A DNA stretch of 64,000 nt, from NCBI RefSeq assembly GCF_020740795.1, contig NC_067282.1, positions 18,025,172 through 18,089,171 on the forward strand, written 5' to 3'. Source of the stretch: Apus apus. Taxonomy: Eukaryota. Positions 1 through 64,000 of the stretch are shown here, piece after piece (position 1 is the stretch's first letter; the number at the start of each line of letters is the position of its first letter). Made by a program: the position numbers and the translations under genes. The notes below the pieces were generated by a model that was not told the DNA's origin, did no database searches, and worked only from the letters and a program-made list of their open reading frames with translations.

Positions 1-77
1 GCTCTTCCAGTTGTATCTGTATTTCCAGGAATTCTTCAAATGTCTGTTTCTTCCCCTGAATCGCAGCTTTAATAGGT
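1..77 (-). CDS. CENPJ: CENPJ internal coding exon (partial, runs off window edge)
   Basis: Minus-strand translation (R)PIKAAIQGKKQTFEEFLEIQIQLEE matches human CENPJ ...[26 protein letters not shown]. Acceptor cactag|A at 78-79 (minus sense). Phase joins the upstream exon 1525..1666 (AG+A=Arg). Confidence 0.8.
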
Positions 78-1524
78 CTAGTGTAAATTTAAAACAAAAG
101 TCAAGTCTCACATTTCTGTATAAAATAGTTGTGGTTAATGTCACTGCTATTCAAAGACCTAAGGTGTAACTACATAATTAAAAGATGACAAATAATTAGA
201 TACTTTGGTCATTAAGTGTCAAAGTTAATCTGAGCAATGCATTATACCACCATTTACTTCCTGAAAAATTACCAAATCCCTGCTATAGTTAATATAAATC
301 TAAAAGATAGTGTATGGAGGTTTTGCTATTTCTTCTTTCAGTGCTTTCTCAATGACCCTTTCTTCTGCCCAGACTACCAAACTTTCACTTGTATTTTATT
401 CATACTGCCCGTTTCTTCAGTATCACCTTCCCACTCAATGATGCTACAGAGATCTTCTTCCTTCTCTCTCCCATTGGTACTCCTCCTCCTCCTTCAGAGC
501 CTTGTACCAGCTCTGGCTGGGTTGCCATAAGCTTTCTTCATAGCAGCTGATGTTGCTGCATTTTGGTTTTGACTACAACAGTGTTGGTAACACAGTAGTG
601 TTTCTGTTATTACTGAACAGTTCTTTGCACAGCACCAGAGCCTTTTATTTGCTTTTTCATGCTGCTTTCTGCTCCAAGCAATAAGGCTGAGGCTGGGCAA
701 GAGGCTGAGAGGGGACCAGCCAGAACAGTCAACCTGAATTAACCAAAGGGACACACCATGCCATATAACATGATCAGGAGTAAAAACTGGGGCCTTGGTC
801 TTCCAAAAGTAGCTGTTGTTCAGAGACCAAGTGGGCACTGGTCCGCTTGAGGGAGGTCACGAGTGACAGCCTTTGAGTCACTTGGATTTCCTCCCCCCCC
901 TGCTACTTATCAAACCTTTTTTATCTCAACTGTTTTCTCCAGTTCACTCCTCTGAAACCCTCTCCCATTCTGCTCTGGGAGAGAGAGTGAGCAAGCGACT
1001 GGGTAGGTGCTGAGTTGTTGGCTGGGCTCAATCCACCACAGCCTGGAACAAGTACTTCTTGCTTTTGCGACGACCCAGCAGACAAAGCAGAGCTTTACAA
1101 CAACGCCAACCATTACCTTTACTCCATCAACTCCATAAACGAAGCCTTTACCATACATGAGAAGCTTTCTGCTACAAGCCACTGTTATTACCAGGAGTTA
1201 TATTTGTTTAAACATCTGTATATGGCTAAGAAGCAATAAAATAAAGGTCACAGCTTTACACTCCTCCTTAACATTACTACTTCTGCTACCTAACAGTGGA
1301 TAGGAGGCTGTAATAAATGAATTTGGCACAGTAATTATAACTGCTAATATTATAAGCCTATACTAAAATGTGCTTCTTTCACAGCATAAGCAATTTCAAG
1401 CCTGAGCCTCTCTTGCTACAGGTCCCCACACAAATGGAGAATATCAGACTCTTTCAATCAGGACTCAGAATTTAAAAACTCATTACTTATTTGACAAAAA
1501 TTACATAACAATGGTCTGAATTAC

Positions 1525-1666
1525 CTTTCCTCTGTATTAGTACACAAATGTTTTTCTCTGCTGGAATTTTCCAAGAGATCTGCACTTTCTTCACATAAAG
1601 GATCCATGAGATGATCTTCACTGTCACTTATTTCCATCTTTTGTTCTGGACACCACATGTGTTTTC
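1525..1666 (-). CDS. CENPJ: CENPJ internal coding exon
   Basis: Minus-strand ORF GKHMWCPEQKMEISDSEDHLMDPLCEESADLLENSSREKHLCTNTEE(R). Acceptor ttttgtag| and donor AG|gtaattc. Ends ...NTEER, joining in frame to PIKAAI of the next exon (human ...[19 protein letters not shown]). MWCPEQK resembles human LCWEK. Confidence 0.7.
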
Positions 1667-3149
1667 CTACAAAATTAATTTAAATTATTTTTCGTCCTCA
1701 ACCACAAATCAGTTTTCAGGTCATACTTTAAGCAGCATTCAGATCAGATTGAAAACAGAAGGGATCTTCACAGTAATGTAGTCTGAATTCCTATATGAAG
1801 TCCTAAGTTTCCACTAATTATTTTTTTAATTGGAACTTTCTTTTTAAAGCAACATCCAATTATGTATTAAAATTTTTCCACAGATCTTAAATAACCCATT
1901 CTGATTGTTCATCTTCTTCACTATTGTTAATGTATGGTTTAAAAACTATATGTCAAGTAAAAATCAAGTAAAACACTTATAAAAGCTTCACATTAAGTAG
2001 TAGAAAATTACATCCAATAACTACAAGAGGGAAAAAAAAAACCTACCATACACCAAGTTATTTTTTTATAAATGACTAACCAGTAATATCTTCCCCATGT
2101 TACAAACAGCTCTGCATTTTCAGAGGCACACCTCGACTTTGTTTCTCACAAGCAGACAGTCCTGAAAGAATGCTGTTAAACTTTGTAAAAAACCAGTCTT
2201 GTGTATGTGGAGAAACAACTGAAGCAAAAGCTGTGTCTTCAAAGCAATTCTGACACCCAGATGAGAGCAACTGCTGTAAAGTTGTTAAGTCGGCTGAATG
2301 CCCAGGTCTTAGCTTTTGACTTTGAGTTATTAAGAGTATAGCCTTGAAATTGCAAGGGAAAAAATGGCTGTGTCATTGTATTTGTGCCACTGTGCCAACA
2401 CCACACAGCAGAAAAGAAATGGCACTGAGGTGCAAGGCTGATCACCCAGCCTCCATCCTTACCTTACTGACCAAGGATAAGTGATTAAGCAATCTGAATT
2501 CTGCTCTCCTAAGGCTAAGCCCTAAGTTCATTTTCTCAGGTAGGCAGAGAGAAAGAAAAATAATAATTGAAGTCAGGTTGGACTGATACTGCCAGCAGGA
2601 GAAAATACCCCTCTCTAAAAGCTTTTTTCAGACCAGCACTGCCTTCTCCCTTTGCACACAGCAAACAAGACTGGAAAACTGATCCAGGTTACAAGTTGTT
2701 TTTCAATACAGACAAGCAACATCCATTTAGTCTAGTTCAGTTCAACACCTGAACAAATCTGTGCTGTGTGAGCACAAACAAGGAGGGACCACTTCATTTG
2801 GATACACTGACAGTTTCAACCAATCAAAAGTATTGTGAGAAACAGCTAATCAGAAAGGAAAGCAACTGTTTTACACTCTCTTCTACTTCAAATATGTTAT
2901 TCAGAATGAGGGCTCCTATCATGGCACATATTGACCAAGTTACAGCTGGCATTTTATAAAAACTTAATAGTGTTCCTTCTGTAGTATCACTCAACTTGCA
3001 GGCACTGAAGGGATGCAGCATTTATCTTTGACTAACCAAGTAGTCTTAAGATGAAGAACACTAAATATACTTTCAAATTTTAACTGGAAAATGAGATTAG
3101 ATTCTTCAGTTTACTCCAAGTCTATCACACACTTGCTTTCTCAACTTAC

Positions 3150-3273
3150 CAAGAACTGCTGTCTGGCCAGACACCATGCTAAGTAGCTTCTGCTGCTCTT
3201 CCATTAGCCTTTGAAGTTGCTCCATCTGTTGTTTCTTCAGCTGTTCCTGTTTCTGTTGTTGCAATTCCTTCAG
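3150..3273 (-). CDS. CENPJ: CENPJ coding exon (coiled-coil segment)
   Basis: Minus-strand [41 protein letters not shown] matches human [42 protein letters not shown]. Acceptor aaaag|CTG, donor G|gtaagt. Confidence 0.85.
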
Positions 3274-3720
3274 CTTTTCAAACAAAAAAAATTAATGTAT
3301 TAGAGGCTAGGTTTACTTAGGACATACCACAGTATTAGTGTCATAAAGACAAGAGGCATTTCTTGTTTTCAAGATATTCCATTATGTGACTGTAACATTA
3401 AGGAAATTAATATTTTTTTAATCTATGAATGCACATGCAATTCCCAGTTTGCCCAATTAGCAGTTCCACTAGTCTTTAATTGACTATTCTGCAAACAACA
3501 GGAATCAGAACACTCATTTCTACTGCATGGCAAAAGCATTCAAATTCTCCTCTTTTAATGTTAACTTCCTCTATGCTGTGTTTTTATTAAAATGTGAAAA
3601 TACTTCATAATAATTTAAACTTCAGAAAAAGTGTGTGGGATTTTTTTTTTCCTTCCCCCCAAGATCTGAGTTACAGCGAACAGTCCTGACACAAAGGACA
3701 AAGAGAGGATCAACCTGCCT

Positions 3721-3750
3721 GGAAAAAAAAAAAAAAAAAAAAAAAAAAAA
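3721..3750 (+). repeat. Poly(A) tract (about 30 nt) in a CENPJ intron
   Basis: Uninterrupted A30 seen in the sequence. Possibly the 3' tail of a plus-oriented retroposed insert to its left; no element recognised. Confidence 0.6.
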
Positions 3751-5222
3751 GGTGAAATTCAGTAATCCAACCTTCATTGTGTAGCAGGAGGCCCTAGTCC
3801 TGCCTCAAGACCAGCCTGGAGGGCCATGTGAAGGCAAGGCATTCTGTATCCTACCAAACCACAGAAATGGGTAGTGGGCCTCCATGTCCACCTCTGCATC
3901 TCCAACACACACATATATGCTGGTTCCAGCTCCTCCAAATGAAAGACAGGAGGCCTGATTAAATCTTTCCATGGATCAATTGGGCCATACCTGTCATCCA
4001 ACAGGTAAGAAAAAATTCCCTTGAACTTCCCGTGCAGTCTCTTAAAATTCCAGTGAAAACAGAAGTAAGGCACTATGCAAGCAGAAGCTGTGAGCTAATG
4101 ATCAAGATCCAAAGATCACCTAACCCTCATCTCCAAACCCTTCACTTCATTTGTTAAAGAAATCATAACTCTACCTGTTCTGTTAATAATATCCTCAGAA
4201 ACCCCAAACTGAAAAAATCTCATAGATCCAAAACTACATTCAACATTACAAGCATCAGATATTTTTTATATATTACATTGTCAATAACTTTCCAAGACTG
4301 ATTTAATAACTCTTCTTAAGATACCACTAAAGCGGGTAGTATCTGTCATTTAGTCACTGTTTGATACTACTGACAATACTAAAAAGTGAGTAAATATTTT
4401 TCTATCATGTAAAATACAGGAGAAAACTTTTATAGCACCAGACAAGTTGTGGAATTCTCTCTAGAGACACACGCACACACTCTTCCTTTCTCCAATTGAG
4501 TGAACAGACAAGATTTGTGCTGAGGTAGCTGCTAGCAAAGAGGACAAGGAGGTGAGTTCTTAATCCTTAACAGAAAGATCTACTGAAGTGCCTATGAACA
4601 CTTTCAGCTAATACAGTTTACATCTAGTAATTGGGAAGAGCTATGAGCAAACATATAGCCAGTTACACTGGATTAACTGACAACAGTTACATCACAGCAT
4701 TGTAATTTCAGGCCTTTTTGTCCCAAAGTCTAGGATACTTCACCATATTCAAGACTAAAATCTCTATTCATCTAACAAAACTAGGTCTATGGGAGTACAT
4801 ACCTACCTTGAGAACTAACAGAAGATGTTGCTACAAACACAAGAACACACAATTTCACCATGTTGTGAACATCTGTGATTAAGTACTACAACTGTAATGA
4901 CCAGCACCCTATTTCCACAGCTTCAAGTAAAGAAATAACAGAACATAGTAAATCCACATGCATCTTTCCAGGTAAAAAGATTTTGAGAACAATAAACTGC
5001 CATTGAATGCAGGTGCATTTTAAACTGGAACCTGTGGTAGCTGGAAATAATCAGGAAGAGGACACCAACTTTTATGCACACATAACTGACTTAGGACTTG
5101 TTGTTTAAGCTTGCTGTGATCTATACATAGAAAAGAGTTTGCTTACTTCAGGTATGACAAATCATATGCAGGAACAAAATATATCCTAATTGATGTATGT
5201 CAAGGAATTCTAGAATTTTTAC

Positions 5223-5667
5223 CTGTTCAAGCTTTTGTAAGAGTGGATCACTGTGATCAGATTTATTCTGACTATGCACTTCACCATGGACAAAGTCTGT
5301 TTCAGAGGTTTCTATGTTACATGTTGCTGCTGGAAGAGATGTTTCGGTGACATATTCCTGGAGTGTACAAGGGCTGCCAGCCTCTTCACACAAGGAGTCA
5401 TCACTTAGAGAACAGCTATCCGAAAGATGCAACACTTCAGCAGCAAAAGCTGTGATGTTTTCTGGTCCAGGTAACTGATTTTCTTTATTGACTTTCAAAC
5501 CAGCAAAAGCAGGATCTAATAGAACTCCAGCACGGGAACTGTTGGACATCCATTGTGCAATGAGGTTCTGTTCACTGCTCGGATCTTCAACAGTGGGCAT
5601 CTTGTAGATTGTATTCCCATGTATTTGCTGATGTAGCATTAACATAACAATATTACGTTATGTAGTA
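5223..5667 (-). CDS. CENPJ: CENPJ first coding exon (ATG at 5645, alternative ATG at 5600; 5' exon boundary approximate)
   Basis: Minus ORF MLMLHQQIHGNTIYKMPTVEDPSSEQNLIAQWMSNSSRAGVLLDP...DPLLQKLEQ matches the human CENPJ N-terminus [32 protein letters not shown]...DPLFKKLEQ. In-frame stop 4 codons upstream of the ATG at 5645. Donor CAG|gtaaaaat at 5221-5222. Candidate acceptor cctag| at 5668-5669. Confidence 0.8.
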
Positions 5668-6659
5668 CTAGGACAGTAAAAGTTTCAAAGTTCCAGGTAT
5701 TTGGTATGGATGGTTATCTGCTTTTAACACCTAGAAATTAAGCAGATAAACAAAATGAGAAATTCACAATAACAGATTCCCAGTAAAATAAAGTTACTCT
5801 CTTATAACCAGCCTACTCTATTTATACAAATATGTCACAACCTGCTTTCCCCTTGGTAATAGAAACTATTTGGACACGTAACAAATAATTTCTGTGCAGG
5901 AAGTCAATACAATCAAACTTTTATGATTTATTTGAGTGGAGCTAATACCTCAAAAATTATAAAGCTGTGTATAATATTCTCTTCAGTAGTAAAGAATTTT
6001 CTTTAAAAGCCTGCAACAAAAGAAGAGAGGTGATTTGAGAAGCTGAAAGACTTTCCACACAGGACCTTCATATTAATGCAAAGTTTCAAATATATCTATC
6101 TAAATACAACTTAAACTGCAAATATTTCATTGCAGCACTCATATTTTTCGTGCTGTACTTAAGTTTCTTGTGGAAGCTCTACAACCATGCTGCCTGTTTG
6201 CTTCTTCCTCCCAACCAGCTTCTTTTTTTAAACCCACTAGAAAAAAAGTTTGAAGACTGCAGAAGTTTCAGTGATAACCAAATCCCTGCAAGTACCATAA
6301 AATATGAATGAAGGCAGGTAGGAGACCCAAAGTGATTTTTTCACTCGGGAAGGAAAAAAGACAGAACTGCTGTCCATTACGATGTGCCAAGAGCCTGACC
6401 GCTCAGCCTTGCCACCTCCAGGCAGTCCCAGGACAATTAACTCCCATTAGGAATGTCAGGGGGACACAAGAAAGAGGCCCCTGTCAAGAGACAGAGAACC
6501 ACAGCAGCCCAGGTTCAACAGTCCTGTTGATAAGGAAGTAACTTCCTAAAGCCCTAGAGATCAGTTTCTGCCAGCTCTCACTTAATTTTCTCACTGTAAA
6601 ACTAAGTTTGAAACTCTGAGTAGGAGAAGCTGAAATTCCCTCAGGAAAATGTTAATTCA

Positions 6660-7620
6660 ACTGCCTTGTTTCGAGACGCCACGGGAAGCTTCCCAGCGCG
6701 GTTCGGGGTGCTGCACAGGCCAGCTACGGGCAAATTCAAGCCGACCGGGTTGTCCTGTCACCTTTTCGAGACCCCTTCCAAGCAGCCTGCCAGTTTAAAG
6801 CTTCCCTTCCGCTTTCGTGCCAGCCGAAAGAGCTGGCAGGGCTGCAGCCCACCCCTCTCGGGGAGGCCAGGAGAGACCAAGGGGGCCCTCCCAGAGGCCG
6901 CCGGCGGGGAGACGAGCTCCTCGGCCAACCCGCGGGGTCAGGCCCGGCACGTCCCTCCCCTCCCGGGCACGAACGAACAGCCCCCCGGGCACGAACACCC
7001 CACGTACGCCCCCGGCTCTCGCCCAGCCCCGGCCCGAGGCACCCGCACCGCACAGCCCGGACCCGCGGCTCCCGCCCAGCCCCAGCCCGAGGCACCCACA
7101 CCGCCGCCCAGGCCGCTGCCGCTGCCGCCCCGCTCCTGCGATTACAAACCTGCCGCCACCGCGCGGCCTCCCGGCGCCGCGGGCCGGCACCGCCCCGCCG
7201 CGGGGCATGCTGGCCGCTGTAGTCCCGACCCGCCGCCGTTCCCGCCCGGCTGCGGGGCGCTCCTGGCCGCTGGAACTACAGCTCCCAAGAGGCTCAGCGG
7301 CGAAAGGGCCGTTGCCGGGCAGGAAGCGCGCCCGCAGGCCCCGCGCGTTAGGGGCGGGAAGGGCGGCGGTGGCGGGGGAGCGGTTCCCTGCGGCAGCTGG
7401 GGCTGTCCCGCGGTGCGGGGCTGCTGGAGGCGGCTCCCGGGGGTTCCCGCGGCTCCGAGGGTGGCTCCCGGGGCCGGCGTTTCTCGTCGGGCGGCGCCGT
7501 TGCTGTCGGAGCTGGAAGGGCCGTCTCGGCGCGCGGAGGTTCCGGAGCCGTGAGCTGTCCCCTCAGGGCGTGCGGGTGTCTGCTGGGGTGAGGCTTTGGG
7601 CTTCTTCCCCGCTTTTATCG
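6660..7620. promoter_or_regulatory. CpG island, candidate bidirectional promoter between CENPJ (-) and PARP4 (+), with 5' non-coding first exons
   Basis: About 1 kb of very high GC and CpG density flanked by AT-rich sequence. It sits between the divergent first coding exons of CENPJ (5667..5223, minus) and PARP4 (11347.., plus). Candidate PARP4 exon-1 donors GGG|gtgagg near 7586 and GCC|gtgagc near 7549. The ORFs in the track here are GC-composition artefacts. Confidence 0.7.
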
Positions 7621-10600
7621 CGGCCGCTTGCACCCTTGTAATTCTTAAATACCTGCAGTTGTGTAAACCCAGGGCAGCCCTTTCATTTGCCTGCTGCTAG
7701 TTTTAATTTCAGGTATGTTTGTGGTTCAACCAGGCTCTTTTCTGCTAAACTGCCAACCATCTCTCCAGCACTTTTCTTTTGTCATTATTAATATATCGTC
7801 TACATTATTTTCCTCTGACTGGATTCTGCCTTAGCAGTGGGAAGCTGCCGCGCTAGGAAATAAAACTATTTGTATGGCTGCTTTTTTAAAGCATCACATT
7901 TAGTCCCTTTGACATCGTTAGTAGGAAGACGCAGCAGAGGTTTGTTTTCAGTTTATCTACACACCGGAGGCCTTACAGTACTACAGATTGTTCGTTGTCA
8001 GTTGTTGGGCAGTAAAAAAATATATTTTTTGCTCCACCTCTGTGCTAAAAATGTAATCCATATAGCCTGTGAGGCTATTGGGGCCTTACAGATGTCCACC
8101 AACATAAAACTGTAAGAATTAAACTAGTGATAGTTGTCAGCAGTTCCTGTTTTGCATAACTTCCTTATCCGGTGCTGCAACAACATGGTATTCCAGTTAT
8201 AAAAGTGTTTATCAGGAGTCAGTTAATTCTCCACACACCGCTGAAATACAATAGTTTTCTGATTTTGAATTCTGGAAGTTTATCCATTTGAAAAGAGTAA
8301 AGCCGAACACTGCTAAAATTCCTTGAGAAGTTTGGTTCTCTAGGAAAATGGGGGAGGAGGGGCTAGTGTTCAGTGGTAGCGTTATTCATCAACAATGAAA
8401 GGGAATAAAATCTTCACTCAAGGGAGAGAAAAACTGCTGCGAACAGACTTTGAACAGATTTTAGCTCCTGCTGTCAGGTATTCCAAAGTTCACTTGAGCT
8501 TTAAGAGTGGCTGTTTCCTCCTCCTCCCCAGTGCAGTGAGGGTCAGAGCTCCTCACTCTGCAGCTCTTTGCTTGGTTCATTTCTCTGACGCTTTGGTGTG
8601 TCCCTTCGGGCGTTTCACAGGAAGGCGGGAGTGCGTCCTAGCCCCTCCTACCTGCAACGCCCCGGCTTTCCACTTGTGCCTCATGCTGTTGGGGGAGAAG
8701 ACCTTTCAGGGAAGGCAGCTTCCTAAGCAGGTGAGTGTAAATACTTGGCTCCCTCACAGAAGAGGAGTGGGATCAGGGGTCATTTAATGCCTCTCAGACT
8801 CGGAGGAAATGAATCCCTCAAGCTTCCGCATTCCTTTCTGCTTACTGTACTGGCTGACCTGCGGTTTATTTACAGAGCAGTTCTAGCAATATGTTTTTTT
8901 CTCAGATCTTAGCAGCTTGATTTTCATAGGAAAATGTAATATCAAATACTTTTGTAGGGTTTTGTACCACACGCACCTACCAATTTGGGTTGCTTCTGTT
9001 GTTTTCCAGATAAAAGATGAACGTGGAGGCAGGGCTGGTGCTTGCAATTGGTTGTATTTCATTACTTTCTAATAAACTTCTTGTTTTGGCTGTGCAAATA
9101 GAGTTCATTATTTCCTCAGGACACAACCTCTGGTGATACTTTTGCAGTATCCAGAATCTGCTTTAGAGAATATATTGAGAGAATGAGTGCACACAGAACT
9201 CTAGTGAAGAGGGAGGCAGTGTCCAGATCTATACAATGGTTACTAAAGGAAGCCTTTGGCAGTGGCACATTTGCCCTTATATATGCCTCAAATTAATCTG
9301 TCTTATTTGTGACAAGATTCAAAATAAAGTTGGTAAAAGGATCTTAAAATAAGATTTTATACCACAAACTACAGCTTCTTAAAGGTACAGTTTTCCACAG
9401 AAATTAGTTGGAACAAGGCTGCATTGTAAAACACCTCAGATAGCATAGTATCCCATGAAAATCTCTCAGTTAAAACATGGAGAGTTGTTTTTTTGTGTGT
9501 GCAAAGAGTACTTTTTTGTCAAAAACAGTAATGTTAATAAAAAGCAAAAACGAGCCAGAAAATACAAGTATGTGTTACCTGATGTGCGCTTTGATCTGCT
9601 GTCTGCCTGACCTAAGTGCACATATTACCATTACAGGGTAATGAGTTCTATCAGGTTCATAGTGTAGTAGTAGATTTGGCCTTTCCTATAGATTACGTTT
9701 CTGAGATTAAATTATATAGGCATGTATAACATTGTGTCTCATAGTGTTGATTTCCCAGGTTTTCATGAAACCCCAAATTCAAAGGAATTACGTTGCTCTC
9801 TCTCATGGACTAACTACTTATTTTTTAGCAAATAATTGGAGTTATTCCATGGTAGCTGGTCATCTGATTCCTTTTTTACTGCACTGAAGAACAACTGTAC
9901 TTGCATACACTGAAAAGCCAGTAGGCCATAGAATAAGAAAATAAACGTTCCTTAAATGTATCATAGGTAATGTAATCTAAATCCCATCCCAAAATTACCT
10001 CAGGCTACTGTGTTTTGTTTTGTTTTAATCTGAAGCCTTATTGTAATCATCTGCTCTAGACTTGGGTCCACAATAAATTCATCAAACAATAATCTTAGAT
10101 TATGAAGTGCTGTTGTCAGAGCCACTTAAACATTTCTTCTGCATTGTTACTGTATTTTGGTTTATTCTCTCTCCACACTGCAGTGGAATCTTTCTGCAGG
10201 GCTGATGTAAAGGTTTTGTTGACCTTGAAAAGCTTTGGTGCAATTTGACCAATACTAATTTTTTAAGCCAGAAGAACCAATAGGGTATTTAAATTCTTTG
10301 CTTTTAGACCTTGTGAAGAAACTATTCTAATAAATGTAGCCTTAATTTGTCATTCGTAGTGCAGAAAAATGTGAAGTGGTAAATGAACGTAAGTAGTTGA
10401 AATGGTGTCTGCTCTCCTTTTTGCAGTCTCTAATGTAGATGTTGTTCATAGAAGTAAGAGGATAGGTGCTCAATCAAAATTTGCAGCCTAGGTAGGAGCT
10501 GTCATTAACTTGGAGAAAGCTAATTTTTGCTCCAGATGGTCTCCCTAAGATAGAGGGCACTTAACACCAGACATCTTTGGCTAACACAAGAACTGCTTTC

Positions 10601-11346
10601 CTTTCACATTTACTTTCAAACATGCAATTTCTTGTTTGTTCTGCCTCCTTCTGTGAGTCCAGAATGGACTGGGAGAGGCCAAGTATGATAACTTTGTCCA
10701 GTTATCTTACAAAATTATTTGGCCTTGTGTCCCTGATGAAACATTTACATCTTCAGGTAGGTTTTCCATACAAATAGTTAAGTAAAAACAAGTTTTTTAC
10801 CAGTGAACAACCCTCTGGATGAGATACGGACATGGTGTACTGAGATCCAAAGAATCACAGGTTAAAAAAAAATAAATGACCTGAATGTTTTGTTTTACAA
10901 AAATGAGCATGGCAGTTAGTGTAGCATTTAATAGTGTGTCTGCATTAGCAGTTTGGCTTGAAGCAGAGATGCAATTTTAAGCAAAATCTTTCGGTTGTCA
11001 AGAGCAGCCTTGTGTTGATTAAGTTCTCAAAACAGTGTTGAGGTGTACCACCTGAATGCCTTTCAGAGAAAAGTAAGCTGGGTGCTTTACTTCAGGTAAG
11101 CTTGATGTGGCATTGGTTTTGGCCTCTGTCTGAGCTCACCCAGTCATAAGACTCTCTGGCTTGCACTTAACACTCATTTGCCACTGAAGGGCTCTGAAAC
11201 CCTAGAAAAACCCACACCACACTGAGAAACTCATATGCTATATAAGTTAGAGTTGTGAAGAATGTCTTTGGTGAGAGACTACTTGGGTACATAGTGGAAA
11301 TGAAAGTTTTCTCAGCCAAAAAAAAAATTATTTTCTCTTTTAACAG

Positions 11347-11479
11347 GAGGGAAATGGCAATCTTTGCAAACTGCATATTCTTTATTAAAGTTAAATACTT
11401 AACCATTCAGGAGAGGAGCAGGCTGAAAGCATCCATACAAGAAAATGGTGGAGTAATTAATTTTGTGCTTAATCACAAG
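11347..11479 (+). CDS. PARP4: PARP4 first coding exon (ATG 11354), BRCT start
   Basis: acag|GAGGGAAATGGCA; MAIFANCIFFIKVKYLTIQERSRLKASIQENGGVINFVLNHK vs human PARP4 MVMGIFANCIFCLKVKYLPQQQKKKLQTDIKENGGKFSFSLNPQ; donor AAG|gtaagt. Confidence 0.9.
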
Positions 11480-12864
11480 GTAAGTTCTAGATTTATTTCT
11501 GAGATCTCAGTAGGAAAATATCAAGTGGTGCAAGTGTCGTAGAGTGTTAATCTTGCCATATGGAGAGAAGTAAGATCTGTAGAGATTATGTCTCTGTTCA
11601 ATACTTAAACTGAAATATTCAGTTTACATTCTTAATGCATCTGGCTCTGTAGTACTGAAATGTCACATAAAAAATCAAGAGTAATATTCTCCCTCCACAA
11701 GAGAACCAGGGAGGGTTTTTTTCCTGGATAAAATTGCCATGCTGTTTTTCTCTCTTCAACAAAGAGGGGAATCTCTGAATTAGGAGATGCATCACTGAAT
11801 TGGGTTTTGGTTATGTTATTGCTAGTGCAATTATTTGATTACTCAGGAGAAGATGGTTGTAGAGTTAGAGGTCAGTGATACTGCTGGGTTTTGTTTAAAT
11901 CCTGCATTATATTTTGAATATATATTGAACATGTAGCATGGATAAATCTAACTTCATAGTGAAGGCTTAATAACTTGTTACTTCTGCCACTTGACAGTGA
12001 CATTTATTTCCTCCTTCCCATTGCTAGTAATTAGAGCAAGCTCATAAATACTGTCATGTTAGAGTGCTTCCTTCTAATCCACTTTGGGGAGAAGGTAATG
12101 CATTTCAATTTTTTGTTGTCTCTGTATATAGTTTTTTTAATTTTGAGAATTAAGTGAGTTAATTTCTCCTTCTCTATCTTGCATAGCATTTCCCGATATA
12201 ACATTGGGTCAATTACTTCAAATCCTACTGTTACATATAATTCCCATAGGTGACTGTCATTTTACAAACATCAAAACTTGTATACACTGCCCTCAAGTGT
12301 CGCTAGTTTACATTGTGCATAACATAAGGTGTTGGCATTGAAGGAAAAAGAAGTGTTAAGAAAAGGAATATTGCAGGTACATTATTGTCTTGTTCAGAGC
12401 CCAGATGTTTCCTGGTGACTCTGACAATGCGCATCTCTTTAGGAGGGAAAGTGAAGAGTTGAAGAATAACATCAAGGTCTAGCAAGAGCAATTCAAAGGT
12501 GTGATAGAGTTCTTTGCACTGTAATTTCAGGATTCTCTAAGACATGTTGACACACCTCTTTGCAGTGGCTGTGATCTTGTAAAGAAGCAATGAGTGGACA
12601 ATAATTAAGGCTCACATTTATCCCATCAAACTGCTGATCTCCGGATATGATTTTGGGGGAAAAAGTCAGGGAAATTCCGTCATAGAAACAATAAACTTTG
12701 CTAAAAAAAACCTATTAAAAATAGCAAAACAATAGCAAATAAACTAAGAGTTAATGCAGTACAAATGTATATTAATTGAAATCTGTATTTTGAATAATTC
12801 AGTACAGTGAGAAAGATACTGCAGCACCTAAAATTTGTGATCTCTAGGATGCTGGGATATGTCC

Positions 12865-13515
12865 TTCGGTGAAGCCACTGAGGCGAGGAACACCAGAGCA
12901 AGGGATTGTGCTGGTGGACTCCTTCTGCAGAGCCGAAGCTGCAAGAAGGCCAGTGGTGTCCTGGGGTGTATTAGAAAGGGTGTGGTTAGTAGGTCAGGGG
13001 AGGTTCTCCTCCCCCTCCATTCTGCCTTGGTGAGGCTGCATCTGGAATATTGTGTCCAGTTCTGGGTCCCTCAGTTCCAGAAGGACAGGGAGTTGCTTGA
13101 AAGAGTCCAGTGCAGAGCCACAAAGATGATTAAGGGAGTGGAACATCTCCGTTATGAGGAAAGGCTGAGGGAGCTGGGTCTCTTTATCTTGGAGGAGACT
13201 GAGGGGTGACCTCATCAATGTTTACAAATATGTTAAGGGCGAGTGTCAGGAGGACAGAGCCAGGCTTTTTTCAGTGACGTCCAGTGATAGGACAAGGGGC
13301 AATGGGTGCAAAGTGGAGCATAGGAGGTTCCACGTAAACATCAGAAAATTTACTGTGAGAGTGACAGAGCACTGGAACAGGCTGCCCAGAGAGATTGTGG
13401 AGTCTCCTTCTCTGGAGACTGTTCCTGTGTGATGTGCTCTAGGTGACCCTGCCTGACAGGGGGTTGGACTAGATGATCTTTTGAGGTCCCTCCCAACCCT
13501 TAAGATTCTGTGATT
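12865..13515 (+). mobile_element. CR1 LINE 3' fragment (ORF2 C-terminus + 3' UTR)
   Basis: ORF 12859..13209 translates to the CR1 ORF2 C-terminal consensus (...[77 protein letters not shown]...). Followed by ...GGTTGGACTAGATGATCTTTTGAGGTCCCTCCCAACCC and an ATTCTGTG tail. Confidence 0.9.
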
Positions 13516-14105
13516 CTGTGAAAAGAAATGTGTCCAGCAGGGCCAGGGAAGGGATTCTGCCCCTCTGCTCTGCTCTGGTCAGACCCCACCTGGAATACTG
13601 TGTACAGTTCTGGTGCCCTCAGCACAAGAAATATATGGACCTGTTGGAAAGGGTCCAGAGAAGGGCCACCAAGATGATCCAAGGCCTGGAGCACCTCTGC
13701 TATGAAGACAAGCTGAGAGAGTTGGGGCTGTTCAGCCTGGAGAGGAGAAGGCTCCAGGGGGACCTTATAGCACCTTCCAGGACTTGAAAGGGGCTACAGG
13801 AAAGCTGAGGAGGGGTTTTCATCAGAGAAAATAGTGATCAGAGAGTATAGGGACAATGGTTTTAAACAGAGGGGAGATTTAGGTTAGATATTAGGAAGAA
13901 ATTCTTCACTATAAGGGTGGTGAGGAACTGAAATGGGTTTCCCAGGGAGGTTGTTGATGCCCCATCCCTGGAGGTTCTTAAGGCCAGGTTGGATGAGGTT
14001 TTGTGCAACCTGGTCTAGTCGTAGGGTTCCCTGCTCATGGCAGGGGGTTGGAACTTGATGATCTTTAAGGTCCTTTCCAACCTTAATGATTCTGTGATTC
14101 TATGA
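13516..14105 (+). mobile_element. Second CR1 LINE 3' fragment, abutting the first
   Basis: ORF 13518..13787 is CR1 ORF2 again ([71 protein letters not shown]). 3' end GGTTGGAACTTGATGATCTTTAAGGTCCTTTCCAACC plus TGATTCTGTGATTCTATG tail. Lies in PARP4 intron 1. Confidence 0.9.
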
Positions 14106-14276
14106 AGTGTTTCTAAATCAGATGTTTCAATTAAAATGCAGTCCAGATGGGCTGTCTGGTTTTAAATGTTTCATTAGGACTCAAGGCTTGTATCAGTATG
14201 AATTTCAAATAACAGTATTTTTATTAATATTGTAATTATGTGTGCATAGCAACTTTAATTGTAATCTGTCTTTCAG

Positions 14277-14472
14277 AGTACATACGTTCTTGTGGATACT
14301 GCTGATGTCTTGAGCTGTCGTGATCTAGAAAATATTCAGAAGTACCAGGTTCCTGTTTTATATGCAGATTTCATTTGGAAATCAATTGAAAAGGGGAAGC
14401 TTTTAGAGATTGATTCATATAAGGTTAACAAATCACATGATGACACTTCTGACCAAAGGCCTGGCAGACAGG
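14277..14472 (+). CDS. PARP4: PARP4 exon (BRCT domain)
   Basis: tttcag|AGT...; STYVLVDTADVLSCRDLENIQKYQVPVLYADFIWKSIEKGKLLEIDSYKVNK... vs human THIILDNADVLSQYQLNSIQKNHVHIANPDFIWKSIREKRLLDVKNYDP; donor CAGG|gtaggt, phase 1. Confidence 0.9.
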
Positions 14473-15438
14473 GTAGGTATAAGTGACGTAGTTTATTCAT
14501 CCATCAGTTTCTTTGGGAAACAATGTTTTAGAAGATGAATATGTAAACTTGCAATAAAGTTGATTAAAGAATATCAGTTTTTCAGAAAATAATTCTTGTT
14601 CCATTTTGTGGCTTCTTTCCATTTATTTTTTTTTCTTTCTTTTAATGAAACTTCAAATAAGACTTCAAGATGTAATTGTGGATAAAAAATTGAAAATAAC
14701 AAAGAAACTACTCCAACGACTGTCTTTATCTGACTCCTTCTTAAATTTTTTTTTATTTTAACAGAACAAAGTGGGTCTTCAGTGGGTCTTCACTTTATTT
14801 TATGAATACTCTGATGTGAATCATTATAAGTTTCAGAACTACATATAATAATAAGATTCAAGACCCCTGCATTTGTGCCTTTGCTGTGTCATTGAGTCTG
14901 TTGGATAAATCTGGTTTTGCAGAGCATGGCTGAAGCTGGGTAGATCCATTCAGTACCAATCCTAAATAGTTTCAAGCTAAAAGTAAAACTGCATTCATAC
15001 ACTGTATCTATGCAACTTAAAAAAAAAAGGAAGAGAGAGAAAAGCAAAGGAAACCAAGCAACCAACCACACAAACTCCCCAATACCAACATTAGCCATGG
15101 AAGAATAATTCTCAGGCTCTGTGGTCAAGTGAAGAAGTGCAGCTCTCAGCTCCATGCACTAATTCTTTTTCCCGTTCCTGTCATAGAAGTCAGGGTGGTA
15201 GGAATAAGCACTAACATAGTCCAGGGATGTACTACTGAAGGGCAGTTGCCCTTCAGTACTTGACTCTGTGTCCTGCCAGTTATATGGCTGAACACACTGT
15301 GACCTTAAAAGCTATAACTTGCTTCAACATTTAAAATGTTCATGAATATGAAGTGGTAGTATTTGTTTGATTAACCATTTGTAAGTTAAATTAGAGAAAA
15401 CAGCTACTATACTAAGTGAATAAATGTTTTGCTTGCAG

Positions 15439-15550
15439 CTGTGGAAGACCTGTCATCTTCTAAAAATAGAAGTGCCACAAAGAAAAATGAAAACAACAAT
15501 TACAACCCTACTTTTTTTGAAGATAGTGAGAGCAGAAATGAATCTGAAAG
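15439..15550 (+). CDS. PARP4: PARP4 exon (low-conservation linker)
   Basis: gcttgcag| acceptor and AG|gtaaag donor. Reading frame stays open in the phase handed on from the previous exon (AVEDLSSSKNRSATKKNENNNYNPTFFEDSESRNESE). Lies between two well-matched exons. Confidence 0.65.
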
Positions 15551-16689
15551 GTAAAGTAAAATAAAATATGCATTTTGATACATCTGTGTTGATATTTCTA
15601 TAAATTGAAAAAAACCCAAAACCAAAACAAACCTCCACTTCCCAGTCTGTTTCAGTGACTTCTGGAGACAGCTCTTGTTATCTAAACAATGTAGTTGAAG
15701 ATAAAATTGTTCTTTATTCATGTTCTGTATTCTGTGTAGATGAATTTATAATGGCTTCTTTTTTATTTTTTTTTACTTGTTTCTCTTTTTTTTTTTTTTC
15801 TTTTTGACCTTCAGATCTGATGGTGGAAATTTATTTTACATTTTTCCTTCTCAGTGTCTCAGTGTACACCTACAGTCCAGCTCCCTGATACATGCAAAGC
15901 TACCAATTCTGTAGGCATTAATATGATTCAAGTTTTATGATTGGACATCTGCTTATCATCACAGTTTTTTCTTGATTCACATGAGTTTTTGTAATCCAGT
16001 CTGATTCATTGTTTTTAGAAGTGCTGAGCATCTGTGTTTCTCTTGAAAATTCTTGGAAGACCTGAAAATGAAGATAACTGAGACTGCTTTTAGCTGATAG
16101 GGAAGCAGAGTTGTTTTAACTGTTTCTACTTAATGAGTTAAGACAACAAAACCAGCTCCCACACTCTTAAATGTATTAACAAGATGCAGTTTTCACTTTT
16201 AGAGACTGCTGTTCAGTCATAGGGTAGGTATTTGGCTCCTCTGTAGGAATGCACTGGAAATTACACTTTGTCTAAATGTCCTGATGCTAAGGGATGCAAT
16301 TACACGTATAAATCCTCATGTGGAGCTCAGAAATAAGGGAGGAGTTAGCTTCAGACAGTACAAGCAGCTGATTAAGCTATTAAAAAATTAACATGTAACC
16401 AAGCAATGAAAATGCATTTATCATGTTGTTTACATAGTTTTTTTTAAAGTATGAAGATTGAAATCTAGTTTTCAGCTCTACACTAGACATTCTGGCCTGT
16501 TCATGCAGCAGCTTATCCAAGTGGGATTTCACATGTCAAACTTTTTTTAGTTGTTATTTTGCTGCTGAAAAATAGTTCTGTCTTTTTACATTAGTTCTTA
16601 CTTTAGTATGAAGTTGCAGCCTATTACAGCATGGTATTTACTGGGCATACATTATTTTAATTGCTCTGATTCTGTTTCATATCTTACAG

Positions 16690-16759
16690 TGAAAATGATC
16701 AAGATACTCCTTTTTTTCCCCAAGATTTTGAAGTTGCAAAATACAGTGTCCTTGAAAAA
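16690..16759 (+). CDS. PARP4: PARP4 exon
   Basis: ttacag|T...; ENDQDTPFFPQDFEVAKYSVLEK vs human HLPQDFEVAKYNTLEK; donor AAA|gtaagc. Confidence 0.9.
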
Positions 16760-17286
16760 GTAAGCCCTTCTGTTATTGTGAGAGAATTGTAGGGGGATCA
16801 GTAGTTGAATAAAAGGTTTACAGTTTTAAACACATTAGCAATAACTCTTCTATGTCATCCCATACTGCAATGCAAAGAGAAGTACTGAAAAGTACTTCAA
16901 TGCTTTATGTCTTTCAGTGCAGCCTAATTCTACCCACATAAAACTTTGCTATTACTGCTGTTTGCTTCTGACAAGATACGTTATCATGGCTGTTATGTGT
17001 TAAATTGAATTTAAATTTTTAACTTTTCTATTAAAATTCTTTCCAAACACAAAAATTATTGAAGTGTTCAGCAACCAATACAGTGAAGCCCTGAGAGGAG
17101 CTTTTGCTTGTTACTATGATACAATTAATGACTCATTCTGCTTCTCTTCTTAGCCAGTGTGTGTGGTTCTAAACAAGGAGAAAAGATAAGTAGGACAAGG
17201 GAAAGTACTTGGCGCAATATCATGTGAATGAAACATACTTAGGCAATAAATTTGGGGTTGGGGGCTTTATTTATCTCTCCATTTAG

Positions 17287-17400
17287 GTTAACTCCAGTGA
17301 AAGCAAGGATTTTGTAGTTATTGAGTTACAGTGTGCCCTAGAGCCTTGTGCGTTTCCATTTCGACTATATGCACACTTCAGTACATCAGATGGAGCTGAG
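17287..17400 (+). CDS. PARP4: PARP4 exon
   Basis: catttag|GTT; VNSSESKDFVVIELQCALEPCAFPFRLYAHFSTSDGAE vs human VGMEGGQEAVVVELQCSRDSRDCPFLISSHFLLDDGME; donor GAG|gtatga. Confidence 0.88.
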
Positions 17401-18138
17401 GTATGAACCACTCATTGATGTTACCTGTTTGTTTCTTTGTGCGTGCTGAGTGTACCCACTCCAGAGCTTCAGATGCTTTTCATCCTTCTTTACAGGCTAG
17501 TCTGTGGGTATAGATAATAGGAGGTCATTCTGTTAGGCTCTGCGTTTATAGTTGGCTCCTCTATTCTGTGTTTGCTTACAACTTGCTCAAAATAAGTCTT
17601 TTGGGACTTGGCTGCAACACAGCATGGTCTTGGATGCACCTGCCTCATACTCACACGTATCTTCCTAGCAGTATCTAAACTGTATAATGACATGTTTACA
17701 TGCTGAAATGCTGTAACAAGTGAAACTCTGGACATGTTAGTGAGAGAAAAGCTTGTCTTTAGGGCAGCCCGAATGTTTCTTAGCATACAAGTTACATGTC
17801 CACTCCAGGATAGCACTTGCAGTCTGTGTCACTTTAACATTATATTCAAGTCAAAGGAGCTGTACCAGGGATGAATTTCGAATAGTTCAATTGATAGAAC
17901 AAGTTCTTCCAGCACACATTTAGATGAACCTATGTTGTCACTGTGGGGTTAGTATATGGAGCACTGTGCTTGTTCTTTGTGTCCCATGAACCCTTACGAA
18001 AGCACTGCCTTGCTGTAAACAAATCACAACCCAGAAGGTTAAGTGTGGATTGTCAGCTGTTAGAGCAAGGCCTGGTAAAATGGATTCTTTAAGTCACTAT
18101 TTAGTTTCTTTGACTAATTTTACTCTTTCAATTTACAG

Positions 18139-18265
18139 AATCATAAACAATTCCTAACTGGTACTGCTGAAGAAATCAGAGAAAAGTACTGTACTTTTAT
18201 TGCAGACCTGAAGAGCCAGGATTTTCTGCTCAGAGAAACTTTTCCACCAGAAGCAGAATCTTTAG
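18139..18265 (+). CDS. PARP4: PARP4 exon
   Basis: atttacag|AAT; NHKQFLTGTAEEIREKYCTFIADLKSQDFLLRETFPPEAESL vs human ...YFENYIEELKKQGFLLREHFTPEATQL; donor TTAG|gttcta, phase 1. Confidence 0.85.
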
Positions 18266-19508
18266 GTTCTACAAAGTTGCAAAAGGCCTGTACAACTTGC
18301 GTGTTTACACTTTTCTTTCCTTTACAATTTGGTTTTGTTTCAAGTTTTCTGAATGTGGTAAACGTTGTATAGATTACCATGATGCAGCCATAGGTTAAGA
18401 TAAACTGTTTACATGTCAAGTTTTGGAATTAATTTTTTTTCAGAATATTGAATGAAGTACTAATTCAATCAATGTGATACATAAAAAGTGATGTGCTGAT
18501 ATAGCAAACAGAATTGTTGTGTGATGTATGACTTTGTCAGAATTATTCTGCACACTATACAGATGTCATAGGCTTGATGTAGATAGTATTGGAATCAGTA
18601 ACAGGACTGCCCTCAATGACAATAGCAGATAGATTCTGCTCCCTAAAATACACTGCAGACAATGTTTTACTGCTTTTTAAAATGGTTGTAGTGTGACAGA
18701 ATTTTTTTCTCATTGTACTTTACCTGCTTCTCTCTTCCACCATGGTTGGCTTCTATTATAGGGCACAGCTGGCACTTAGATTATATCCAGCAATGTTGAA
18801 AGGCCCACATATGTCCACCAGTGATCTCATAAGCCTTGTGGTTAATGCCATATAAACAAGTAATGTAGAATATCCAAACTTGCATGAGAATTGTACAATG
18901 GCATCAAGTTTAATGGCAGTTTCTGGAGTTGTAGAACACTGAGGAAAAGCTCAAGTCAATTTTTAAACAATGTTTCTCAGAAGAACATAAGAAAATCTGT
19001 TGTCACAACTCTCTATGACGTATGAATTTAACTGGTTTTCATGGCCTTTCTGTTCTCCCGTAACTTTGCTGCTCCTATTTTTTATTTTCATGGAAATAAT
19101 GTCTTTCCCACCAGAGCTCTCTGAAAGAGACCTGGTGTCATCTGAGAGGTGTTAGAAAACACTGGCCATTTTGAACCATCTGTTCTTTCACCAGCTGTGC
19201 AAAAAAGGAAATGGCTGGGGTCTGCAGGCTATTATTTCCATATACTTCTGTCTTCTTCAAGACTTCATGTCTCAATTTTCAAGAGAGGTCATGGCCACCT
19301 GCCTGCTGTGCTGTCCACTGGGAAGAATTTATAAAAGCAAACCTTCCTTGAGCTCAATGGGACCAAAGAAATTATACTAAACATGAATTAACACTGTATT
19401 TTTTATGATAATAATATAGTTCAGTTATCTGTGCGAGAACATCGCTGCTATTACTTCCATCTTCGTCTTTTCACTGGATTGTGTTTATTTTACTACAGTT
19501 ACTTCTAG

Positions 19509-19636
19509 AAGAAGCCATCCATTCAAGTGTTATATGTGAGGAAGTGAGTGACTTTGTGGAACTGATCTGGGCAGAAACTGTTGGCCATCTGGATAGTTTA
19601 CTGCTTGAATCAGTGAACAACATAAGCCTAAATGAT
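19509..19636 (+). CDS. PARP4: PARP4 exon (downstream of two tandem acceptors; only this one keeps frame)
   Basis: cttctag|AAGAAGCC...; (E)EAIHSSVICEEVSDFVELIWAETVGHLDSLLLESVNNISLND vs human LLLEEVMNSSTLSQEVSDLVEMIWAEALGHLEHMLLKPVNRISLND; donor GAT|gtaagt. The upstream acceptor ctacag|TTA at 19499 would be out of frame with the phase-1 end of the previous exon. Confidence 0.75.
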
Positions 19637-21581
19637 GTAAGTTAATTCTTACTGTTCTGTGAGGAAGAATACATAAATGCTGTTAGAAGTATTTTTTTCC
19701 CAGCAAATGTGTATGTTGTGTTTCAGATTGTAATTACACTTTTGATACTTCTGCACTTCAACAAATCTGTGCTTCAGAAATTTTTGTTTCAAATTTTGTT
19801 TTAGAATCATGTCACTAGAAAAATGCTGTAATTCTTAGGCCAGATGCCTGTCTTTTCCATTTTATAGCAATTTACACAATTCCCATGGGAGTATCCCTTC
19901 AATGAGATAAGTCAGGTCACATAAGAAGGTATTCATAGAAGACATTGCATAATAGCAGGTGGCTGTCTCCTGCCATCTTTCGTGTAACCATGCTTCAGTC
20001 AGCCATTCTCTTGCAATGAAAAAATAGTTCTAATTATAGTCCTTGTCTGCATTATCAGATGGCACATGTAATTATCACACAGCTACTCTTGAAGGCCTTT
20101 GGATTTTACAGCTGTTAACAAGGGTAACTGCATATCCACCCCCTTTGTTAACAATATGGCTTGTTAAATCCCACTTTCCCACATACCTCAATTCTTTTGC
20201 TTTGCTCCCGAGACGTTTAAGAGGATAATGTTTATTCATCCAATTTAGGTTCATATAACTTCACAAATGGCCAACAAAATGTCTGTTTAAGACAAAAGTG
20301 TTTTTCATCTCTCTTATCACTGAAGGCAAAGTTACCTGAAGATTATGTTAGTTTTAAATTGGAAGACCATTGCCAGTAGAAGGTCCCCAATTCTGAAATT
20401 ACTTTGCCCTAGTCTTATTACATGAAACTCACTTTTGATGCTCTTCAGTTGATGTATGGTAGAAGAATATTGCTTTCACTTTTTGATGCAGAAATAGTAC
20501 ACATTTATGTAGGTTCTGGTGACTAAGCAGTACATTATTAATATTGTATACATGTACTCAGAGACAGTAGTGAGTGCACTGCATAAATCAGCAGACGTAA
20601 ACTAAATGCTGTTTATGGTAAGTGCTTTTTATGAGGTGCAGTTGTTTGGATATTAAAATTCCTAACATATTTCAGGTAGGTGAAATTTGATAATAATTTT
20701 ATAAACAACATTCAGTCACTGGAATCTTTTGCAAGAGCTGAACCATAGGCTTAAAAAATTCTGTATCTCAATGCATCAATCTGCAAGAATATGATAAAAC
20801 TGTTTTCCCTAACTTTGCCCATGTATAATCAAATTGCAAGCGAAATAGCATTTGTATTGAAAGAAATAAAATCTTTGGATTTTTGAAAGACAATAGTTAA
20901 GTGTGTGGCTATTCAGTTAGATTAATCCTCTATTTTTTTCAAAGGCAGAGACAGAAACCAGTCTTGGATCAGTACTGAACTGCAGTAAGACATTGCTGTA
21001 CAGCCTCTAATGTCAACATTTTACTAGATATTGCCTGTGGTTCATGTAAATTATAAAGCATTTTGCCTTTTTCCTCTTGCATTGAAAAGACAAAATAATA
21101 TAGTCTGTGAAAAATTTCCAATTGAGAAGGAATATACAGATACAGGCAAATCTTATGTCCTGTATGTCAGTACTTCTGTTTTATTTGTAGATTGCACTTT
21201 ATAATTAGGACTTTGACTCTGCTTTATGTATTTTAGGACTAATTAGTGCACTTCATCCATGCATTAAAGCTGAATTAATAAGATTTTAAGGAACATTATA
21301 TTTCAATCAGATTCATATTCTGTTTTATTTCAGGGAGGTTATTTTACTGTCTCTTAGCTCTGCTTGAGGTACTTCACAAGTAGCCCAGTATAAGAGCAGC
21401 ATAATATCCAGCTTTTAAATACTGTTCTCATATACCAGCTGCAAGAAAATACTTTGTGGGTATCGCACTAACAAGAGTTAAAGTTGTATTTCAGTGTGGA
21501 ATTAAATTATGCATTATCTCTATTTATTGTTCTGTGCTCTTTCTGCAATAGCTTTCAGTTCAATAATCTCTTATTTTAAAG

Positions 21582-21755
21582 GTGAGCAAAGCAGAAGGTA
21601 TTTTACTCCAAGTAAAGAATGCACTGGATGAGGGAGCTGGCGAGGCGGCACTGCGAGAGATGATGATGGAATTCTATCGAGTTATACGTCACAAAACTGA
21701 AATAGACTACACAGTTTCCAAAAAGTTGCTATCTAGAAAACAGGACCTGTGTCAG
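21582..21755 (+). CDS. PARP4: PARP4 exon
   Basis: tttaaag|GTG; VSKAEGILLQVKNALDEGAGEAALREMMMEFYRVIRHKTEIDYTVSKKLLSRKQDLCQ vs human VSKAEGILLLVKAALKNGETAEQLQKMMTEFYRLIPHKGT...LLAKKADLCQ; donor CAG|gtaact. Confidence 0.92.
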
Positions 21756-23780
21756 GTAACTTTCTCAGATTGCTAGGAAGCTCTGATCTGCACTGTGCTA
21801 CAACAGTTTTGAACATGGTCACTAGATAAATTGACAGGATAGTTTGCCTAGCTAGTTACAGGCTGTCAGTTAAAAAAATTATTTGTTGGAATCTTGTGAG
21901 TAGAGTAATGCTCAGGAGGGGAATGCAGTGGGTTGAACAGGAAGACTAGTTGCTGTCCAGATGGTGATGAGTTACTACTGCAATCATTGTTGTGATGGCC
22001 TCTTCAGGTGAATCAAAAGAGAATCACAGAACTGTTAGCGTCCAGCTGATCCTTGCAACTACTTCAGCATATATATAATCGCTTTCTATTGATTACCTTG
22101 AATTATATACAACATATATCTAAGCTATTTTAACTATATACTGTGACTGTTTTGTGTACCCTTTCCTTTCTTGCGTCTGCAGGAACAGTTTCCAGAGATT
22201 ATTTACAATTACCAATCAATGTACATCTTGGTCTGTTCCTAATTCTACAGCAGAAACTGCCTGGGGGAGATCCCTGGACTACCTGGATTGTTTAGTGCAA
22301 GAAGTTAGCACATTTAAACTGATAACATCTATCAGTTTGTCTAGGCACAGCTGGCCTGCCTAGGGGGATCTTCAAGGATCTACTCCCCAGATGTCCCCCT
22401 GAGCTCCTGTGTTAATTAGTCAGTTCCTTCATTTTGAATCTGGCTAGGAGTTCAGTCAATCAGGAGTTCAGTTACTGTACTGTCAGTCAGTCCATTGTCT
22501 CATCGTTGCAGAAACTAGTTGGGAAACTGTGAGCCTGCTGGGCTGATTGCCAATGAGGTGTGCTGGGAGTGCACACAGATTCAGCCCTTACAGGCTGGCT
22601 GCTCTTTAAGGGCAAGCAGATGGGGCTGGGGGTGAAAGGCTAGGGCAGTTATACCACTGGCAGTGCCTCTAGTCCCACAGTACCCAAACAGGAAGAGCAG
22701 GGCAGGTGAGAGTGACTGCTGGTGACAGTAGCCAGGGTCAGTCCAAGTTGCCTCCTCATTATGGCTTGTATGACAGGTCCAAAGCCAAACCAGCAACTTG
22801 AGTCCACAGGATCTGGGTCAGAACCAGGGAGATGGGAGGCTGGATGCAGGCATGTTAGCAACATAGCTCAGCCAAGAGACCAAGAGCAAGAGCCTAAGCT
22901 AACAGGCATCTCTTGAGCGAAGGAGGGGCAGGAATTGTCTGAGTCTTCTCACAGCTCTTTCAAGGTTCCACAACTGCACTGTCAGAGCTGGCCCTGAGCC
23001 CAAGCAGCCAGCCCTCTGGGGAGGTGAGAAGCACTCAGAGCTCTCACAGCTACATCACTCTTGTAACTCTAAAGCAAACTCCCATTTCCTCCTTGTATTG
23101 CAATTATAATTAAAATTCCATAGATTCTGCCAAAGATGCCTCTTTCTGTTGGCAAAAGATACCCAGAAGTCAGTCTTCTGTAAGCCACAAAATATAAAGG
23201 TGAGAGAGGTGAGGAGGTGCCTTACTGTTCTAAAAGAACAAATGTTCATAGTATTGTTAATTAAAACCTTTTGCTGTTTCTGATGTAAGAAAAATACCTA
23301 TGTCTCCTAAAGCTCTCTCATGACTTAGCGAACTGTACAATCTTTTCATCCTCCTTTCTCCCACTCTAAGAAAATTACATGGGTGGTTTGTGCTACTGCC
23401 CTGGCTGGATAGTGACGTCAGGGACAGTATGGAAGATTCTGACAAGTAGGGATTGCCTCATAAGTAAAATCAAAACGGTAACCAAGTACAAATACTGGTT
23501 GGTGGAGCTGTTATGAGCAGACTCCATTAAAAGCTTGATTTGGAGCTGTAGAGAAGAAGTTGAACTCTATTTCTCATATACCTTTTCCTTCTGAATTGTT
23601 TTCAGTACGTTCTACAGCTGTTTGCTCTTGTTCTAAATGGTGTCTAACAAGTGGAAATGTTATTTTGGATACTCTATTTAATTGTTACAAAACGATTTCT
23701 TTATATAATTCCGTTTGGTTTGCGTGTTTCCTTAACTAAAATATATCACTTACTCATAATTTTTTGTCTGTATTTTCTAG

Positions 23781-23941
23781 CTAATCAGAGACATGCTTAA
23801 TATATGTGAAACAAGTATGTCGTGCCCAAACCCATCATCTTTGGCCAAGTACCGAGCTCTGAGGTGCAGGATCGAAGCTGTTGACTCAACAAGTCATGAA
23901 TTCCTCAACATTCAACAACAAGTGTTAAAAAACAATTACAA
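23781..23941 (+). CDS. PARP4: PARP4 exon
   Basis: ttttctag|CTA; LIRDMLNICETSMSCPNPSSLAKYRALRCRIEAVDSTSHEFLNIQQQVLKNNY vs human LIRDMVNVCETNLSKPNPPSLAKYRALRCKIEHVEQNTEEFLRVRKEVLQNHH; donor AA|gtgagt, phase 2. Confidence 0.92.
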
Positions 23942-25194
23942 GTGAGTGTTTAATAGTTATGCAATTATTCCAGTAACATTCAAGGTATAGTGCCCAAAAT
24001 AACTCTGAAGAGGACTGAATTACCAGGTTCTGTTACTGTGCAGTGTTGATTGTGCTAATGGGATTGCAAAGCTGGCATATTTACCATACCCTATGCTAGA
24101 ATGAAAGGGAGGTAAATTAAAAAAAAAACCAAACCTGAAAATTATAATATGGTTCAACTTCTTTTTTTCTGTTTTTTTTTGTTTGTTTGTTTTTAATTGT
24201 GAAAAGCTGTCCATAAGAGCTATTAAAATAAGATATATGCAGTCTAGTCTTGTTTACTCTGCTTCTCAGTATTTATTGAGAAAAACAAATAATTTTTTTC
24301 TGCATTAATAAGCATTATAGGTATGGGAGGGAATACCTGGTCACCTTTTTTTTTATGTACAGAACTTGCCATCCTTTTCTAGTTCCCTTTCAGTTGTGTG
24401 AAAACAATGTATTTCTGGGAAGTTACTCTGCAGATTTGACTATCATTCTATCTAATGTTCTTGACATTGGCTTCTAACTGGGCACCCTGTCTCTTTTGAT
24501 GAAAAAAAAATTTAAAATGGGTAAATATAGAGAAACTAAAGAGAGGGTGGTACTAGAAATGGGATCATCTGTGGTTAAATCATTAATACAGGGAAGAATG
24601 AAGTGGGCTTCAGTTACACATAGATAGTCACTCCAAATTTGTTTTTACCGAGTGAATATGCAGCTAAGGTCTAAACCAGCAACTACTCGTTACCAAGTGG
24701 TTGTATCCAAGTATATATTGCCCAGGTATGGAAGGAGTATTGTGCCTGGAACATGGAAACTTCCCTTTGTCTTCAGCAGAGTTCAGTAGTGGACTTCCAA
24801 TTGACATTTTGTCTAATTTTTTTAAAGTAATTTAAAATTAATAGAACAATGGTTTGTGGCACTCAGTTCTGCACTATAGTTCTTTGTGATAGAAACAACT
24901 GAGTAAAGTTTTGGGGAATTTGCTGTTAGCTGAATTAATGGGACTGTTCTTGGTAGACAGCAGTTATTTATGTTAGAGCCTATATACTGATTAATAAACT
25001 AATTCATTATAAGCACAGGATTTTCCCCAAAAAATTTTGGCTCTACTCTTACACAATAGGTAAGCCTATGACATTGCAAAAAGTAGAACACATTTAGTCC
25101 CTTTCAGTCTCTGCATTTGCAATCTTAGTTTTTAATCAAAAAATAATTTTAAAAAACTTCGGCTGCAGTAGGAGCATGTTGAAAGATCAGAGTC

Positions 25195-25290
25195 CAAATA
25201 AAGTTCTTAAAAAGAAGAAGAAAAAAAACAACTTCACACACACAAAAACAAGCAAACAAACAAAACCAAAACAAACCCCTTCAAATAAAA
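25195..25290. repeat. A/C-rich low-complexity tract (CAAAC/CAAAA-type)
   Basis: aagaagaagaaaaaaaacaacttcacacacacaaaaacaagcaaacaaacaaaaccaaaacaaacccc. Similar tracts at 15590..15640, 32790..32880, 34320..34445 and 37590..37640. Confidence 0.7.
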
Positions 25291-26459
25291 AGTTCATAGA
25301 GCAGCTTCATAAATTAGGATGTCTCTCTAATCCTCAAATAAAGAAACCACACAGTTGAAGTAAAGTGTTCAAAATTACAAAAGAGGCTAAGTCCTATTTA
25401 CCACTATTATTTTAGCATTTAGGAACTTAGAGCTTGACTGAAGTTTATTAAATCTTGAAAGCATGAATGTTTGATTTGTAAATGGGTCTTTATGCTTTCA
25501 CCATCCGGGTACTATATACTTGAAGTATCTGAATGGGAAATTATGATCTTTAAGTCCTCTTCTCCATTACTTTGTAAATCATGAGGTCCCTCACTGTGTG
25601 ACAGTCAGGAATGCTAGAAGTCTGAGGTATCTTCTGGGTATTTCATAGGCAATCACTGTCTTTACACTGCTAAGAGCTCAGTCCTTAGTCCAGAGCCTGT
25701 TATCTGAGGAAAAATATTCTGAGCATGTGCTTAAGCTGAGGGAAGGTGTGGAGCATTCTGTTCTTCACTCAGACCTTTACACAATAATTAAGTAGAGCAT
25801 TCAGCTAGCAAGGATAAAAGTAAGAAGCAATAAGGAGGGAATCTGAATCTTTTGGTTTGTGTAATTACTAGAAAGGAAGGACATGAATCTTGGTGACAGA
25901 TCTGTCCAGTAACTATTGTATGTAAAACACACGAATCTTGCTGGAGGTGTGATTGCAGCCCAAGTTTTCCTCCTCTCAAGCGTATTTCTTAATTGGGAAG
26001 TCTTTCTTAATTGGGAGCTATTACCTCCAGATAGCCTGAACTGTGATATTTGTAGTTCAGCCAAGACAGTGAGGGCTCTGAGTTTTCTCATTAAAAGAAT
26101 TTTTAGTACAAGATAAATTTGCTGGCAATAATTTAAATACTTACAGACTCTGAGCTGCATAGAATTATATGGGGTTTTATGTGACACATCTTTGAATTTA
26201 GATCCCAAAATGTCAAGATCATTTCATATGACTTTAGACATGAAAACACATTTTTTAATTCTCCTTCAACATCAACAAATAGGTCTTGAAGTTAGTTTTT
26301 AATCTCTCTGGTGATTGTTCTTGTATGTTTGTATGTTCAACAAACAAGCTGAACGTTACTTTGAGATTTGGAATAAGACTTTCTCTTTTAGAAGTGGATT
26401 GATCTTTAATGCACTTTCCAAGTCATGAGGTCTCAAAAATGGTTTCAAATTTCTTGCAG

Positions 26460-26597
26460 TAACTGTCCAGTGAGAATTTTGCAAGTTTATAGGGTTGGCA
26501 GAATAAGTGAAACAGCAGAATTTCTGAGCAGCCTTGGAAATATTCAGTCCTTATTCCATGCATCATCTGTGTGCAACTTCATGGGAATTCTTTCCAG
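26460..26597 (+). CDS. PARP4: PARP4 exon
   Basis: ttcttgcag|T; NCPVRILQVYRVGRISETAEFLSSLGNIQSLFHASSVCNFMGILS vs human VDVLQIFRVGRVNETTEFLSKLGNVRPLLHGSPVQNIVGILC; donor CAG|gtaaaa. Confidence 0.9.
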
Positions 26598-27026
26598 GTA
26601 AAAATTTACATTCCCTTTTTTGTGACAATGAATCAGGCTTAGCTATGTTCTTAAATATATTTTGGCTTCTAAATGTATTTATTTTTATGAAGTTTTTTTT
26701 GCATTATGTTTAGCCTGGTTTTTACTGTTAACATTCATATGAACATCCATACACTTCCACAGACATCTGGAAGGAAAATCAATCTCCTGTAATGATAAAT
26801 TTAATTACTCTCCAGGTAGATTAGGCTTGAGATGCAGCTATTTGGATATGATGATGAATCGTGTGGTTTAAATCCAGATGAAAGATGAGAAAGTGGAAAG
26901 AGTAGGAAAGCAATGGCTTTGTGGAAAGTTTATTTGGTTTTATGAAAAAATTGCATCGATGATGTCTTCTTTCCTATCTAGATAGGTCTTGTACTTCATT
27001 CATTGTGTGACCTTCTTTTTCTCTAG

Positions 27027-27125
27027 AGGACTCCTGATGCCAAAAGTGGTTGTTGAAGATCATGGTGTGGAAAGAACTGACGCTGGGAATCTGGGCAGTG
27101 GCATTTACTTCAGTGATTCTGTTAG
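27027..27125 (+). CDS. PARP4: PARP4 exon (start of PARP catalytic region)
   Basis: tctctag|A; RGLLMPKVVVEDHGVERTDAGNLGSGIYFSDSV vs human RGLLLPKVVEDRGVQRTDVGNLGSGIYFSDSL; donor TAG|gtctga. Confidence 0.92.
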
Positions 27126-27341
27126 GTCTGAGTAACGACAATATCTCTTTACTTTATCGTTTGTGTATTCTTTTTACTTTTCAAGTTAAGTAGATAAATG
27201 CTTCATACGTTTAAGGTAATATAATGATGAAGTTTATTCCTGTCCATCTGCTCAGAAGTACTTGTGTATCCTTAGCCTGCTATGATGTTTAACATAAAAT
27301 GTCATGTTAACAAAATGTATATGATCTTTCTTTACATCTAG

Positions 27342-27525
27342 TGCCAGTATTAAGTATTCTTTACCCAGTGAAATGGACGGATCCCGGCTTCTGGCAGTTT
27401 GTGATGTTGCACTTGGATCCTGCTTAGATTTGGTTGAACGAGATTATTCGTTAAACCAGGCACCCTCAGGGTATGACAGTGTGCACGGAGTCCGCAGAAC
27501 AGCAGGCACCTCTTCAGACTTCGAG
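27342..27525 (+). CDS. PARP4: PARP4 exon (PARP catalytic domain)
   Basis: catctag|T; SASIKYSLPSEMDGSRLLAVCDVALGSCLDLVERDYSLNQAPSGYDSVHGVRRTAGTSSDFE vs human STSIKYSHPGETDGTRLLLICDVALGKCMDLHEKDFSLTEAPPGYDSVHGVSQTASVTTDFE; donor GAG|gtactg. Confidence 0.95.
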
Positions 27526-28215
27526 GTACTGACCCCGCAGGACTGGGCACTGGAAAAGGCACCACATTTTGGATTTATTATACTGCTGATAGATAATGAA
27601 TGAGAGTAACCTGCAGTTCAGTCGAGACACTAAATCATTAGACAGTCATGAGTAAAATCACTTTTGTGTCCCTTGTATCCCCTAAAGTGCATATAAAAAT
27701 TATAAGCCTCTACACTGTTATTTGTAAAGAATTCTTGCAAGAAAATGGTACTTAAAAGAAAGATGTAAATATTATATTTTATTATAACTGAATCATTGTA
27801 TAAATCTGTGGTCTGTGATATTTAACTTACTATTTGGGACCAATATTCTATTCTGTATGGAATAAGAAATCACTATCATGGGAAGTTCATTGTTTTAGAA
27901 ATGAACCCAGTGGATAAAAATCCCTGTCCTCTTGATTTGGTACTGTAAGGGAGGGATTATAGCTGTAGTGGCACAGTAACAGGTACAGTTGCTCTCTAAA
28001 TATCCAACAGATTTTTACTTTTTTGGTTTTAGTTATTTTGAGGTATCATTGTGCTTGATGGAATGTGGAGAATGCAAACTAAGACGATAACAGATGCAAG
28101 TGATATGTCTAAAATTACGTGTCATTGAGGTTCACCTCTTTATCAATTTGCATTGTTTTAGCTTTTATCTACAGCTGTGTTCTTATTGTAACATACTTTT
28201 CTTTGTTTCTACCAG

Positions 28216-28378
28216 GATGATGAATTTGTTGTGTATAAAACCTGTCAGGTTAAAATTAGATATGTTGTTAAGTTTTGCCTTGCTGAAGATCAAATCAAAC
28301 CGTTTCAGCCTGCAGTTGGGATGGAACTGGAGCAAGATACCAATGAGCCGGAGTCGCCATGTCATTTACAGCATGAGA
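28216..28378 (+). CDS. PARP4: PARP4 exon (PARP catalytic C-terminus)
   Basis: ctaccag|GAT; DDEFVVYKTCQVKIRYVVKFCLAEDQIKPFQPAVGMELEQD... vs human DDEFVVYKTNQVKMKYIIKFSMPGDQIKDFHPSDHTELEE; donor A|gtaaga, phase 1. Confidence 0.93.
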
Positions 28379-28902
28379 GTAAGAGATGGTTTTTGTTTGT
28401 ATATTGACTTGCTTCCAGAGTTTCCTAATACTTATCAGAACCCTTCCTGGAGTACTTGTATGAAGATAACATCATAAAGAATAATTTGTAGTTTATTTGC
28501 AGATGTTACCGAATTAGTGTTATGTGTCATCTGTGTAGCATCTGTTTAACAGATTTCCTCTAGGTGTAATTACCAAGAGCAGTTGCAACTCCTCCTGTCA
28601 CAGTGTGTTTCAAAAGAAGCACTTTTGCATAAATCATCATATGGTCTTTAAATAATTCAAATGCAAGATTCTAAACAAAGACCTTGTAAGACCGTAAGGA
28701 GCTATTGTGAACTGATGATCTCTTAGACAGCCTACAGATCAGCAATGCAACTCAAGCATTCATAACAGAAAATGAGTGGTACTTTTGTGTGTGAATTGCA
28801 TAAATAAAAATGGGCCATTGATAGAGGATTAGTTTAAATCATGTTTCCCAAATGTATATTTCAAAAAAGATCTGTTTAATCTTTCATAAACTCTTTGTTT
28901 AG

Positions 28903-29027
28903 GCTATGCATTGCCAAGTGCAAATCCTTTGAATCCTGAAAAAACTGGTCTTCAGGACAGATTGGGAAATCCGATCCCTCTGGAAGGTGTTTATATCAAG
29001 GGGAGGATAATAGACTTTGTAGCACAG
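28903..29027 (+). CDS. PARP4: PARP4 exon
   Basis: tttgtttag|GC; SYALPSANPLNPEKTGLQDRLGNPIPLEGVYIKGRIIDFVAQ vs human ...STKAGLQDASGNLVPLEDVHIKGRIIDTVAQ; donor CAG|gtagag. Confidence 0.92.
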
Positions 29028-29421
29028 GTAGAGTATGCTATTTATTGTCCTTTTCCATAACTCAGCCCTGAAAAATTAATCTGTTTGTTTAATAGTGTTT
29101 TAGTCAAAATACTGTTTAGTCAAAATACTATTTAGACAAAATACTATTATTTATTTACTATTATTTACTCTTTTTCTGGAAAAGATTATGTTAATATTTT
29201 AGAAATTAAAAGTTCTACAGCTCCTTGCATGTTTCTGGAGATAACCATTTGTCAAGCACTGATGAATGTTATACCTTCATTTCTAAGGTACAAATAGAAG
29301 TTCAGGATGTCGCAGAATTCTTGATGTTTTGCAGTGCCAAGCAGTTATGCTGTTACACTTAAAGTACTGATGTTTTAATCACACTTTAACATTACAGTCA
29401 TGCAATAAATATTCTTTCTAG

Positions 29422-29553
29422 GTAGTAATGTTTCAGACCTACACCAATCATAACAGTAAACCAATTGAAGCTAAATATGTCTTTCCTTTGGATGACAAAG
29501 CTGCTGTTTGTGGATTTGAAGCTTTTATCAATGGAAAACACGTAATTGGACAG
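29422..29553 (+). CDS. PARP4: PARP4 exon (VIT domain)
   Basis: ctttctag|GTA; VVMFQTYTNHNSKPIEAKYVFPLDDKAAVCGFEAFINGKHVIGQ vs human VIVFQTYTNKSHVPIEAKYIFPLDDKAAVCGFEAFINGKHIVGE; donor CAG|gtaaaa. Confidence 0.95.
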
Positions 29554-29777
29554 GTAAAATGCTATTGTACTTTGCCTTTGATGTAACTACTTCAATGTCA
29601 AGATCTGAAAGCACTTAATTAGTGATGAAAATATGCAACACTAATTTTGGTTTCTCTCCTGTCCTTTGTTGTTAGCGCTTGACTGGATTTCAAGGTAGTC
29701 ATGTCATTTAAGAGAATATTGATTAAGTTTTCTGTCTTTAGAAATGAAGTGACTTATTTTGGAACAATCTTTCATAG

Positions 29778-29864
29778 GTTAAAGAAAAGAAAAAAGCACA
29801 CAGGGAGTATCGGGAAGCCATCAGTCAGGGTGATGGAGCTTATCTAATGGACCAGGATGCACCG
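29778..29864 (+). CDS. PARP4: PARP4 exon (VIT domain)
   Basis: ttcatag|GTT; VKEKKKAHREYREAISQGDGAYLMDQDAP vs human IKEKEEAQQEYLEAVTQGHGAYLMSQDAP; donor CCG|gtatgt. Confidence 0.93.
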
Positions 29865-30323
29865 GTATGTTGAATACTGTGGTTTAGTACCTGCTTGAAA
29901 ATTCTGCAGTTGTCCAATTACAGATTCTTTGCTGAATCGTGCCTTTATCGGGAAACTCCTTTTTACTAGAACTCATTTGAACCACACATTTGATAATTTT
30001 TAAAGGCAATTATTGTTTGTTTAATATGTGCTGTGGCTTAAATAAAACAGATACCTCTCTTTCAGGTGGTTCCCCCCCTTTATTTTTTTAAGTTTGAATT
30101 TTTCACTTACTATTGGTCTGTTTTTGCCAGAAATGAAGGAATTATTGGAAGTTTGACATTTCATATCATAGCCCCATCTTTCCCTATACTTCACCAGAGC
30201 CAAATAGTCGTTTCTGTATTAGCATTTGTTCTCAGTGTGCCTAAATACCTAAATACCTAAATTGTATTATTGTTTTAGAAAGCATAAACTTTAATTATGT
30301 CATTAAAGCTAGTTTGTGGTTTT

Positions 30324-30488
30324 TGGTTTTTAGGATGTTTTTGTAATAAGTGTTGGAAACTTACCTCCAAGTTCTACAGTTGTGATCAAAATCACGTATA
30401 TCACTGAACTGAGTTTTCAACATGGTTCTATCACCTTTCATATGCCTGCTTCTGTGTCACCATGGCAACAGGACAAAGCATTAAATGA
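30324..30488 (+). CDS. PARP4: PARP4 exon (VIT domain)
   Basis: ggtttttag|GAT; DVFVISVGNLPPSSTVVIKITYITELSFQHGSITFHMPASVSPWQQDKALNENTQ vs human DVFTVSVGNLPPKAKVLIKITYITELSILGTVGVFFMPATVAPWQQDKALNENLQ; donor CAG|gtttgt. Confidence 0.95.
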
Positions 30489-31285
30489 AAACACACAGGT
30501 TTGTTAAAATACTGTCTTAAAATACCATCTTCTTGTTTTGAAGCAGAAGTTCTGTATCTGTAGGATTGTAGTTACACAAGAGGCTTCAGGAAGTTTATGA
30601 TTTTTCCAATTTTCATTTATTTTCTTTTGTTAGAAGGTAATTGTAACCACTCCTGTTATGAGGCAATGTGAACATGCACTTAGGAATGCTGTGGCTGGTA
30701 GAAAACCTCTGTGTCTGAGGATGCATTTGCTCCTGCAGGACTTAAAAAGTTAACTTGAGTTGGCACATGTTAGATCTCATCTTTTGAGTTACCTGCTGTT
30801 TGTGTGCTGCTATTCCTCTTTGGCTTGCAAAGGCATTGTATTATCTCCATCATGAAATGGCAGCCAAGCGTTTGCTGAACATTGTGCCATTATTATCCTT
30901 CTCTGCTTCAGGAACAAGGTTGCCCACCTTGTTTGGATTCCCTTGATGGCTTCTGAATTCTCCAGGTGGGAAGGAAGGTCATCTCTGTGTTAAAATGCTG
31001 GCAAAGAGCCAGAAATGGTCCTTGTGGTCCTAGTCTCTGTGAAATCATGTAGCACTGAGTTTTGAAGTTCACTGTGTCCTTAGGAGAGAAACATGCAGCG
31101 GTTATTCTGAATTTTAGCTACTGTGATGCTCAGATAACAAAGCTATATGATTAAATGGAGTTCCATGTAATCCCAACTTAGGGACTTAATAAGAGAAAGG
31201 ATTTCCAAGGCAATTAAAGTGTCAGGAGGGACATACAAATATTTCGTAACTGGTGCAGTTAAAAATGTTTTTTTTTTCTTTGTAG

Positions 31286-31332
31286 GATACAATAAAAAAA
31301 GTTTGTGTTAAACAAGTAAAACCACAGAAAAA
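31286..31332 (+). CDS. PARP4: PARP4 short exon
   Basis: ctttgtag|GAT; DTIKKVCVKQVKPQK vs human DTVEKICIKEIGTKQ; donor AA|gtaagt, phase 2. Confidence 0.8.
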
Positions 31333-33449
31333 GTAAGTTGCTTTCATTACTATTGTTGTCTGGTTTAATTTATCAATACCTTAAATTATTAAGTTAAAAA
31401 ATTTAAATTAACATTTTTCTATTTACAAGAAATATTTGTTGGTAAGTTGCATTATTTAGTCTAATTTTGCCTTTCACTCTGATCTGTTGTTAAGCTTAGA
31501 TAGGTAATATAATTGAGGAATAGCTTCTAATTATTATACTTTTTCATTGCTAAATACTTCCTTTTGTTTCAGATAAATTCCCAAGTCATAGAACTCAGGA
31601 CCATGATGTTAATCTTTTTCAATATTGTTGTATTTAATATTTTTGCCTTTCTTAGCATTTGCATTTTAGATAAAAATTTGTAATTATCTGAAACTGTGAT
31701 GTACTTGGTAAATTAAGACTTCTTAGAAACTGAGTTTTATAGCTTTATTCCTGGTGACATTTCTGCATATGGCCGTTCTCAACCAAAATAACAAGCAATG
31801 CAGGTGATAGTGGCAGTAAATGTACAAAAACTTAATGCTATTCATATTTCCATATAAAAAAAAGTGCTTTTCATGAGTATGTCCTAGTTTCCCCTCTGTT
31901 TTGTCTACACAAAACTACATCTGTTATGATTTTCTAAAGTTATATTTAATCTTGAAATAGTGTTTCCTATTATTGACTTGCTTTTATTCAGTAAAGTTAC
32001 TGTTGGTTAGTAGAAATACTGTACTGGTTAGCTAAAGATTTGATGCTGGTTTTGCCATATATCAAGAATAAATTAACAAGTTCATACACTGCACATACAG
32101 TTGAAAATATAATACAATTCATATTCTAAATTTAAAAAAAAAATAGATAATGTGAATAAGAATTGGAAAAAGAATATTGTGGGAGGATGGAGATCAGGTA
32201 TCTCTGTCTCATTCTTTCCAGTTTCAAGTTCTAGAGGGAGTAGCACAAAGACATCCAAGTTAGCTGAAAATATATATTAACATAATACATTTTTGTGGCT
32301 GCAGGCTCATTCCCTCTGCAGATATTTTGGGGCGTATGTATTGCATGTTTTATCCACAAGCATCTTAAGGATAATGGATATGTGGCTATAAAGAGAAAAT
32401 AATTTCTCATAAGATATGCAGAGGATATGCAGATTCATGGTATATGAATAAGAATTGAGATTAGGACTCAGAATAGTCAAGAATATTTATTGAAATGGGC
32501 CCCTGTAACCAAAGTGCTGAAATGCAAGGTTACGCTTAGATGAAATGATTGCAGCCCTGTGCTTCTGCATCTTGGAAGATGATAACCTGGAATACAGCAA
32601 CTACTGATAAATCAGGGTTTATTACTCACCCAATAAGTAATGAAGGTGGAATGAACAGCCTGTGATACTGTGGCAGAAATGGTGAATGCAGTCTTAAAAT
32701 ATACAAACCAAGAAGTGGTGAAGAGACAAGATTATTTTACTTTGTCAGGCAAGACTGACTGAAATTGGCAAAATGCCAAGGTGAAGACCTTAAAAAAAAA
32801 AATAAAGCAAACAGAAACATAAAAAACTCAAAACCAAACACAACAACACAATAACCCCAGCCTCAAGGACACACACACTGACCTCTGTCTGCAAATTGGG
32901 AGGTGATTCCATGACATTGTATGGTATCTTTGTCTTTTATGTATCTTGTATTGTATGATTGTACCTATCAAAATGCTTTTTAATGTAATTACAGAAATAA
33001 AATAAGAAGCAAAGATGGGAAATTAAAGCTGAATAAGAAAAAATGACATGCAGTTTTAGCAGTGAGGTTTGGAATGGTTAGCCAGGGAAAATTACAAACT
33101 TGCCTTCTCTGAAATCCTGTTTGGCTGTCCATTATGAAGCTTTACTTTAGAAAGTAAAGCATCATGTTAAATGAAGAGATAATTGGGTAAAATGTTGTGT
33201 AATGTCTTGCAGAGATCATGTCATACGGCCTCTTGATTCCTTCTAACACTTTTTCACTGTGAATACCCATGGTGAAACAGCTGTTTATTCTTTGGGTATT
33301 CTAGAGACAGAAGCTTGTCTAACTAGTTCAGTATTCTCCACTTTCAACCAAAGAGTTAAAAAGGTCAGGGAACAGCTCATTCTCAAGGGGATGTCATAGC
33401 ATGCCTTGGAGTGTCATTCAGGTGTTTTTTTCTCTTTTCTTTTTATTTA

Positions 33450-33531
33450 GTGTATTTTCTGTGGATATGTCTATTGAGATGCCATCTAGTATTGAACGCA
33501 TACATAGTTGGACACATAAACTTAAAATAAA
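33450..33531 (+). CDS. PARP4: PARP4 exon
   Basis: tttatttag|T; NVFSVDMSIEMPSSIERIHSWTHKLKIK vs human SFSLTMSIEMPYVIEFIFSDTHELKQK; donor AAG|gtaaat. Confidence 0.85.
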
Positions 33532-33948
33532 GGTAAATTAATTCCACTGTAACTATGCCTCTGCTTTGGCAGTTCTGCTGTATAGTTTAAATGAAATTTT
33601 TATTCCAGAAAACAATTGTGCTAGATCTGTCTGGCTTTGTGCCCTGCTCATTCTGCAAACAGCTTGGTCCTCTGTTTCTTTTGGATAAAAATTTCTGTTC
33701 TGCTTGAAGCCTTTCTGTTTTAATTGTCTTCTTATCTAAAAAACATTCAGGAAAGTGAATGATATTTTAAAGATTGTAGTATGTAAATAGAAACTGTACC
33801 TTGTAAACTTTCTATAGCCTTTTTGGCAAAAAGCTCTGGGACCACCCCTGTTAAATTTGCTGTCATTATTCCCTGTTCTTACAAAATAAATAATACTCAC
33901 TACTGTCAATAAATAAATTTTTAAATGCCTGTTTTTCTCATCTTCTAG

Positions 33949-34086
33949 AAAACAGAATGCAAGGCTGTAATTCAGACTGTGGAGAACAGCTCCTTGGATG
34001 TTAGTGGCTTTGTTCTAGATATCTGGATTTCACAGGTCTACCTGCCTCGAATGTGGGTAGAGAAGCATCCCAACAAAAAGAGTGAG
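33949..34086 (+). CDS. PARP4: PARP4 exon
   Basis: tcttctag|AAA; KTECKAVIQTVENSSLDVSGFVLDIWISQVYLPRMWVEKHPNKKSE vs human RTDCKAVISTMEGSSLDSSGFSLHIGLSAAYLPRMWVEKHPEKESE; donor GAG|gtactg. Confidence 0.93.
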
Positions 34087-34257
34087 GTACTGCATAACTT
34101 GTACTGCTCATGAGGTAGTGAATATGCTAAAACACAATGCAGACACAGTTTAGTTTTGATGGGTAAAAGATTAAGAAAAACGTCACGCCATGGACAGTGG
34201 TCAATTTGATGTGTTTTATTAAGCTGAGTATTTTCCAGAAAGGAGTTTTCTTTTCAG

Positions 34258-34660
34258 TTGCGTAGAATCAAAGAATTGTCACTGTTGGAAAAGACCTCTA
34301 AGATCACTTTGTCCAACCGTCCACCCAGAGGTGGGGGAACAACAGGACCCACCCAAACAAACAATAACAACAAAAAAACTCCCACAACCACACACCCCAC
34401 AAAACCAACACCATCACACAACCCACAAAAAACCTATCATGCCCACTAGAGCATGCCCTGGAGTGCCACATCTACACTTTTCTTGAATACCTCCAGGGAT
34501 GGTGACTCAACCACCTCCCTGGGCTGCTTGTTCCAGTGCCTAACTACTCTTCCAGTAAAGAAATTCTTCCTAATATATGGTCTAAACCTCCCCTGGCATG
34601 CCTTCAGGCCATCTTGTTGCATTTGTTTTATCCTTTGCCTCGTAAGGAGGTAAAAGTTTC
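34258..34660 (-). mobile_element. CR1 3' fragment (minus orientation) with internal A/C-rich low-complexity expansion
   Basis: Reverse complement of the CR1 3' end: ...GAATCAAAGAATTGTCACTGTTGGAAAAGACCTCTAAGATCACTTTGTCCAACC... then ...CTCCAGGGATGGTGACTCAACCACCTCCCTGGGCTGCTTGTTCCAGTGCCTAACTACTCTTCCAGTAAAGAAATTCTTCC.... Segment 34320..34445 is an A/C-rich insertion or expansion inside it. Confidence 0.8.
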
Positions 34661-36068
34661 AACACAGTGCCCAATTATTTCTGTCAAAACACTTTTTTCT
34701 AACAATTGTGTTGCTGTTCATGTTTCACAGATATGTGACTACAGTGTTTGATAAAGATGTTGCATTTGGAGCAGTGGAAGTGAAAAAATATCTGATGGCT
34801 GAAGCTGGAACTGAGTAACTTCAGGGTCATGCTGACTCTAAAGGGCTGTATTTACAGCTTACACACAAATATTTATAGAATCTGTCAGTGTTTTATTTTA
34901 AGGCATCTGGCCTTTCTAGATTTTGCATTCTGTTGTAGTTATTACTGCTGCAGTGATTGTTCCCAAAGGCATTTGAATCTTTTCTTTTTCACTAATAAGT
35001 GAAAAGTACACAGCCAGCTCTTCTAACACTCTGGATCACACATAAACAGAACCCAGCTGTGGCTGTGTCACAGAAGAGTTCATTAAAAAAAAACATTAAT
35101 AAAAAGTTAGCTAGGAAAGGAAGGACCAGTTAAACCCCTCTTACCTTCACCCACAATAACTCCTTGCCTGAGAATTACATTTAAAACTTAAAAAATGTGT
35201 TTGGAGGATATTAGAAGCTGTTTCAGTCTCCCACATTTCTTGTGAAGTCTCTGGCACTTTTAGTCATTTTCAGCTCTGTTTTCTGTTTTTTTTTCTTAAA
35301 TAAGATAAAATGCTACAGAGCTGAAATGTAAGGTCTTGCTGTTACCAATCTGTCAAATCAGTTTTGAAATTGATTAAGATAAGTAAAATGACAGCTAAGA
35401 TAGTTTTCCTTCAGACAATAATGTATTTTATTTTTCTTCCTTTTAATCAGAGTTGCCTAGTTTAAATGCATTAGTTAAGGGATTTATTTCTGATGACTGC
35501 AGTAATACTGATATTCCTCTAAGGAAAAGAGAAAGAAAAAGATGCCTATTTGTGTTTCCAAACTGCAAACTTTTCCTTCCCTACTGGAAACACTTTCACT
35601 CCTTCAAGCATTTCATTGTTCCACTTTTGGAAACCTTTGGTTTTTATAGCATATCTGTTCCTACCAAGAACAGAATGCTCTTCTAGTTTACTTTTTTTTT
35701 TTTAATTCTGGTACTTCTCACAAACTGATGGTGGCAATGATGACTGTAAAACATTATGTCTGTGGGGTTTTTTATTTTCCTTAACTAGTAGAAGAGAATC
35801 CTGTGTTATTTACAAAAGAGTGAATTAGATAGGAACATGAACCCATAAAGTTCCTTTTTCAGTTTCTCAAGTGAGACCTGGGATATAAGAAAAGGACAGA
35901 GAAATTGCACTTTTCAGGCATTAAGAGTAAATTATGCATGTTTGATAAAACTTTGAAATATGGCTATATTCTGCTTCCATTCCATAAGAAAAATGAAGAT
36001 GGTTGGCTTCACTTGTAATGGAATAGTATTTGTCCAGTGCACTGATGATTTTGTTTCTTCCTCGACAG

Positions 36069-36264
36069 GCTTGCATGCTTGTATTCCAGCCAGAATTTGC
36101 AACAGCACTTGAAGAAGTGCAGCTGTCCAGTGAAGTTGTTATTTTATTAGATTGCTCAAATTCTATGGCAGGATCAGCTCTGCACCAAGCAAAGCAGATT
36201 GCTTTACGTGTTTTGGAACTAACTGCTTTCAGACAAAGAGTGAATGTAATAAAAATTGGCACAA
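36069..36264 (+). CDS. PARP4: PARP4 exon (vWA domain start)
   Basis: ctcgacag|GCT; ACMLVFQPEFATALEEVQLSSEVVILLDCSNSMAGSALHQAKQIALRVLELTAFRQRVNVIKIGT vs human ACMLVFQPDLDVDLPDLASESEVIICLDCSSSMEGVTFLQAKQIALHALSLVGEKQKVNIIQFGT; donor A|gtgagt, phase 1. Confidence 0.93.
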
Positions 36265-36498
36265 GTGAGTTTTTCTATTTCCTTTTTACCTGACAGCCAC
36301 CTTTTACCTTCTTGTCCTGGCTTAATTTTATGCATGTCATTATTAGCAGGCCAGCACAACACACTGAAGTGCAACCAAGATCATGCAGCAGTATGGAATA
36401 TTTCTACTTTGATATTGCAGTCATAAAACTTAAACTTGTGTTTCCATATGTTGCTACATGCTTAATATTTTAATGCTTTTAATATGCTTTATTCACAG

Positions 36499-36573
36499 AT
36501 TTCACAGAATTTTCTTCTTTTCCAATGAACATCATAAATGATTTGGAATCTCTGAAGGAGTTTATTACAGTAA
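36499..36573 (+). CDS. PARP4: PARP4 exon (vWA); 3' end at the downstream of two tandem donors
   Basis: attcacag|AT; (N)FTEFSSFPMNIINDLESLKEFITV vs human (G)YKELFSYPKHI.... Donor ACAGTAA|gtaaat at 36574 keeps the frame into the next exon. The stronger-looking donor ACA|gtaagt at 36570 would run into a stop in the next exon. Confidence 0.65.
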
Positions 36574-38029
36574 GTAAATCAGTTTGCTTGTCTTCTAAAA
36601 AATGCTGCTTTGGATAGGATGTTTATCTTTGCAAAGTGTTACATGACTTTTCCTCTTTTTTCTTTTTCTTTAGGCCAACTTCTGAGATTTTTCTGTAATT
36701 TAGTCTATTTGAAGTCTATTTTCTCTAGTAACAAGCACAGCCACATCTAAATATTAATTCCAGTTTGGTTTTAAGTGATTTCTTAGATTATTATTTTGAA
36801 GCTGAGTAGCTATCAGTGCTAGGACATTTTTCAGTGTTTCCTCCTAGATTTATCTTCTGGAGTTTCATACCTCTCACTGCCTGCTTACAGCAAAAAGAGA
36901 GGAAATTATTGACTTTCTCCTGGATATCTATAATTTGTGAGTGAAGGCAGCACTTAGGCCAAAGGACTTACAGTGAAAAGGAAAATCCTTTTGGCACCAA
37001 AAATCAGATGTAGACTTCTTAGGCCAACAGGTTTTGATTAGTACCATATCTTGTCAGTACCAGTAGGAGGCTTCTCATCTGTAACTAAAGCTTCTTGATG
37101 CTGGCATAACATGTAAGTTACTGATATCATGGATGTCTTGAGAATGGGATGGTAAGATGCAAATGGTGATCAATGCAGAGTAATGCAAAAGTGGAAAACA
37201 ACACTAACTATAACGGTACAATGTTGGGCTGCACCCAGAAAAGAGATGCTGGAGCCATTGTGAATAATCCTTGTCAAACAATAGCCCAGTGTTCAGCAGC
37301 TGTCAGAAAGCTAAACACTTAGGTAGCTGTATAAATCTGTATGACTATGGCATCGTGAGGAGTGTGTGTGCTTCTGGTTACTCCATCTCAAAGAGAAGAG
37401 CAAGAGAAATGGAAAACAAAGGTTGCCAGATACACGGATGTCTTGCTGTACAAGGAGAGGACTAGTCCTCATTTATTTTTAACCTCTTGAATCCTCACAT
37501 AGTCATCTCTTTTCCAGAATAAACAGAAGATCGGACTAGGGATGATTACTTGCCATTTCTCACATCTTAACAATCACAGGACACCCAGCAAAATGAGCAA
37601 TCAGCAGATTTATAACAAAACAAAGACCAACAAAAACCAAACGGTCTTTCTGATGCATAATGAATAGCTTCATGTCTTGTCGTGCTTTATGTTGAGGCTA
37701 ACCTGCAATTAAATTCAGAAAATGGGGTTTTAGATACAGTAGTTTAGATGAAAACACCAGTTCAGTAAATCCCAAAACCCCTGATTAATGAAAGCTCTGA
37801 AAACAGGGTAGGAGTAGAATTTACCATTTTTCTGAACAATTTTGCTTGTGCCTTATGCTTAAGCCAGAGAAGATACAGAAGTTACTAGATGGACCTTAAG
37901 CTCTATCTTTAACAGTAATTATAGGAGAGCAAGAACAAATAAAATGTAAGAATTAATTATTCATATTTGGAAACCAGGAGTCATGTATAATAAAATCGAG
38001 ATTAAATGATACATTGTATGTTATTTTAG

Positions 38030-38255
38030 GAAAAAGTGAACTAAATTCGACCTGTGATACTTTTCAGTCTGCCACTGCAACACTGGGAAACACTGACTTA
38101 TGGAAGGCCCTGCGTTACTTACGCCTGCTGTTGCCTTCTCAAGGATGTCGTAACGTTGTTTTTATATCGGATGGACACATTCAGAATGAGAGTGTGACCT
38201 TCCAGATTGTGAAAGATAATGTCCACTACACGAGGTTATTTACATGTGGTGTAGG
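38030..38255 (+). CDS. PARP4: PARP4 exon (vWA)
   Basis: attttag|GA; KSELNSTCDTFQSATATLGNTDLWKALRYLRLLLPSQGCRNVVFISDGHIQNESVTFQIVKDNVHYTRLFTCGV vs human ...EFIMSATPTMGNTDFWKTLRYLSLLYPARGSRNILLVSDGHLQDESLTLQLVKRSRPHTRLFACGI; donor GG|gtaagt, phase 2. Confidence 0.9.
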
Positions 38256-38374
38256 GTAAGTACAAAGTTGGCTAGCAATTTCATTTGTTTAAAACTACTG
38301 ATAATTTATTCCAAGTGAGAGGTTAATAAGCTGAGAACTGTCAGATGCCTGAGTGTACTGTCTTAATAGCAGCC

Positions 38375-38700
38375 TTCCACTGCCTGAAGGGGCTACAGAA
38401 AAGCCAGGAAGGGACTTTTTACCAGGGTGTGTAGTGAGAAGTTGAGGGGTAATGGTTTTAAGCTGGAAGAGGGGAGATTTAGGTTAGACATTAGGAGGAA
38501 TGTCTTTAGTGTAAGGGTGGTGAGGCACTGGCACAGGTTGCCCAGGGAGGTTGTGGATGCCTCCTCCCTGGAAGTGTTCAAGGCCAGGTTGGATGGGGCT
38601 TTGAGTGGAAGGTGTCCCTGCACATGCAAGGAGTTTGGAACTAGATTATCTTGGAGGTGTCTTCCACCCCTAGCCATTCTACTGATATGCTATCAGTATA
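38375..38700 (+). mobile_element. CR1 LINE 3' fragment
   Basis: ...GGTGGTGAGGCACTGGCACAGGTTGCCCAGGGAGGTTGTGGATGCCTCCTCCCTGGAAGTGTTCAAGGCCAGGTTGGATGGGGCTTTGAGT... is the canonical CR1 ORF2 end and 3' UTR. The ORF-track entries 38393..38677 (-) and 38427..38765 (+) fall inside it. Confidence 0.9.
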
Positions 38701-39769
38701 TCAGTACAACTACACTAGTAGTTGTATTTTTTTATTATTTAATTGTAATTTGTTTTGTAAGGTAACTACTTAAATGCAAAGTAACCACTAAACTTCTCAA
38801 TTATCAAAAGAACAGGCAAAACCTCACTGAAATTCACTGCAATGTAGTTTGACTGTTTTCAGTAACAACAAAGTAGAAAGATACATGGATGACTGAAATT
38901 ACTTTAAAAAAAAAATTTAAAGGGTTACAGTTACATTCTTCAGGTTGCAAGGCATAAATGGGAAAGGGTCAGGGAGGTGTTAAATTCTTACCCTATTGTG
39001 GGAGAGCTGGCAAGGATACATCAAAATAAAGAGCAGTGCCGAGGGTCATGTTCTTCTAGGACTATTTTCTTTTTAATGACACCTTCACCATAGCTCCTGC
39101 AACATTTCCCATATCTCACAGCCGTGGGCCCTGTCCTAGCACTGGGCAAGCACACCCTTCAGGCCCCATACCAGACATCCCAGTGCTTTTCCAGAGTGAT
39201 CTTATGTTATGATGGTGTGTTGCATCAACTCACAATAAAGAACAGACAGTATGTGTCCATTAGCTGCACACTGACACAATTTTAAATGTATTTACATTCC
39301 TGCTATGTTCATGTTCAGCGTATTTACATTCACTGATTATTGGTTATTGGTATAATGGAACTAGGCCTAGAAATGGATGACCTCAGTTCTGCTAGTCTGA
39401 GAGGGCATGCCTTTTATTGCTTCCTCTACACCACTAACATTTGCCTAACCTTAAACCCAAGTTGTTACATGTTCTTAGCATAGATACAATTGTACTACTT
39501 AATATTGACTTGAGGGGTTTTGGTGAGGATTCACTAGGTCACTAAGACTGTGGTATGGCGGTGAGGAGGAATGAGTCTACTTTCTGTCCAACAAAGATAT
39601 TCAAGGCTTTCCTCACCCAAAAGAATTCTCATCTGCTTAATTTTTCTCCTTTAATCCTCTATAAAGCTCTCATTTATATATATGCCTATGAAATAGCTTC
39701 ACAGTAGTCAGACTGTTAGTGAGCAGAGCCTGCTGTTCCATCGGGCTAATAAGTGTTACCATATAACCA

Positions 39770-39900
39770 TAGAATGTCTTGGGTTGGAAGAGACCTCTAA
39801 AGGTCATCTAGTCCAACCCCCCTACAATATGCAGGGACATCTCACACCAGAACAGATAGCTCAGAGCCCCATCAAGCCTGACCTTGAATACATATTGGTT
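39770..39900 (-). mobile_element. CR1 3' terminal fragment (minus orientation)
   Basis: CATAGAATGTCTTGGGTTGGAAGAGACCTCTAAAGGTCATCTAGTCCAACCCC...CATCAAGCCTGACCTTGAATAC is the reverse complement of the CR1 3' end. Confidence 0.8.
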
Positions 39901-40308
39901 ATATCCATGTTGTTCAGATAGTAGCATTTCCCAGCTGATGCTGGAGGTAGCTGTAAGATAGCTGTGTCCATGCAAAGTAGCTCTGAGATTTATGTCAAGT
40001 AGTTCATGATCAGGATCATTGATGCAGCCTCACTGGTGTTTGAACTTAAGTTGATTTCTCTGCACAGCTCACCACTGGGATATGTAAAAACTCATGTACC
40101 ATGTAATTTCCTCAAATGTTTGAAATCTCTACTAAAGCAGCACAGTCATTGGCTCAGTTGCTTTCAGTTCGCCTGTCTCCTGATAAAGGGGTAACATTTT
40201 AAAAATTCAGATTCAAAAAGCTTGCAGTATTAATTGGAAGCAAAATATTTAGAAATATTTAATAGAATAATTTAATTCAACAATTACATAAATAATTTTA
40301 TTTGTTAG

Positions 40309-40408
40309 TTCCACAGCAAATCGACACATGCTGAGATCTCTGTCCCAATATGGTGCTGGAGCATTTGAATACTTTGACTCAAAATCAAAGTGTAACTGGG
40401 AGGCAAAG
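40309..40408 (+). CDS. PARP4: PARP4 exon (vWA)
   Basis: tttgttag|T; GSTANRHMLRSLSQYGAGAFEYFDSKSKCNWEAK vs human GSTANRHVLRILSQCGAGVFEYFNAKSKHSWRKQ; donor AAG|gtacat. Confidence 0.93.
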
Positions 40409-41213
40409 GTACATTTATAAATCTTTAATATACTTGGTATGTGATAATTTTCTGCTATATCAATATCTGCTATTGCCTAACTTCAGTATCTCAAAATGGG
40501 AATTACTACTATAATTGCCCCTGAGTGGCAAAACATGGCTTTACTTCTGACACAGGACACAGTCCATCTATAACGTTGTCCTTTCTATAGCCATGAGGCC
40601 TGTAGTAATTGTACTCTGTGACTTTGGACTTCCAGCACATCTAGAAGTTTCAGGCAATCCAGGACCCCATGTGTGCTCTTCCATTTCCATATATGTGTTA
40701 CGTGTCTACAGCACTATGACAGTAGAGAAGCTGATACAGCAAGGTTGATATCTGGCATATTTTTTCCTGAGGAAATTGATAAGAGCATAGATTTCCTCTC
40801 TTGCTGTTCAGGCTGTCATTTGAGTGATATATGCAGAACTATACAGAGCAAGCTATGGAGTTGTGCAGAACTGTTCACATATCTCAGAGTTCACGTGTAG
40901 GAGATGGTGCTAAGTGTAGCATGCCATATTCCCTAGCCTGTTTGGCAACCCTGGTGAACAGAAGCTTTACTCTCAATTTCAACTTTCAGTTAAAAGAAAT
41001 ATATTATTCCAGAAGTTGGAACAATAATGAGTGAATGATTCTCCTTATTACCTCCAAACACTAGGTTAATTTTTTTATCAGGAATAGTATGTGTCTTGTT
41101 TCAGTTGTTAAAAAATTAGTTCCATTCATATGGGAAATATGTTATTTTCTAATAAGTTTTCCTTTGAAAGCATACTAACAAACAGAGCTAATTTGTTTTG
41201 CTTCTTTACACAG

Positions 41214-41384
41214 ATACAGAGCCAAATATCTAGAATATTTTCTCCAGAATGCAGATCAATTTCTATTAAATGGCAACAGTTTGACAGAGGTGCACCAGAG
41301 CCAATGCAGGCTCCTGCCCAAATACAGTCTTTATTTAACAATGAGAGGCTTCTCGTCTATGGATTCATCCCTCACTGTACTCAG
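41214..41384 (+). CDS. PARP4: PARP4 exon
   Basis: tttacacag|ATA; IQSQISRIFSPECRSISIKWQQFDRGAPEPMQAPAQIQSLFNNERLLVYGFIPHCTQ vs human IEDQMTRLCSPSCHSVSVKWQQLNPDVPEALQAPAQVPSLFLNDRLLVYGFIPHCTQ; donor CAG|gtaaag. Confidence 0.95.
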
Positions 41385-41780
41385 GTAAAGTCTGGCATAT
41401 GCATGCACTACATGATAGAAATTCACATGCAAAACAATCACAAAGGACATACATTCTACTATATATCCTCTACACAGCATACACGTATCTTCTTTTTCAT
41501 GGCTAAATAGAATTAAGTTACTGTTCAATTCTCATTATTAGTCTTTCCTCTAAGAAGTAGAAAGGAAAAAGTTACCTAGTTTAATGTTCTGTCACTGTGT
41601 TTTGATAAATACAAGATTCCTTTACTTGTGAATGTCCCCTTGTAAGGGGAAATATGTATAAACCTAGATAGGCAAAAAGATTTGAGTTGTATTTGGGAGA
41701 CAGAACAGTATGTATGTGTGCTGGTAATACACCATGAGAGAGAAAGAAACAGTATTTTTGTGTTGTTTTTTTTCTTTTAG

Positions 41781-41861
41781 GCCACCTTAAGAGCAATAGT
41801 AAATGACGAAGAACTACAGACTGTGGTGTCAACTACGGAGCTACAGAAGACAACAGGAACA
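41781..41861 (+). CDS. PARP4: PARP4 exon
   Basis: tttcttttag|GCC; ATLRAIVNDEELQTVVSTTELQKTTGT vs human ATLCALIQEKEFRTMVSTTELQKTTGT; donor ACA|gtgagt. Confidence 0.93.
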
Positions 41862-43648
41862 GTGAGTTTGGCCAACATGATTTGTACATGCCAGAGTCAG
41901 ACAAACTACTTTAAACAGCCACTTGCTGCTTCACGCTCTTTTGATGGAATTGAAATGCCTGTTTTCAGCAGCTCTTGCACTTTTATTTTTGCTTCTGGTG
42001 TTTTAACGCAGACTTTCAGTTTTCAGACTTTTAAAGGGAAACTGTTTTACACAGAAGTGTCACCTTTCTCTGTGTTTTCTAACACAAAACTTAAGCGTTG
42101 GGCTTTAGCTTTATCCTTGGGTTGCCTGTTCTTCAGGTGACCTCTGTGAAGAAGCTGCTGCAGCATTCTCTTTCTTGTTGTAAACTGTTCCTGTGTGGAA
42201 CATCTGATCACCAGTCTGTCATCTCTAGAAATGTAGAGAAGAGACAGTAAAGTGTTACTGGCCTTTCCTCTGCTTCATTAACAATGAAGTGAGGAGTCTT
42301 TATGTAGAGGAAAGCATAGCACCCATCTTGAAAAGGAAAACAAGCTAAAAAGAACCGTTTATTAAATCTAACAGATGTCTACACTTAAATAATCAAAACG
42401 AAAGCCAACTTTCAGTAATAATTCTCATATGACTGTTACCCCTTCCCCACTAGGGGAAGCTGATTTGTTTTCAATTTGTTCCCTGCTTAGTGTAATCTAC
42501 TTTGAAAGCTACTACTGTGGATTGGTGTTCATGGATATATTGGTTGTATTGATTTCCATAAGGACAGTTAGTTTCCAGGAACATGTCCTTCTCCAGGCAA
42601 ATAAAACTGGCAAGTAGATGCAATGTATTTGCTTACCATAATGAATTTTTACTTATATAAAAATACCTGTAATTCAAATTCCAGATGAAGTTATAAAAAA
42701 GTTTTTAAAGGTGTAAACTGAAATGGCAGAATTATAAAAAGAGGGTCAAAATTTGAAACAAATTATTATTTATAGATGCTTTAGATCAACTCTGGGGATT
42801 CCAACCTGTTTCTTTTGCCAGTTTACCTCAGCTGAAAAAGTAATTATTTGCTTAAGGGATTTTCTTCAGAAATGGCTCTTTGGCATCTATCATATTCTTC
42901 CAAAAATGAGTCAGTGGGAATGTTTTGGCAATTGGAACTGGAATACAGCTGGATTTTACCACATTTTCCCTGCAAAGGTTCCTCTTTTTGTTAGCTTTAA
43001 CATATTGAAGACACCAAAATTGTTTTTATTTTCTATAAAAGACTGGCTTAGTTCTATATTTCCCTTTTCTGCATACAACCCCTCAGGTCAAGAACTGGTT
43101 GATTATGCTAGATGTACTGATTTTTTTAAAGTTGAACACTCTAGACTCACTTTAATTTCCCCCCAAATTCTGTATTTTTATGGACAGGATTAATTTACCA
43201 AACTTCACTTATGTAGATACTGTTCTTTAAATCTGACATAGGTGTCCAGGCTCTGTTTACAGTCATTGGAGAAAAATGTGTACATACAGAAGGGGCATTT
43301 TACCTGTTTTAGTTGGCTGTTTCAAATTGGGATTAATTGCCTTGTGGAGTTTTTCTTTTTGCTTACATGCCTGCCTTTTTTTCTCTCTCCCTTGACTCTA
43401 AGGAATGGGCACAACAAGTAAGCCTGGGGATTTTTTAATTAATTAAGTGAAATAAAAATGTACATTAGGTGCAGGTGGTGATTGCTCTTAAAATGAAAAT
43501 TTAGCTTGACCCTTCCTTAGAGAATGGGATTCTGTGTAAATATGGAAGCTTATTTTTTGAAGCTGTACCCCATAAATGAGAGGAGGAAAATATTAATTTT
43601 TTTAAAAAGGTACTGCTATTTTTATGATCAGTTTTGTTTTCTGTCTAG

Positions 43649-43729
43649 GTGCTGCACAAACTTGCAGCAAGAGCTTTCATTAATGACTATGAAGATGGGA
43701 TTCTTCACGAGAATGAAACAGAACATGAG
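43649..43729 (+). CDS. PARP4: PARP4 exon
   Basis: tctgtctag|GTG; VLHKLAARAFINDYEDGILHENETEHE vs human MIHKLAARALIRDYEDGILHENETSHE; donor GAG|gtttga. Confidence 0.93.
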
Positions 43730-44502
43730 GTTTGATAATCTGAAATAAAAACTATCTATTTAAAATGCTAAATAGCAAACTTCAATAGAACAGAAAAAAA
43801 TTCTTGCTTTGTTAAACATAACTAGAGGGTTGCAATCCTAATATAATTTTAACATTAAAGTCACCATATAGTAATATCTTCCCAGATAAGATTTTGAAAA
43901 ATTTTGGGACAGCCTTTTCTCCTTCATGACAAGAATGTCCTCTACTGGCATACTAGGTACATATTTTTCCTAATCTATACCCTGTCATTGTAGGCCACTG
44001 GTGATTCTTCTTTTCCTGTAACATGTACAATTTTAGTTTTGTGAAGATCAATACATATTAGTCCAGCTAAAGTTTGCAGCATTTGTACAGGATATGGTGG
44101 AAGATAATGACCTGTGTTTTAGACACAGACTTAATGATCTGTTGATCTGTTAAAAAATTACTTTTAGGTATTAAAAAAAAATATTGCCATCTTGGCTTGT
44201 TTGAGACTTTAGACCAATTCTTCTTATAAAATACAGCTGCTTCTTACACTAGAAGGAGGATAGAAACAAAAGAAGTCTAACTAGAGGAGATTCATGTCCC
44301 TGCCCAAAGCTGAGTGAGGGAGTAGAAAAGGATAGAAGGGAGCAGACAGGCAGGCTAGTGTATTCACATGAGCTCTTCCTTTTGCATGTCCCTATTTAGA
44401 GTGCCTGTGTTTATAGATATGTGTTCAGTTTTGACATCAACATTTCTTTCAGCTGATCATATTTTTTCTCCCTGTTCCATTTGTTAATACTTAACAATCT
44501 AG

Positions 44503-44598
44503 ATGAAGAAACAAACCTTGAAAAACATGATTATTCATCTCAGCTTGGAGAACTCAATTATAAGCCAGTTTACAAGCTTCGTTGCAGTTGAGAAACGG
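44503..44598 (+). CDS. PARP4: PARP4 exon
   Basis: caatctag|ATG; MKKQTLKNMIIHLSLENSIISQFTSFVAVEKR vs human MKKQTLKSLIIKLSKENSLITQFTSFVAVEKR; donor CGG|gtatgt. Confidence 0.95.
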
Positions 44599-45539
44599 GT
44601 ATGTTTTCTATATATCTTGTTCCCACTAGCTTGTCTGTCAGAAGATTCTAAATTCTGTAACCTTGTGCATACCAAAACCAGTCTTCCTTTTGCTTAACAA
44701 TTATTATTCTTTTACAGTAGAGCTAAAACTATGATTTCTTCCATTATTTTGGTTTCTTCTGCAGTATTGCAAGGTATTTCCTTGTCTGTCTCTTACACTG
44801 CTTGTCTTTACAATCAAAGTTTGTCAGTCTGTGTGTTCCCGTTGTGATTTCCTACAAGGGTTTGTAATTCCTGATAGTGTTCTGGGAGCCAGACAAGTCA
44901 ATCCCAGCTGAAGAGTACTCCTGAATCCTTGGTGCATAAGCCACGGGACCCTTTCTCATAAAATGTAAGGATTCCAAACTATAGCAAACTGGCCACTCTA
45001 GCCATGGACTGCTGCAATGATGGACTTTGTATTAGCAAAAGTCATGCTAAGGGAGTCTGTGTCAGGTGGGAGAGTAAAGGAAAGTAAAGGAAACACAAGG
45101 AAAGTAAAACTTGAAAAGTCTCTCTTTAATATTGCAGTACACTATGGAACTTTTTCATTTGTTTTCAGTATTAGAACAGTTGTAGGAGAAACAAAAGCTT
45201 TGCAGAAAATGGAAATAAATGCTTATAAATTACAGCCTTGAAATTCAAGAGTCAGTAAGAGTGTTCAAATGGAAGGCTGTATCATGATAAACAAGATTAT
45301 ATCAATTGGATTAAGTATTAGGTGGGGCACAGAGAATGGGAATTAATCTGACCAAACACGTGTGTACATTTAGCAGCAAGTCATGTTTGCCTTCCTCTCA
45401 TGGTGAATAGAAATAAATAGATATATTTCTAGAGCTTGATTCATCTTATCCTGAAGTTAAATACCTAAACCTGTACAGAATAATTTTATCAGGGTCTTTT
45501 TCTCAGCACTGATTATAGGTGTTACCTGTAGTCACTGTT

Positions 45540-46183
45540 TCAGATTCAAGGATCACCTCCTCCAATCTCAAGAACAGTCTATCCCAATGAACAGAAGTCA
45601 GGCAAAAATGCCAGGAGGCCTGGCATAAACATGGACGAACAAAGAACTTCTGGAAAAACTCAAACATAAAAGGAAAGTATACTAACAGTGACAGCTATCT
45701 GAGCATGCTGAGACATCATTAGGAAAGCAACTACAGGCTGGTCAGTCTGACCTTAATCCCTGGGAAGGTGAATAATTAAGCAGTCAGGAGTAGACAACAA
45801 GGATTCACCATGGGGAAGTCATACTTGACCAACTTGATAAACTTTGAAAATGTAATGACTGATTCAGTAGACAAGGGGAAAGCAATGGATAATGTCTCTC
45901 TTGACTTCAGTAAGGTCTTTGACACTGTCTCCCATAGGATGCTCATACAGAAGCTGATGAAATTATGGGCTGGATGAGCAGACAGTGAGGTGAATTGAAA
46001 AACTGGCTGAATGGCAAGGCCCACAGGGTCATGATCAGTGGCACAAAGTCCAGTTGAAAACCAGTGAAAACCAGTACCAATGTACCCCAGGGGCCAACAG
46101 TGGAGCCTGTCCTGCTCAAAATATTAATTAATGTTCTGGATGATGAGACAGAGTTGTATCTTCAGCAAGTTGTTAGTGGTTGT
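45540..46183 (+). mobile_element. CR1 LINE internal (reverse-transcriptase) fragment, 5' part, interrupted by a nested insertion
   Basis: Translates, with frameshifts, to the CR1 RT region: ...HQGFTMGKSYLTNLINFENVMTDSVDKGKAMDNVSLDFSKVFDTVSHRMLIQKLMK...VPQG...LINVLDDETEL (LDFSKAFDTVSH motif). Confidence 0.8.
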
Positions 46184-46794
46184 CATGGTTTCACTCAGGG
46201 TCGATAACAACGCTCTTGATCCCCTCCCCCTCCCATCCAGGTAGAGAAGGAGAGAGAGAAAAAGAGAGAGACTTGGCTGGATTGAAAACTAAACTACACA
46301 GCTTTAATTAAACACTAATGATGAAAGAAAATACATACAATTATATACAAATATGTTCAGGAATGAGCAAACCCCTATTGCCTCCCCCCACCCCCAGCAT
46401 CTCCTGAGCTGTGAACAGCCCCAACAAGTGCCGGAGCTGCCGGAGAGAGCGCAGAGTGAGGAGGGTCAGGAGAGCTCCAGCCTGGGGGTTGGTGGTGATG
46501 GATGGACGGAGTCCTCCCTGGACACCTGCCATGGATGGGAGAGAAGGGAAGAAGAAGCAGGAACGAAGTTGTTTTCTATGATCTCTGACCTTCCTCTGAG
46601 CTTACGTAGATATATGGAATGGAATATCTCTGGCCAATTTTGCTGTCTGTCTAACTCAGCCTCCTACGGAGAAGTCACAAATCTCCTGGTAGTGTCTGAG
46701 CCAGCAGGGCAAAGATGTGACCTTGGAGTCCCAACAATAACATAAACATTCCAGTGTTACCAGTCTTCCCTACAGAAGGAAAAAAAAAATCAGT
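46184..46794. mobile_element. Nested insertion (LTR-like or unknown TE, about 610 bp) splitting the CR1 copy; candidate 5-bp TSD AGTGG
   Basis: CR1 RT homology stops at ...ETELYLQQVVSG (46180) and resumes at ...[17 protein letters not shown] (46800). The intervening segment has no CR1 similarity, begins TTGTCATGG and ends ...ATCAGTAAA. It is flanked on both sides by AGTGG. Confidence 0.5.
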
Positions 46795-46935
46795 AAAAGT
46801 GGCTTCATCCTGGCTTAAAATAGGACATGATACAAAACTGAGAAGAGTGGCTGATGCACCAGAGGGTCATGTTGCCAACCAGAAGTATCTCAATGGGCTG
46901 GAGAAATGGGCTGACAGGAACCTCATGAAGTTCAA
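46795..46935 (+). mobile_element. CR1 LINE fragment, continuation after the nested insertion
   Basis: [48 protein letters not shown] matches CR1 ORF2 ...[43 protein letters not shown]. Confidence 0.8.
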
Positions 46936-48119
46936 AAAGGAGAACTTTTACAGCTTTTTACAGTGTCCAAAATGGTTCTTTCATCATCACAATTCACTGT
47001 TTCACATGGTATATAAATATAAATAAAAGTAGATCTGCATGAAGAATTCAGTGGAGATGCTGAATAAAACAAGCATACCTTTTCCTATTGTTACTGTTTC
47101 ATTTTGATGTCTACAGTACTATGAAAAACAATACCAGTAGCACAGGTACATTAGAAGAGTTAGATTTTTCTGGAAATAACCCTTTCCTGAGTAACAACTG
47201 CAACATTTGCAATCAAAGATCAAAAGATAGGTATACATTCCTAAAAACATCTAATCAAAAAGCAATTATAAAATGCAATTATATGAAGTTATTAGAAATT
47301 CCCAGCTCAAGGACTACTTTTCAATATAAGATCACTCAACTGAGTCAATATTAGTATCTTTCTGTAATGCACCTGAATACTCCATCTGGTACATAACAGA
47401 AGCAGTATATTGCAGAGTAGCAAGGGAACACCTGTGTGATTTCATAAACTGGTTGTTTACCAAGGGTGTCAACAGATTCTTGTCTCTCATTCTCATTTTT
47501 ATGGATCTGTTTTTGCAGTTCTTCAAAGGCTTCACTTTCCCCTCTGAGGACACAGACTGCTAGAATGTTATGTTTTAATTATGTCTGTAAATATCATAGC
47601 TTTAATGTCATTTCCAGTCTAGGATGACTTTTTTGACCCAGTGGAACAAAACATTGCAGACATTTTAAGGCAAAAGCACCTACACAACACAATGCAGTAC
47701 CATGCAAAATACCCAAAGCATCCCATTCAGCTTGACACTGTATTACCCTTTGTAATTTGTCTTCTTAACATGATTCTGCAGAATGCAATGTATTTTAAGC
47801 ACGTTAATAATAATGCTTATGTTTGCTTTCCTTTAAAGGACAGCAATAGGATTCTGACCAAAAAAACTGCCTAAGATTTGGATTTTGTTTTGATTCTGGG
47901 CATTTGAACAACTTATACATACAAATATATACTGTCCACCTTTATATTTCATGTGAATTTATTTAGTGACAACACAATGTCCCTCAATATAGTAAAAAAT
48001 GTGACATTACATTTACTGGGTTTTTTGTATATACTGTGTATTTTTAATGTGCTGCATTATCTGTTTATCCCCCGTTTTCTATACATTTCAAACTCACAAA
48101 GAAAAATGCAGTCTCTAGA

Positions 48120-48172
48120 ATCACAGAATCATTGAATGGTTTGGGTTGGAAGGCCCTTTTCAGGTTTGTAAC
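48120..48172 (-). mobile_element. Short CR1 3' tail fragment (minus orientation)
   Basis: AGAATCACAGAATCATTGAATGGTTTGGGTTGGAAGGCCCTTTTCAGG is the reverse complement of the CR1 terminal hairpin and ATTCTRTG tail. Confidence 0.6.
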
Positions 48173-48192
48173 TGTGATGCATTTTTATTTAG

Positions 48193-48339
48193 GATGCTGC
48201 TGAAACTTCTGCTGCTGATGCTCCAAACATCCTGGAAATTATAGCTCAAGAAGATGTAGATTTTTTACCTTACATGGACTGGGATGGAAAGGCAATGGAT
48301 TATGGCTTCATATTTGCTGGAGGAGTTAGCTATACCCCG
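48193..48339 (+). CDS. PARP4: PARP4 exon
   Basis: tttatttag|GAT; DAAETSAADAPNILEIIAQEDVDFLPYMDWDGKAMDYGFIFAGGVSYTP vs human DENESPFPDIPKVSELIAKEDVDFLPYMSWQGEPQEAV; donor CCG|gtaact. Confidence 0.88.
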
Positions 48340-49562
48340 GTAACTAACCTATGTTCTTATTGCTAGCTTGCTAAGTATACTAGCCAATTGTGGTAACTTT
48401 GGAGGAACCTGACCCAAAAATATCATGAGTGCAGCAGAAGTTTTGAGAGACAACTTGATACTACAGCCTTCTTCTCCCTTCCAGAAGAATCAAACACCTG
48501 TTAGAGCATTCTCTCCTAAGAATATCCTAGTGTAGATGGAGCTTTACATTCAGCTCTGAGAAACTGAGAGGGAGAGGAGGGGAGTTTCAAGGAAAATCCA
48601 GGTATTTATCCATAAGAAAGTCTTCACTAGCAGAGAGGTACAGGCAAAGCAGAGAGACTATGGGGAATGGGGATAAGCATGACTGGAAGAAGTCATATTG
48701 CTGGCATGCAATGGGACAATCTCTGGAATGAGGAGGGAGCAATGAGAGAAACCTGCACAAGTGACATTGGATGTTTGCTGGTTATGGTAGCTCTCTCTTG
48801 ACTTTGGAAACTACAAGAGATGCCTGCATCAATTAGCCAGCAGGTGTAATTCTGTCAGTCTGTGAAGTCTTAACTGATTAAAGCTTTATATCTCCAAATT
48901 GTGTAGGGGACACAAGAAAATAATTATTTGTCCATTAAATTATGTTACGCATGACCATGATAAACATTTAATACAACTCAGGAGCATCATCTCAGCCTGT
49001 AGTCTGTAACATATTAAGATTGTGAGCTATTTAGAATTATAATTGGGTGTGTGTTGTGTAACTTAAGTCAACTCATATAAAGCCATTTTCCTGATCCTTT
49101 GGCCCAAGAATTCCTAGGCAGAAGAGTACCAAACATACATGTTGATGTGTGGTGGCAGTATAGCCCAGGCTGACTAGTTTGAATGCAGCAGCTACTGGAT
49201 CTCAGCTGATACATGTGCCAGAATTGCAGCAGAAGCAGAATCCACACTTCATTTTGTGTAGATCCTTCTTCTGTGTATGTACAACAGTATTTTACAGCAG
49301 AACTTCCTTGCCTCATAATTATATTAATAATTTGAATCTTAATAATGTAAAATACCTCTCTGCTCATATTTTATCACAATTCCTCTGAATTTGCCTGGTA
49401 TACGATAGAATAGGGTAAGAAATGTTTAGTTTAACTGATATATTACTTTCATTTTGAACATATGAATGACAGTATAATGATACTCCACACTATATTAGAA
49501 GAAGTACTGTTTTGATTACTAATTCTGGAATAATCTTGTTTCCTTGTAATTTTACTGAACAG

Positions 49563-50222
49563 GCATGTTCCTCATCTGTACAACATTTTTGTTCAGCTGA
49601 TTTCCAAGGTGAACCTGCAGGCTTCCAGTTTCAGTCTTCAGGCGTTCCTGTTAGTCAAAAGAGCATCTCATCAAAAAACAGGGCACAGAGCTTTGCCAGT
49701 GTTTCTGATCTTGAAAGTGATGTTGACAGCCTCAAATCAGATTCCAGTTTGGATGGAGATACCACAATAGAGACATCTGGAACAAGGTCTCCTTCACCAC
49801 ATTGCTTGCATCTGCTGGAAGATACTGAACTTCCCTCGTTAGGAACTGCTCTGACTCAACACAATTCACTTCAGGCACCTGCACTTAGAAAATCTGGTGT
49901 TTTCATGGATGTTCCTAAACCTGCTTCTCCTCCTGCTTCTCCCCTTTGCTCTTCTTTTCTAGAATTGGTGGGAGGCATGAAACCACTTTATTCTCCTTGT
50001 GTTCCTCCTCCAATGGTGGGTTCAGCATTGTTTGGTTCACCTACCCCCACATGCGCAAATTCTGAAAAGACTAATGTTGAAAACCAAGTCACTCCCGAAT
50101 TCAGTGTTTTTAAAGGTGATAGATCAGCAACAGCAGTAGTGCGACTGGCAAAGAAAAAGTCAGTTCCAACCTGTAATGATCCAACTCCTGAAGAAGGATT
50201 TACTGGGGGCTTTAGTGCTGGG
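49563..50222 (+). CDS. PARP4: PARP4 large exon (Ser/Pro-rich low-complexity region, 220 codons)
   Basis: ttactgaacag|GCA; 660-nt open frame (part of ORF 49512..50285) ending at donor GGG|gtgagt. Ser/Pro/Thr-rich composition, as in the large proline-rich exon of mammalian PARP4. Sequence similarity to human is weak (region evolves fast). Confidence 0.75.
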
Positions 50223-50601
50223 GTGAGTATTTCATCTGTAGGATGCTACAAATGTCATGCTGAAATCCAAGCTGCTTTCAGCTGATGAAAGCTCCCTTAA
50301 AGATTTGTGTTTCGAGGTTCGGGGGTGCACAGCCTGAAAAGAACATGGTAGGAGTGGTAATGAGGCTGCTTTCCAATTCAAGAAATCTGAACCTGCAATG
50401 CAGAAAGCATTCTTTTTTGTTTGTTTGGGTTTCAGTTACCTTTTTCAAAGTGATAAATCTGATACTCTGAATTCTGCCTCTTATTCCTTACTACTTTAAT
50501 AGGCAACTTCTAAATGGAATTACTTTGTACCATGAAATAGTAGCTATATGAGTCTTTGTGGTAGAATGAGATTCTTAATGAGCATTATTCTGTTTGTTCA
50601 G

Positions 50602-50697
50602 GAACAGTTTTGCCATTCTATGCCAAGTCCTACGTTTCGGCCACTTTGTCGACGCCGTTTGGTAAATAGGAATGAAATTCCTGAACTCCAAGATCAG
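50602..50697 (+). CDS. PARP4: PARP4 candidate cassette exon (paralogous copy A of duplicated exon; inclusion uncertain)
   Basis: tgtttgttcag|GAA...CAG|gtgcag; 32 codons in frame (EQFCHSMPSPTFRPLCRRRLVNRNEIPELQDQ). Paralogous in sequence and flanks to exon 51348..51449 (EQSRCFITPDKERIQQRRELTSVNWKEIFALQNQ). Both are multiples of 3 with phase 0/0, so either or both can be included without breaking the frame. Confidence 0.45.
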
Positions 50698-50976
50698 GTG
50701 CAGTACCCATCCTCTATTCATGCATTGCTAAAAATAAAATCTAAGCAGAAGGAGAAATTATCTTTGGAGACAAACATTGTGTACATTATTTGGGTTTTTT
50801 TTTGCTTTTAACTGATTTTATAAAGAGAATGATGACATCAAAGTCATGCTGTTTTTGTTCCTTTCATGGGCAATCCATCATGCTTAAGAAACAGTATAAA
50901 ATCAGACCCAACAAGTGGTGATAACATCTCCAGAGAAAGTTTACTCTAGATTTGCCCAGTATAAGGCAGAACAGGG

Positions 50977-51790
50977 TAAGAAATTTTAATTTTGAACAAT
51001 ACATTTTAATTTTAATTTTAACATACAAATGGCAGTATAATGATAATGTGCATAATACCAGAAGACATACAGCTTTGATTAAAAAGAGAAAAAATGTCTC
51101 ACTAACTCTGGAATTATTTCATTCCTTGTAATTTTGCTAAACAGGAACTTTCTCCAGCCGTGACTGATGTTTGTGCAAATGCTTTCCTAAGTGAAAGAGG
51201 AAGAACCTTTTTCAACCAGAAGGAGGTTTTTTTTAAAAAAAAAAGAGGAGTGGTTTATAAACTTTTAAATGCAATTACTTTGTGTCATGATGTAATAGCT
51301 GCATAGGTAATGGTGGTAAGGGTCTTAATTAACATTATCCTCTCCAGGAACAATCAAGGTGCTTTATAACACCAGATAAAGAAAGGATTCAACAGAGACG
51401 TGAGTTGACTTCTGTAAACTGGAAAGAAATTTTTGCACTCCAAAATCAGGTACAGTATGCAGAGGCTATTTGTGTATTACTAAAAAGACAACATAAATAG
51501 AAGGAAAAAAATATTTTTACTTTAATCCTGTTCTGAGAAAAAGCAAAGTACATTTCTAAAATGTTTATAAACAGGTTTTACAAGTGTATGATGACATCAG
51601 TCATACTATGTTTTTATTCATTTCATGGGCAACTCAGCAATGGGTATGTGAAGAACAGTATAAAATCAAGACCAACAGGTAGAAATGCATCTCCAGAACC
51701 TTGTTTTACAGCCTCCATCAGTCTGCAGCTTAAGGACTTACTGGGACAAGTATAAAAACATACAGGGGAAGCTAAGTGGAAGAAGTGGAT
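50977..51790 (+). repeat. PARP4: Intragenic tandem duplication, unit 2 (large-exon homologue degenerate; contains exon copy B)
   Basis: See unit 1. The position corresponding to the large exon (51144..51240) is degenerate and not coding. Exon B (51348..51449) is paralogous to exon A. Confidence 0.75.
51348..51449 (+). CDS. PARP4: PARP4 exon (paralogous copy B)
   Basis: cctctccag|GAA; EQSRCFITPDKERIQQRRELTSVNWKEIFALQNQ vs human ...QDSCFLQIKCDTKDD...QHWQDAVPWTELLSLQT; donor CAG|gtacag. Directly precedes the exon matching human EDGFWKLTPELG. Confidence 0.75.
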
Positions 51791-53273
51791 GCAAGTAATG
51801 CACATTATGCAAGAAAATAAAAAGTAGTTGGGTTTTAGAGGAGAGAGATGTTGCAGCAGGAACTTCCACTGGAGTGTCAGACCAATTGCTAGGGAAACTG
51901 AAGGAAACTGTAATGTCCAAGAATCCTGCAGGAAAATGTTTACTCTTGTTGTTTTTGGTATGTCCTGTGTGGTGGGAAAAGTCCCTGTCCCACAGTTTGG
52001 TGAGCTTACCAGCTTAAGGAGTGAGGTCATGATCAACAATCAGATTGTGAGTGTCACAGTCAGTATCTGTAAGTGGTAAACTGATGGAGGTTTTTTCAAG
52101 AGTATTACATGATCCAAATGAAGAAGCCACTGTGGAATGTCCCCAGTGGAAACTCCTCTCATTAATTGACAAAGTGGCCATTCAGCCTGGTGAAATGTTG
52201 AATTCCCTTTCCCCTGGAGTACATCCTGTACAATAGACTCAGTAAGTCTTCCAGATGTCCCAGCTTCATGTTCCTTTGTGCAGCAGAGTCCACCTAGTAT
52301 TTGCACCCTCATGACTCTCTTACTATTGCATCATTCTGTGTGTGATTTATGATTGTGATTTACTTCTGTGGGAATTTACTTTCAAAGTGCCGTTCAAGGT
52401 ATTTTCTTTTTCAGCAGAATTGCCACTTCTTGAATTTTAAAACCAAAAGTTTCTCAGGTTTTTTTATGCTAATTGAACTTAATATTCAATTTTTCACATA
52501 ATTTGGATAATTTACTATCTAAACTTCCCCTTTAAGTCATATATTCTAAATTACAACAAATGATTATAAATTTGTGCCCATGGTTACAGTTTTCTAAGAC
52601 ATAAAGCTGCAAGGATGGGTAAAGCTTCAAAAGTATATTTAAATATTGAAGATAAGTATTTAAACATCCTGTTGAAAGCTTGTCTTCCATCTGACCTGAG
52701 GGTAATTGGCAGATTGGACCATTTGGCAGATAATTTTACTCATGAGTTCTCTAATTAAAACAATAACGGAATAGGATTGGTTTTGTTAATATCGCATTTA
52801 ACAACATATATATTAAACTTAATAATTGTATAGAGACTGCATTTTCAGCAGAGGAGAGGAATCCTGTATTGTTTCTTTTGAGTAAGGAGAATGCTTATTT
52901 CTTAGCACCTTTAAAACTAATTTTCAGAAGGAATTTTTTTGAAATAAATTTGCAAAGGCTACGTTGTCAGTGTGTATATTTTATATTAGAGTGATTTAAA
53001 AGTGACATTGTTCTTACTGTAAAAGGGTTTTTTTACCAGGTAGGCCAACTACAACATTCTGGGTCAATTACAGATATTTGATGGTATATAAAGGATTTTT
53101 GAAGTTTAATATTTGAATCACCTATATGGATTATGTGGGTTTCAGTTTTTGAGTTTATGAGAGCTTTTTAAAAAAATATTTAAAGTAATTCTCCTGTGCC
53201 TATTTTGTTCTTGCCAAGTACATTTTCAATATCCTGGATCTTTGGCTTATACCTATCTTTCTTTATTCTGTAG

Positions 53274-53376
53274 GATGGCTCTTGGAATCTCAGTCCACAG
53301 TTGGGAAAAATCTTGAAATTTGATGTTGATAATTTAATTAACAATTTCCTTATTAGAAAAGGCATTCAGTCACTTG
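53274..53376 (+). CDS. PARP4: PARP4 exon (MVP-interaction region)
   Basis: tattctgtag|GAT; DGSWNLSPQLGKILKFDVDNLINNFLIRKGIQSL(G) vs human EDGFWKLTPELGLILNLNTNGLHSFLKQKGIQSLG; donor G|gtaaat, phase 1. Confidence 0.92.
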
Positions 53377-54249
53377 GTAAATATTTTTCTGTCATTAAAA
53401 AGCAGTACATTGTGATATATTTCCTATCCATGTGTGTTTCTACACTATATGTCTATTGGAACTCTCACTAAGAAATGCTTAGAATTTAATTTGATCTCTT
53501 AAAAGTTTTCAAAAGTGCCTGATTTTAATAATACAGTTTTTTAAAAAATTCTCTCACAATATAGTGTCCTGATTGCTAAGCACATTTCCTGGAAAAATGT
53601 GTGGAGGTTGTGAGATAGTTGGAGTAGGAATAGGGGTTCTTTTATCTCAATTATTGTATCTGCTATATTAATATCTACTAAAGAAAAAAAAAAAAAAGGA
53701 AGAAAAGTCTCTCCTAGGAGAGAGGCAGAGATCACTTCTGCTTTTCACATTTCAAATAATGTGAATAGTATTTATCTAATTTTTCCCTACAAACACACTG
53801 CCTGCAGCATTCAGTGTGCATTCCTGTAGAGACTTTGCTGTTTGATTCTGTCAGTTGGTGCACTTTGCTGGCAGCAGAGCAGAAAACTTTTGGGAAAAAA
53901 GACAGTTCCTTCTTTCTAAATCATTAGAAGGTGCAATCCTTCGTCAAAGGATGAAAATCTGACAAGTTTTCCAGTACTGCATGTATTAAAATCAAAGTAG
54001 ATTAGGACCCAAGCAAACACAAACTGCAGAAATCCCAACAAAGTGTTAGCAAGTTCAAGTTTGAAAGCCAGGAGCATGTTGGTCAAATCACTCCTGTGAA
54101 CACTCTTGACAGTAGTGACTATAAGGTGAAACAACTCAATAGCATTAGGAGAACTGATGTTTTAAAGGGATATGGAATGCATTGCAGAAAGTGCCTTTTC
54201 TGTTGTTGACAAATCATTTCATCAGTAACACCACTTTTCTTCTTTGTAG

Positions 54250-54382
54250 GTGCAAACAGAAAAGAAAAGCTGCTGCAGCTGATTGCCACTCTTCTTGTGC
54301 TACAGTTCATACGGTGCAGAAAGGAACTGAAAGGAATAGTTTTCAAAACACTGATGAAACTGGATGGCTCATCTAATTCAAG
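54250..54382 (+). CDS. PARP4: PARP4 exon (MVP-interaction region)
   Basis: ctttgtag|GT; (G)ANRKEKLLQLIATLLVLQFIRCRKELKGIVFKTLMKLDGSSNS vs human VKGRECLLDLIATMLVLQFIRTRLEKEGIVFKSLMKMDDPSIS; donor AG|gtgtgc, phase 2. Confidence 0.95.
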
Positions 54383-55750
54383 GTGTGCTTTTAATAATAT
54401 CTTAGAGTGTAATGTAGCAATATAAACCTTCTCAACAAACAGAAGATCAGTTTTGTTATGTAGAGTCAGGATATGGTTGTAAAAGAGGGAATGGAAAGTA
54501 GTAATATTGGTGGAATGTGTTTTCTTGTAAGAGGATGGAGGGAGAAGGAGTGCTTTGCAAAATATGATACAAAAATTGAGAATTACAGAAAGTAGTAAAA
54601 GATATTTTATACTTCTTATTAGAATCATTGAATAATTCAGGTTGGATATGAACTCTGGAGCCCATCTCTTTCTTAAATCAGGGCCAATTCATATGGTGGC
54701 TAAATTGTTCAGGATCTTGCCCAGCTGAGTTTTAACCATCTTTAAGGATGGAGATTCGTCAGCCTCAACTTTTTACAGCCAGCCTTTGCCAGTGTCTAAT
54801 TGCACTTAGTTTAGAAATTAGGAAAACAAAATCTGTTGGATTTTTCCTTCACGACACCTGTGCCTGTTGGCCTGCACCCTTTTATAGGATTATATTTATG
54901 GCTTGGTATTCTTCACAAGCTTACACCATAAAATATTCTGGACAAACTCTTGAAATCAGTAGAGCAGATGATTCTTTACAGCCCAACTTCTACCTTATCC
55001 TTTAACCATTGGGAATGCAGGTTCTGGATTATTCTGAACCCTGCCCCCCTCACTTCTCCATGTCCCTATTCTCTATGGTCTTTTGAATATAAGGTCCCTG
55101 CATCTGGAAATTCCCTTTTTTGGGGAGTGAAGTGAACAATTATCAGCTGGCAGGAAGAAAGACAAAGGTCTTAAAAAGAAGGGTGAAGGAACAGGCCTCC
55201 AGTCAATCTGGATTGCCCCAGCCACCAACTGATTGCTTGTGCCAAAATGGGAAGCTTTACACACTTCATACTTTACAGGGCATAAAGGATAAAGAAACAG
55301 TAAGGAAAGCCCTGGAAATCTTCCTCCCTCTTCTGAAATTCCTTGACAGAGGGAAAAACTGCTTCTATAATTTTGGCTGCTCTAGTCAGGAATACAAATG
55401 AAATTGCAGGCTGCTGGATGAAAGCAATTCTACCATATGTGAATGTACAAAGGAGGAGTCAAGTTGACCTTTATGAAATGCATAGACCTTCACTTTGGTG
55501 ACTGGAATAGTGCAAATAAATGCAAGTAATAGTTATGAGTTCATATACTTCCCATCTGGAAGATTCTAAAAAGACAGGGCAGATGGTGATGTTTTCTGCA
55601 TTAGATAATATTTTATACAATCTGGATCATAGTAGTATAGAAAAATTAATCTGTCAAAGAAGTATCATTAGAAGGAGTTATTTTCTTCTAGCTCCGTTGG
55701 TAGATTTACAAGGTTTTATTATAATAATAAAATTTTGTTTCTACATACAG

Positions 55751-55901
55751 TGGTGTTCATTGGGCCTTTGAGTTGATCACAAAAGCAACAGAGTGGGTAA
55801 GAAGAGCTGAAAAACAATTTCCATCTATTTGCTATCGACTTGAACTTGGGGAAAACTGGGATTCTGCCACCAAGAAGATACTGGGTATCAAGTTTATCTA
55901 A
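55751..55901 (+). CDS. PARP4: PARP4 terminal coding exon (stop TAA 55899..55901)
   Basis: catacag|T; (S)GVHWAFELITKATEWVRRAEKQFPSICYRLELGENWDSATKKILGIKFI* vs human NIPWAFEAIKQASEWVRRTEGQYPSICPRLELGNDWDSATKQLLGLQPI. Confidence 0.93.
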
Positions 55902-56065
55902 CATTAATTATCTTTCTACTTAAAATATTTTCTCACATAATTCTTTAAGATAATGGCAGAGTTAGCTTTCCTTGCAGTTTTCCATAAAAAGTTGAAATTT
56001 ATGACAATTGATTTTGTATTATTACTGAATAATAATTCTGATAGTCACAGACTTAAAGGTATGGA

Positions 56066-56071
56066 AATAAA
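56066..56071 (+). other. PARP4: Candidate PARP4 polyadenylation signal (AATAAA)
   Basis: AATAAA hexamer about 165 nt downstream of the PARP4 stop. Without transcript data I cannot tell whether this is the used site or whether a longer 3' UTR runs toward 57.5 kb. Confidence 0.3.
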
Positions 56072-57844
56072 GGGCCTTGTAGTTAAGTAAGTCTTGATTT
56101 TACATATATGTACTATTTTACTTACCTGTAACTCTCTTAAAAATACCTTAATAGTTCAGGGTTTTTTACATGAATCACTTTGGTTGACTGCGTATCACAA
56201 AAGTACTTTTATAATATCTGTGTTTTGATTTCTCCTAAAAATCTTACGTACTTTTTAAACGGCAAAGCAAGCATACTTCAGTAATGCAGTTAAATATTGC
56301 AGATGTGTTGTCAGATAAAAGAATGTGATCAACAAAGAACTAATAAATGTCTTCATATCAGTGGATGGTTTTGTAATTCTTACATTGTGCCTTAAAACGC
56401 AAACAGCAAAACTATTATCTCCTGCACTGCTTTTGTTATCAGTCATCGGTCAATTTGTGAAGACATAGGTCAGTTTTGTTACAAGGAATGAGTTGTTTTG
56501 TGTGGGTTTTTTTTCCTATTACTCTGTATTCTGATTTCATTCTGACAACCTAAGTGATAAGTTTTATTGTATACTGGGCCAAACACTGAAACCTATAAAC
56601 AAAACCAGATTAAAAGGGATTTATTTCAATTTAATGGGCTTTTTCACACATTATCTCTTCTAAATGAAGGAGCTGCACAGAATCATGCTTTGGTACTTGG
56701 TGATGTGAGGCAATGTAGCTTGAGAGGTAGCAGGACTGCACTGAGGTGGGATCCCGTGTGCACAGAACATGCTCTACGCTGGTTTGTCCAGCCAATGGAA
56801 ACACTGGGAAGCAGGAAGTTCCACAGCCAGCAGAGGGAATGTGTTACACTGCCCTTGAAAACAATACTCCCCAGCAGTTACAGGGAAGGGTTGGAAGAGG
56901 TTACTAAGGAAAATTCTGGAATTTCTTTCGTAAATGTTTTCCTGATAATTTTAAGCAAGCATCTCCCAAGGATGGAGTAGATGCAGTGGATCTTGCAGAG
57001 GAGGTTGCTACGACAGGTATCCTGAGGTCCTGTTTCCAAAGGGCTCCGAATCCCAGTCTTCATGTGTGCAGTAATACTGGCTCTTTTTAGTAAATAATAC
57101 AAAGGAAAGATTTGTACTACATTTCCTGCTTGAAAAGAGCTAGGATGTGGGTTTCTTAAGAACTAAAGAGACTCCTTAATGTACAGTGATAAAGGAGCTT
57201 CTGAATCTGCTGTTGAAGTCTTTGTAAGGTCAATGGCTGCATTACTAGAGTTACCTTAGAAAGTAAGTGCTGGCAAAAAATATGATTAAAAGAAACAATT
57301 TATTTTTTTTTCACTGCAGTTAATTATGCCATAAAATATGTAACTATATAAAAAGTGAACTATAAAAATTGTGTTTTCACTGTTGTGAAACAGTGTACCT
57401 ACCCCCATACAGGTATGTGCAGTGATTACACATTCACACTAAAACCTGAGATTTGAATTCTTTAAGAAATCCTTTCTAAGATACAATGAATTAATACTGT
57501 GGCTCTAGCAAAGGCAATTAAATAGGCCAGTTGGGTGGGGTTTATTCTTCTTATCTCCTGCATGTTCTGTAAGAGGAGCTGTGCTTGCCTACAGGCGAGT
57601 TTCTTAACATACAAATTCTATGAAATTTACAAGGATTTTTTTTCCTAACGAGAAACCCCAGCGGGGACTCGTCCAGGGGGGTCCATGTACATCCTACCTC
57701 TGCGTTTCCCCTAAATCTCACCCAGCTGAGGGCACTTCGTACCCGGGTATTCCGCACCTTCCTTGCACGTGGGAAAGCCGAGCCCGCCTGGGCACCGCGT
57801 CAACGGCCTCGGGGGCTCCAGTCCCCGCACGCCACTGCCTTCAG

Positions 57845-58050
57845 GCCCCCTGACCAGGCCCCGCACGCCCCTGACCAGACCCTGCACGGCCTGACGCGGC
57901 CCCGCACGCCCCCTGACCAGGCCCCGCACGCCCCCTGACCAGGCCCCGCACGCCCCTGACCAGGCCCCGCACGCCCCATGACCAGGCCCCGCACGCCCCT
58001 GACCAGGCCCCGCACGCCCCTGACCAGGCCCCGCACGGCCTGACGCGGCG
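57845..58050. repeat. Tandem minisatellite, about 10 copies of a 21-22 bp unit GACCAGGCCCCGCACGCCCCT (C-rich on +, G-rich on -)
   Basis: Seen directly in the sequence. Near-identical units with a few variants (GACCAGACCCTGCACGGCCTGACGCGG...). The minus strand reads GGGGCGTGCGGGGCCTGGTCAGGGGCGTGCGGGGCC..., i.e. repeated G4/G3 runs. Confidence 0.9.
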
Positions 58051-58223
58051 CGCGCCGCCAGCCCCTCCCGCTGCGGGCACGGAGGCTGCGGGCTGAGGCC
58101 CCGCCCCCTTACGTCACGGGCTGGCCGAGCGCCGATTGGCTGCGGCGCCGCCTCGCGCCCGCCTCGCGCGGCCGCGGATGTCGCAGCCGCCGTTCCCCGT
58201 CGTCGTTTGAAATCCGGCCCAAG

Positions 58224-58478
58224 ATGGCGGCGGCGGCGGCGGGCGGGAGCGGGGCTGAGGCGGCGGCGGGCAGGCCGGGGGGGGCGGGGGAGGAGGAGGA
58301 GGAGGCGGCGGCCGTGGCGGGGGAGGATGAGGAGGACGGGGAGGCCGGCGGCGGCGGGGCTGGCAAGGCGGCAGCGGCTGGCGGGGAGGTCGGCGGCGGC
58401 GGTGAGAGCGAAGAGGAGGAGGATGAGGAGGAGGACGTGTTCGAAGTGGAGAAGATCCTCGACGTGAAGACCGAGGGG
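58224..58478 (+). CDS. MPHOSPH8: MPHOSPH8 (MPP8) exon 1 coding part (ATG 58224)
   Basis: MAAAAAGGSGAEAAAGRPGGAGEEEEEAAAVAGEDEEDGEAGGGGAGKAAAAGGEVGGGGESEEEEDEEEDVFEVEKILDVKTEG, ending with donor GGG|gtgagt. The C-terminal part matches human MPP8 ...EEEVFEVEKILDMKTEGGK and joins in frame to the chromodomain exon. Confidence 0.8.
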
Positions 58479-58579
58479 GTGAGTGCGCGGCGCGGCGGCT
58501 GGCAGTGCGGCGGCCCCGGCCGCTCTCCTGGCTCCGCGGCGGGGCCTGCAGGGCGGCGGCGGGGCCGGCGGCGGCGGGG

Positions 58580-58650
58580 CCGGCTGCCCCGTGCCTGGGG
58601 CTGCCCCGTGCCCGGGGGCTGCCCCGTGCCTGGGGGCTGCCCCGTGCCGC
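58580..58650 (+). repeat. Tandem repeat, 4 copies of about 20-21 bp GGCTGCCCCGTGCCTGGGG in MPHOSPH8 intron 1
   Basis: Seen directly: cggctgccccgtgcctggggctgccccgtgcccgggggctgccccgtgcctgggggctgccccgtgccg. Confidence 0.85.
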
Positions 58651-60759
58651 GTTTCGCTGCTCCCCGGGGAGGCTCCGCAGCCCGGCCGGGAGCGGTGCTC
58701 AGCCCTGCGCTGGCCCCAGGGCGCTGGGCCGGCCGCTGCTGCTCCCTCGCCGGAGTCCTGCGGGCACAGGCTGCTGCAGGGGAAGGTTTTCCTGCGCGGT
58801 TCGTGTCTGCCTGGCCAAGAACCGTGCAGAAACAGTAATTCCGTTATAATTGTCGTTTAAAGCACGGCGTGTGTAATTTTGCAGGCAAGCTTTTCGTGTC
58901 TTACAGTTCTGACTAAAGACTAAATCTGGAGTACCTTTACTAAACTATTTTGTGTGCGTTGTGAAACTGCTCTTATGGCTGAATTGCAGGAGTTTGTTGA
59001 TGTAAAGTGAGTGTAGCAATGGGCAGGATTTATGACGGAGAACTCGGAGATGGTTTCAGGGTATGTTCAGAGAGACTATGTTTACTGGCTTGTAAAACGT
59101 GAATATAAAACATGCTTAAAATAAAAGCAGCTTATCTTCCAATAAAATAACTAGCTGTAGTGCTCCTTAGACAGATATATCTTCGTTTCTTTCTTTGAAA
59201 GCAGCCTAGACTGGTTGAAGTTCTGTAGTTTTCTAAACCTGAAATACAAAAAAATTAATATAGTCTGTGTGGTTTTTTTATTCTTTTGTTTCCAAACATT
59301 GTTTATTTTAATTAATCTATGGGTTTTGGTTTAGGCTTCAGTCAGGTACATGATGGTATAGAATTTTGCCTGTTTAGTCTAAAACATCAGGCTTGGAGAC
59401 CCTTTAGATCAGTAATTTCTTACGTATTTATGATGGTGTCATGATTAAGTTGAAGTATCTTGATGGCTTAAGAGTGTTACAGAGGGAGAGCCACACCTTC
59501 CACGCCCTTGCAAGGGATAGGAGGGTATGCCGAGTACCACACCTTAAAAATGTCTTTGGTCTGTTCTGGTGTCTTATGCCCTCTCCTTTTATCATCGTCC
59601 TTCTCCTTCAAGCAGCACATTCTGCAGCAGGTTCTGAGCTGTATGCACTTTAGATTTCCAGGCTGTCACTGCAGTGAGCTCTGCTGTATGGATGTGCCTC
59701 TCCCAGGGCATGTTGCTTGTGGCTCCGTGGCATTTGCTCCAGTTGCACAAGGTCACCTTTCCATTGCTCTTAAGTGAGGGCCATGCTCCTGTGCTTCAAA
59801 AATACAGGGCAAGACAGATACTCAAAGACAGATATGCAGTCCTAACTTCCAAAATGGCTGAAAAAATCTGTGTTATATTCTGTGAACTATATTTTAAGTA
59901 GTCCTGCTTTATACTAGTGGTTCCCAACTTGCAGATTTTCGACTCCGATACAAAGTCCAGGCAGGTGCACTGAGTCGGCCACTGTCCAGCCAGTCAGTGT
60001 GTTCCTGTGTCACAGCTGCAGAAGCTGGAGAGCACTGCACAGAGAAGCTCTTGTCATTTGCAGTCCTGATGTCGCCTGAGCTGGTAGGAGTGGCAGCAAG
60101 AGAGAGACATGGCATTCTTGGGATAGGATTGGCTAGGGAGTTAGACCTGCAGATAAATAGAACATTATTGCTCTCTTAAGTAGGAGATGTTAAAGTTTGG
60201 ACATGTTTCCTGTAAGAATATCTAGAAAGCCTATCATACTACACTGAAGTTCTTCTGAAACAAGAGGTTCCATTGCAAATAATGACATTCCCCAGTGGAG
60301 ATGGGTAACCTTAACTCTGCTGTTAAATGACATGGTGATACCCCTTTTCATAGGATTTGTTTCTAGCCCATCACTAGTTCTCATAGAAGCTACAGCAGTA
60401 TAAAAATGTTTGGAAGTGGTCTTTTTTTTTGTAAGCGATACAGAAGAAAGAAATAACAATGTTGACTAAAATAATATTGACAGGAGAGTATAAGGCTGTG
60501 TGTGTATCCTTAGTATGATGATTATTCTTCTGTCTTCACTTAAGCTGCATTTCTGTATCATTGTCTGTGTACTGGATATAGAATCACTCGGCAGTCAAAT
60601 ATTCTTACGTTTACAGTAGAATTTATCCAGCTTTCTCAGTTAATTAAAAAAGGACTTGTAACTTGTTTTGCACCAACTTTAGAAGGATGTAGCAGTAACT
60701 GTGCAGCTAATTGAAATCCTGCATCTGAAATGGTATAACACTGTACCACCAGACAGGTG

Positions 60760-61300
60760 AGAGGCCAGCTGGCTAGGAAGCAGCTTTGTGGGAAAGGAGC
60801 TGGGAGTCCCCACGGACAAGTGAGTTGACCATGAGTCAGCAGTTCTTGCAGCTAAGAATGACAACAGCAGGCGAGAGTGTGGCCAGCAGGTCACAAGAGA
60901 TGCTTCTTCCTCTCTTTTCAGTGCTGCTGAGATGTATGTGGAATACTGTGTCAAGTTCTGAGTTCCTCAGGATGGAAGAGACATGGACATACTGGAGTGA
61001 AGGATTATGAGGGGAGCTGGAGCACAGGAGGCTGACAGAGCTAGGTTTGCTCTGCCATAAGAAGAGAAGAATCAGGGAGATGGGAGTGTGTAGAGAGGAC
61101 AGAGTCAGATCGTTCTCAGAGTTGCACAATGACAGGATAAGAGAGGCAGTGGACACAAGCTGGAACACAGGGAAATCTGAATAGCTGCAGCTTCACTTGG
61201 CAGATTTCTGAGCAGCCTGATCTAGTTGGTTCTGCTCTGAGCAGGGCGTTTTACATTTTAGTCCTGGAGATCCCTTATAACCAAAACTACTGTGTGATTG
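60760..61300 (+). mobile_element. Degenerate CR1 LINE 3' fragment in MPHOSPH8 intron 1
   Basis: Translation ...LLRCMWNTVSSSEFLRMEETWTYWSEGL.GELEHRRLTELGLLCHKKRRIRE...GSGHKLE... parallels the CR1 ORF2 C-terminus ([58 protein letters not shown]...NGHKLEH). The ORFs 60786..61010 (+) and 60836..61168 (-) lie inside it. Confidence 0.65.
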
Positions 61301-62865
61301 TAAGAAGATGGTTACTAGTGGCGTACTGTGTGAATAACCCATTAGAAGAAGGAAAGAGGGACAGGTGAACGTGATTCTGAAAAGTAATTCCTGAATCAAG
61401 AGTGCATAGTTAAACTAAATTCTGAGATACACTACACCAATGTACCTGAATATAGGCTATTTATTTATATGTCTGTGAAGCAAAATGTGAAAGATTGTAA
61501 GGTGAGTTGATTGCTAAAGTTTAATGGCATATATATATATACACACTTGTTAAAAGGTTAATGGTGCTCAGGCAAAAATGTAAGTTTATGGATATTAGTG
61601 CAATTGTCAAATGGCAGTTCTTTTGGAGCTTTCCTTCTCCAGGCTTGGTTAGCAGTGTAGGATCTTTTATGACATTATCAATCCATTTTTGAAATAAATG
61701 GATACTATTATTTTGCCTCTCCAAAGTTGCTTTCTGTAGTACATTGGCTAATATTTTTTTTCAAATTATTACTTAAGGAGTTCAGGAATGGCCATGTTTC
61801 TTGGCATTCGTTTTTTTATATGGACAATGTATTTTCTTAAGTTTGCTGCTGGCTTTTGTCATACATCTGTTTAAACATACTACACGTTTAATCCACGAAG
61901 GTGATCACATTGGTTTCATAGGACAGGTCTCTCTTTTCATCTTGGTGCAGGAGGCACTGAGTTTGCCACTTGTCAGGCTATATCAGCAACATGCTGATTC
62001 CAAGCTAATAAGCTTCTTCTCAGCAAGAAAAGGATTCTTGAGAAACGTAAGGATTCAGACTTCTTAATAAATTTAGGAGAAAGGCAAGAGATAATTTGGT
62101 GAAAGCTGCTTTTTTTTTAATGGTGAAAGACTTTCTGATCTAGTGAAAAAACAACATAGACACTAAAAGATGCAATTTCATCCTATGATGAAGTTAAATA
62201 CTGTTGAAACACTTGGTTTAGGGCTTTTGTATGTAACCTTTTACCAAAATCTTTGTAACCAGTTCCATTGAGATGCACACACTCACATTTTGTCTGCATT
62301 TATCTCACTGGGGGTTTGGTTTGGGATTTTTTCTGTGTTTCAATTTATCAAAAGTAGCACTGATTACAAATCTCTCATAAGTTATGAATTCCAGTAGAGA
62401 ACTAGGTGAATAGCGTTAATGCATTTTAAGTTTTATGGTTTTACATCAGCTTCTTCAGCATGGAGAAATAATTAAAGCTTGAAATTTTTATAGAAGAAAT
62501 ACTAAAATGTAAAAAAAATCGGTTTCATTACTGTCAGATAATTCATTTCAGTAAAATGACTGGGAATTTATAACTGTGTACATTATAGCTGTGGTTATGA
62601 ACAAATTTTAGATACTACAAAATATTCTGGAGAAAACCACTCCAGCTACTAAAACAGCCTGGTTTGCAGCCTGCTTAGCTCAGTATGTGATGCACACAGA
62701 AATAATTCTGGGAATTCTTATGTTGACAGTGGGTTGAACTGCCCATTATATTCATTTCTGTATACACAAGATTTAATATCCACTGAGATCCCCAAGAATT
62801 GAGTACATGCTGCAATACTATGCTGTGTTATATTAAATGTTTATTGTTGGTTTTTTTTCTTACAG

Positions 62866-63021
62866 GGTGAAATTTTCTACAAAGTCCGGTGGAAAGGATA
62901 CACCTCTGATGATGATACCTGGGAGCCAGAGGTTCATTTAGAAGACTGCAAAGAAGTGCTGCTCGAATTCAGAAAAAAAATTGTGGACAATAAGCCTAAA
63001 CCTGTTAAAAAAGACATACAG
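62866..63021 (+). CDS. MPHOSPH8: MPHOSPH8 exon 2 (chromodomain)
   Basis: ttcttacag|GGT; GEIFYKVRWKGYTSDDDTWEPEVHLEDCKEVLLEFRKKIVDNKPKPVKKDIQ vs human MPP8 GKVLYKVRWKGYTSDDDTWEPEIHLEDCKEVLLEFRKKIAENKAKAVRKDIQ; donor CAG|gtgagt. Confidence 0.95.
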
Positions 63022-63885
63022 GTGAGTTTCACCTTCCAGTAGTTACACTGAGCCCTATCTAGGCTCTGCTAATGGGAGGAGAGAGAAGGGAAGACATTTG
63101 GAATATGAAATTAAAAAGAGTTAAAGAATCTCTTCCATCTAAAAGTGTTTGGTTTCGTGTAAAACTGAATATTGTTGCTTTTCTCTGGTTAGGGAATTTT
63201 TTTTTAATTGAAAAGTTTCATTTTGGACTCTAAATCCATCTAAATTTTATTTCAGTTTTTGATGGGACTATATAAATGATGTGTGGTGATTTTAGTTTGT
63301 TTTTTCCTACCCACATACATATTGTCTTGTCAGTGAAGCTGGGCACTGCTCAGTTCACCCTCTTGCTTTGTAGCAGATTGTTAAAATTTTGCATGTTAAC
63401 CATTTAATTTGCTAAGATAGGAATCCAGAAAAATTAACTGCAAGAAGGCAGCATGTGACTTCTTTTTGAAGTGCTCAGTCAGTATGAAAACGAAACATGA
63501 GAATCTTTTTTAAAAAAACTGGTACCTTCTGGGAAATCTGTATGTAAATTTTAGAAAAGCAGGTTAATTGTGATGAAAAATAGTTCAGGTTTAGTTCTGA
63601 TCTGGAAGCTGGTTGTTGAATATCTGATTGGTTTACTGGACTTGTTTATGTATTGATTCTCATCCAAGCAGTTGGTACTGTAATTTAGGTAACTAAGAAG
63701 CTAGAAAAGTATTTACAGATTTTACAGTCTGGCAATGGGGGTGGTGTTTGCAGATATAAAAAGTTTTAAGTGTTTAAAAATTGACTTTTCCCAAGCACCA
63801 CCACTAGCATTTTTGTGTGGCTTACACCAGAGTGATACAGTTTAATGAGGAAATGAATATTTTCTTTTTTTCTCTTATTTTTTAG

Positions 63886-64000
63886 AAACTATCTCTAAAT
63901 GATGATGTATTTGAAGCAGAGTCTGACAGTGACTGGCAAAGTGAAACAAAAGATGATGTTTCACCAAAGAAGAAAAAGAAGAAGTCAAAAGATGGAGAGG
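63886..64000 (+). CDS. MPHOSPH8: MPHOSPH8 exon 3 (partial, runs off window edge)
   Basis: tattttttag|AAA; KLSLNDDVFEAESDSDWQSETKDDVSPKKKKKKSKDGE vs human RLSLNNDIFEANSDSDQQSETKEDTSPKKKKKKLRQREE. Confidence 0.92.

Follow-up and report, generated by a model that had tools for sequence, protein, structure and literature searches.

Genes and coding exons at the locus

In the window, by which we mean the whole 64-kb stretch of Apus apus DNA analyzed here, the centriole gene CENPJ (minus strand) and the vault gene PARP4 (plus strand) form a divergent pair, running 5'-to-5' away from each other with no gene between them. The first coding exon of CENPJ, numbered exon 2, spans 5223..5730 on the minus strand, with an acceptor AG at 5732-5731 that sets the exon start at 5730 and a donor GT at 5222-5221. 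Its first in-frame ATG lies at 5645, and 5223-5645 gives an open translation of 141 aa; the start codon that birds conserve is the one at 5603 (MPTVED...). The exon matched exon-ORF fragments on bird contigs at 61-81% identity. These contigs are collinear with positions 1-7900 of the window, their downstream ORFs match Pfam PF25779 (Tubulin-bind_CPAP), and NCBI calls the homologous proteins "Centromere protein J". The next CENPJ coding exon lies inside a minus-strand ORF at 3109..3291, which is likewise collinear with the bird CENPJ contigs and whose limits are those of the stop-to-stop frame. A protein database query with the N-terminal exon returned exon-sized ORF fragments only, and the NCBI-named bird CENPJ models of ~330 aa (many species) lack this exon. 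Among the metagenome/Logan contigs, L001-L004 end at the edge of a GC-rich island; only L005-L007 span the island, and none of these three extends to the PARP4 ATG exon.

The first coding exon of PARP4 (exon 2) was found at 11347..11479 on the plus strand, with an acceptor AG at 11345-11346, the ATG at 11354, and a donor GT at 11480. Positions 11354-11479 translate to MAIFANCIFFIKVKYL..., and this exon joined to the next gives a Pfam BRCT match, with Pfam PARP, VIT, and VWA matches in later exons. A comparison of the PARP4 exons with PDB recovered human PARP4 (E=3e-72). Overall, 27 collinear exon matches from tblastn, covering the BRCT, PARP catalytic, VIT, and VWA regions and the C-terminus, extend over 11354-55898 with no real stop, giving a coding region of 11354..55901 (plus) that ends in a TAA at 55899-55901. 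Stops that seem to fall within three of the tblastn matches are run-through beyond GT donors and were rejected as disruptions. The protein database held just three annotated PARP4 models, all of them partial, and a vole PARP4 fragment locus (L008) falls short of the 5' end. A CR1-like ORF at 12841-13206 was not recognized by Pfam. The ORF list contained no further conserved coding ORF in 5731-11346, and an Rfam scan of the whole 64 kb found zero families, so no ncRNA gene accounts for the interval between CENPJ and PARP4.

Downstream of PARP4, the first coding exon of MPHOSPH8 lies at 58224..58478 on the plus strand (MAAAAAGG…DVFEVEKILDVKTEG, followed by a GTGAGT donor). Its chromodomain carries on into a second exon within the ORF at 62803-63039, and the chromodomain exons match the PDB entry "M-phase phosphoprotein 8" with E ~1e-33. 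The gap from the PARP4 TAA to the MPHOSPH8 ATG at 58224 is 2322 bp, matching the ~2.3 kb given in the initial annotation of this DNA, whose coordinates were all correct with an error of at most a few tens of bases.

The CpG island between CENPJ and PARP4

A CpG island occupies 6621..7720, with 70% GC, 117 CpG, and a CpG observed/expected ratio of 0.87, compared to 0.24 across the window. The 64 kb holds one further island, at 57621..58920, which covers the MPHOSPH8 promoter and exon 1, leaving a single island between CENPJ and PARP4. The exon identities, the strands, and the island scan thus bear out the earlier claim that the two genes stand head-to-head over one CpG island. A counterpart island was observed at ~4000-5000 of the snowy owl locus (L009). 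No TATA box was visible in 7150-7550, and the island is GC-rich and TATA-less in the manner of a bidirectional promoter.

The base composition of the island is also mirrored. At 6950-7150, on the C/A-rich side, GC skew is -0.41 and AT skew about +0.5 (+0.56); at 7300-7550, on the G/T-rich side, GC skew is about +0.33 and AT skew -0.4 to -0.8. The sign flips, and the cumulative skew reaches its minimum, at ~7250-7300. Such C/A versus G/T mirror composition is a property of bidirectional promoters (PMC3082894).

Predicted first exons and divergent SBS2 motifs

The island sequence is otherwise ~60-64% identical between birds, and across the window, the snowy owl (L009), L005, and L007 its best-conserved blocks are a minus-strand splice donor (7141-7158) and two SBS2-type motifs on opposite strands (7199-7223 and 7275-7299). 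The donor block, ATTACAAACCTGCCGCCA, was invariant in the window and in two further birds whose sequence covers it, the owl and L007, and a three-way alignment showed it to be identical in L005 too. It would define a non-coding CENPJ exon 1 at 7150..7200 (minus), with the 3' end at 7150 set by the conserved donor CAG/GTTTGTAATC and a putative TSS at the 5' end. On the other strand, a candidate donor G/GTGAGCT (GT at 7550-7551), whose GTGAGCT is conserved in the owl and L007, predicts a non-coding PARP4 exon 1 at 7300..7549 (plus), with its TSS placed downstream of the plus-strand motif; alternative donors for this exon lie at 7588 and 7714. If the minus-strand donor at 7150 and the plus-strand donor at 7549 are both real, the two TSSs would be less than 400 bp apart.

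SBS2 was defined as ACTACAN followed by an 18-bp SBS with CCCR at SBS positions 3-6 and C at position 12 (PMC3082894, PMC3627581). The two ZNF143-type ACTACAnnTCCC (SBS2) motifs in the island are divergent and separated by ~50 bp. The plus-strand copy, ACTACAGCTCCCAAGAGGCTCAGCG (7275..7299), matches the published probe at 18/25 positions and agrees with the consensus by sequence match, with ACTACA present, CCCA at SBS positions 3-6, and C at position 12. All four birds share an identical ACTACAGCTCCCA portion, and the full motif is the same in the window and the owl. The minus-strand copy, ACTACAGCGGCCAGCATGCCCCGCG (7199..7223), also matches the published SBS2 at 18/25 positions, yet SBS position 3 is G rather than C in the window, so the core reads GCCA and departs from CCCR; the other three birds read ACTAC(A/C)(A/G/C)(C)TCCCAGCATGC, with a CCCA core. 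Exact ACTACANNTCCCA occurs once in the 64 kb, at the plus-strand motif. Allowing at most one mismatch still gives one match, versus 1.36 expected by chance, so motif counts are uninformative and the argument for SBS2 relies on position and conservation. The composition mirror, the SBS2 pair, and the minus-strand donor were counted as kept across four bird lineages.

The ACTACAnnTCCC/SBS motif is one of five over-represented in bidirectional promoters (PMC3082894), and ZNF143 has been demonstrated to drive bidirectional transcription (PMC3082894; PMC3627581). The island resembles the CpG-island promoters with ZNF143 (Staf)/THAP11 SBS2 sites described by Anno et al. 2011 (PMC3082894) and Ngondo-Mbongo et al. 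2013 (PMC3627581) in being TATA-less, mirrored in composition, and centered on ACTACAnnTCCC-type motifs. It differs from them in having two divergent copies instead of one, in that its sites are predicted from sequence, and in the degenerate CCCR core of the copy on the CENPJ side. The composition flip and the divergent motifs fit the shared bidirectional promoter that the initial annotation proposed. A shared promoter region is not in itself proof that CENPJ and PARP4 are co-regulated, which we infer.

Two other readings of the island were weighed. In one, it would serve as the CENPJ promoter alone, and PARP4 would be transcribed from further downstream, from a promoter outside any island or an alternative first exon, near 8600-8730. 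GC content reaches 56% at 8601-8800, a strong consensus donor (CAG/GTGAGT) lies at ~8729, and the stretch to 8742 is conserved in the owl at 78%. However, the CpG observed/expected ratio at 8601-8800 is only 0.38, conservation extends to both the GTGAGCT donor and the plus-strand SBS2 within the island, and the mouse Parp4 TSS abuts Cenpj; we consider this reading very improbable. In the other, two independent promoters would sit in one CpG island, each with a core and regulation of its own, sharing no elements and lacking meaningful co-expression. The presence of two separate, opposed SBS2 motifs rather than one speaks for such an arrangement, but they are just ~50 bp apart, the mouse TSSs are separated by 114 bp, and the owl, with a dead PARP4, keeps a PARP4-side motif identical to that of the window. 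Moreover, with predicted exon-1 donors 400 bp apart (7150 and 7549), the promoters would have to overlap physically, and we regard their independence as unlikely.

Gene order in other species

Gene order in non-primate mammals and primates was compared through the literature for goat, sheep, mouse, and human. In chicken, chromosome 1 is listed as PSPC1, MPHOSPH8, PARP4, CENPJ, RNF17 (PMC10976558), and in goat, chromosome 12 as ATP12A, RNF17, CENPJ, PARP4, MPHOSPH8, PSPC1 (PMC11874128), both sources giving order without strand. On sheep OAR10, GJA3, GJB2, ZMYM2, PSPC1, PARP4, CENPJ, MPHOSPH8, RNF17, and ATP12A fall within 0.58 Mb, a neighborhood rather than a map order and again without strand (PMC11192971). 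The snowy owl locus, alone among the annotated loci looked up in holding both genes, is collinear with 2930-56031 of the window and is head-to-head too, with an annotated 1326-aa CENPJ (minus) opposite PARP4 remains (plus). The chicken list and the owl locus give other birds the order seen in the window, that of an ancestral amniote RNF17-CENPJ-PARP4-MPHOSPH8-PSPC1 block.

In mouse, Cenpj(-) and Parp4(+) are catalogued as divergently paired, their TSSs separated by 114 bp (Yang & Yu 2009, BMC Evol Biol, PMC2670823 Table S2). These are the same orthologues in the same orientation as in the window, with CENPJ on the minus strand and PARP4 on the plus strand. The mouse distance comes from annotated transcripts, unlike the window TSSs, which are predicted and bounded to less than ~400 bp by the conserved donors. 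It is also a distance between TSSs, whereas the 5.7 kb in the window separates the ATG exons, a spacing that would arise because both genes have predicted non-coding first exons.

The human layout is different. PARP4 shares the interval chr13:22.15-24.20 Mb with ATP12A, SPATA13, and C1QTNF9 but with neither CENPJ/RNF17 nor MPHOSPH8 (PMC3279563), and MPHOSPH8, PSPC1, and ZMYM5 are at chr13:19.11-19.36 Mb (PMC3276183). The initial annotation placed human PARP4 and CENPJ on the same strand of 13q12, separated by ATP12A and RNF17, with MPHOSPH8 several Mb away, and these intervals support its account of human. Our literature search found no human gene list carrying all of PARP4, ATP12A, RNF17, and CENPJ. 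Zhao & Schranz 2019 (PMC6369804) report that CENPJ falls in a synteny cluster specific to primates, in which RNF17 and ATP12A were transposed along with it; this transposition accounts for the difference between human and the window. The bird order corresponds to the non-primate synteny cluster of that study, which covers mammals only and discusses neither PARP4 nor promoters. From the human intervals, the primate breakpoint would have fallen between CENPJ and PARP4. This placement also draws on the GRCh38 gene positions.

The human difference, with MPHOSPH8 ~3-5 Mb away and PARP4 beside ATP12A, SPATA13, and C1QTNF9, had suggested that a lineage-specific rearrangement or compaction newly joined CENPJ, PARP4, and MPHOSPH8, setting up a regulatory coupling that had not existed before. 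The comparison across amniotes contradicts this, giving the outcome that the initial annotation had itself named as refuting: chicken and goat have the same order and sheep the same neighborhood, the owl is head-to-head, the mouse pair has 114 bp between TSSs, and the CENPJ/RNF17/ATP12A transposition is reported as primate-specific (PMC6369804). We consider such a rearrangement already refuted and next to incredible; to rescue it, the adjacency would have to have arisen independently in mouse, ruminants, and birds. With the same order or neighborhood in chicken, goat, and sheep and the same head-to-head layout in mouse and owl, this bird lineage retains the ancestral amniote order, and the primate order is derived.

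Our preferred reading, held with high confidence, is a TATA-less CpG-island bidirectional promoter for CENPJ and PARP4, in an ancestral amniote order later broken in primates. The island promoter would drive CENPJ leftwards and PARP4 rightwards from a core of ~150-400 bp (about 7150-7550) holding the two ZNF143/THAP11-type sites. Each gene would start inside the island with a short non-coding exon, spliced to an ATG exon that lies at a distance of 1.4 kb in CENPJ and 3.8 kb in PARP4. The CENPJ-PARP4 arrangement and the tight PARP4-MPHOSPH8 adjacency would have been retained from the ancestral amniote in birds, rodents, and ruminants, and movement of the ATP12A-RNF17-CENPJ block in primates would have split CENPJ from PARP4.

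Head-to-head gene pairs are numerous in vertebrates and include more than 10% of human genes. The CENPJ-PARP4 pair is real but ordinary and already known; it carries little weight as a discovery, being one of many such pairs and already catalogued in mouse. A literature search found no paper treating CENPJ, PARP4, and "bidirectional" together. The useful result is a correction of polarity: birds, mouse, and ruminants show the ancestral layout and human a derived one. The question of a new regulatory coupling consequently moves to primates, where the old pair was uncoupled. The conserved core at 7140-7300 is a compact element open to testing.

Decay of PARP4 at the snowy owl locus

At the orthologous snowy owl locus, PARP4 was observed to be a decayed pseudogene. 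The ATG exon is gone, as is a 22.5-kb block of exons, in-frame stops interrupt at least four exons, and there is also a frameshift. Despite this decay, the locus still has its CpG island, the donor of CENPJ exon 1, and the two divergent SBS2 motifs, with the PARP4-side motif unchanged relative to the window. An intact PARP4-side motif next to a dead PARP4 suggests that the motif also serves the surviving gene, CENPJ. It is possible, though we think it somewhat doubtful, that the shared promoter is kept in essence for CENPJ and that PARP4 is a dispensable passenger. If so, the owl decay and the primate breakpoint would together form a natural experiment on how separable the halves of a bidirectional promoter are, and the loss of a vault PARP would be documented in a vertebrate lineage. 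Our literature search turned up no publication describing the loss of PARP4 in birds, and the decayed gene at the owl locus offers vault biology a small lead.

Gene content and arrangement of the window

The window (38.6% GC, CpG observed/expected 0.24, interspersed with CR1-like repeats) is collinear with bird contigs and a snowy-owl chromosome at 69–84% identity, and its DNA is vertebrate and of avian type. Exactly two CpG islands are present, at 6621–7720 and 57621–58920. Left of the first island lies a minus-strand coding exon at 5223–5645, open over 141 codons, with its acceptor at 5732–5731 and donor at 5222–5221. The relatives of this exon are exon fragments on bird contigs collinear with the window, where downstream ORFs match Pfam Tubulin-bind_CPAP; the homologous proteins are named "Centromere protein J" (CENPJ) by NCBI. 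Right of the island, the first coding exon of PARP4 (plus strand, 11347–11479, ATG 11354) starts a BRCT domain. Downstream exons encode the PARP catalytic, VIT, and VWA domains and match human PARP4 in PDB (E = 3e-72). A tblastn map with a 1724-aa human PARP4 query, equal in length to PDB chain 11jf_P, placed 27 exon matches in collinear order between 11354 and 55898. Three apparent stops within the PARP4 matches are alignment run-through into introns rather than disruptions. The ATG of MPHOSPH8 (58224) lies 2322 bp past the plus-strand PARP4 stop (TAA, 55899–55901), and its chromodomain matches the PDB entry "M-phase phosphoprotein 8" (E ~ 1e-33). All the factual elements of the initial annotation are therefore confirmed, namely the genes, their strands, the island, and MPHOSPH8 within 2.3 kb of PARP4.

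The first in-frame CENPJ ATG is at 5645, while the start kept in all birds is at 5603 (MPTVED), corresponding to the human start region. The upstream ATG (MLMLHQQIHGNTIYK) is in frame and 14 codons ahead; the resulting N-terminal extension is present in many birds and missing or broken in others, such as bird contig L005. The MPHOSPH8 island holds a 21-bp tandem repeat, CCCCTGACCAGGCCCCGCACG, at 57847–58044 (9.4 copies, 90% matches), ~ 180 bp upstream of the ATG, and the N-terminal coding sequence of the gene is GGC/GAG-rich and of low complexity. CR1-like fragments were observed in PARP4 introns at 12841–13784, 38388–38762, and ~ 34480–34570 (ORFs with LEYCVQFW), and this repeat also occurs in a CENPJ intron of bird contig L001. 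A Pfam search of the CR1-like ORF in the window recognised no family.

Gene order across amniotes

Chicken chr1 at 180–181 Mb carries PSPC1, MIR6641, MPHOSPH8, PARP4, CENPJ, and RNF17 (PMC10976558). Goat chr12 at 50.1–50.7 Mb carries ATP12A, RNF17, CENPJ, PARP4, MPHOSPH8, PSPC1, ZMYM5, ZMYM2, and GJA3 (PMC11874128), and the same gene set falls inside 0.58 Mb of sheep OAR10 (PMC11192971). At the orthologous snowy-owl locus (OZ243533.1, locus L009), an annotated 1326-aa CENPJ on the minus strand, with Tubulin-bind_CPAP and Tcp10_C domains, faces plus-strand PARP4 sequence across one CpG island. On mouse chr14, Cenpj (47642620–47687885, minus) and Parp4 (47687999–47776070, plus) form the same head-to-head pair as in the window, recorded as divergently paired genes separated by 114 bp between their TSSs (Yang & Yu 2009, Table S2, PMC2670823). 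The pair is conserved from birds to mouse, and its arrangement in the window is not unusual.

In GRCh38, human PARP4 and CENPJ are both on the minus strand. The separated human order given in the initial annotation is supported by the chr13 intervals: 22.15–24.20 Mb holds PARP4, ATP12A, SGCG, SACS, SPATA13, and C1QTNF9, with CENPJ, RNF17, and MPHOSPH8 absent (PMC3279563), while MPHOSPH8, PSPC1, and ZMYM5 are at 19.11–19.36 Mb (PMC3276183). Zhao & Schranz (2019) placed CENPJ in a primate-specific microsynteny cluster and described RNF17 and ATP12A as "cotransposed in primates" (PMC6369804). Birds, a rodent, and ruminants share one arrangement and primates have another, so by parsimony the window keeps the state ancestral to amniotes, and the rearrangement took place on the primate lineage. 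The suggestion that the swift lineage was itself rearranged is therefore refuted: chicken, goat, sheep, owl, and mouse share the layout or neighbourhood, and primates are the rearranged lineage.

The island as a probable bidirectional promoter

On the plus strand, the CENPJ side of the island is C/A-rich (GC skew to −0.41, AT skew to +0.56) and the PARP4 side G/T-rich (GC skew to +0.33, AT skew to −0.78), with the flip at ~ 7250–7300. This is the mirror composition described as a property of bidirectional promoters (PMC3082894). Our alignment of the island covered the window, snowy owl, and two Logan contigs (L005 and L007), four bird lineages in all. Mean column identity was only 60–64%, and three short blocks stand out. 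The first, ATTACAAACCTGCCGCCA at 7141–7158, reads on the minus strand as a splice donor, TGGCGGCAG|GTTTGTAAT, where a short non-coding first exon of CENPJ is predicted to end (7150). The others are ACTACA..TCCCAGCATGC (7199–7223, minus) and GAACTACAGCTCCCAAGAGGCTCAGCGGC (7275–7299, plus), oriented away from each other ~ 50 bp apart. Each matches 18 of the 25 positions of SBS2, a form of the ZNF143/Staf site (ACTACAATTCCCATTATGCACCGCG). In Apus apus the CENPJ-side motif has lost the CCCR core, and the motif count by itself is not significant. ACTACAnnTCCC belongs to a group of five motifs that bidirectional promoters carry in excess; ZNF143 has been shown to drive bidirectional transcription, and THAP11 competes at SBS2 sites (PMC3082894, PMC3627581).

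For PARP4, the candidate donor of exon 1 (G|GTGAGCT, 7550) is kept in owl and L007. If both exon-1 donors are real, the TSSs would lie within ~ 400 bp of each other, well inside the 1 kb that defines a bidirectional pair. The composition flip, conserved divergent motifs, and donors make the shared promoter proposed initially well supported on anatomy and conservation. Transcription of both genes would begin within ~ 7150–7550, with a ZNF143-family activator at the SBS2 sites, possibly opposed by THAP11, and in each gene a short 5′ non-coding exon would be joined by splicing to the one with the ATG. Such a promoter is an ordinary case of a very common architecture, already catalogued for mouse. 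An imperfect tandem repeat at 7020–7114 (24–29 bp unit, ~ 3 copies, 67% matches) sits in the predicted first intron of CENPJ, in the C-rich half of the island on that gene's side.

Apparent PARP4 decay at the snowy-owl locus

The owl locus, compared in one assembly (OZ243533.1:18028762–18058869), lacks window 8742–11946, including the PARP4 ATG/BRCT exon, and ~ 31650–54129 (22.5 kb), a stretch with the VWA exons and most of the C-terminal ones; no N runs occur at the locus. Among the PARP4 exons that are left, at least four have in-frame stops and one has a frameshift; the locus is annotated with a 207-aa "unnamed protein product". From the missing exon blocks, stops, and frameshift, PARP4 at this locus appears to be a pseudogene. 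A search of the available literature for PARP4 loss in birds found no paper. Next to this PARP4 remnant, CENPJ is still intact, and so are the CpG island and both SBS2 motifs.

A GC-richer patch in PARP4 intron 1 at 8480–8742 (56% GC, CpG observed/expected 0.38), ending in a consensus donor CAG|GTGAGT at ~ 8729, is kept in owl exactly up to the start of its 3.2-kb deletion, and may represent an alternative first exon for PARP4 or else a piece of a repeat. Immediately past the island, ~ 200 bp common to owl (~ 5000–5200 of locus L009) and L005 is missing at window ~ 7655, between CTGCAG and TTGTGTAAACCCAGGGCAGCC, an indel in PARP4 intron 1.

Follow-up and report, generated by a model that had tools for sequence, protein, structure and literature searches.

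The question raised by this locus is whether a GC-rich tandem repeat lying immediately upstream of the CpG-island promoter of MPHOSPH8 takes part in the regulation of that gene or is a repeat without conserved function. In the window, by which is meant the whole 64-kb stretch of DNA analysed, TRF placed at 57847-58044 a tandem repeat with a period of 21, 9.4 copies, 90% matches, 3% indels and a score of 313. It is the best-scoring tandem repeat across the window, the runner-up reaching a score of 113. When the array is split at its TGAC anchors, ten units of 20-22 bp each are obtained over 57851-58040, which bears out the approximately ten tandem 21-bp copies of the original prediction. Six of these ten units contain the exact 21-mer consensus TGACCAGGCCCCGCACGCCCC, followed in three of the six by one additional base (C, C or A), and the end units are more divergent. 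A search for TGACCAGGCCCCGCACGCCCC allowing up to three mismatches returned eight matches, all within the array, and none in 100 dinucleotide shuffles. With head-to-tail copies of a unit in the 10-100-bp range, far above chance, the array is a minisatellite. Its parts are the following.

57847-58044, C-rich on the + strand and G-rich on the minus strand: minisatellite core, consensus TGACCAGGCCCCGCACGCCCC on the + strand in 9.4 copies (TRF, unit list and pattern search).
57822-57850, no strand: degenerate 5' proto-unit TCCCCGCACGCCACTGCCTTCAGGCCCCC, a 73%-identity copy in the repeat family.
58041-58062, no strand: degenerate 3' terminal unit TGACGCGGCGCGCGCCGCC... (unit list and repeat-family comparison).

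The central units are alike except for the CCCC/CCCCC length and one A variant, and the difference between the 21-bp and the 22-bp units consists solely of this homopolymer change. The alternation of the two unit lengths is reflected in a 43-bp period, which is an alternative TRF reading of the same array. Two 54-nt blocks (57847-57900 and 57996-58049), placed 149 bp apart, are 96% identical, and the variant junction GCACGGCCTGACGCGGC recurs at 57884-57900, being also part of the paired block at 57996-58049; a higher-order duplication of 149 bp inside the array can therefore be recognized. Identical central units, degenerate edges and such a duplication are typical of a recently expanding minisatellite. 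The array has a GC content of 0.81 and a CpG o/e of 0.76, is located inside the CpG island and lies 174-379 bp upstream of the MPHOSPH8 ATG (58224), in agreement with the 170-380 bp given earlier.

The genes on both sides of the array are represented by the following exons.

55731-55901, + strand: last coding exon of PARP4, ending in ...GENWDSATKKILGIKFI*, with a TAA stop at 55899-55901.
58224-58478, + strand: coding exon 1 of MPHOSPH8 (MAAAAAGGSG...DVFEVEKILDVKTEG, then a GT donor), encoding an N-terminus rich in Gly, Ala and Glu and the first part of the chromodomain.
62866-63021 (boundaries approximate), + strand: exon 2 of MPHOSPH8, with the chromodomain sequence GEIFYKVRWKGYTSDDDTWEPEVHLEDCKEVLLEFRKK... 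(PDB match).

The joined peptide of exons 1 and 2 matched the human MPP8 chromodomain structures 9h77, 3qo2 and 3lwe with E of about 1e-33, the CDYL and HP1 chromodomains following far behind. In a large protein collection the nearest proteins are fragments of bird MPP8 (92-97% identity), and the window is therefore avian. Upstream of MPHOSPH8 and also on the + strand, BRCT, PARP catalytic, VIT and VWA exons follow each other in that order, which is the known architecture of PARP4. The C-terminal exon presumably belongs to the same gene, given this domain order and the similarity to human PARP4. Both gene names proposed earlier are thus upheld by the MPP8 chromodomain match (E=1e-33) and by the ordered BRCT, PARP, VIT and VWA exons. 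Candidate AATAAA signals were found after the PARP4 stop at 56066 and 56342. The spacer had been described as extending for 2.3 kb from the PARP4 3' end to the MPHOSPH8 TSS; the tail-to-head order is correct, but 2.3 kb is the distance from the PARP4 stop codon to the MPHOSPH8 ATG and not from poly(A) site to TSS. The same tail-to-head order was found in parrot, in passerine and in contig L001. An Rfam scan of 56500-59500 gave no matches at E <=1.

A second CpG island (6600-7800; GC up to 0.80, CpG o/e up to 0.94) is placed about 4 kb upstream of the exon carrying the PARP4 ATG (approximately 11.35 kb) and is presumably the PARP4 promoter or a 5' UTR exon. It has its own imperfect C-rich repeat of 24-29 bp (7020-7114) and several G4Hunter matches on both strands. 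Another GC-rich minisatellite is found in MPHOSPH8 intron 1 at 58582-58648, with an 18-bp unit GGCTGCCCCGTGCCCGGG repeated 3.8 times at 94% matches. In addition, some frames in PARP4 introns (12841-13784 and 38388-38640) resemble CR1-type LINE fragments.

The orthologous promoters of eight other birds were recovered via exact-protein look-ups, from the Logan contigs L001, L002 and L003 and from the B10K assemblies of Probosciger (L005), Heliornis (L013), Turnix (L014), Galbula (L015) and Bucco (L016). The 21-bp array was found in none of these eight promoters. For every species compared, BLAST alignments against the window break off by about 57730 and are taken up again at 58054-58098, so that the only part which cannot be aligned between species is the array together with its immediate GC-rich flanks. 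Moreover, the strand skew of the array region is unmatched in the eight other promoters, as follows.

Window, region -400 to -150: GC skew -0.37, mean G4Hunter -1.24.
Other birds, region -400 to -150: GC skew -0.19 to +0.07, mean G4Hunter -0.44 to +0.17.

The array is therefore not a conserved element at an orthologous position, whereas the core promoter adjacent to it is conserved, and the earlier suggestion of a regulatory role, if understood as that of a conserved element, is not supported, both array and skew being absent in eight of eight other birds. The non-coding identity between the window and parrot, passerine, finfoot, buttonquail, jacamar and puffbird is 70-76%, equal to the identity among those orders. 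A fast-evolving PARP4 exon used as query had a single match, of 39% identity. The array could be shared across a whole order outside the eight birds compared. Copies from the same or a sister species were sought with the read-through ORF of exon 1, which gave no exact match, and with the minus-strand ORF encoded by the array, which gave none in a protein search. A metagenome scan with a 20-mer of the unit returned seven single-copy matches and no arrays; these matches were taken as chance, from other organisms. A TE-borne origin of the array was also considered and rejected, as both flanks grade into orthologous sequence and proto-units are present at both edges.

On the 3' side the repeat stops where the conserved part of the promoter begins. 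The approximately 150 bp before the ATG are strongly conserved in eight of the eight other bird promoters, according to the alignments, and the elements recognized in the window are listed here.

58075-58235, + strand: MPHOSPH8 core promoter, outside the repeat, of which it sets the 3' boundary (alignments, BLAST restarts at 58054-58098, motif positions).
Within 58075-58235, + strand: core-promoter block GGGCACGGAGG.
58099-58107, core promoter: GC box.
58109-58116, core promoter: CRE-like TTACGTCA.
58134-58140, core promoter: inverted CCAAT (GATTGGC).
Within 58075-58235, + strand: core-promoter elements GTCGCAGCC and GTCGTTTGAAA.
58221-58231, core promoter: YY1-like AAGATGGCGGC over the ATG.

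The motifs common to the bird promoters are GGGCACGRAGG, the GC box, the CRE-like TKMCGTCA, the inverted CCAAT, GTCGCAGCC, GTCGTTTGAAA and the YY1-like CCAARATGGCGGC over the start codon. The typical positions of CCAAT and YY1 elements point to a TSS near 58195-58215, which would therefore place the array between about -150 and -360. Heliornis, Galbula and Bucco have at about -190 a further, distal CCAAT box, CCATTGGCTGCCGC, which aligns with the last degenerate unit of the array. The idea that the array replaced a distal CCAAT box was rejected, since L001, Turnix and L003 are also without that box. The Gly/Ala/Glu low-complexity N-terminus encoded by MPHOSPH8 exon 1 varies in length and sequence between birds. 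The G skew of exon 1 on the + strand (+0.46 to +0.52) is kept in nine of nine species, the window having +0.52.

In Heliornis fulica (L013, 2440-2560) a (GGCT)n stretch followed by (GGGCTGAC)x7 was found in the same relative place upstream of the core promoter. This sequence is unrelated to the array and is G-rich on the + strand, that is, on the opposite strand to the array. It is an independent repeat birth at the same site, and the site itself is therefore repeat-prone. The Daphoenositta ortholog (L004) presents at 9934-9982 an N gap covering the core promoter together with the 5' portion of exon 1, which fits the known dropout of GC-rich bird promoters from short-read assemblies. An insertion of about 600 bp, possibly a transposable-element fragment, lies just upstream in the same ortholog (9140-9720).

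The gap in Daphoenositta, placed exactly where the array would be, raises the question of whether the array, or at least its copy number and its alternation of 21 and 22 bp, is an artefact of a very GC-rich region. In birds, promoters rich in GC are prone to errors and are frequently lacking in assemblies (PMC9516821, PMC7757076). Moreover, the two unit lengths differ only by CCCC or CCCCC, which could be due to homopolymer errors. Nevertheless the window has no Ns, the units carry distinct substitutions (the A variant, ACCCTG and GCGG variants) and a structured higher-order duplication, which collapse or stutter would not yield, and the flanks of the array run seamlessly into conserved sequence on both sides. 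An artefact is accordingly considered highly improbable.

The best explanation of the array is that of a young, lineage-specific GC-rich minisatellite which expanded in place and has no conserved function, a reading to which we assign a probability of roughly 70%. Slippage or unequal exchange would have multiplied a local segment of 21 bp where the MPHOSPH8 CpG-island promoter has its upstream edge. The expansion appears recent and local because the array is missing from the other orders and an independent repeat occupies the same site in Heliornis. In addition, all the repeats of the window scoring at least 60 are found in its two CpG islands (about 4% of the window), with the exception of an AT-rich 16-bp repeat at 29099-29148, and this clustering supports an expansion in place at the island shore. 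Birds are without PRDM9 and their recombination hotspots are found at CpG-island promoters (bioRxiv 10.1101/023101); such hotspots may have been the driver, favouring repeat turnover and GC enrichment. Both the G4- and i-motif-prone composition and the seven in-phase CACGCCC / GCGTG motifs would be by-products of repeating a C-rich unit, and the array would be nearly neutral. Its young age and its polymorphism are likewise presumed. The lack of conservation may be compatible with a species-specific function, and in humans long-unit tandem repeats at promoters are frequently QTLs for expression or methylation (PMC4857002). At most, the array would modify the strength or the methylation of the promoter in a species-specific way, and its length may vary.

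With a 25-nt window, G4Hunter gave values of -1.5 to -2.04 for the minus strand along 57845-58034; the G4 prediction proposed earlier as a check thus reaches beyond the customary threshold of |1.5|. The G strand is represented by this oligo.

G-strand oligo of the array: GGGGCGTGCGGGGCCTGGTCAGGGGCGTGCGGGG.

At least 20 consecutive G-tracts had been claimed for this strand. The recurrent G-runs are there, but they amount to 17 tracts of at least three G (16 of at least four G) and are interrupted by one break of 17 nt, the successive loops between runs being 8, 5, 8, 5, 9, 5, 8, 5, 8, 5, 8, 5, 17, 8, 5 and 8 nt. The regularity of the tracts is due to the repetition of one C-rich unit. No canonical G3+N1-7 motif was found on the minus strand of the array, because every second loop has 8-9 nt, and four non-overlapping G4 motifs are obtained when loops of up to 12 nt are permitted. 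A two-unit oligo of 34 nt prefers the quadruplex to the hairpin (-20.7 vs -13.3 kcal/mol), as calculated by ViennaRNA with RNA and not DNA parameters. For the full array the G4 option adds 2.8 kcal/mol over a hairpin-rich fold, compared with 26 +/- 12 in dinucleotide shuffles (ViennaRNA, RNA parameters). The real array places 30 G's in quadruplexes against a mean of 20.7 in the shuffles, and the shuffles gain more energy from it. As ssDNA the G strand folds somewhat more stably than shuffles (z = -3.0), which counts against the young-minisatellite reading. Exon 1 of the same CpG island reaches on its + strand a G4Hunter maximum of 2.6, above that of the array. The sole canonical G4 motif of this island is held by MPHOSPH8 exon 1. 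The earlier statement that the array is G4-capable is therefore sustained by G4Hunter (to -2.04) and weakened by the lack of canonical motifs and by the equal or greater G4 propensity of the shuffles and of exon 1. The G4 potential of the array is real, modest and largely compositional.

The motif content of the array has also to be considered. It contains seven CACGCCC / GCGTG and eight TGACC motifs, and the neighbouring promoter segments contain none. CACGCCC we take to be an SP/KLF-like GT-box core and GCGTG a bHLH-PAS-type site, both as near-consensus matches only. A period of 21 bp corresponds to two helical turns, so the seven CACGCCC motifs are disposed on one face of the DNA. The abundance of CACGCCC and TGACC is not independent evidence of function, because repeating one C-rich unit yields such motifs automatically.

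These motifs, together with the G4 or i-motif potential, could make the array an ILPR-like promoter VNTR which tunes MPHOSPH8 transcription in this species through SP/KLF-like or bHLH-PAS-type sites or through the structures themselves. Precedents for such elements are the ILPR (PMC11336075) and human promoter repeats (PMC4857002). The position of the array agrees with this, at less than 400 bp from the probable TSS and inside the CpG island, and so do the tandem motifs missing from the neighbouring segments, whose helical phasing could support cooperative factor binding. The G4Hunter values down to -2.0 and the preference of the two-unit oligo for the quadruplex point in the same direction. 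However, the core promoter stays intact in the eight other birds that are missing the array, the motifs are only near-consensus, the 5-8-5 nt loops exceed the canonical limit and hairpins rival the quadruplex almost equally in the full array. A functional promoter VNTR is for these reasons doubtful, although of the alternatives it has the best claim. In a more specific form, the array would be a tuning knob for MPHOSPH8, clade-specific and of variable length, that sets promoter strength or CpG-island methylation through the seven phased SP/KLF-like sites or through a G4/i-motif on the upstream-antisense strand, and this seems very unlikely. The product of MPHOSPH8, MPP8, is a subunit of the HUSH complex. 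If such a tuning knob existed, copy-number alleles would shift HUSH dosage, and hence retroelement silencing, in this bird lineage.

It had also been suggested that the array could act as a pause, termination or insulator element, shielding the MPHOSPH8 promoter from PARP4 read-through. The tail-to-head order of the two genes is real and is kept in parrot, passerine and L001, and in short tandem intergenic regions G-rich sequences are enriched near downstream promoters (PMC8972054). It is, however, on the transcribed sense strand that these G-rich motifs are enriched, rather than their C-rich complements (PMC8972054); pausing at R-loops likewise requires the G's to be on the non-template strand (PMC3145960), and closeness to the poly(A) site matters for pause elements (PMC8972054, in its discussion of Gromak et al.). 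Read in the + direction, the array presents a C-rich sense strand (skew -0.37), its G-rich strand being the template of PARP4 read-through, and it starts about 1.5-1.8 kb past the two candidate AATAAA signals (56066 and 56342), at least 1.5 kb from either. The MAZ motif GGGGAGGGG (G5AG5) was searched in the array with no match. The array consequently presents none of the traits of MAZ-type pause or termination elements (sense-strand G, a G5AG5-like motif, proximity to poly(A)). The CTCF consensus CCASYAGRKGGCRSY, searched in the array with up to two mismatches, gave no match either. The same gene order exists, moreover, in other birds without the array. All this goes against the suggestion, and a pause, termination or insulator function has very little probability.

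About 110 bp upstream of the array, at 57722-57736 on the + strand, the sequence CCAGCTGAGGGCACT matches the CTCF consensus CCASYAGRKGGCRSY at 14 of 15 positions, the one mismatch affecting an A that is usually important. Probosciger and Daphoenositta have an identical CCAGCTGAGGG, and in other birds the block can still be recognised. Should there be an insulator in the PARP4-MPHOSPH8 spacer, the CCAGCTGAGGGCACT site would be a better candidate than the array.

The young minisatellite proposed here can be compared with several known systems. The closest is the ILPR (INS VNTR), which is also a GC-rich minisatellite located a few hundred bp upstream of a TSS (363 bp in the ILPR). Both have two runs of four G per unit, two units giving a four-tract G4, and a complement able to form an i-motif (PMC11336075). 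The ILPR unit is, however, of 14 bp, with 3-nt loops, a canonical motif and a Tm of about 76 C, whereas the array unit is of 21 bp with loops of 5 and 8 nt. The ILPR has demonstrated polymorphism, Pur-1 binding and reporter effects, whereas for the array these would be predictions; the array is absent from eight of eight other bird orthologs. CEB1 and CEB25 share with it the GC-rich tandem arrangement and the strand-asymmetric G runs, and their G4 potential has been linked to repeat instability (PMC2673046, PMC3486850, PMC5491262). They differ in their subtelomeric location, in their longer units, in arrays that are much larger and in not being promoter elements; their instability is experimental, whereas that of the array is presumed.

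Repeats located less than 1 kb from a TSS, in a CpG-rich context and with a unit of at least 4 bp are the class most often tied to expression or methylation variation (PMC4857002), and the array resembles the eQTL/mQTL promoter repeats of Quilez et al. 2016 in these three respects. The likeness to the MAZ-type G-rich motifs of short tandem intergenic regions lies in the placement between two same-strand genes and near the downstream promoter (PMC8972054). In contrast to these motifs, the array has its G's on the strand antisense to both genes, which are spaced about 2 kb apart and not a few hundred bp, and there is no G5AG5. The array is a further instance of a well-known kind, the GC-rich promoter minisatellite with G4 potential.

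Beyond this locus the array matters little, and long-read bird assemblies reveal such repeats which short-read ones miss. Within the locus it marks the upstream limit of the conserved avian MPHOSPH8 core promoter. Together with the repeat of Heliornis it indicates that repeats arise recurrently in the 5' shore of this CpG island, which fits recombination-hotspot, GC-biased turnover at bird promoters. If its copy number were variable and linked to expression, the array would be of modest interest as a natural modifier of a HUSH component.
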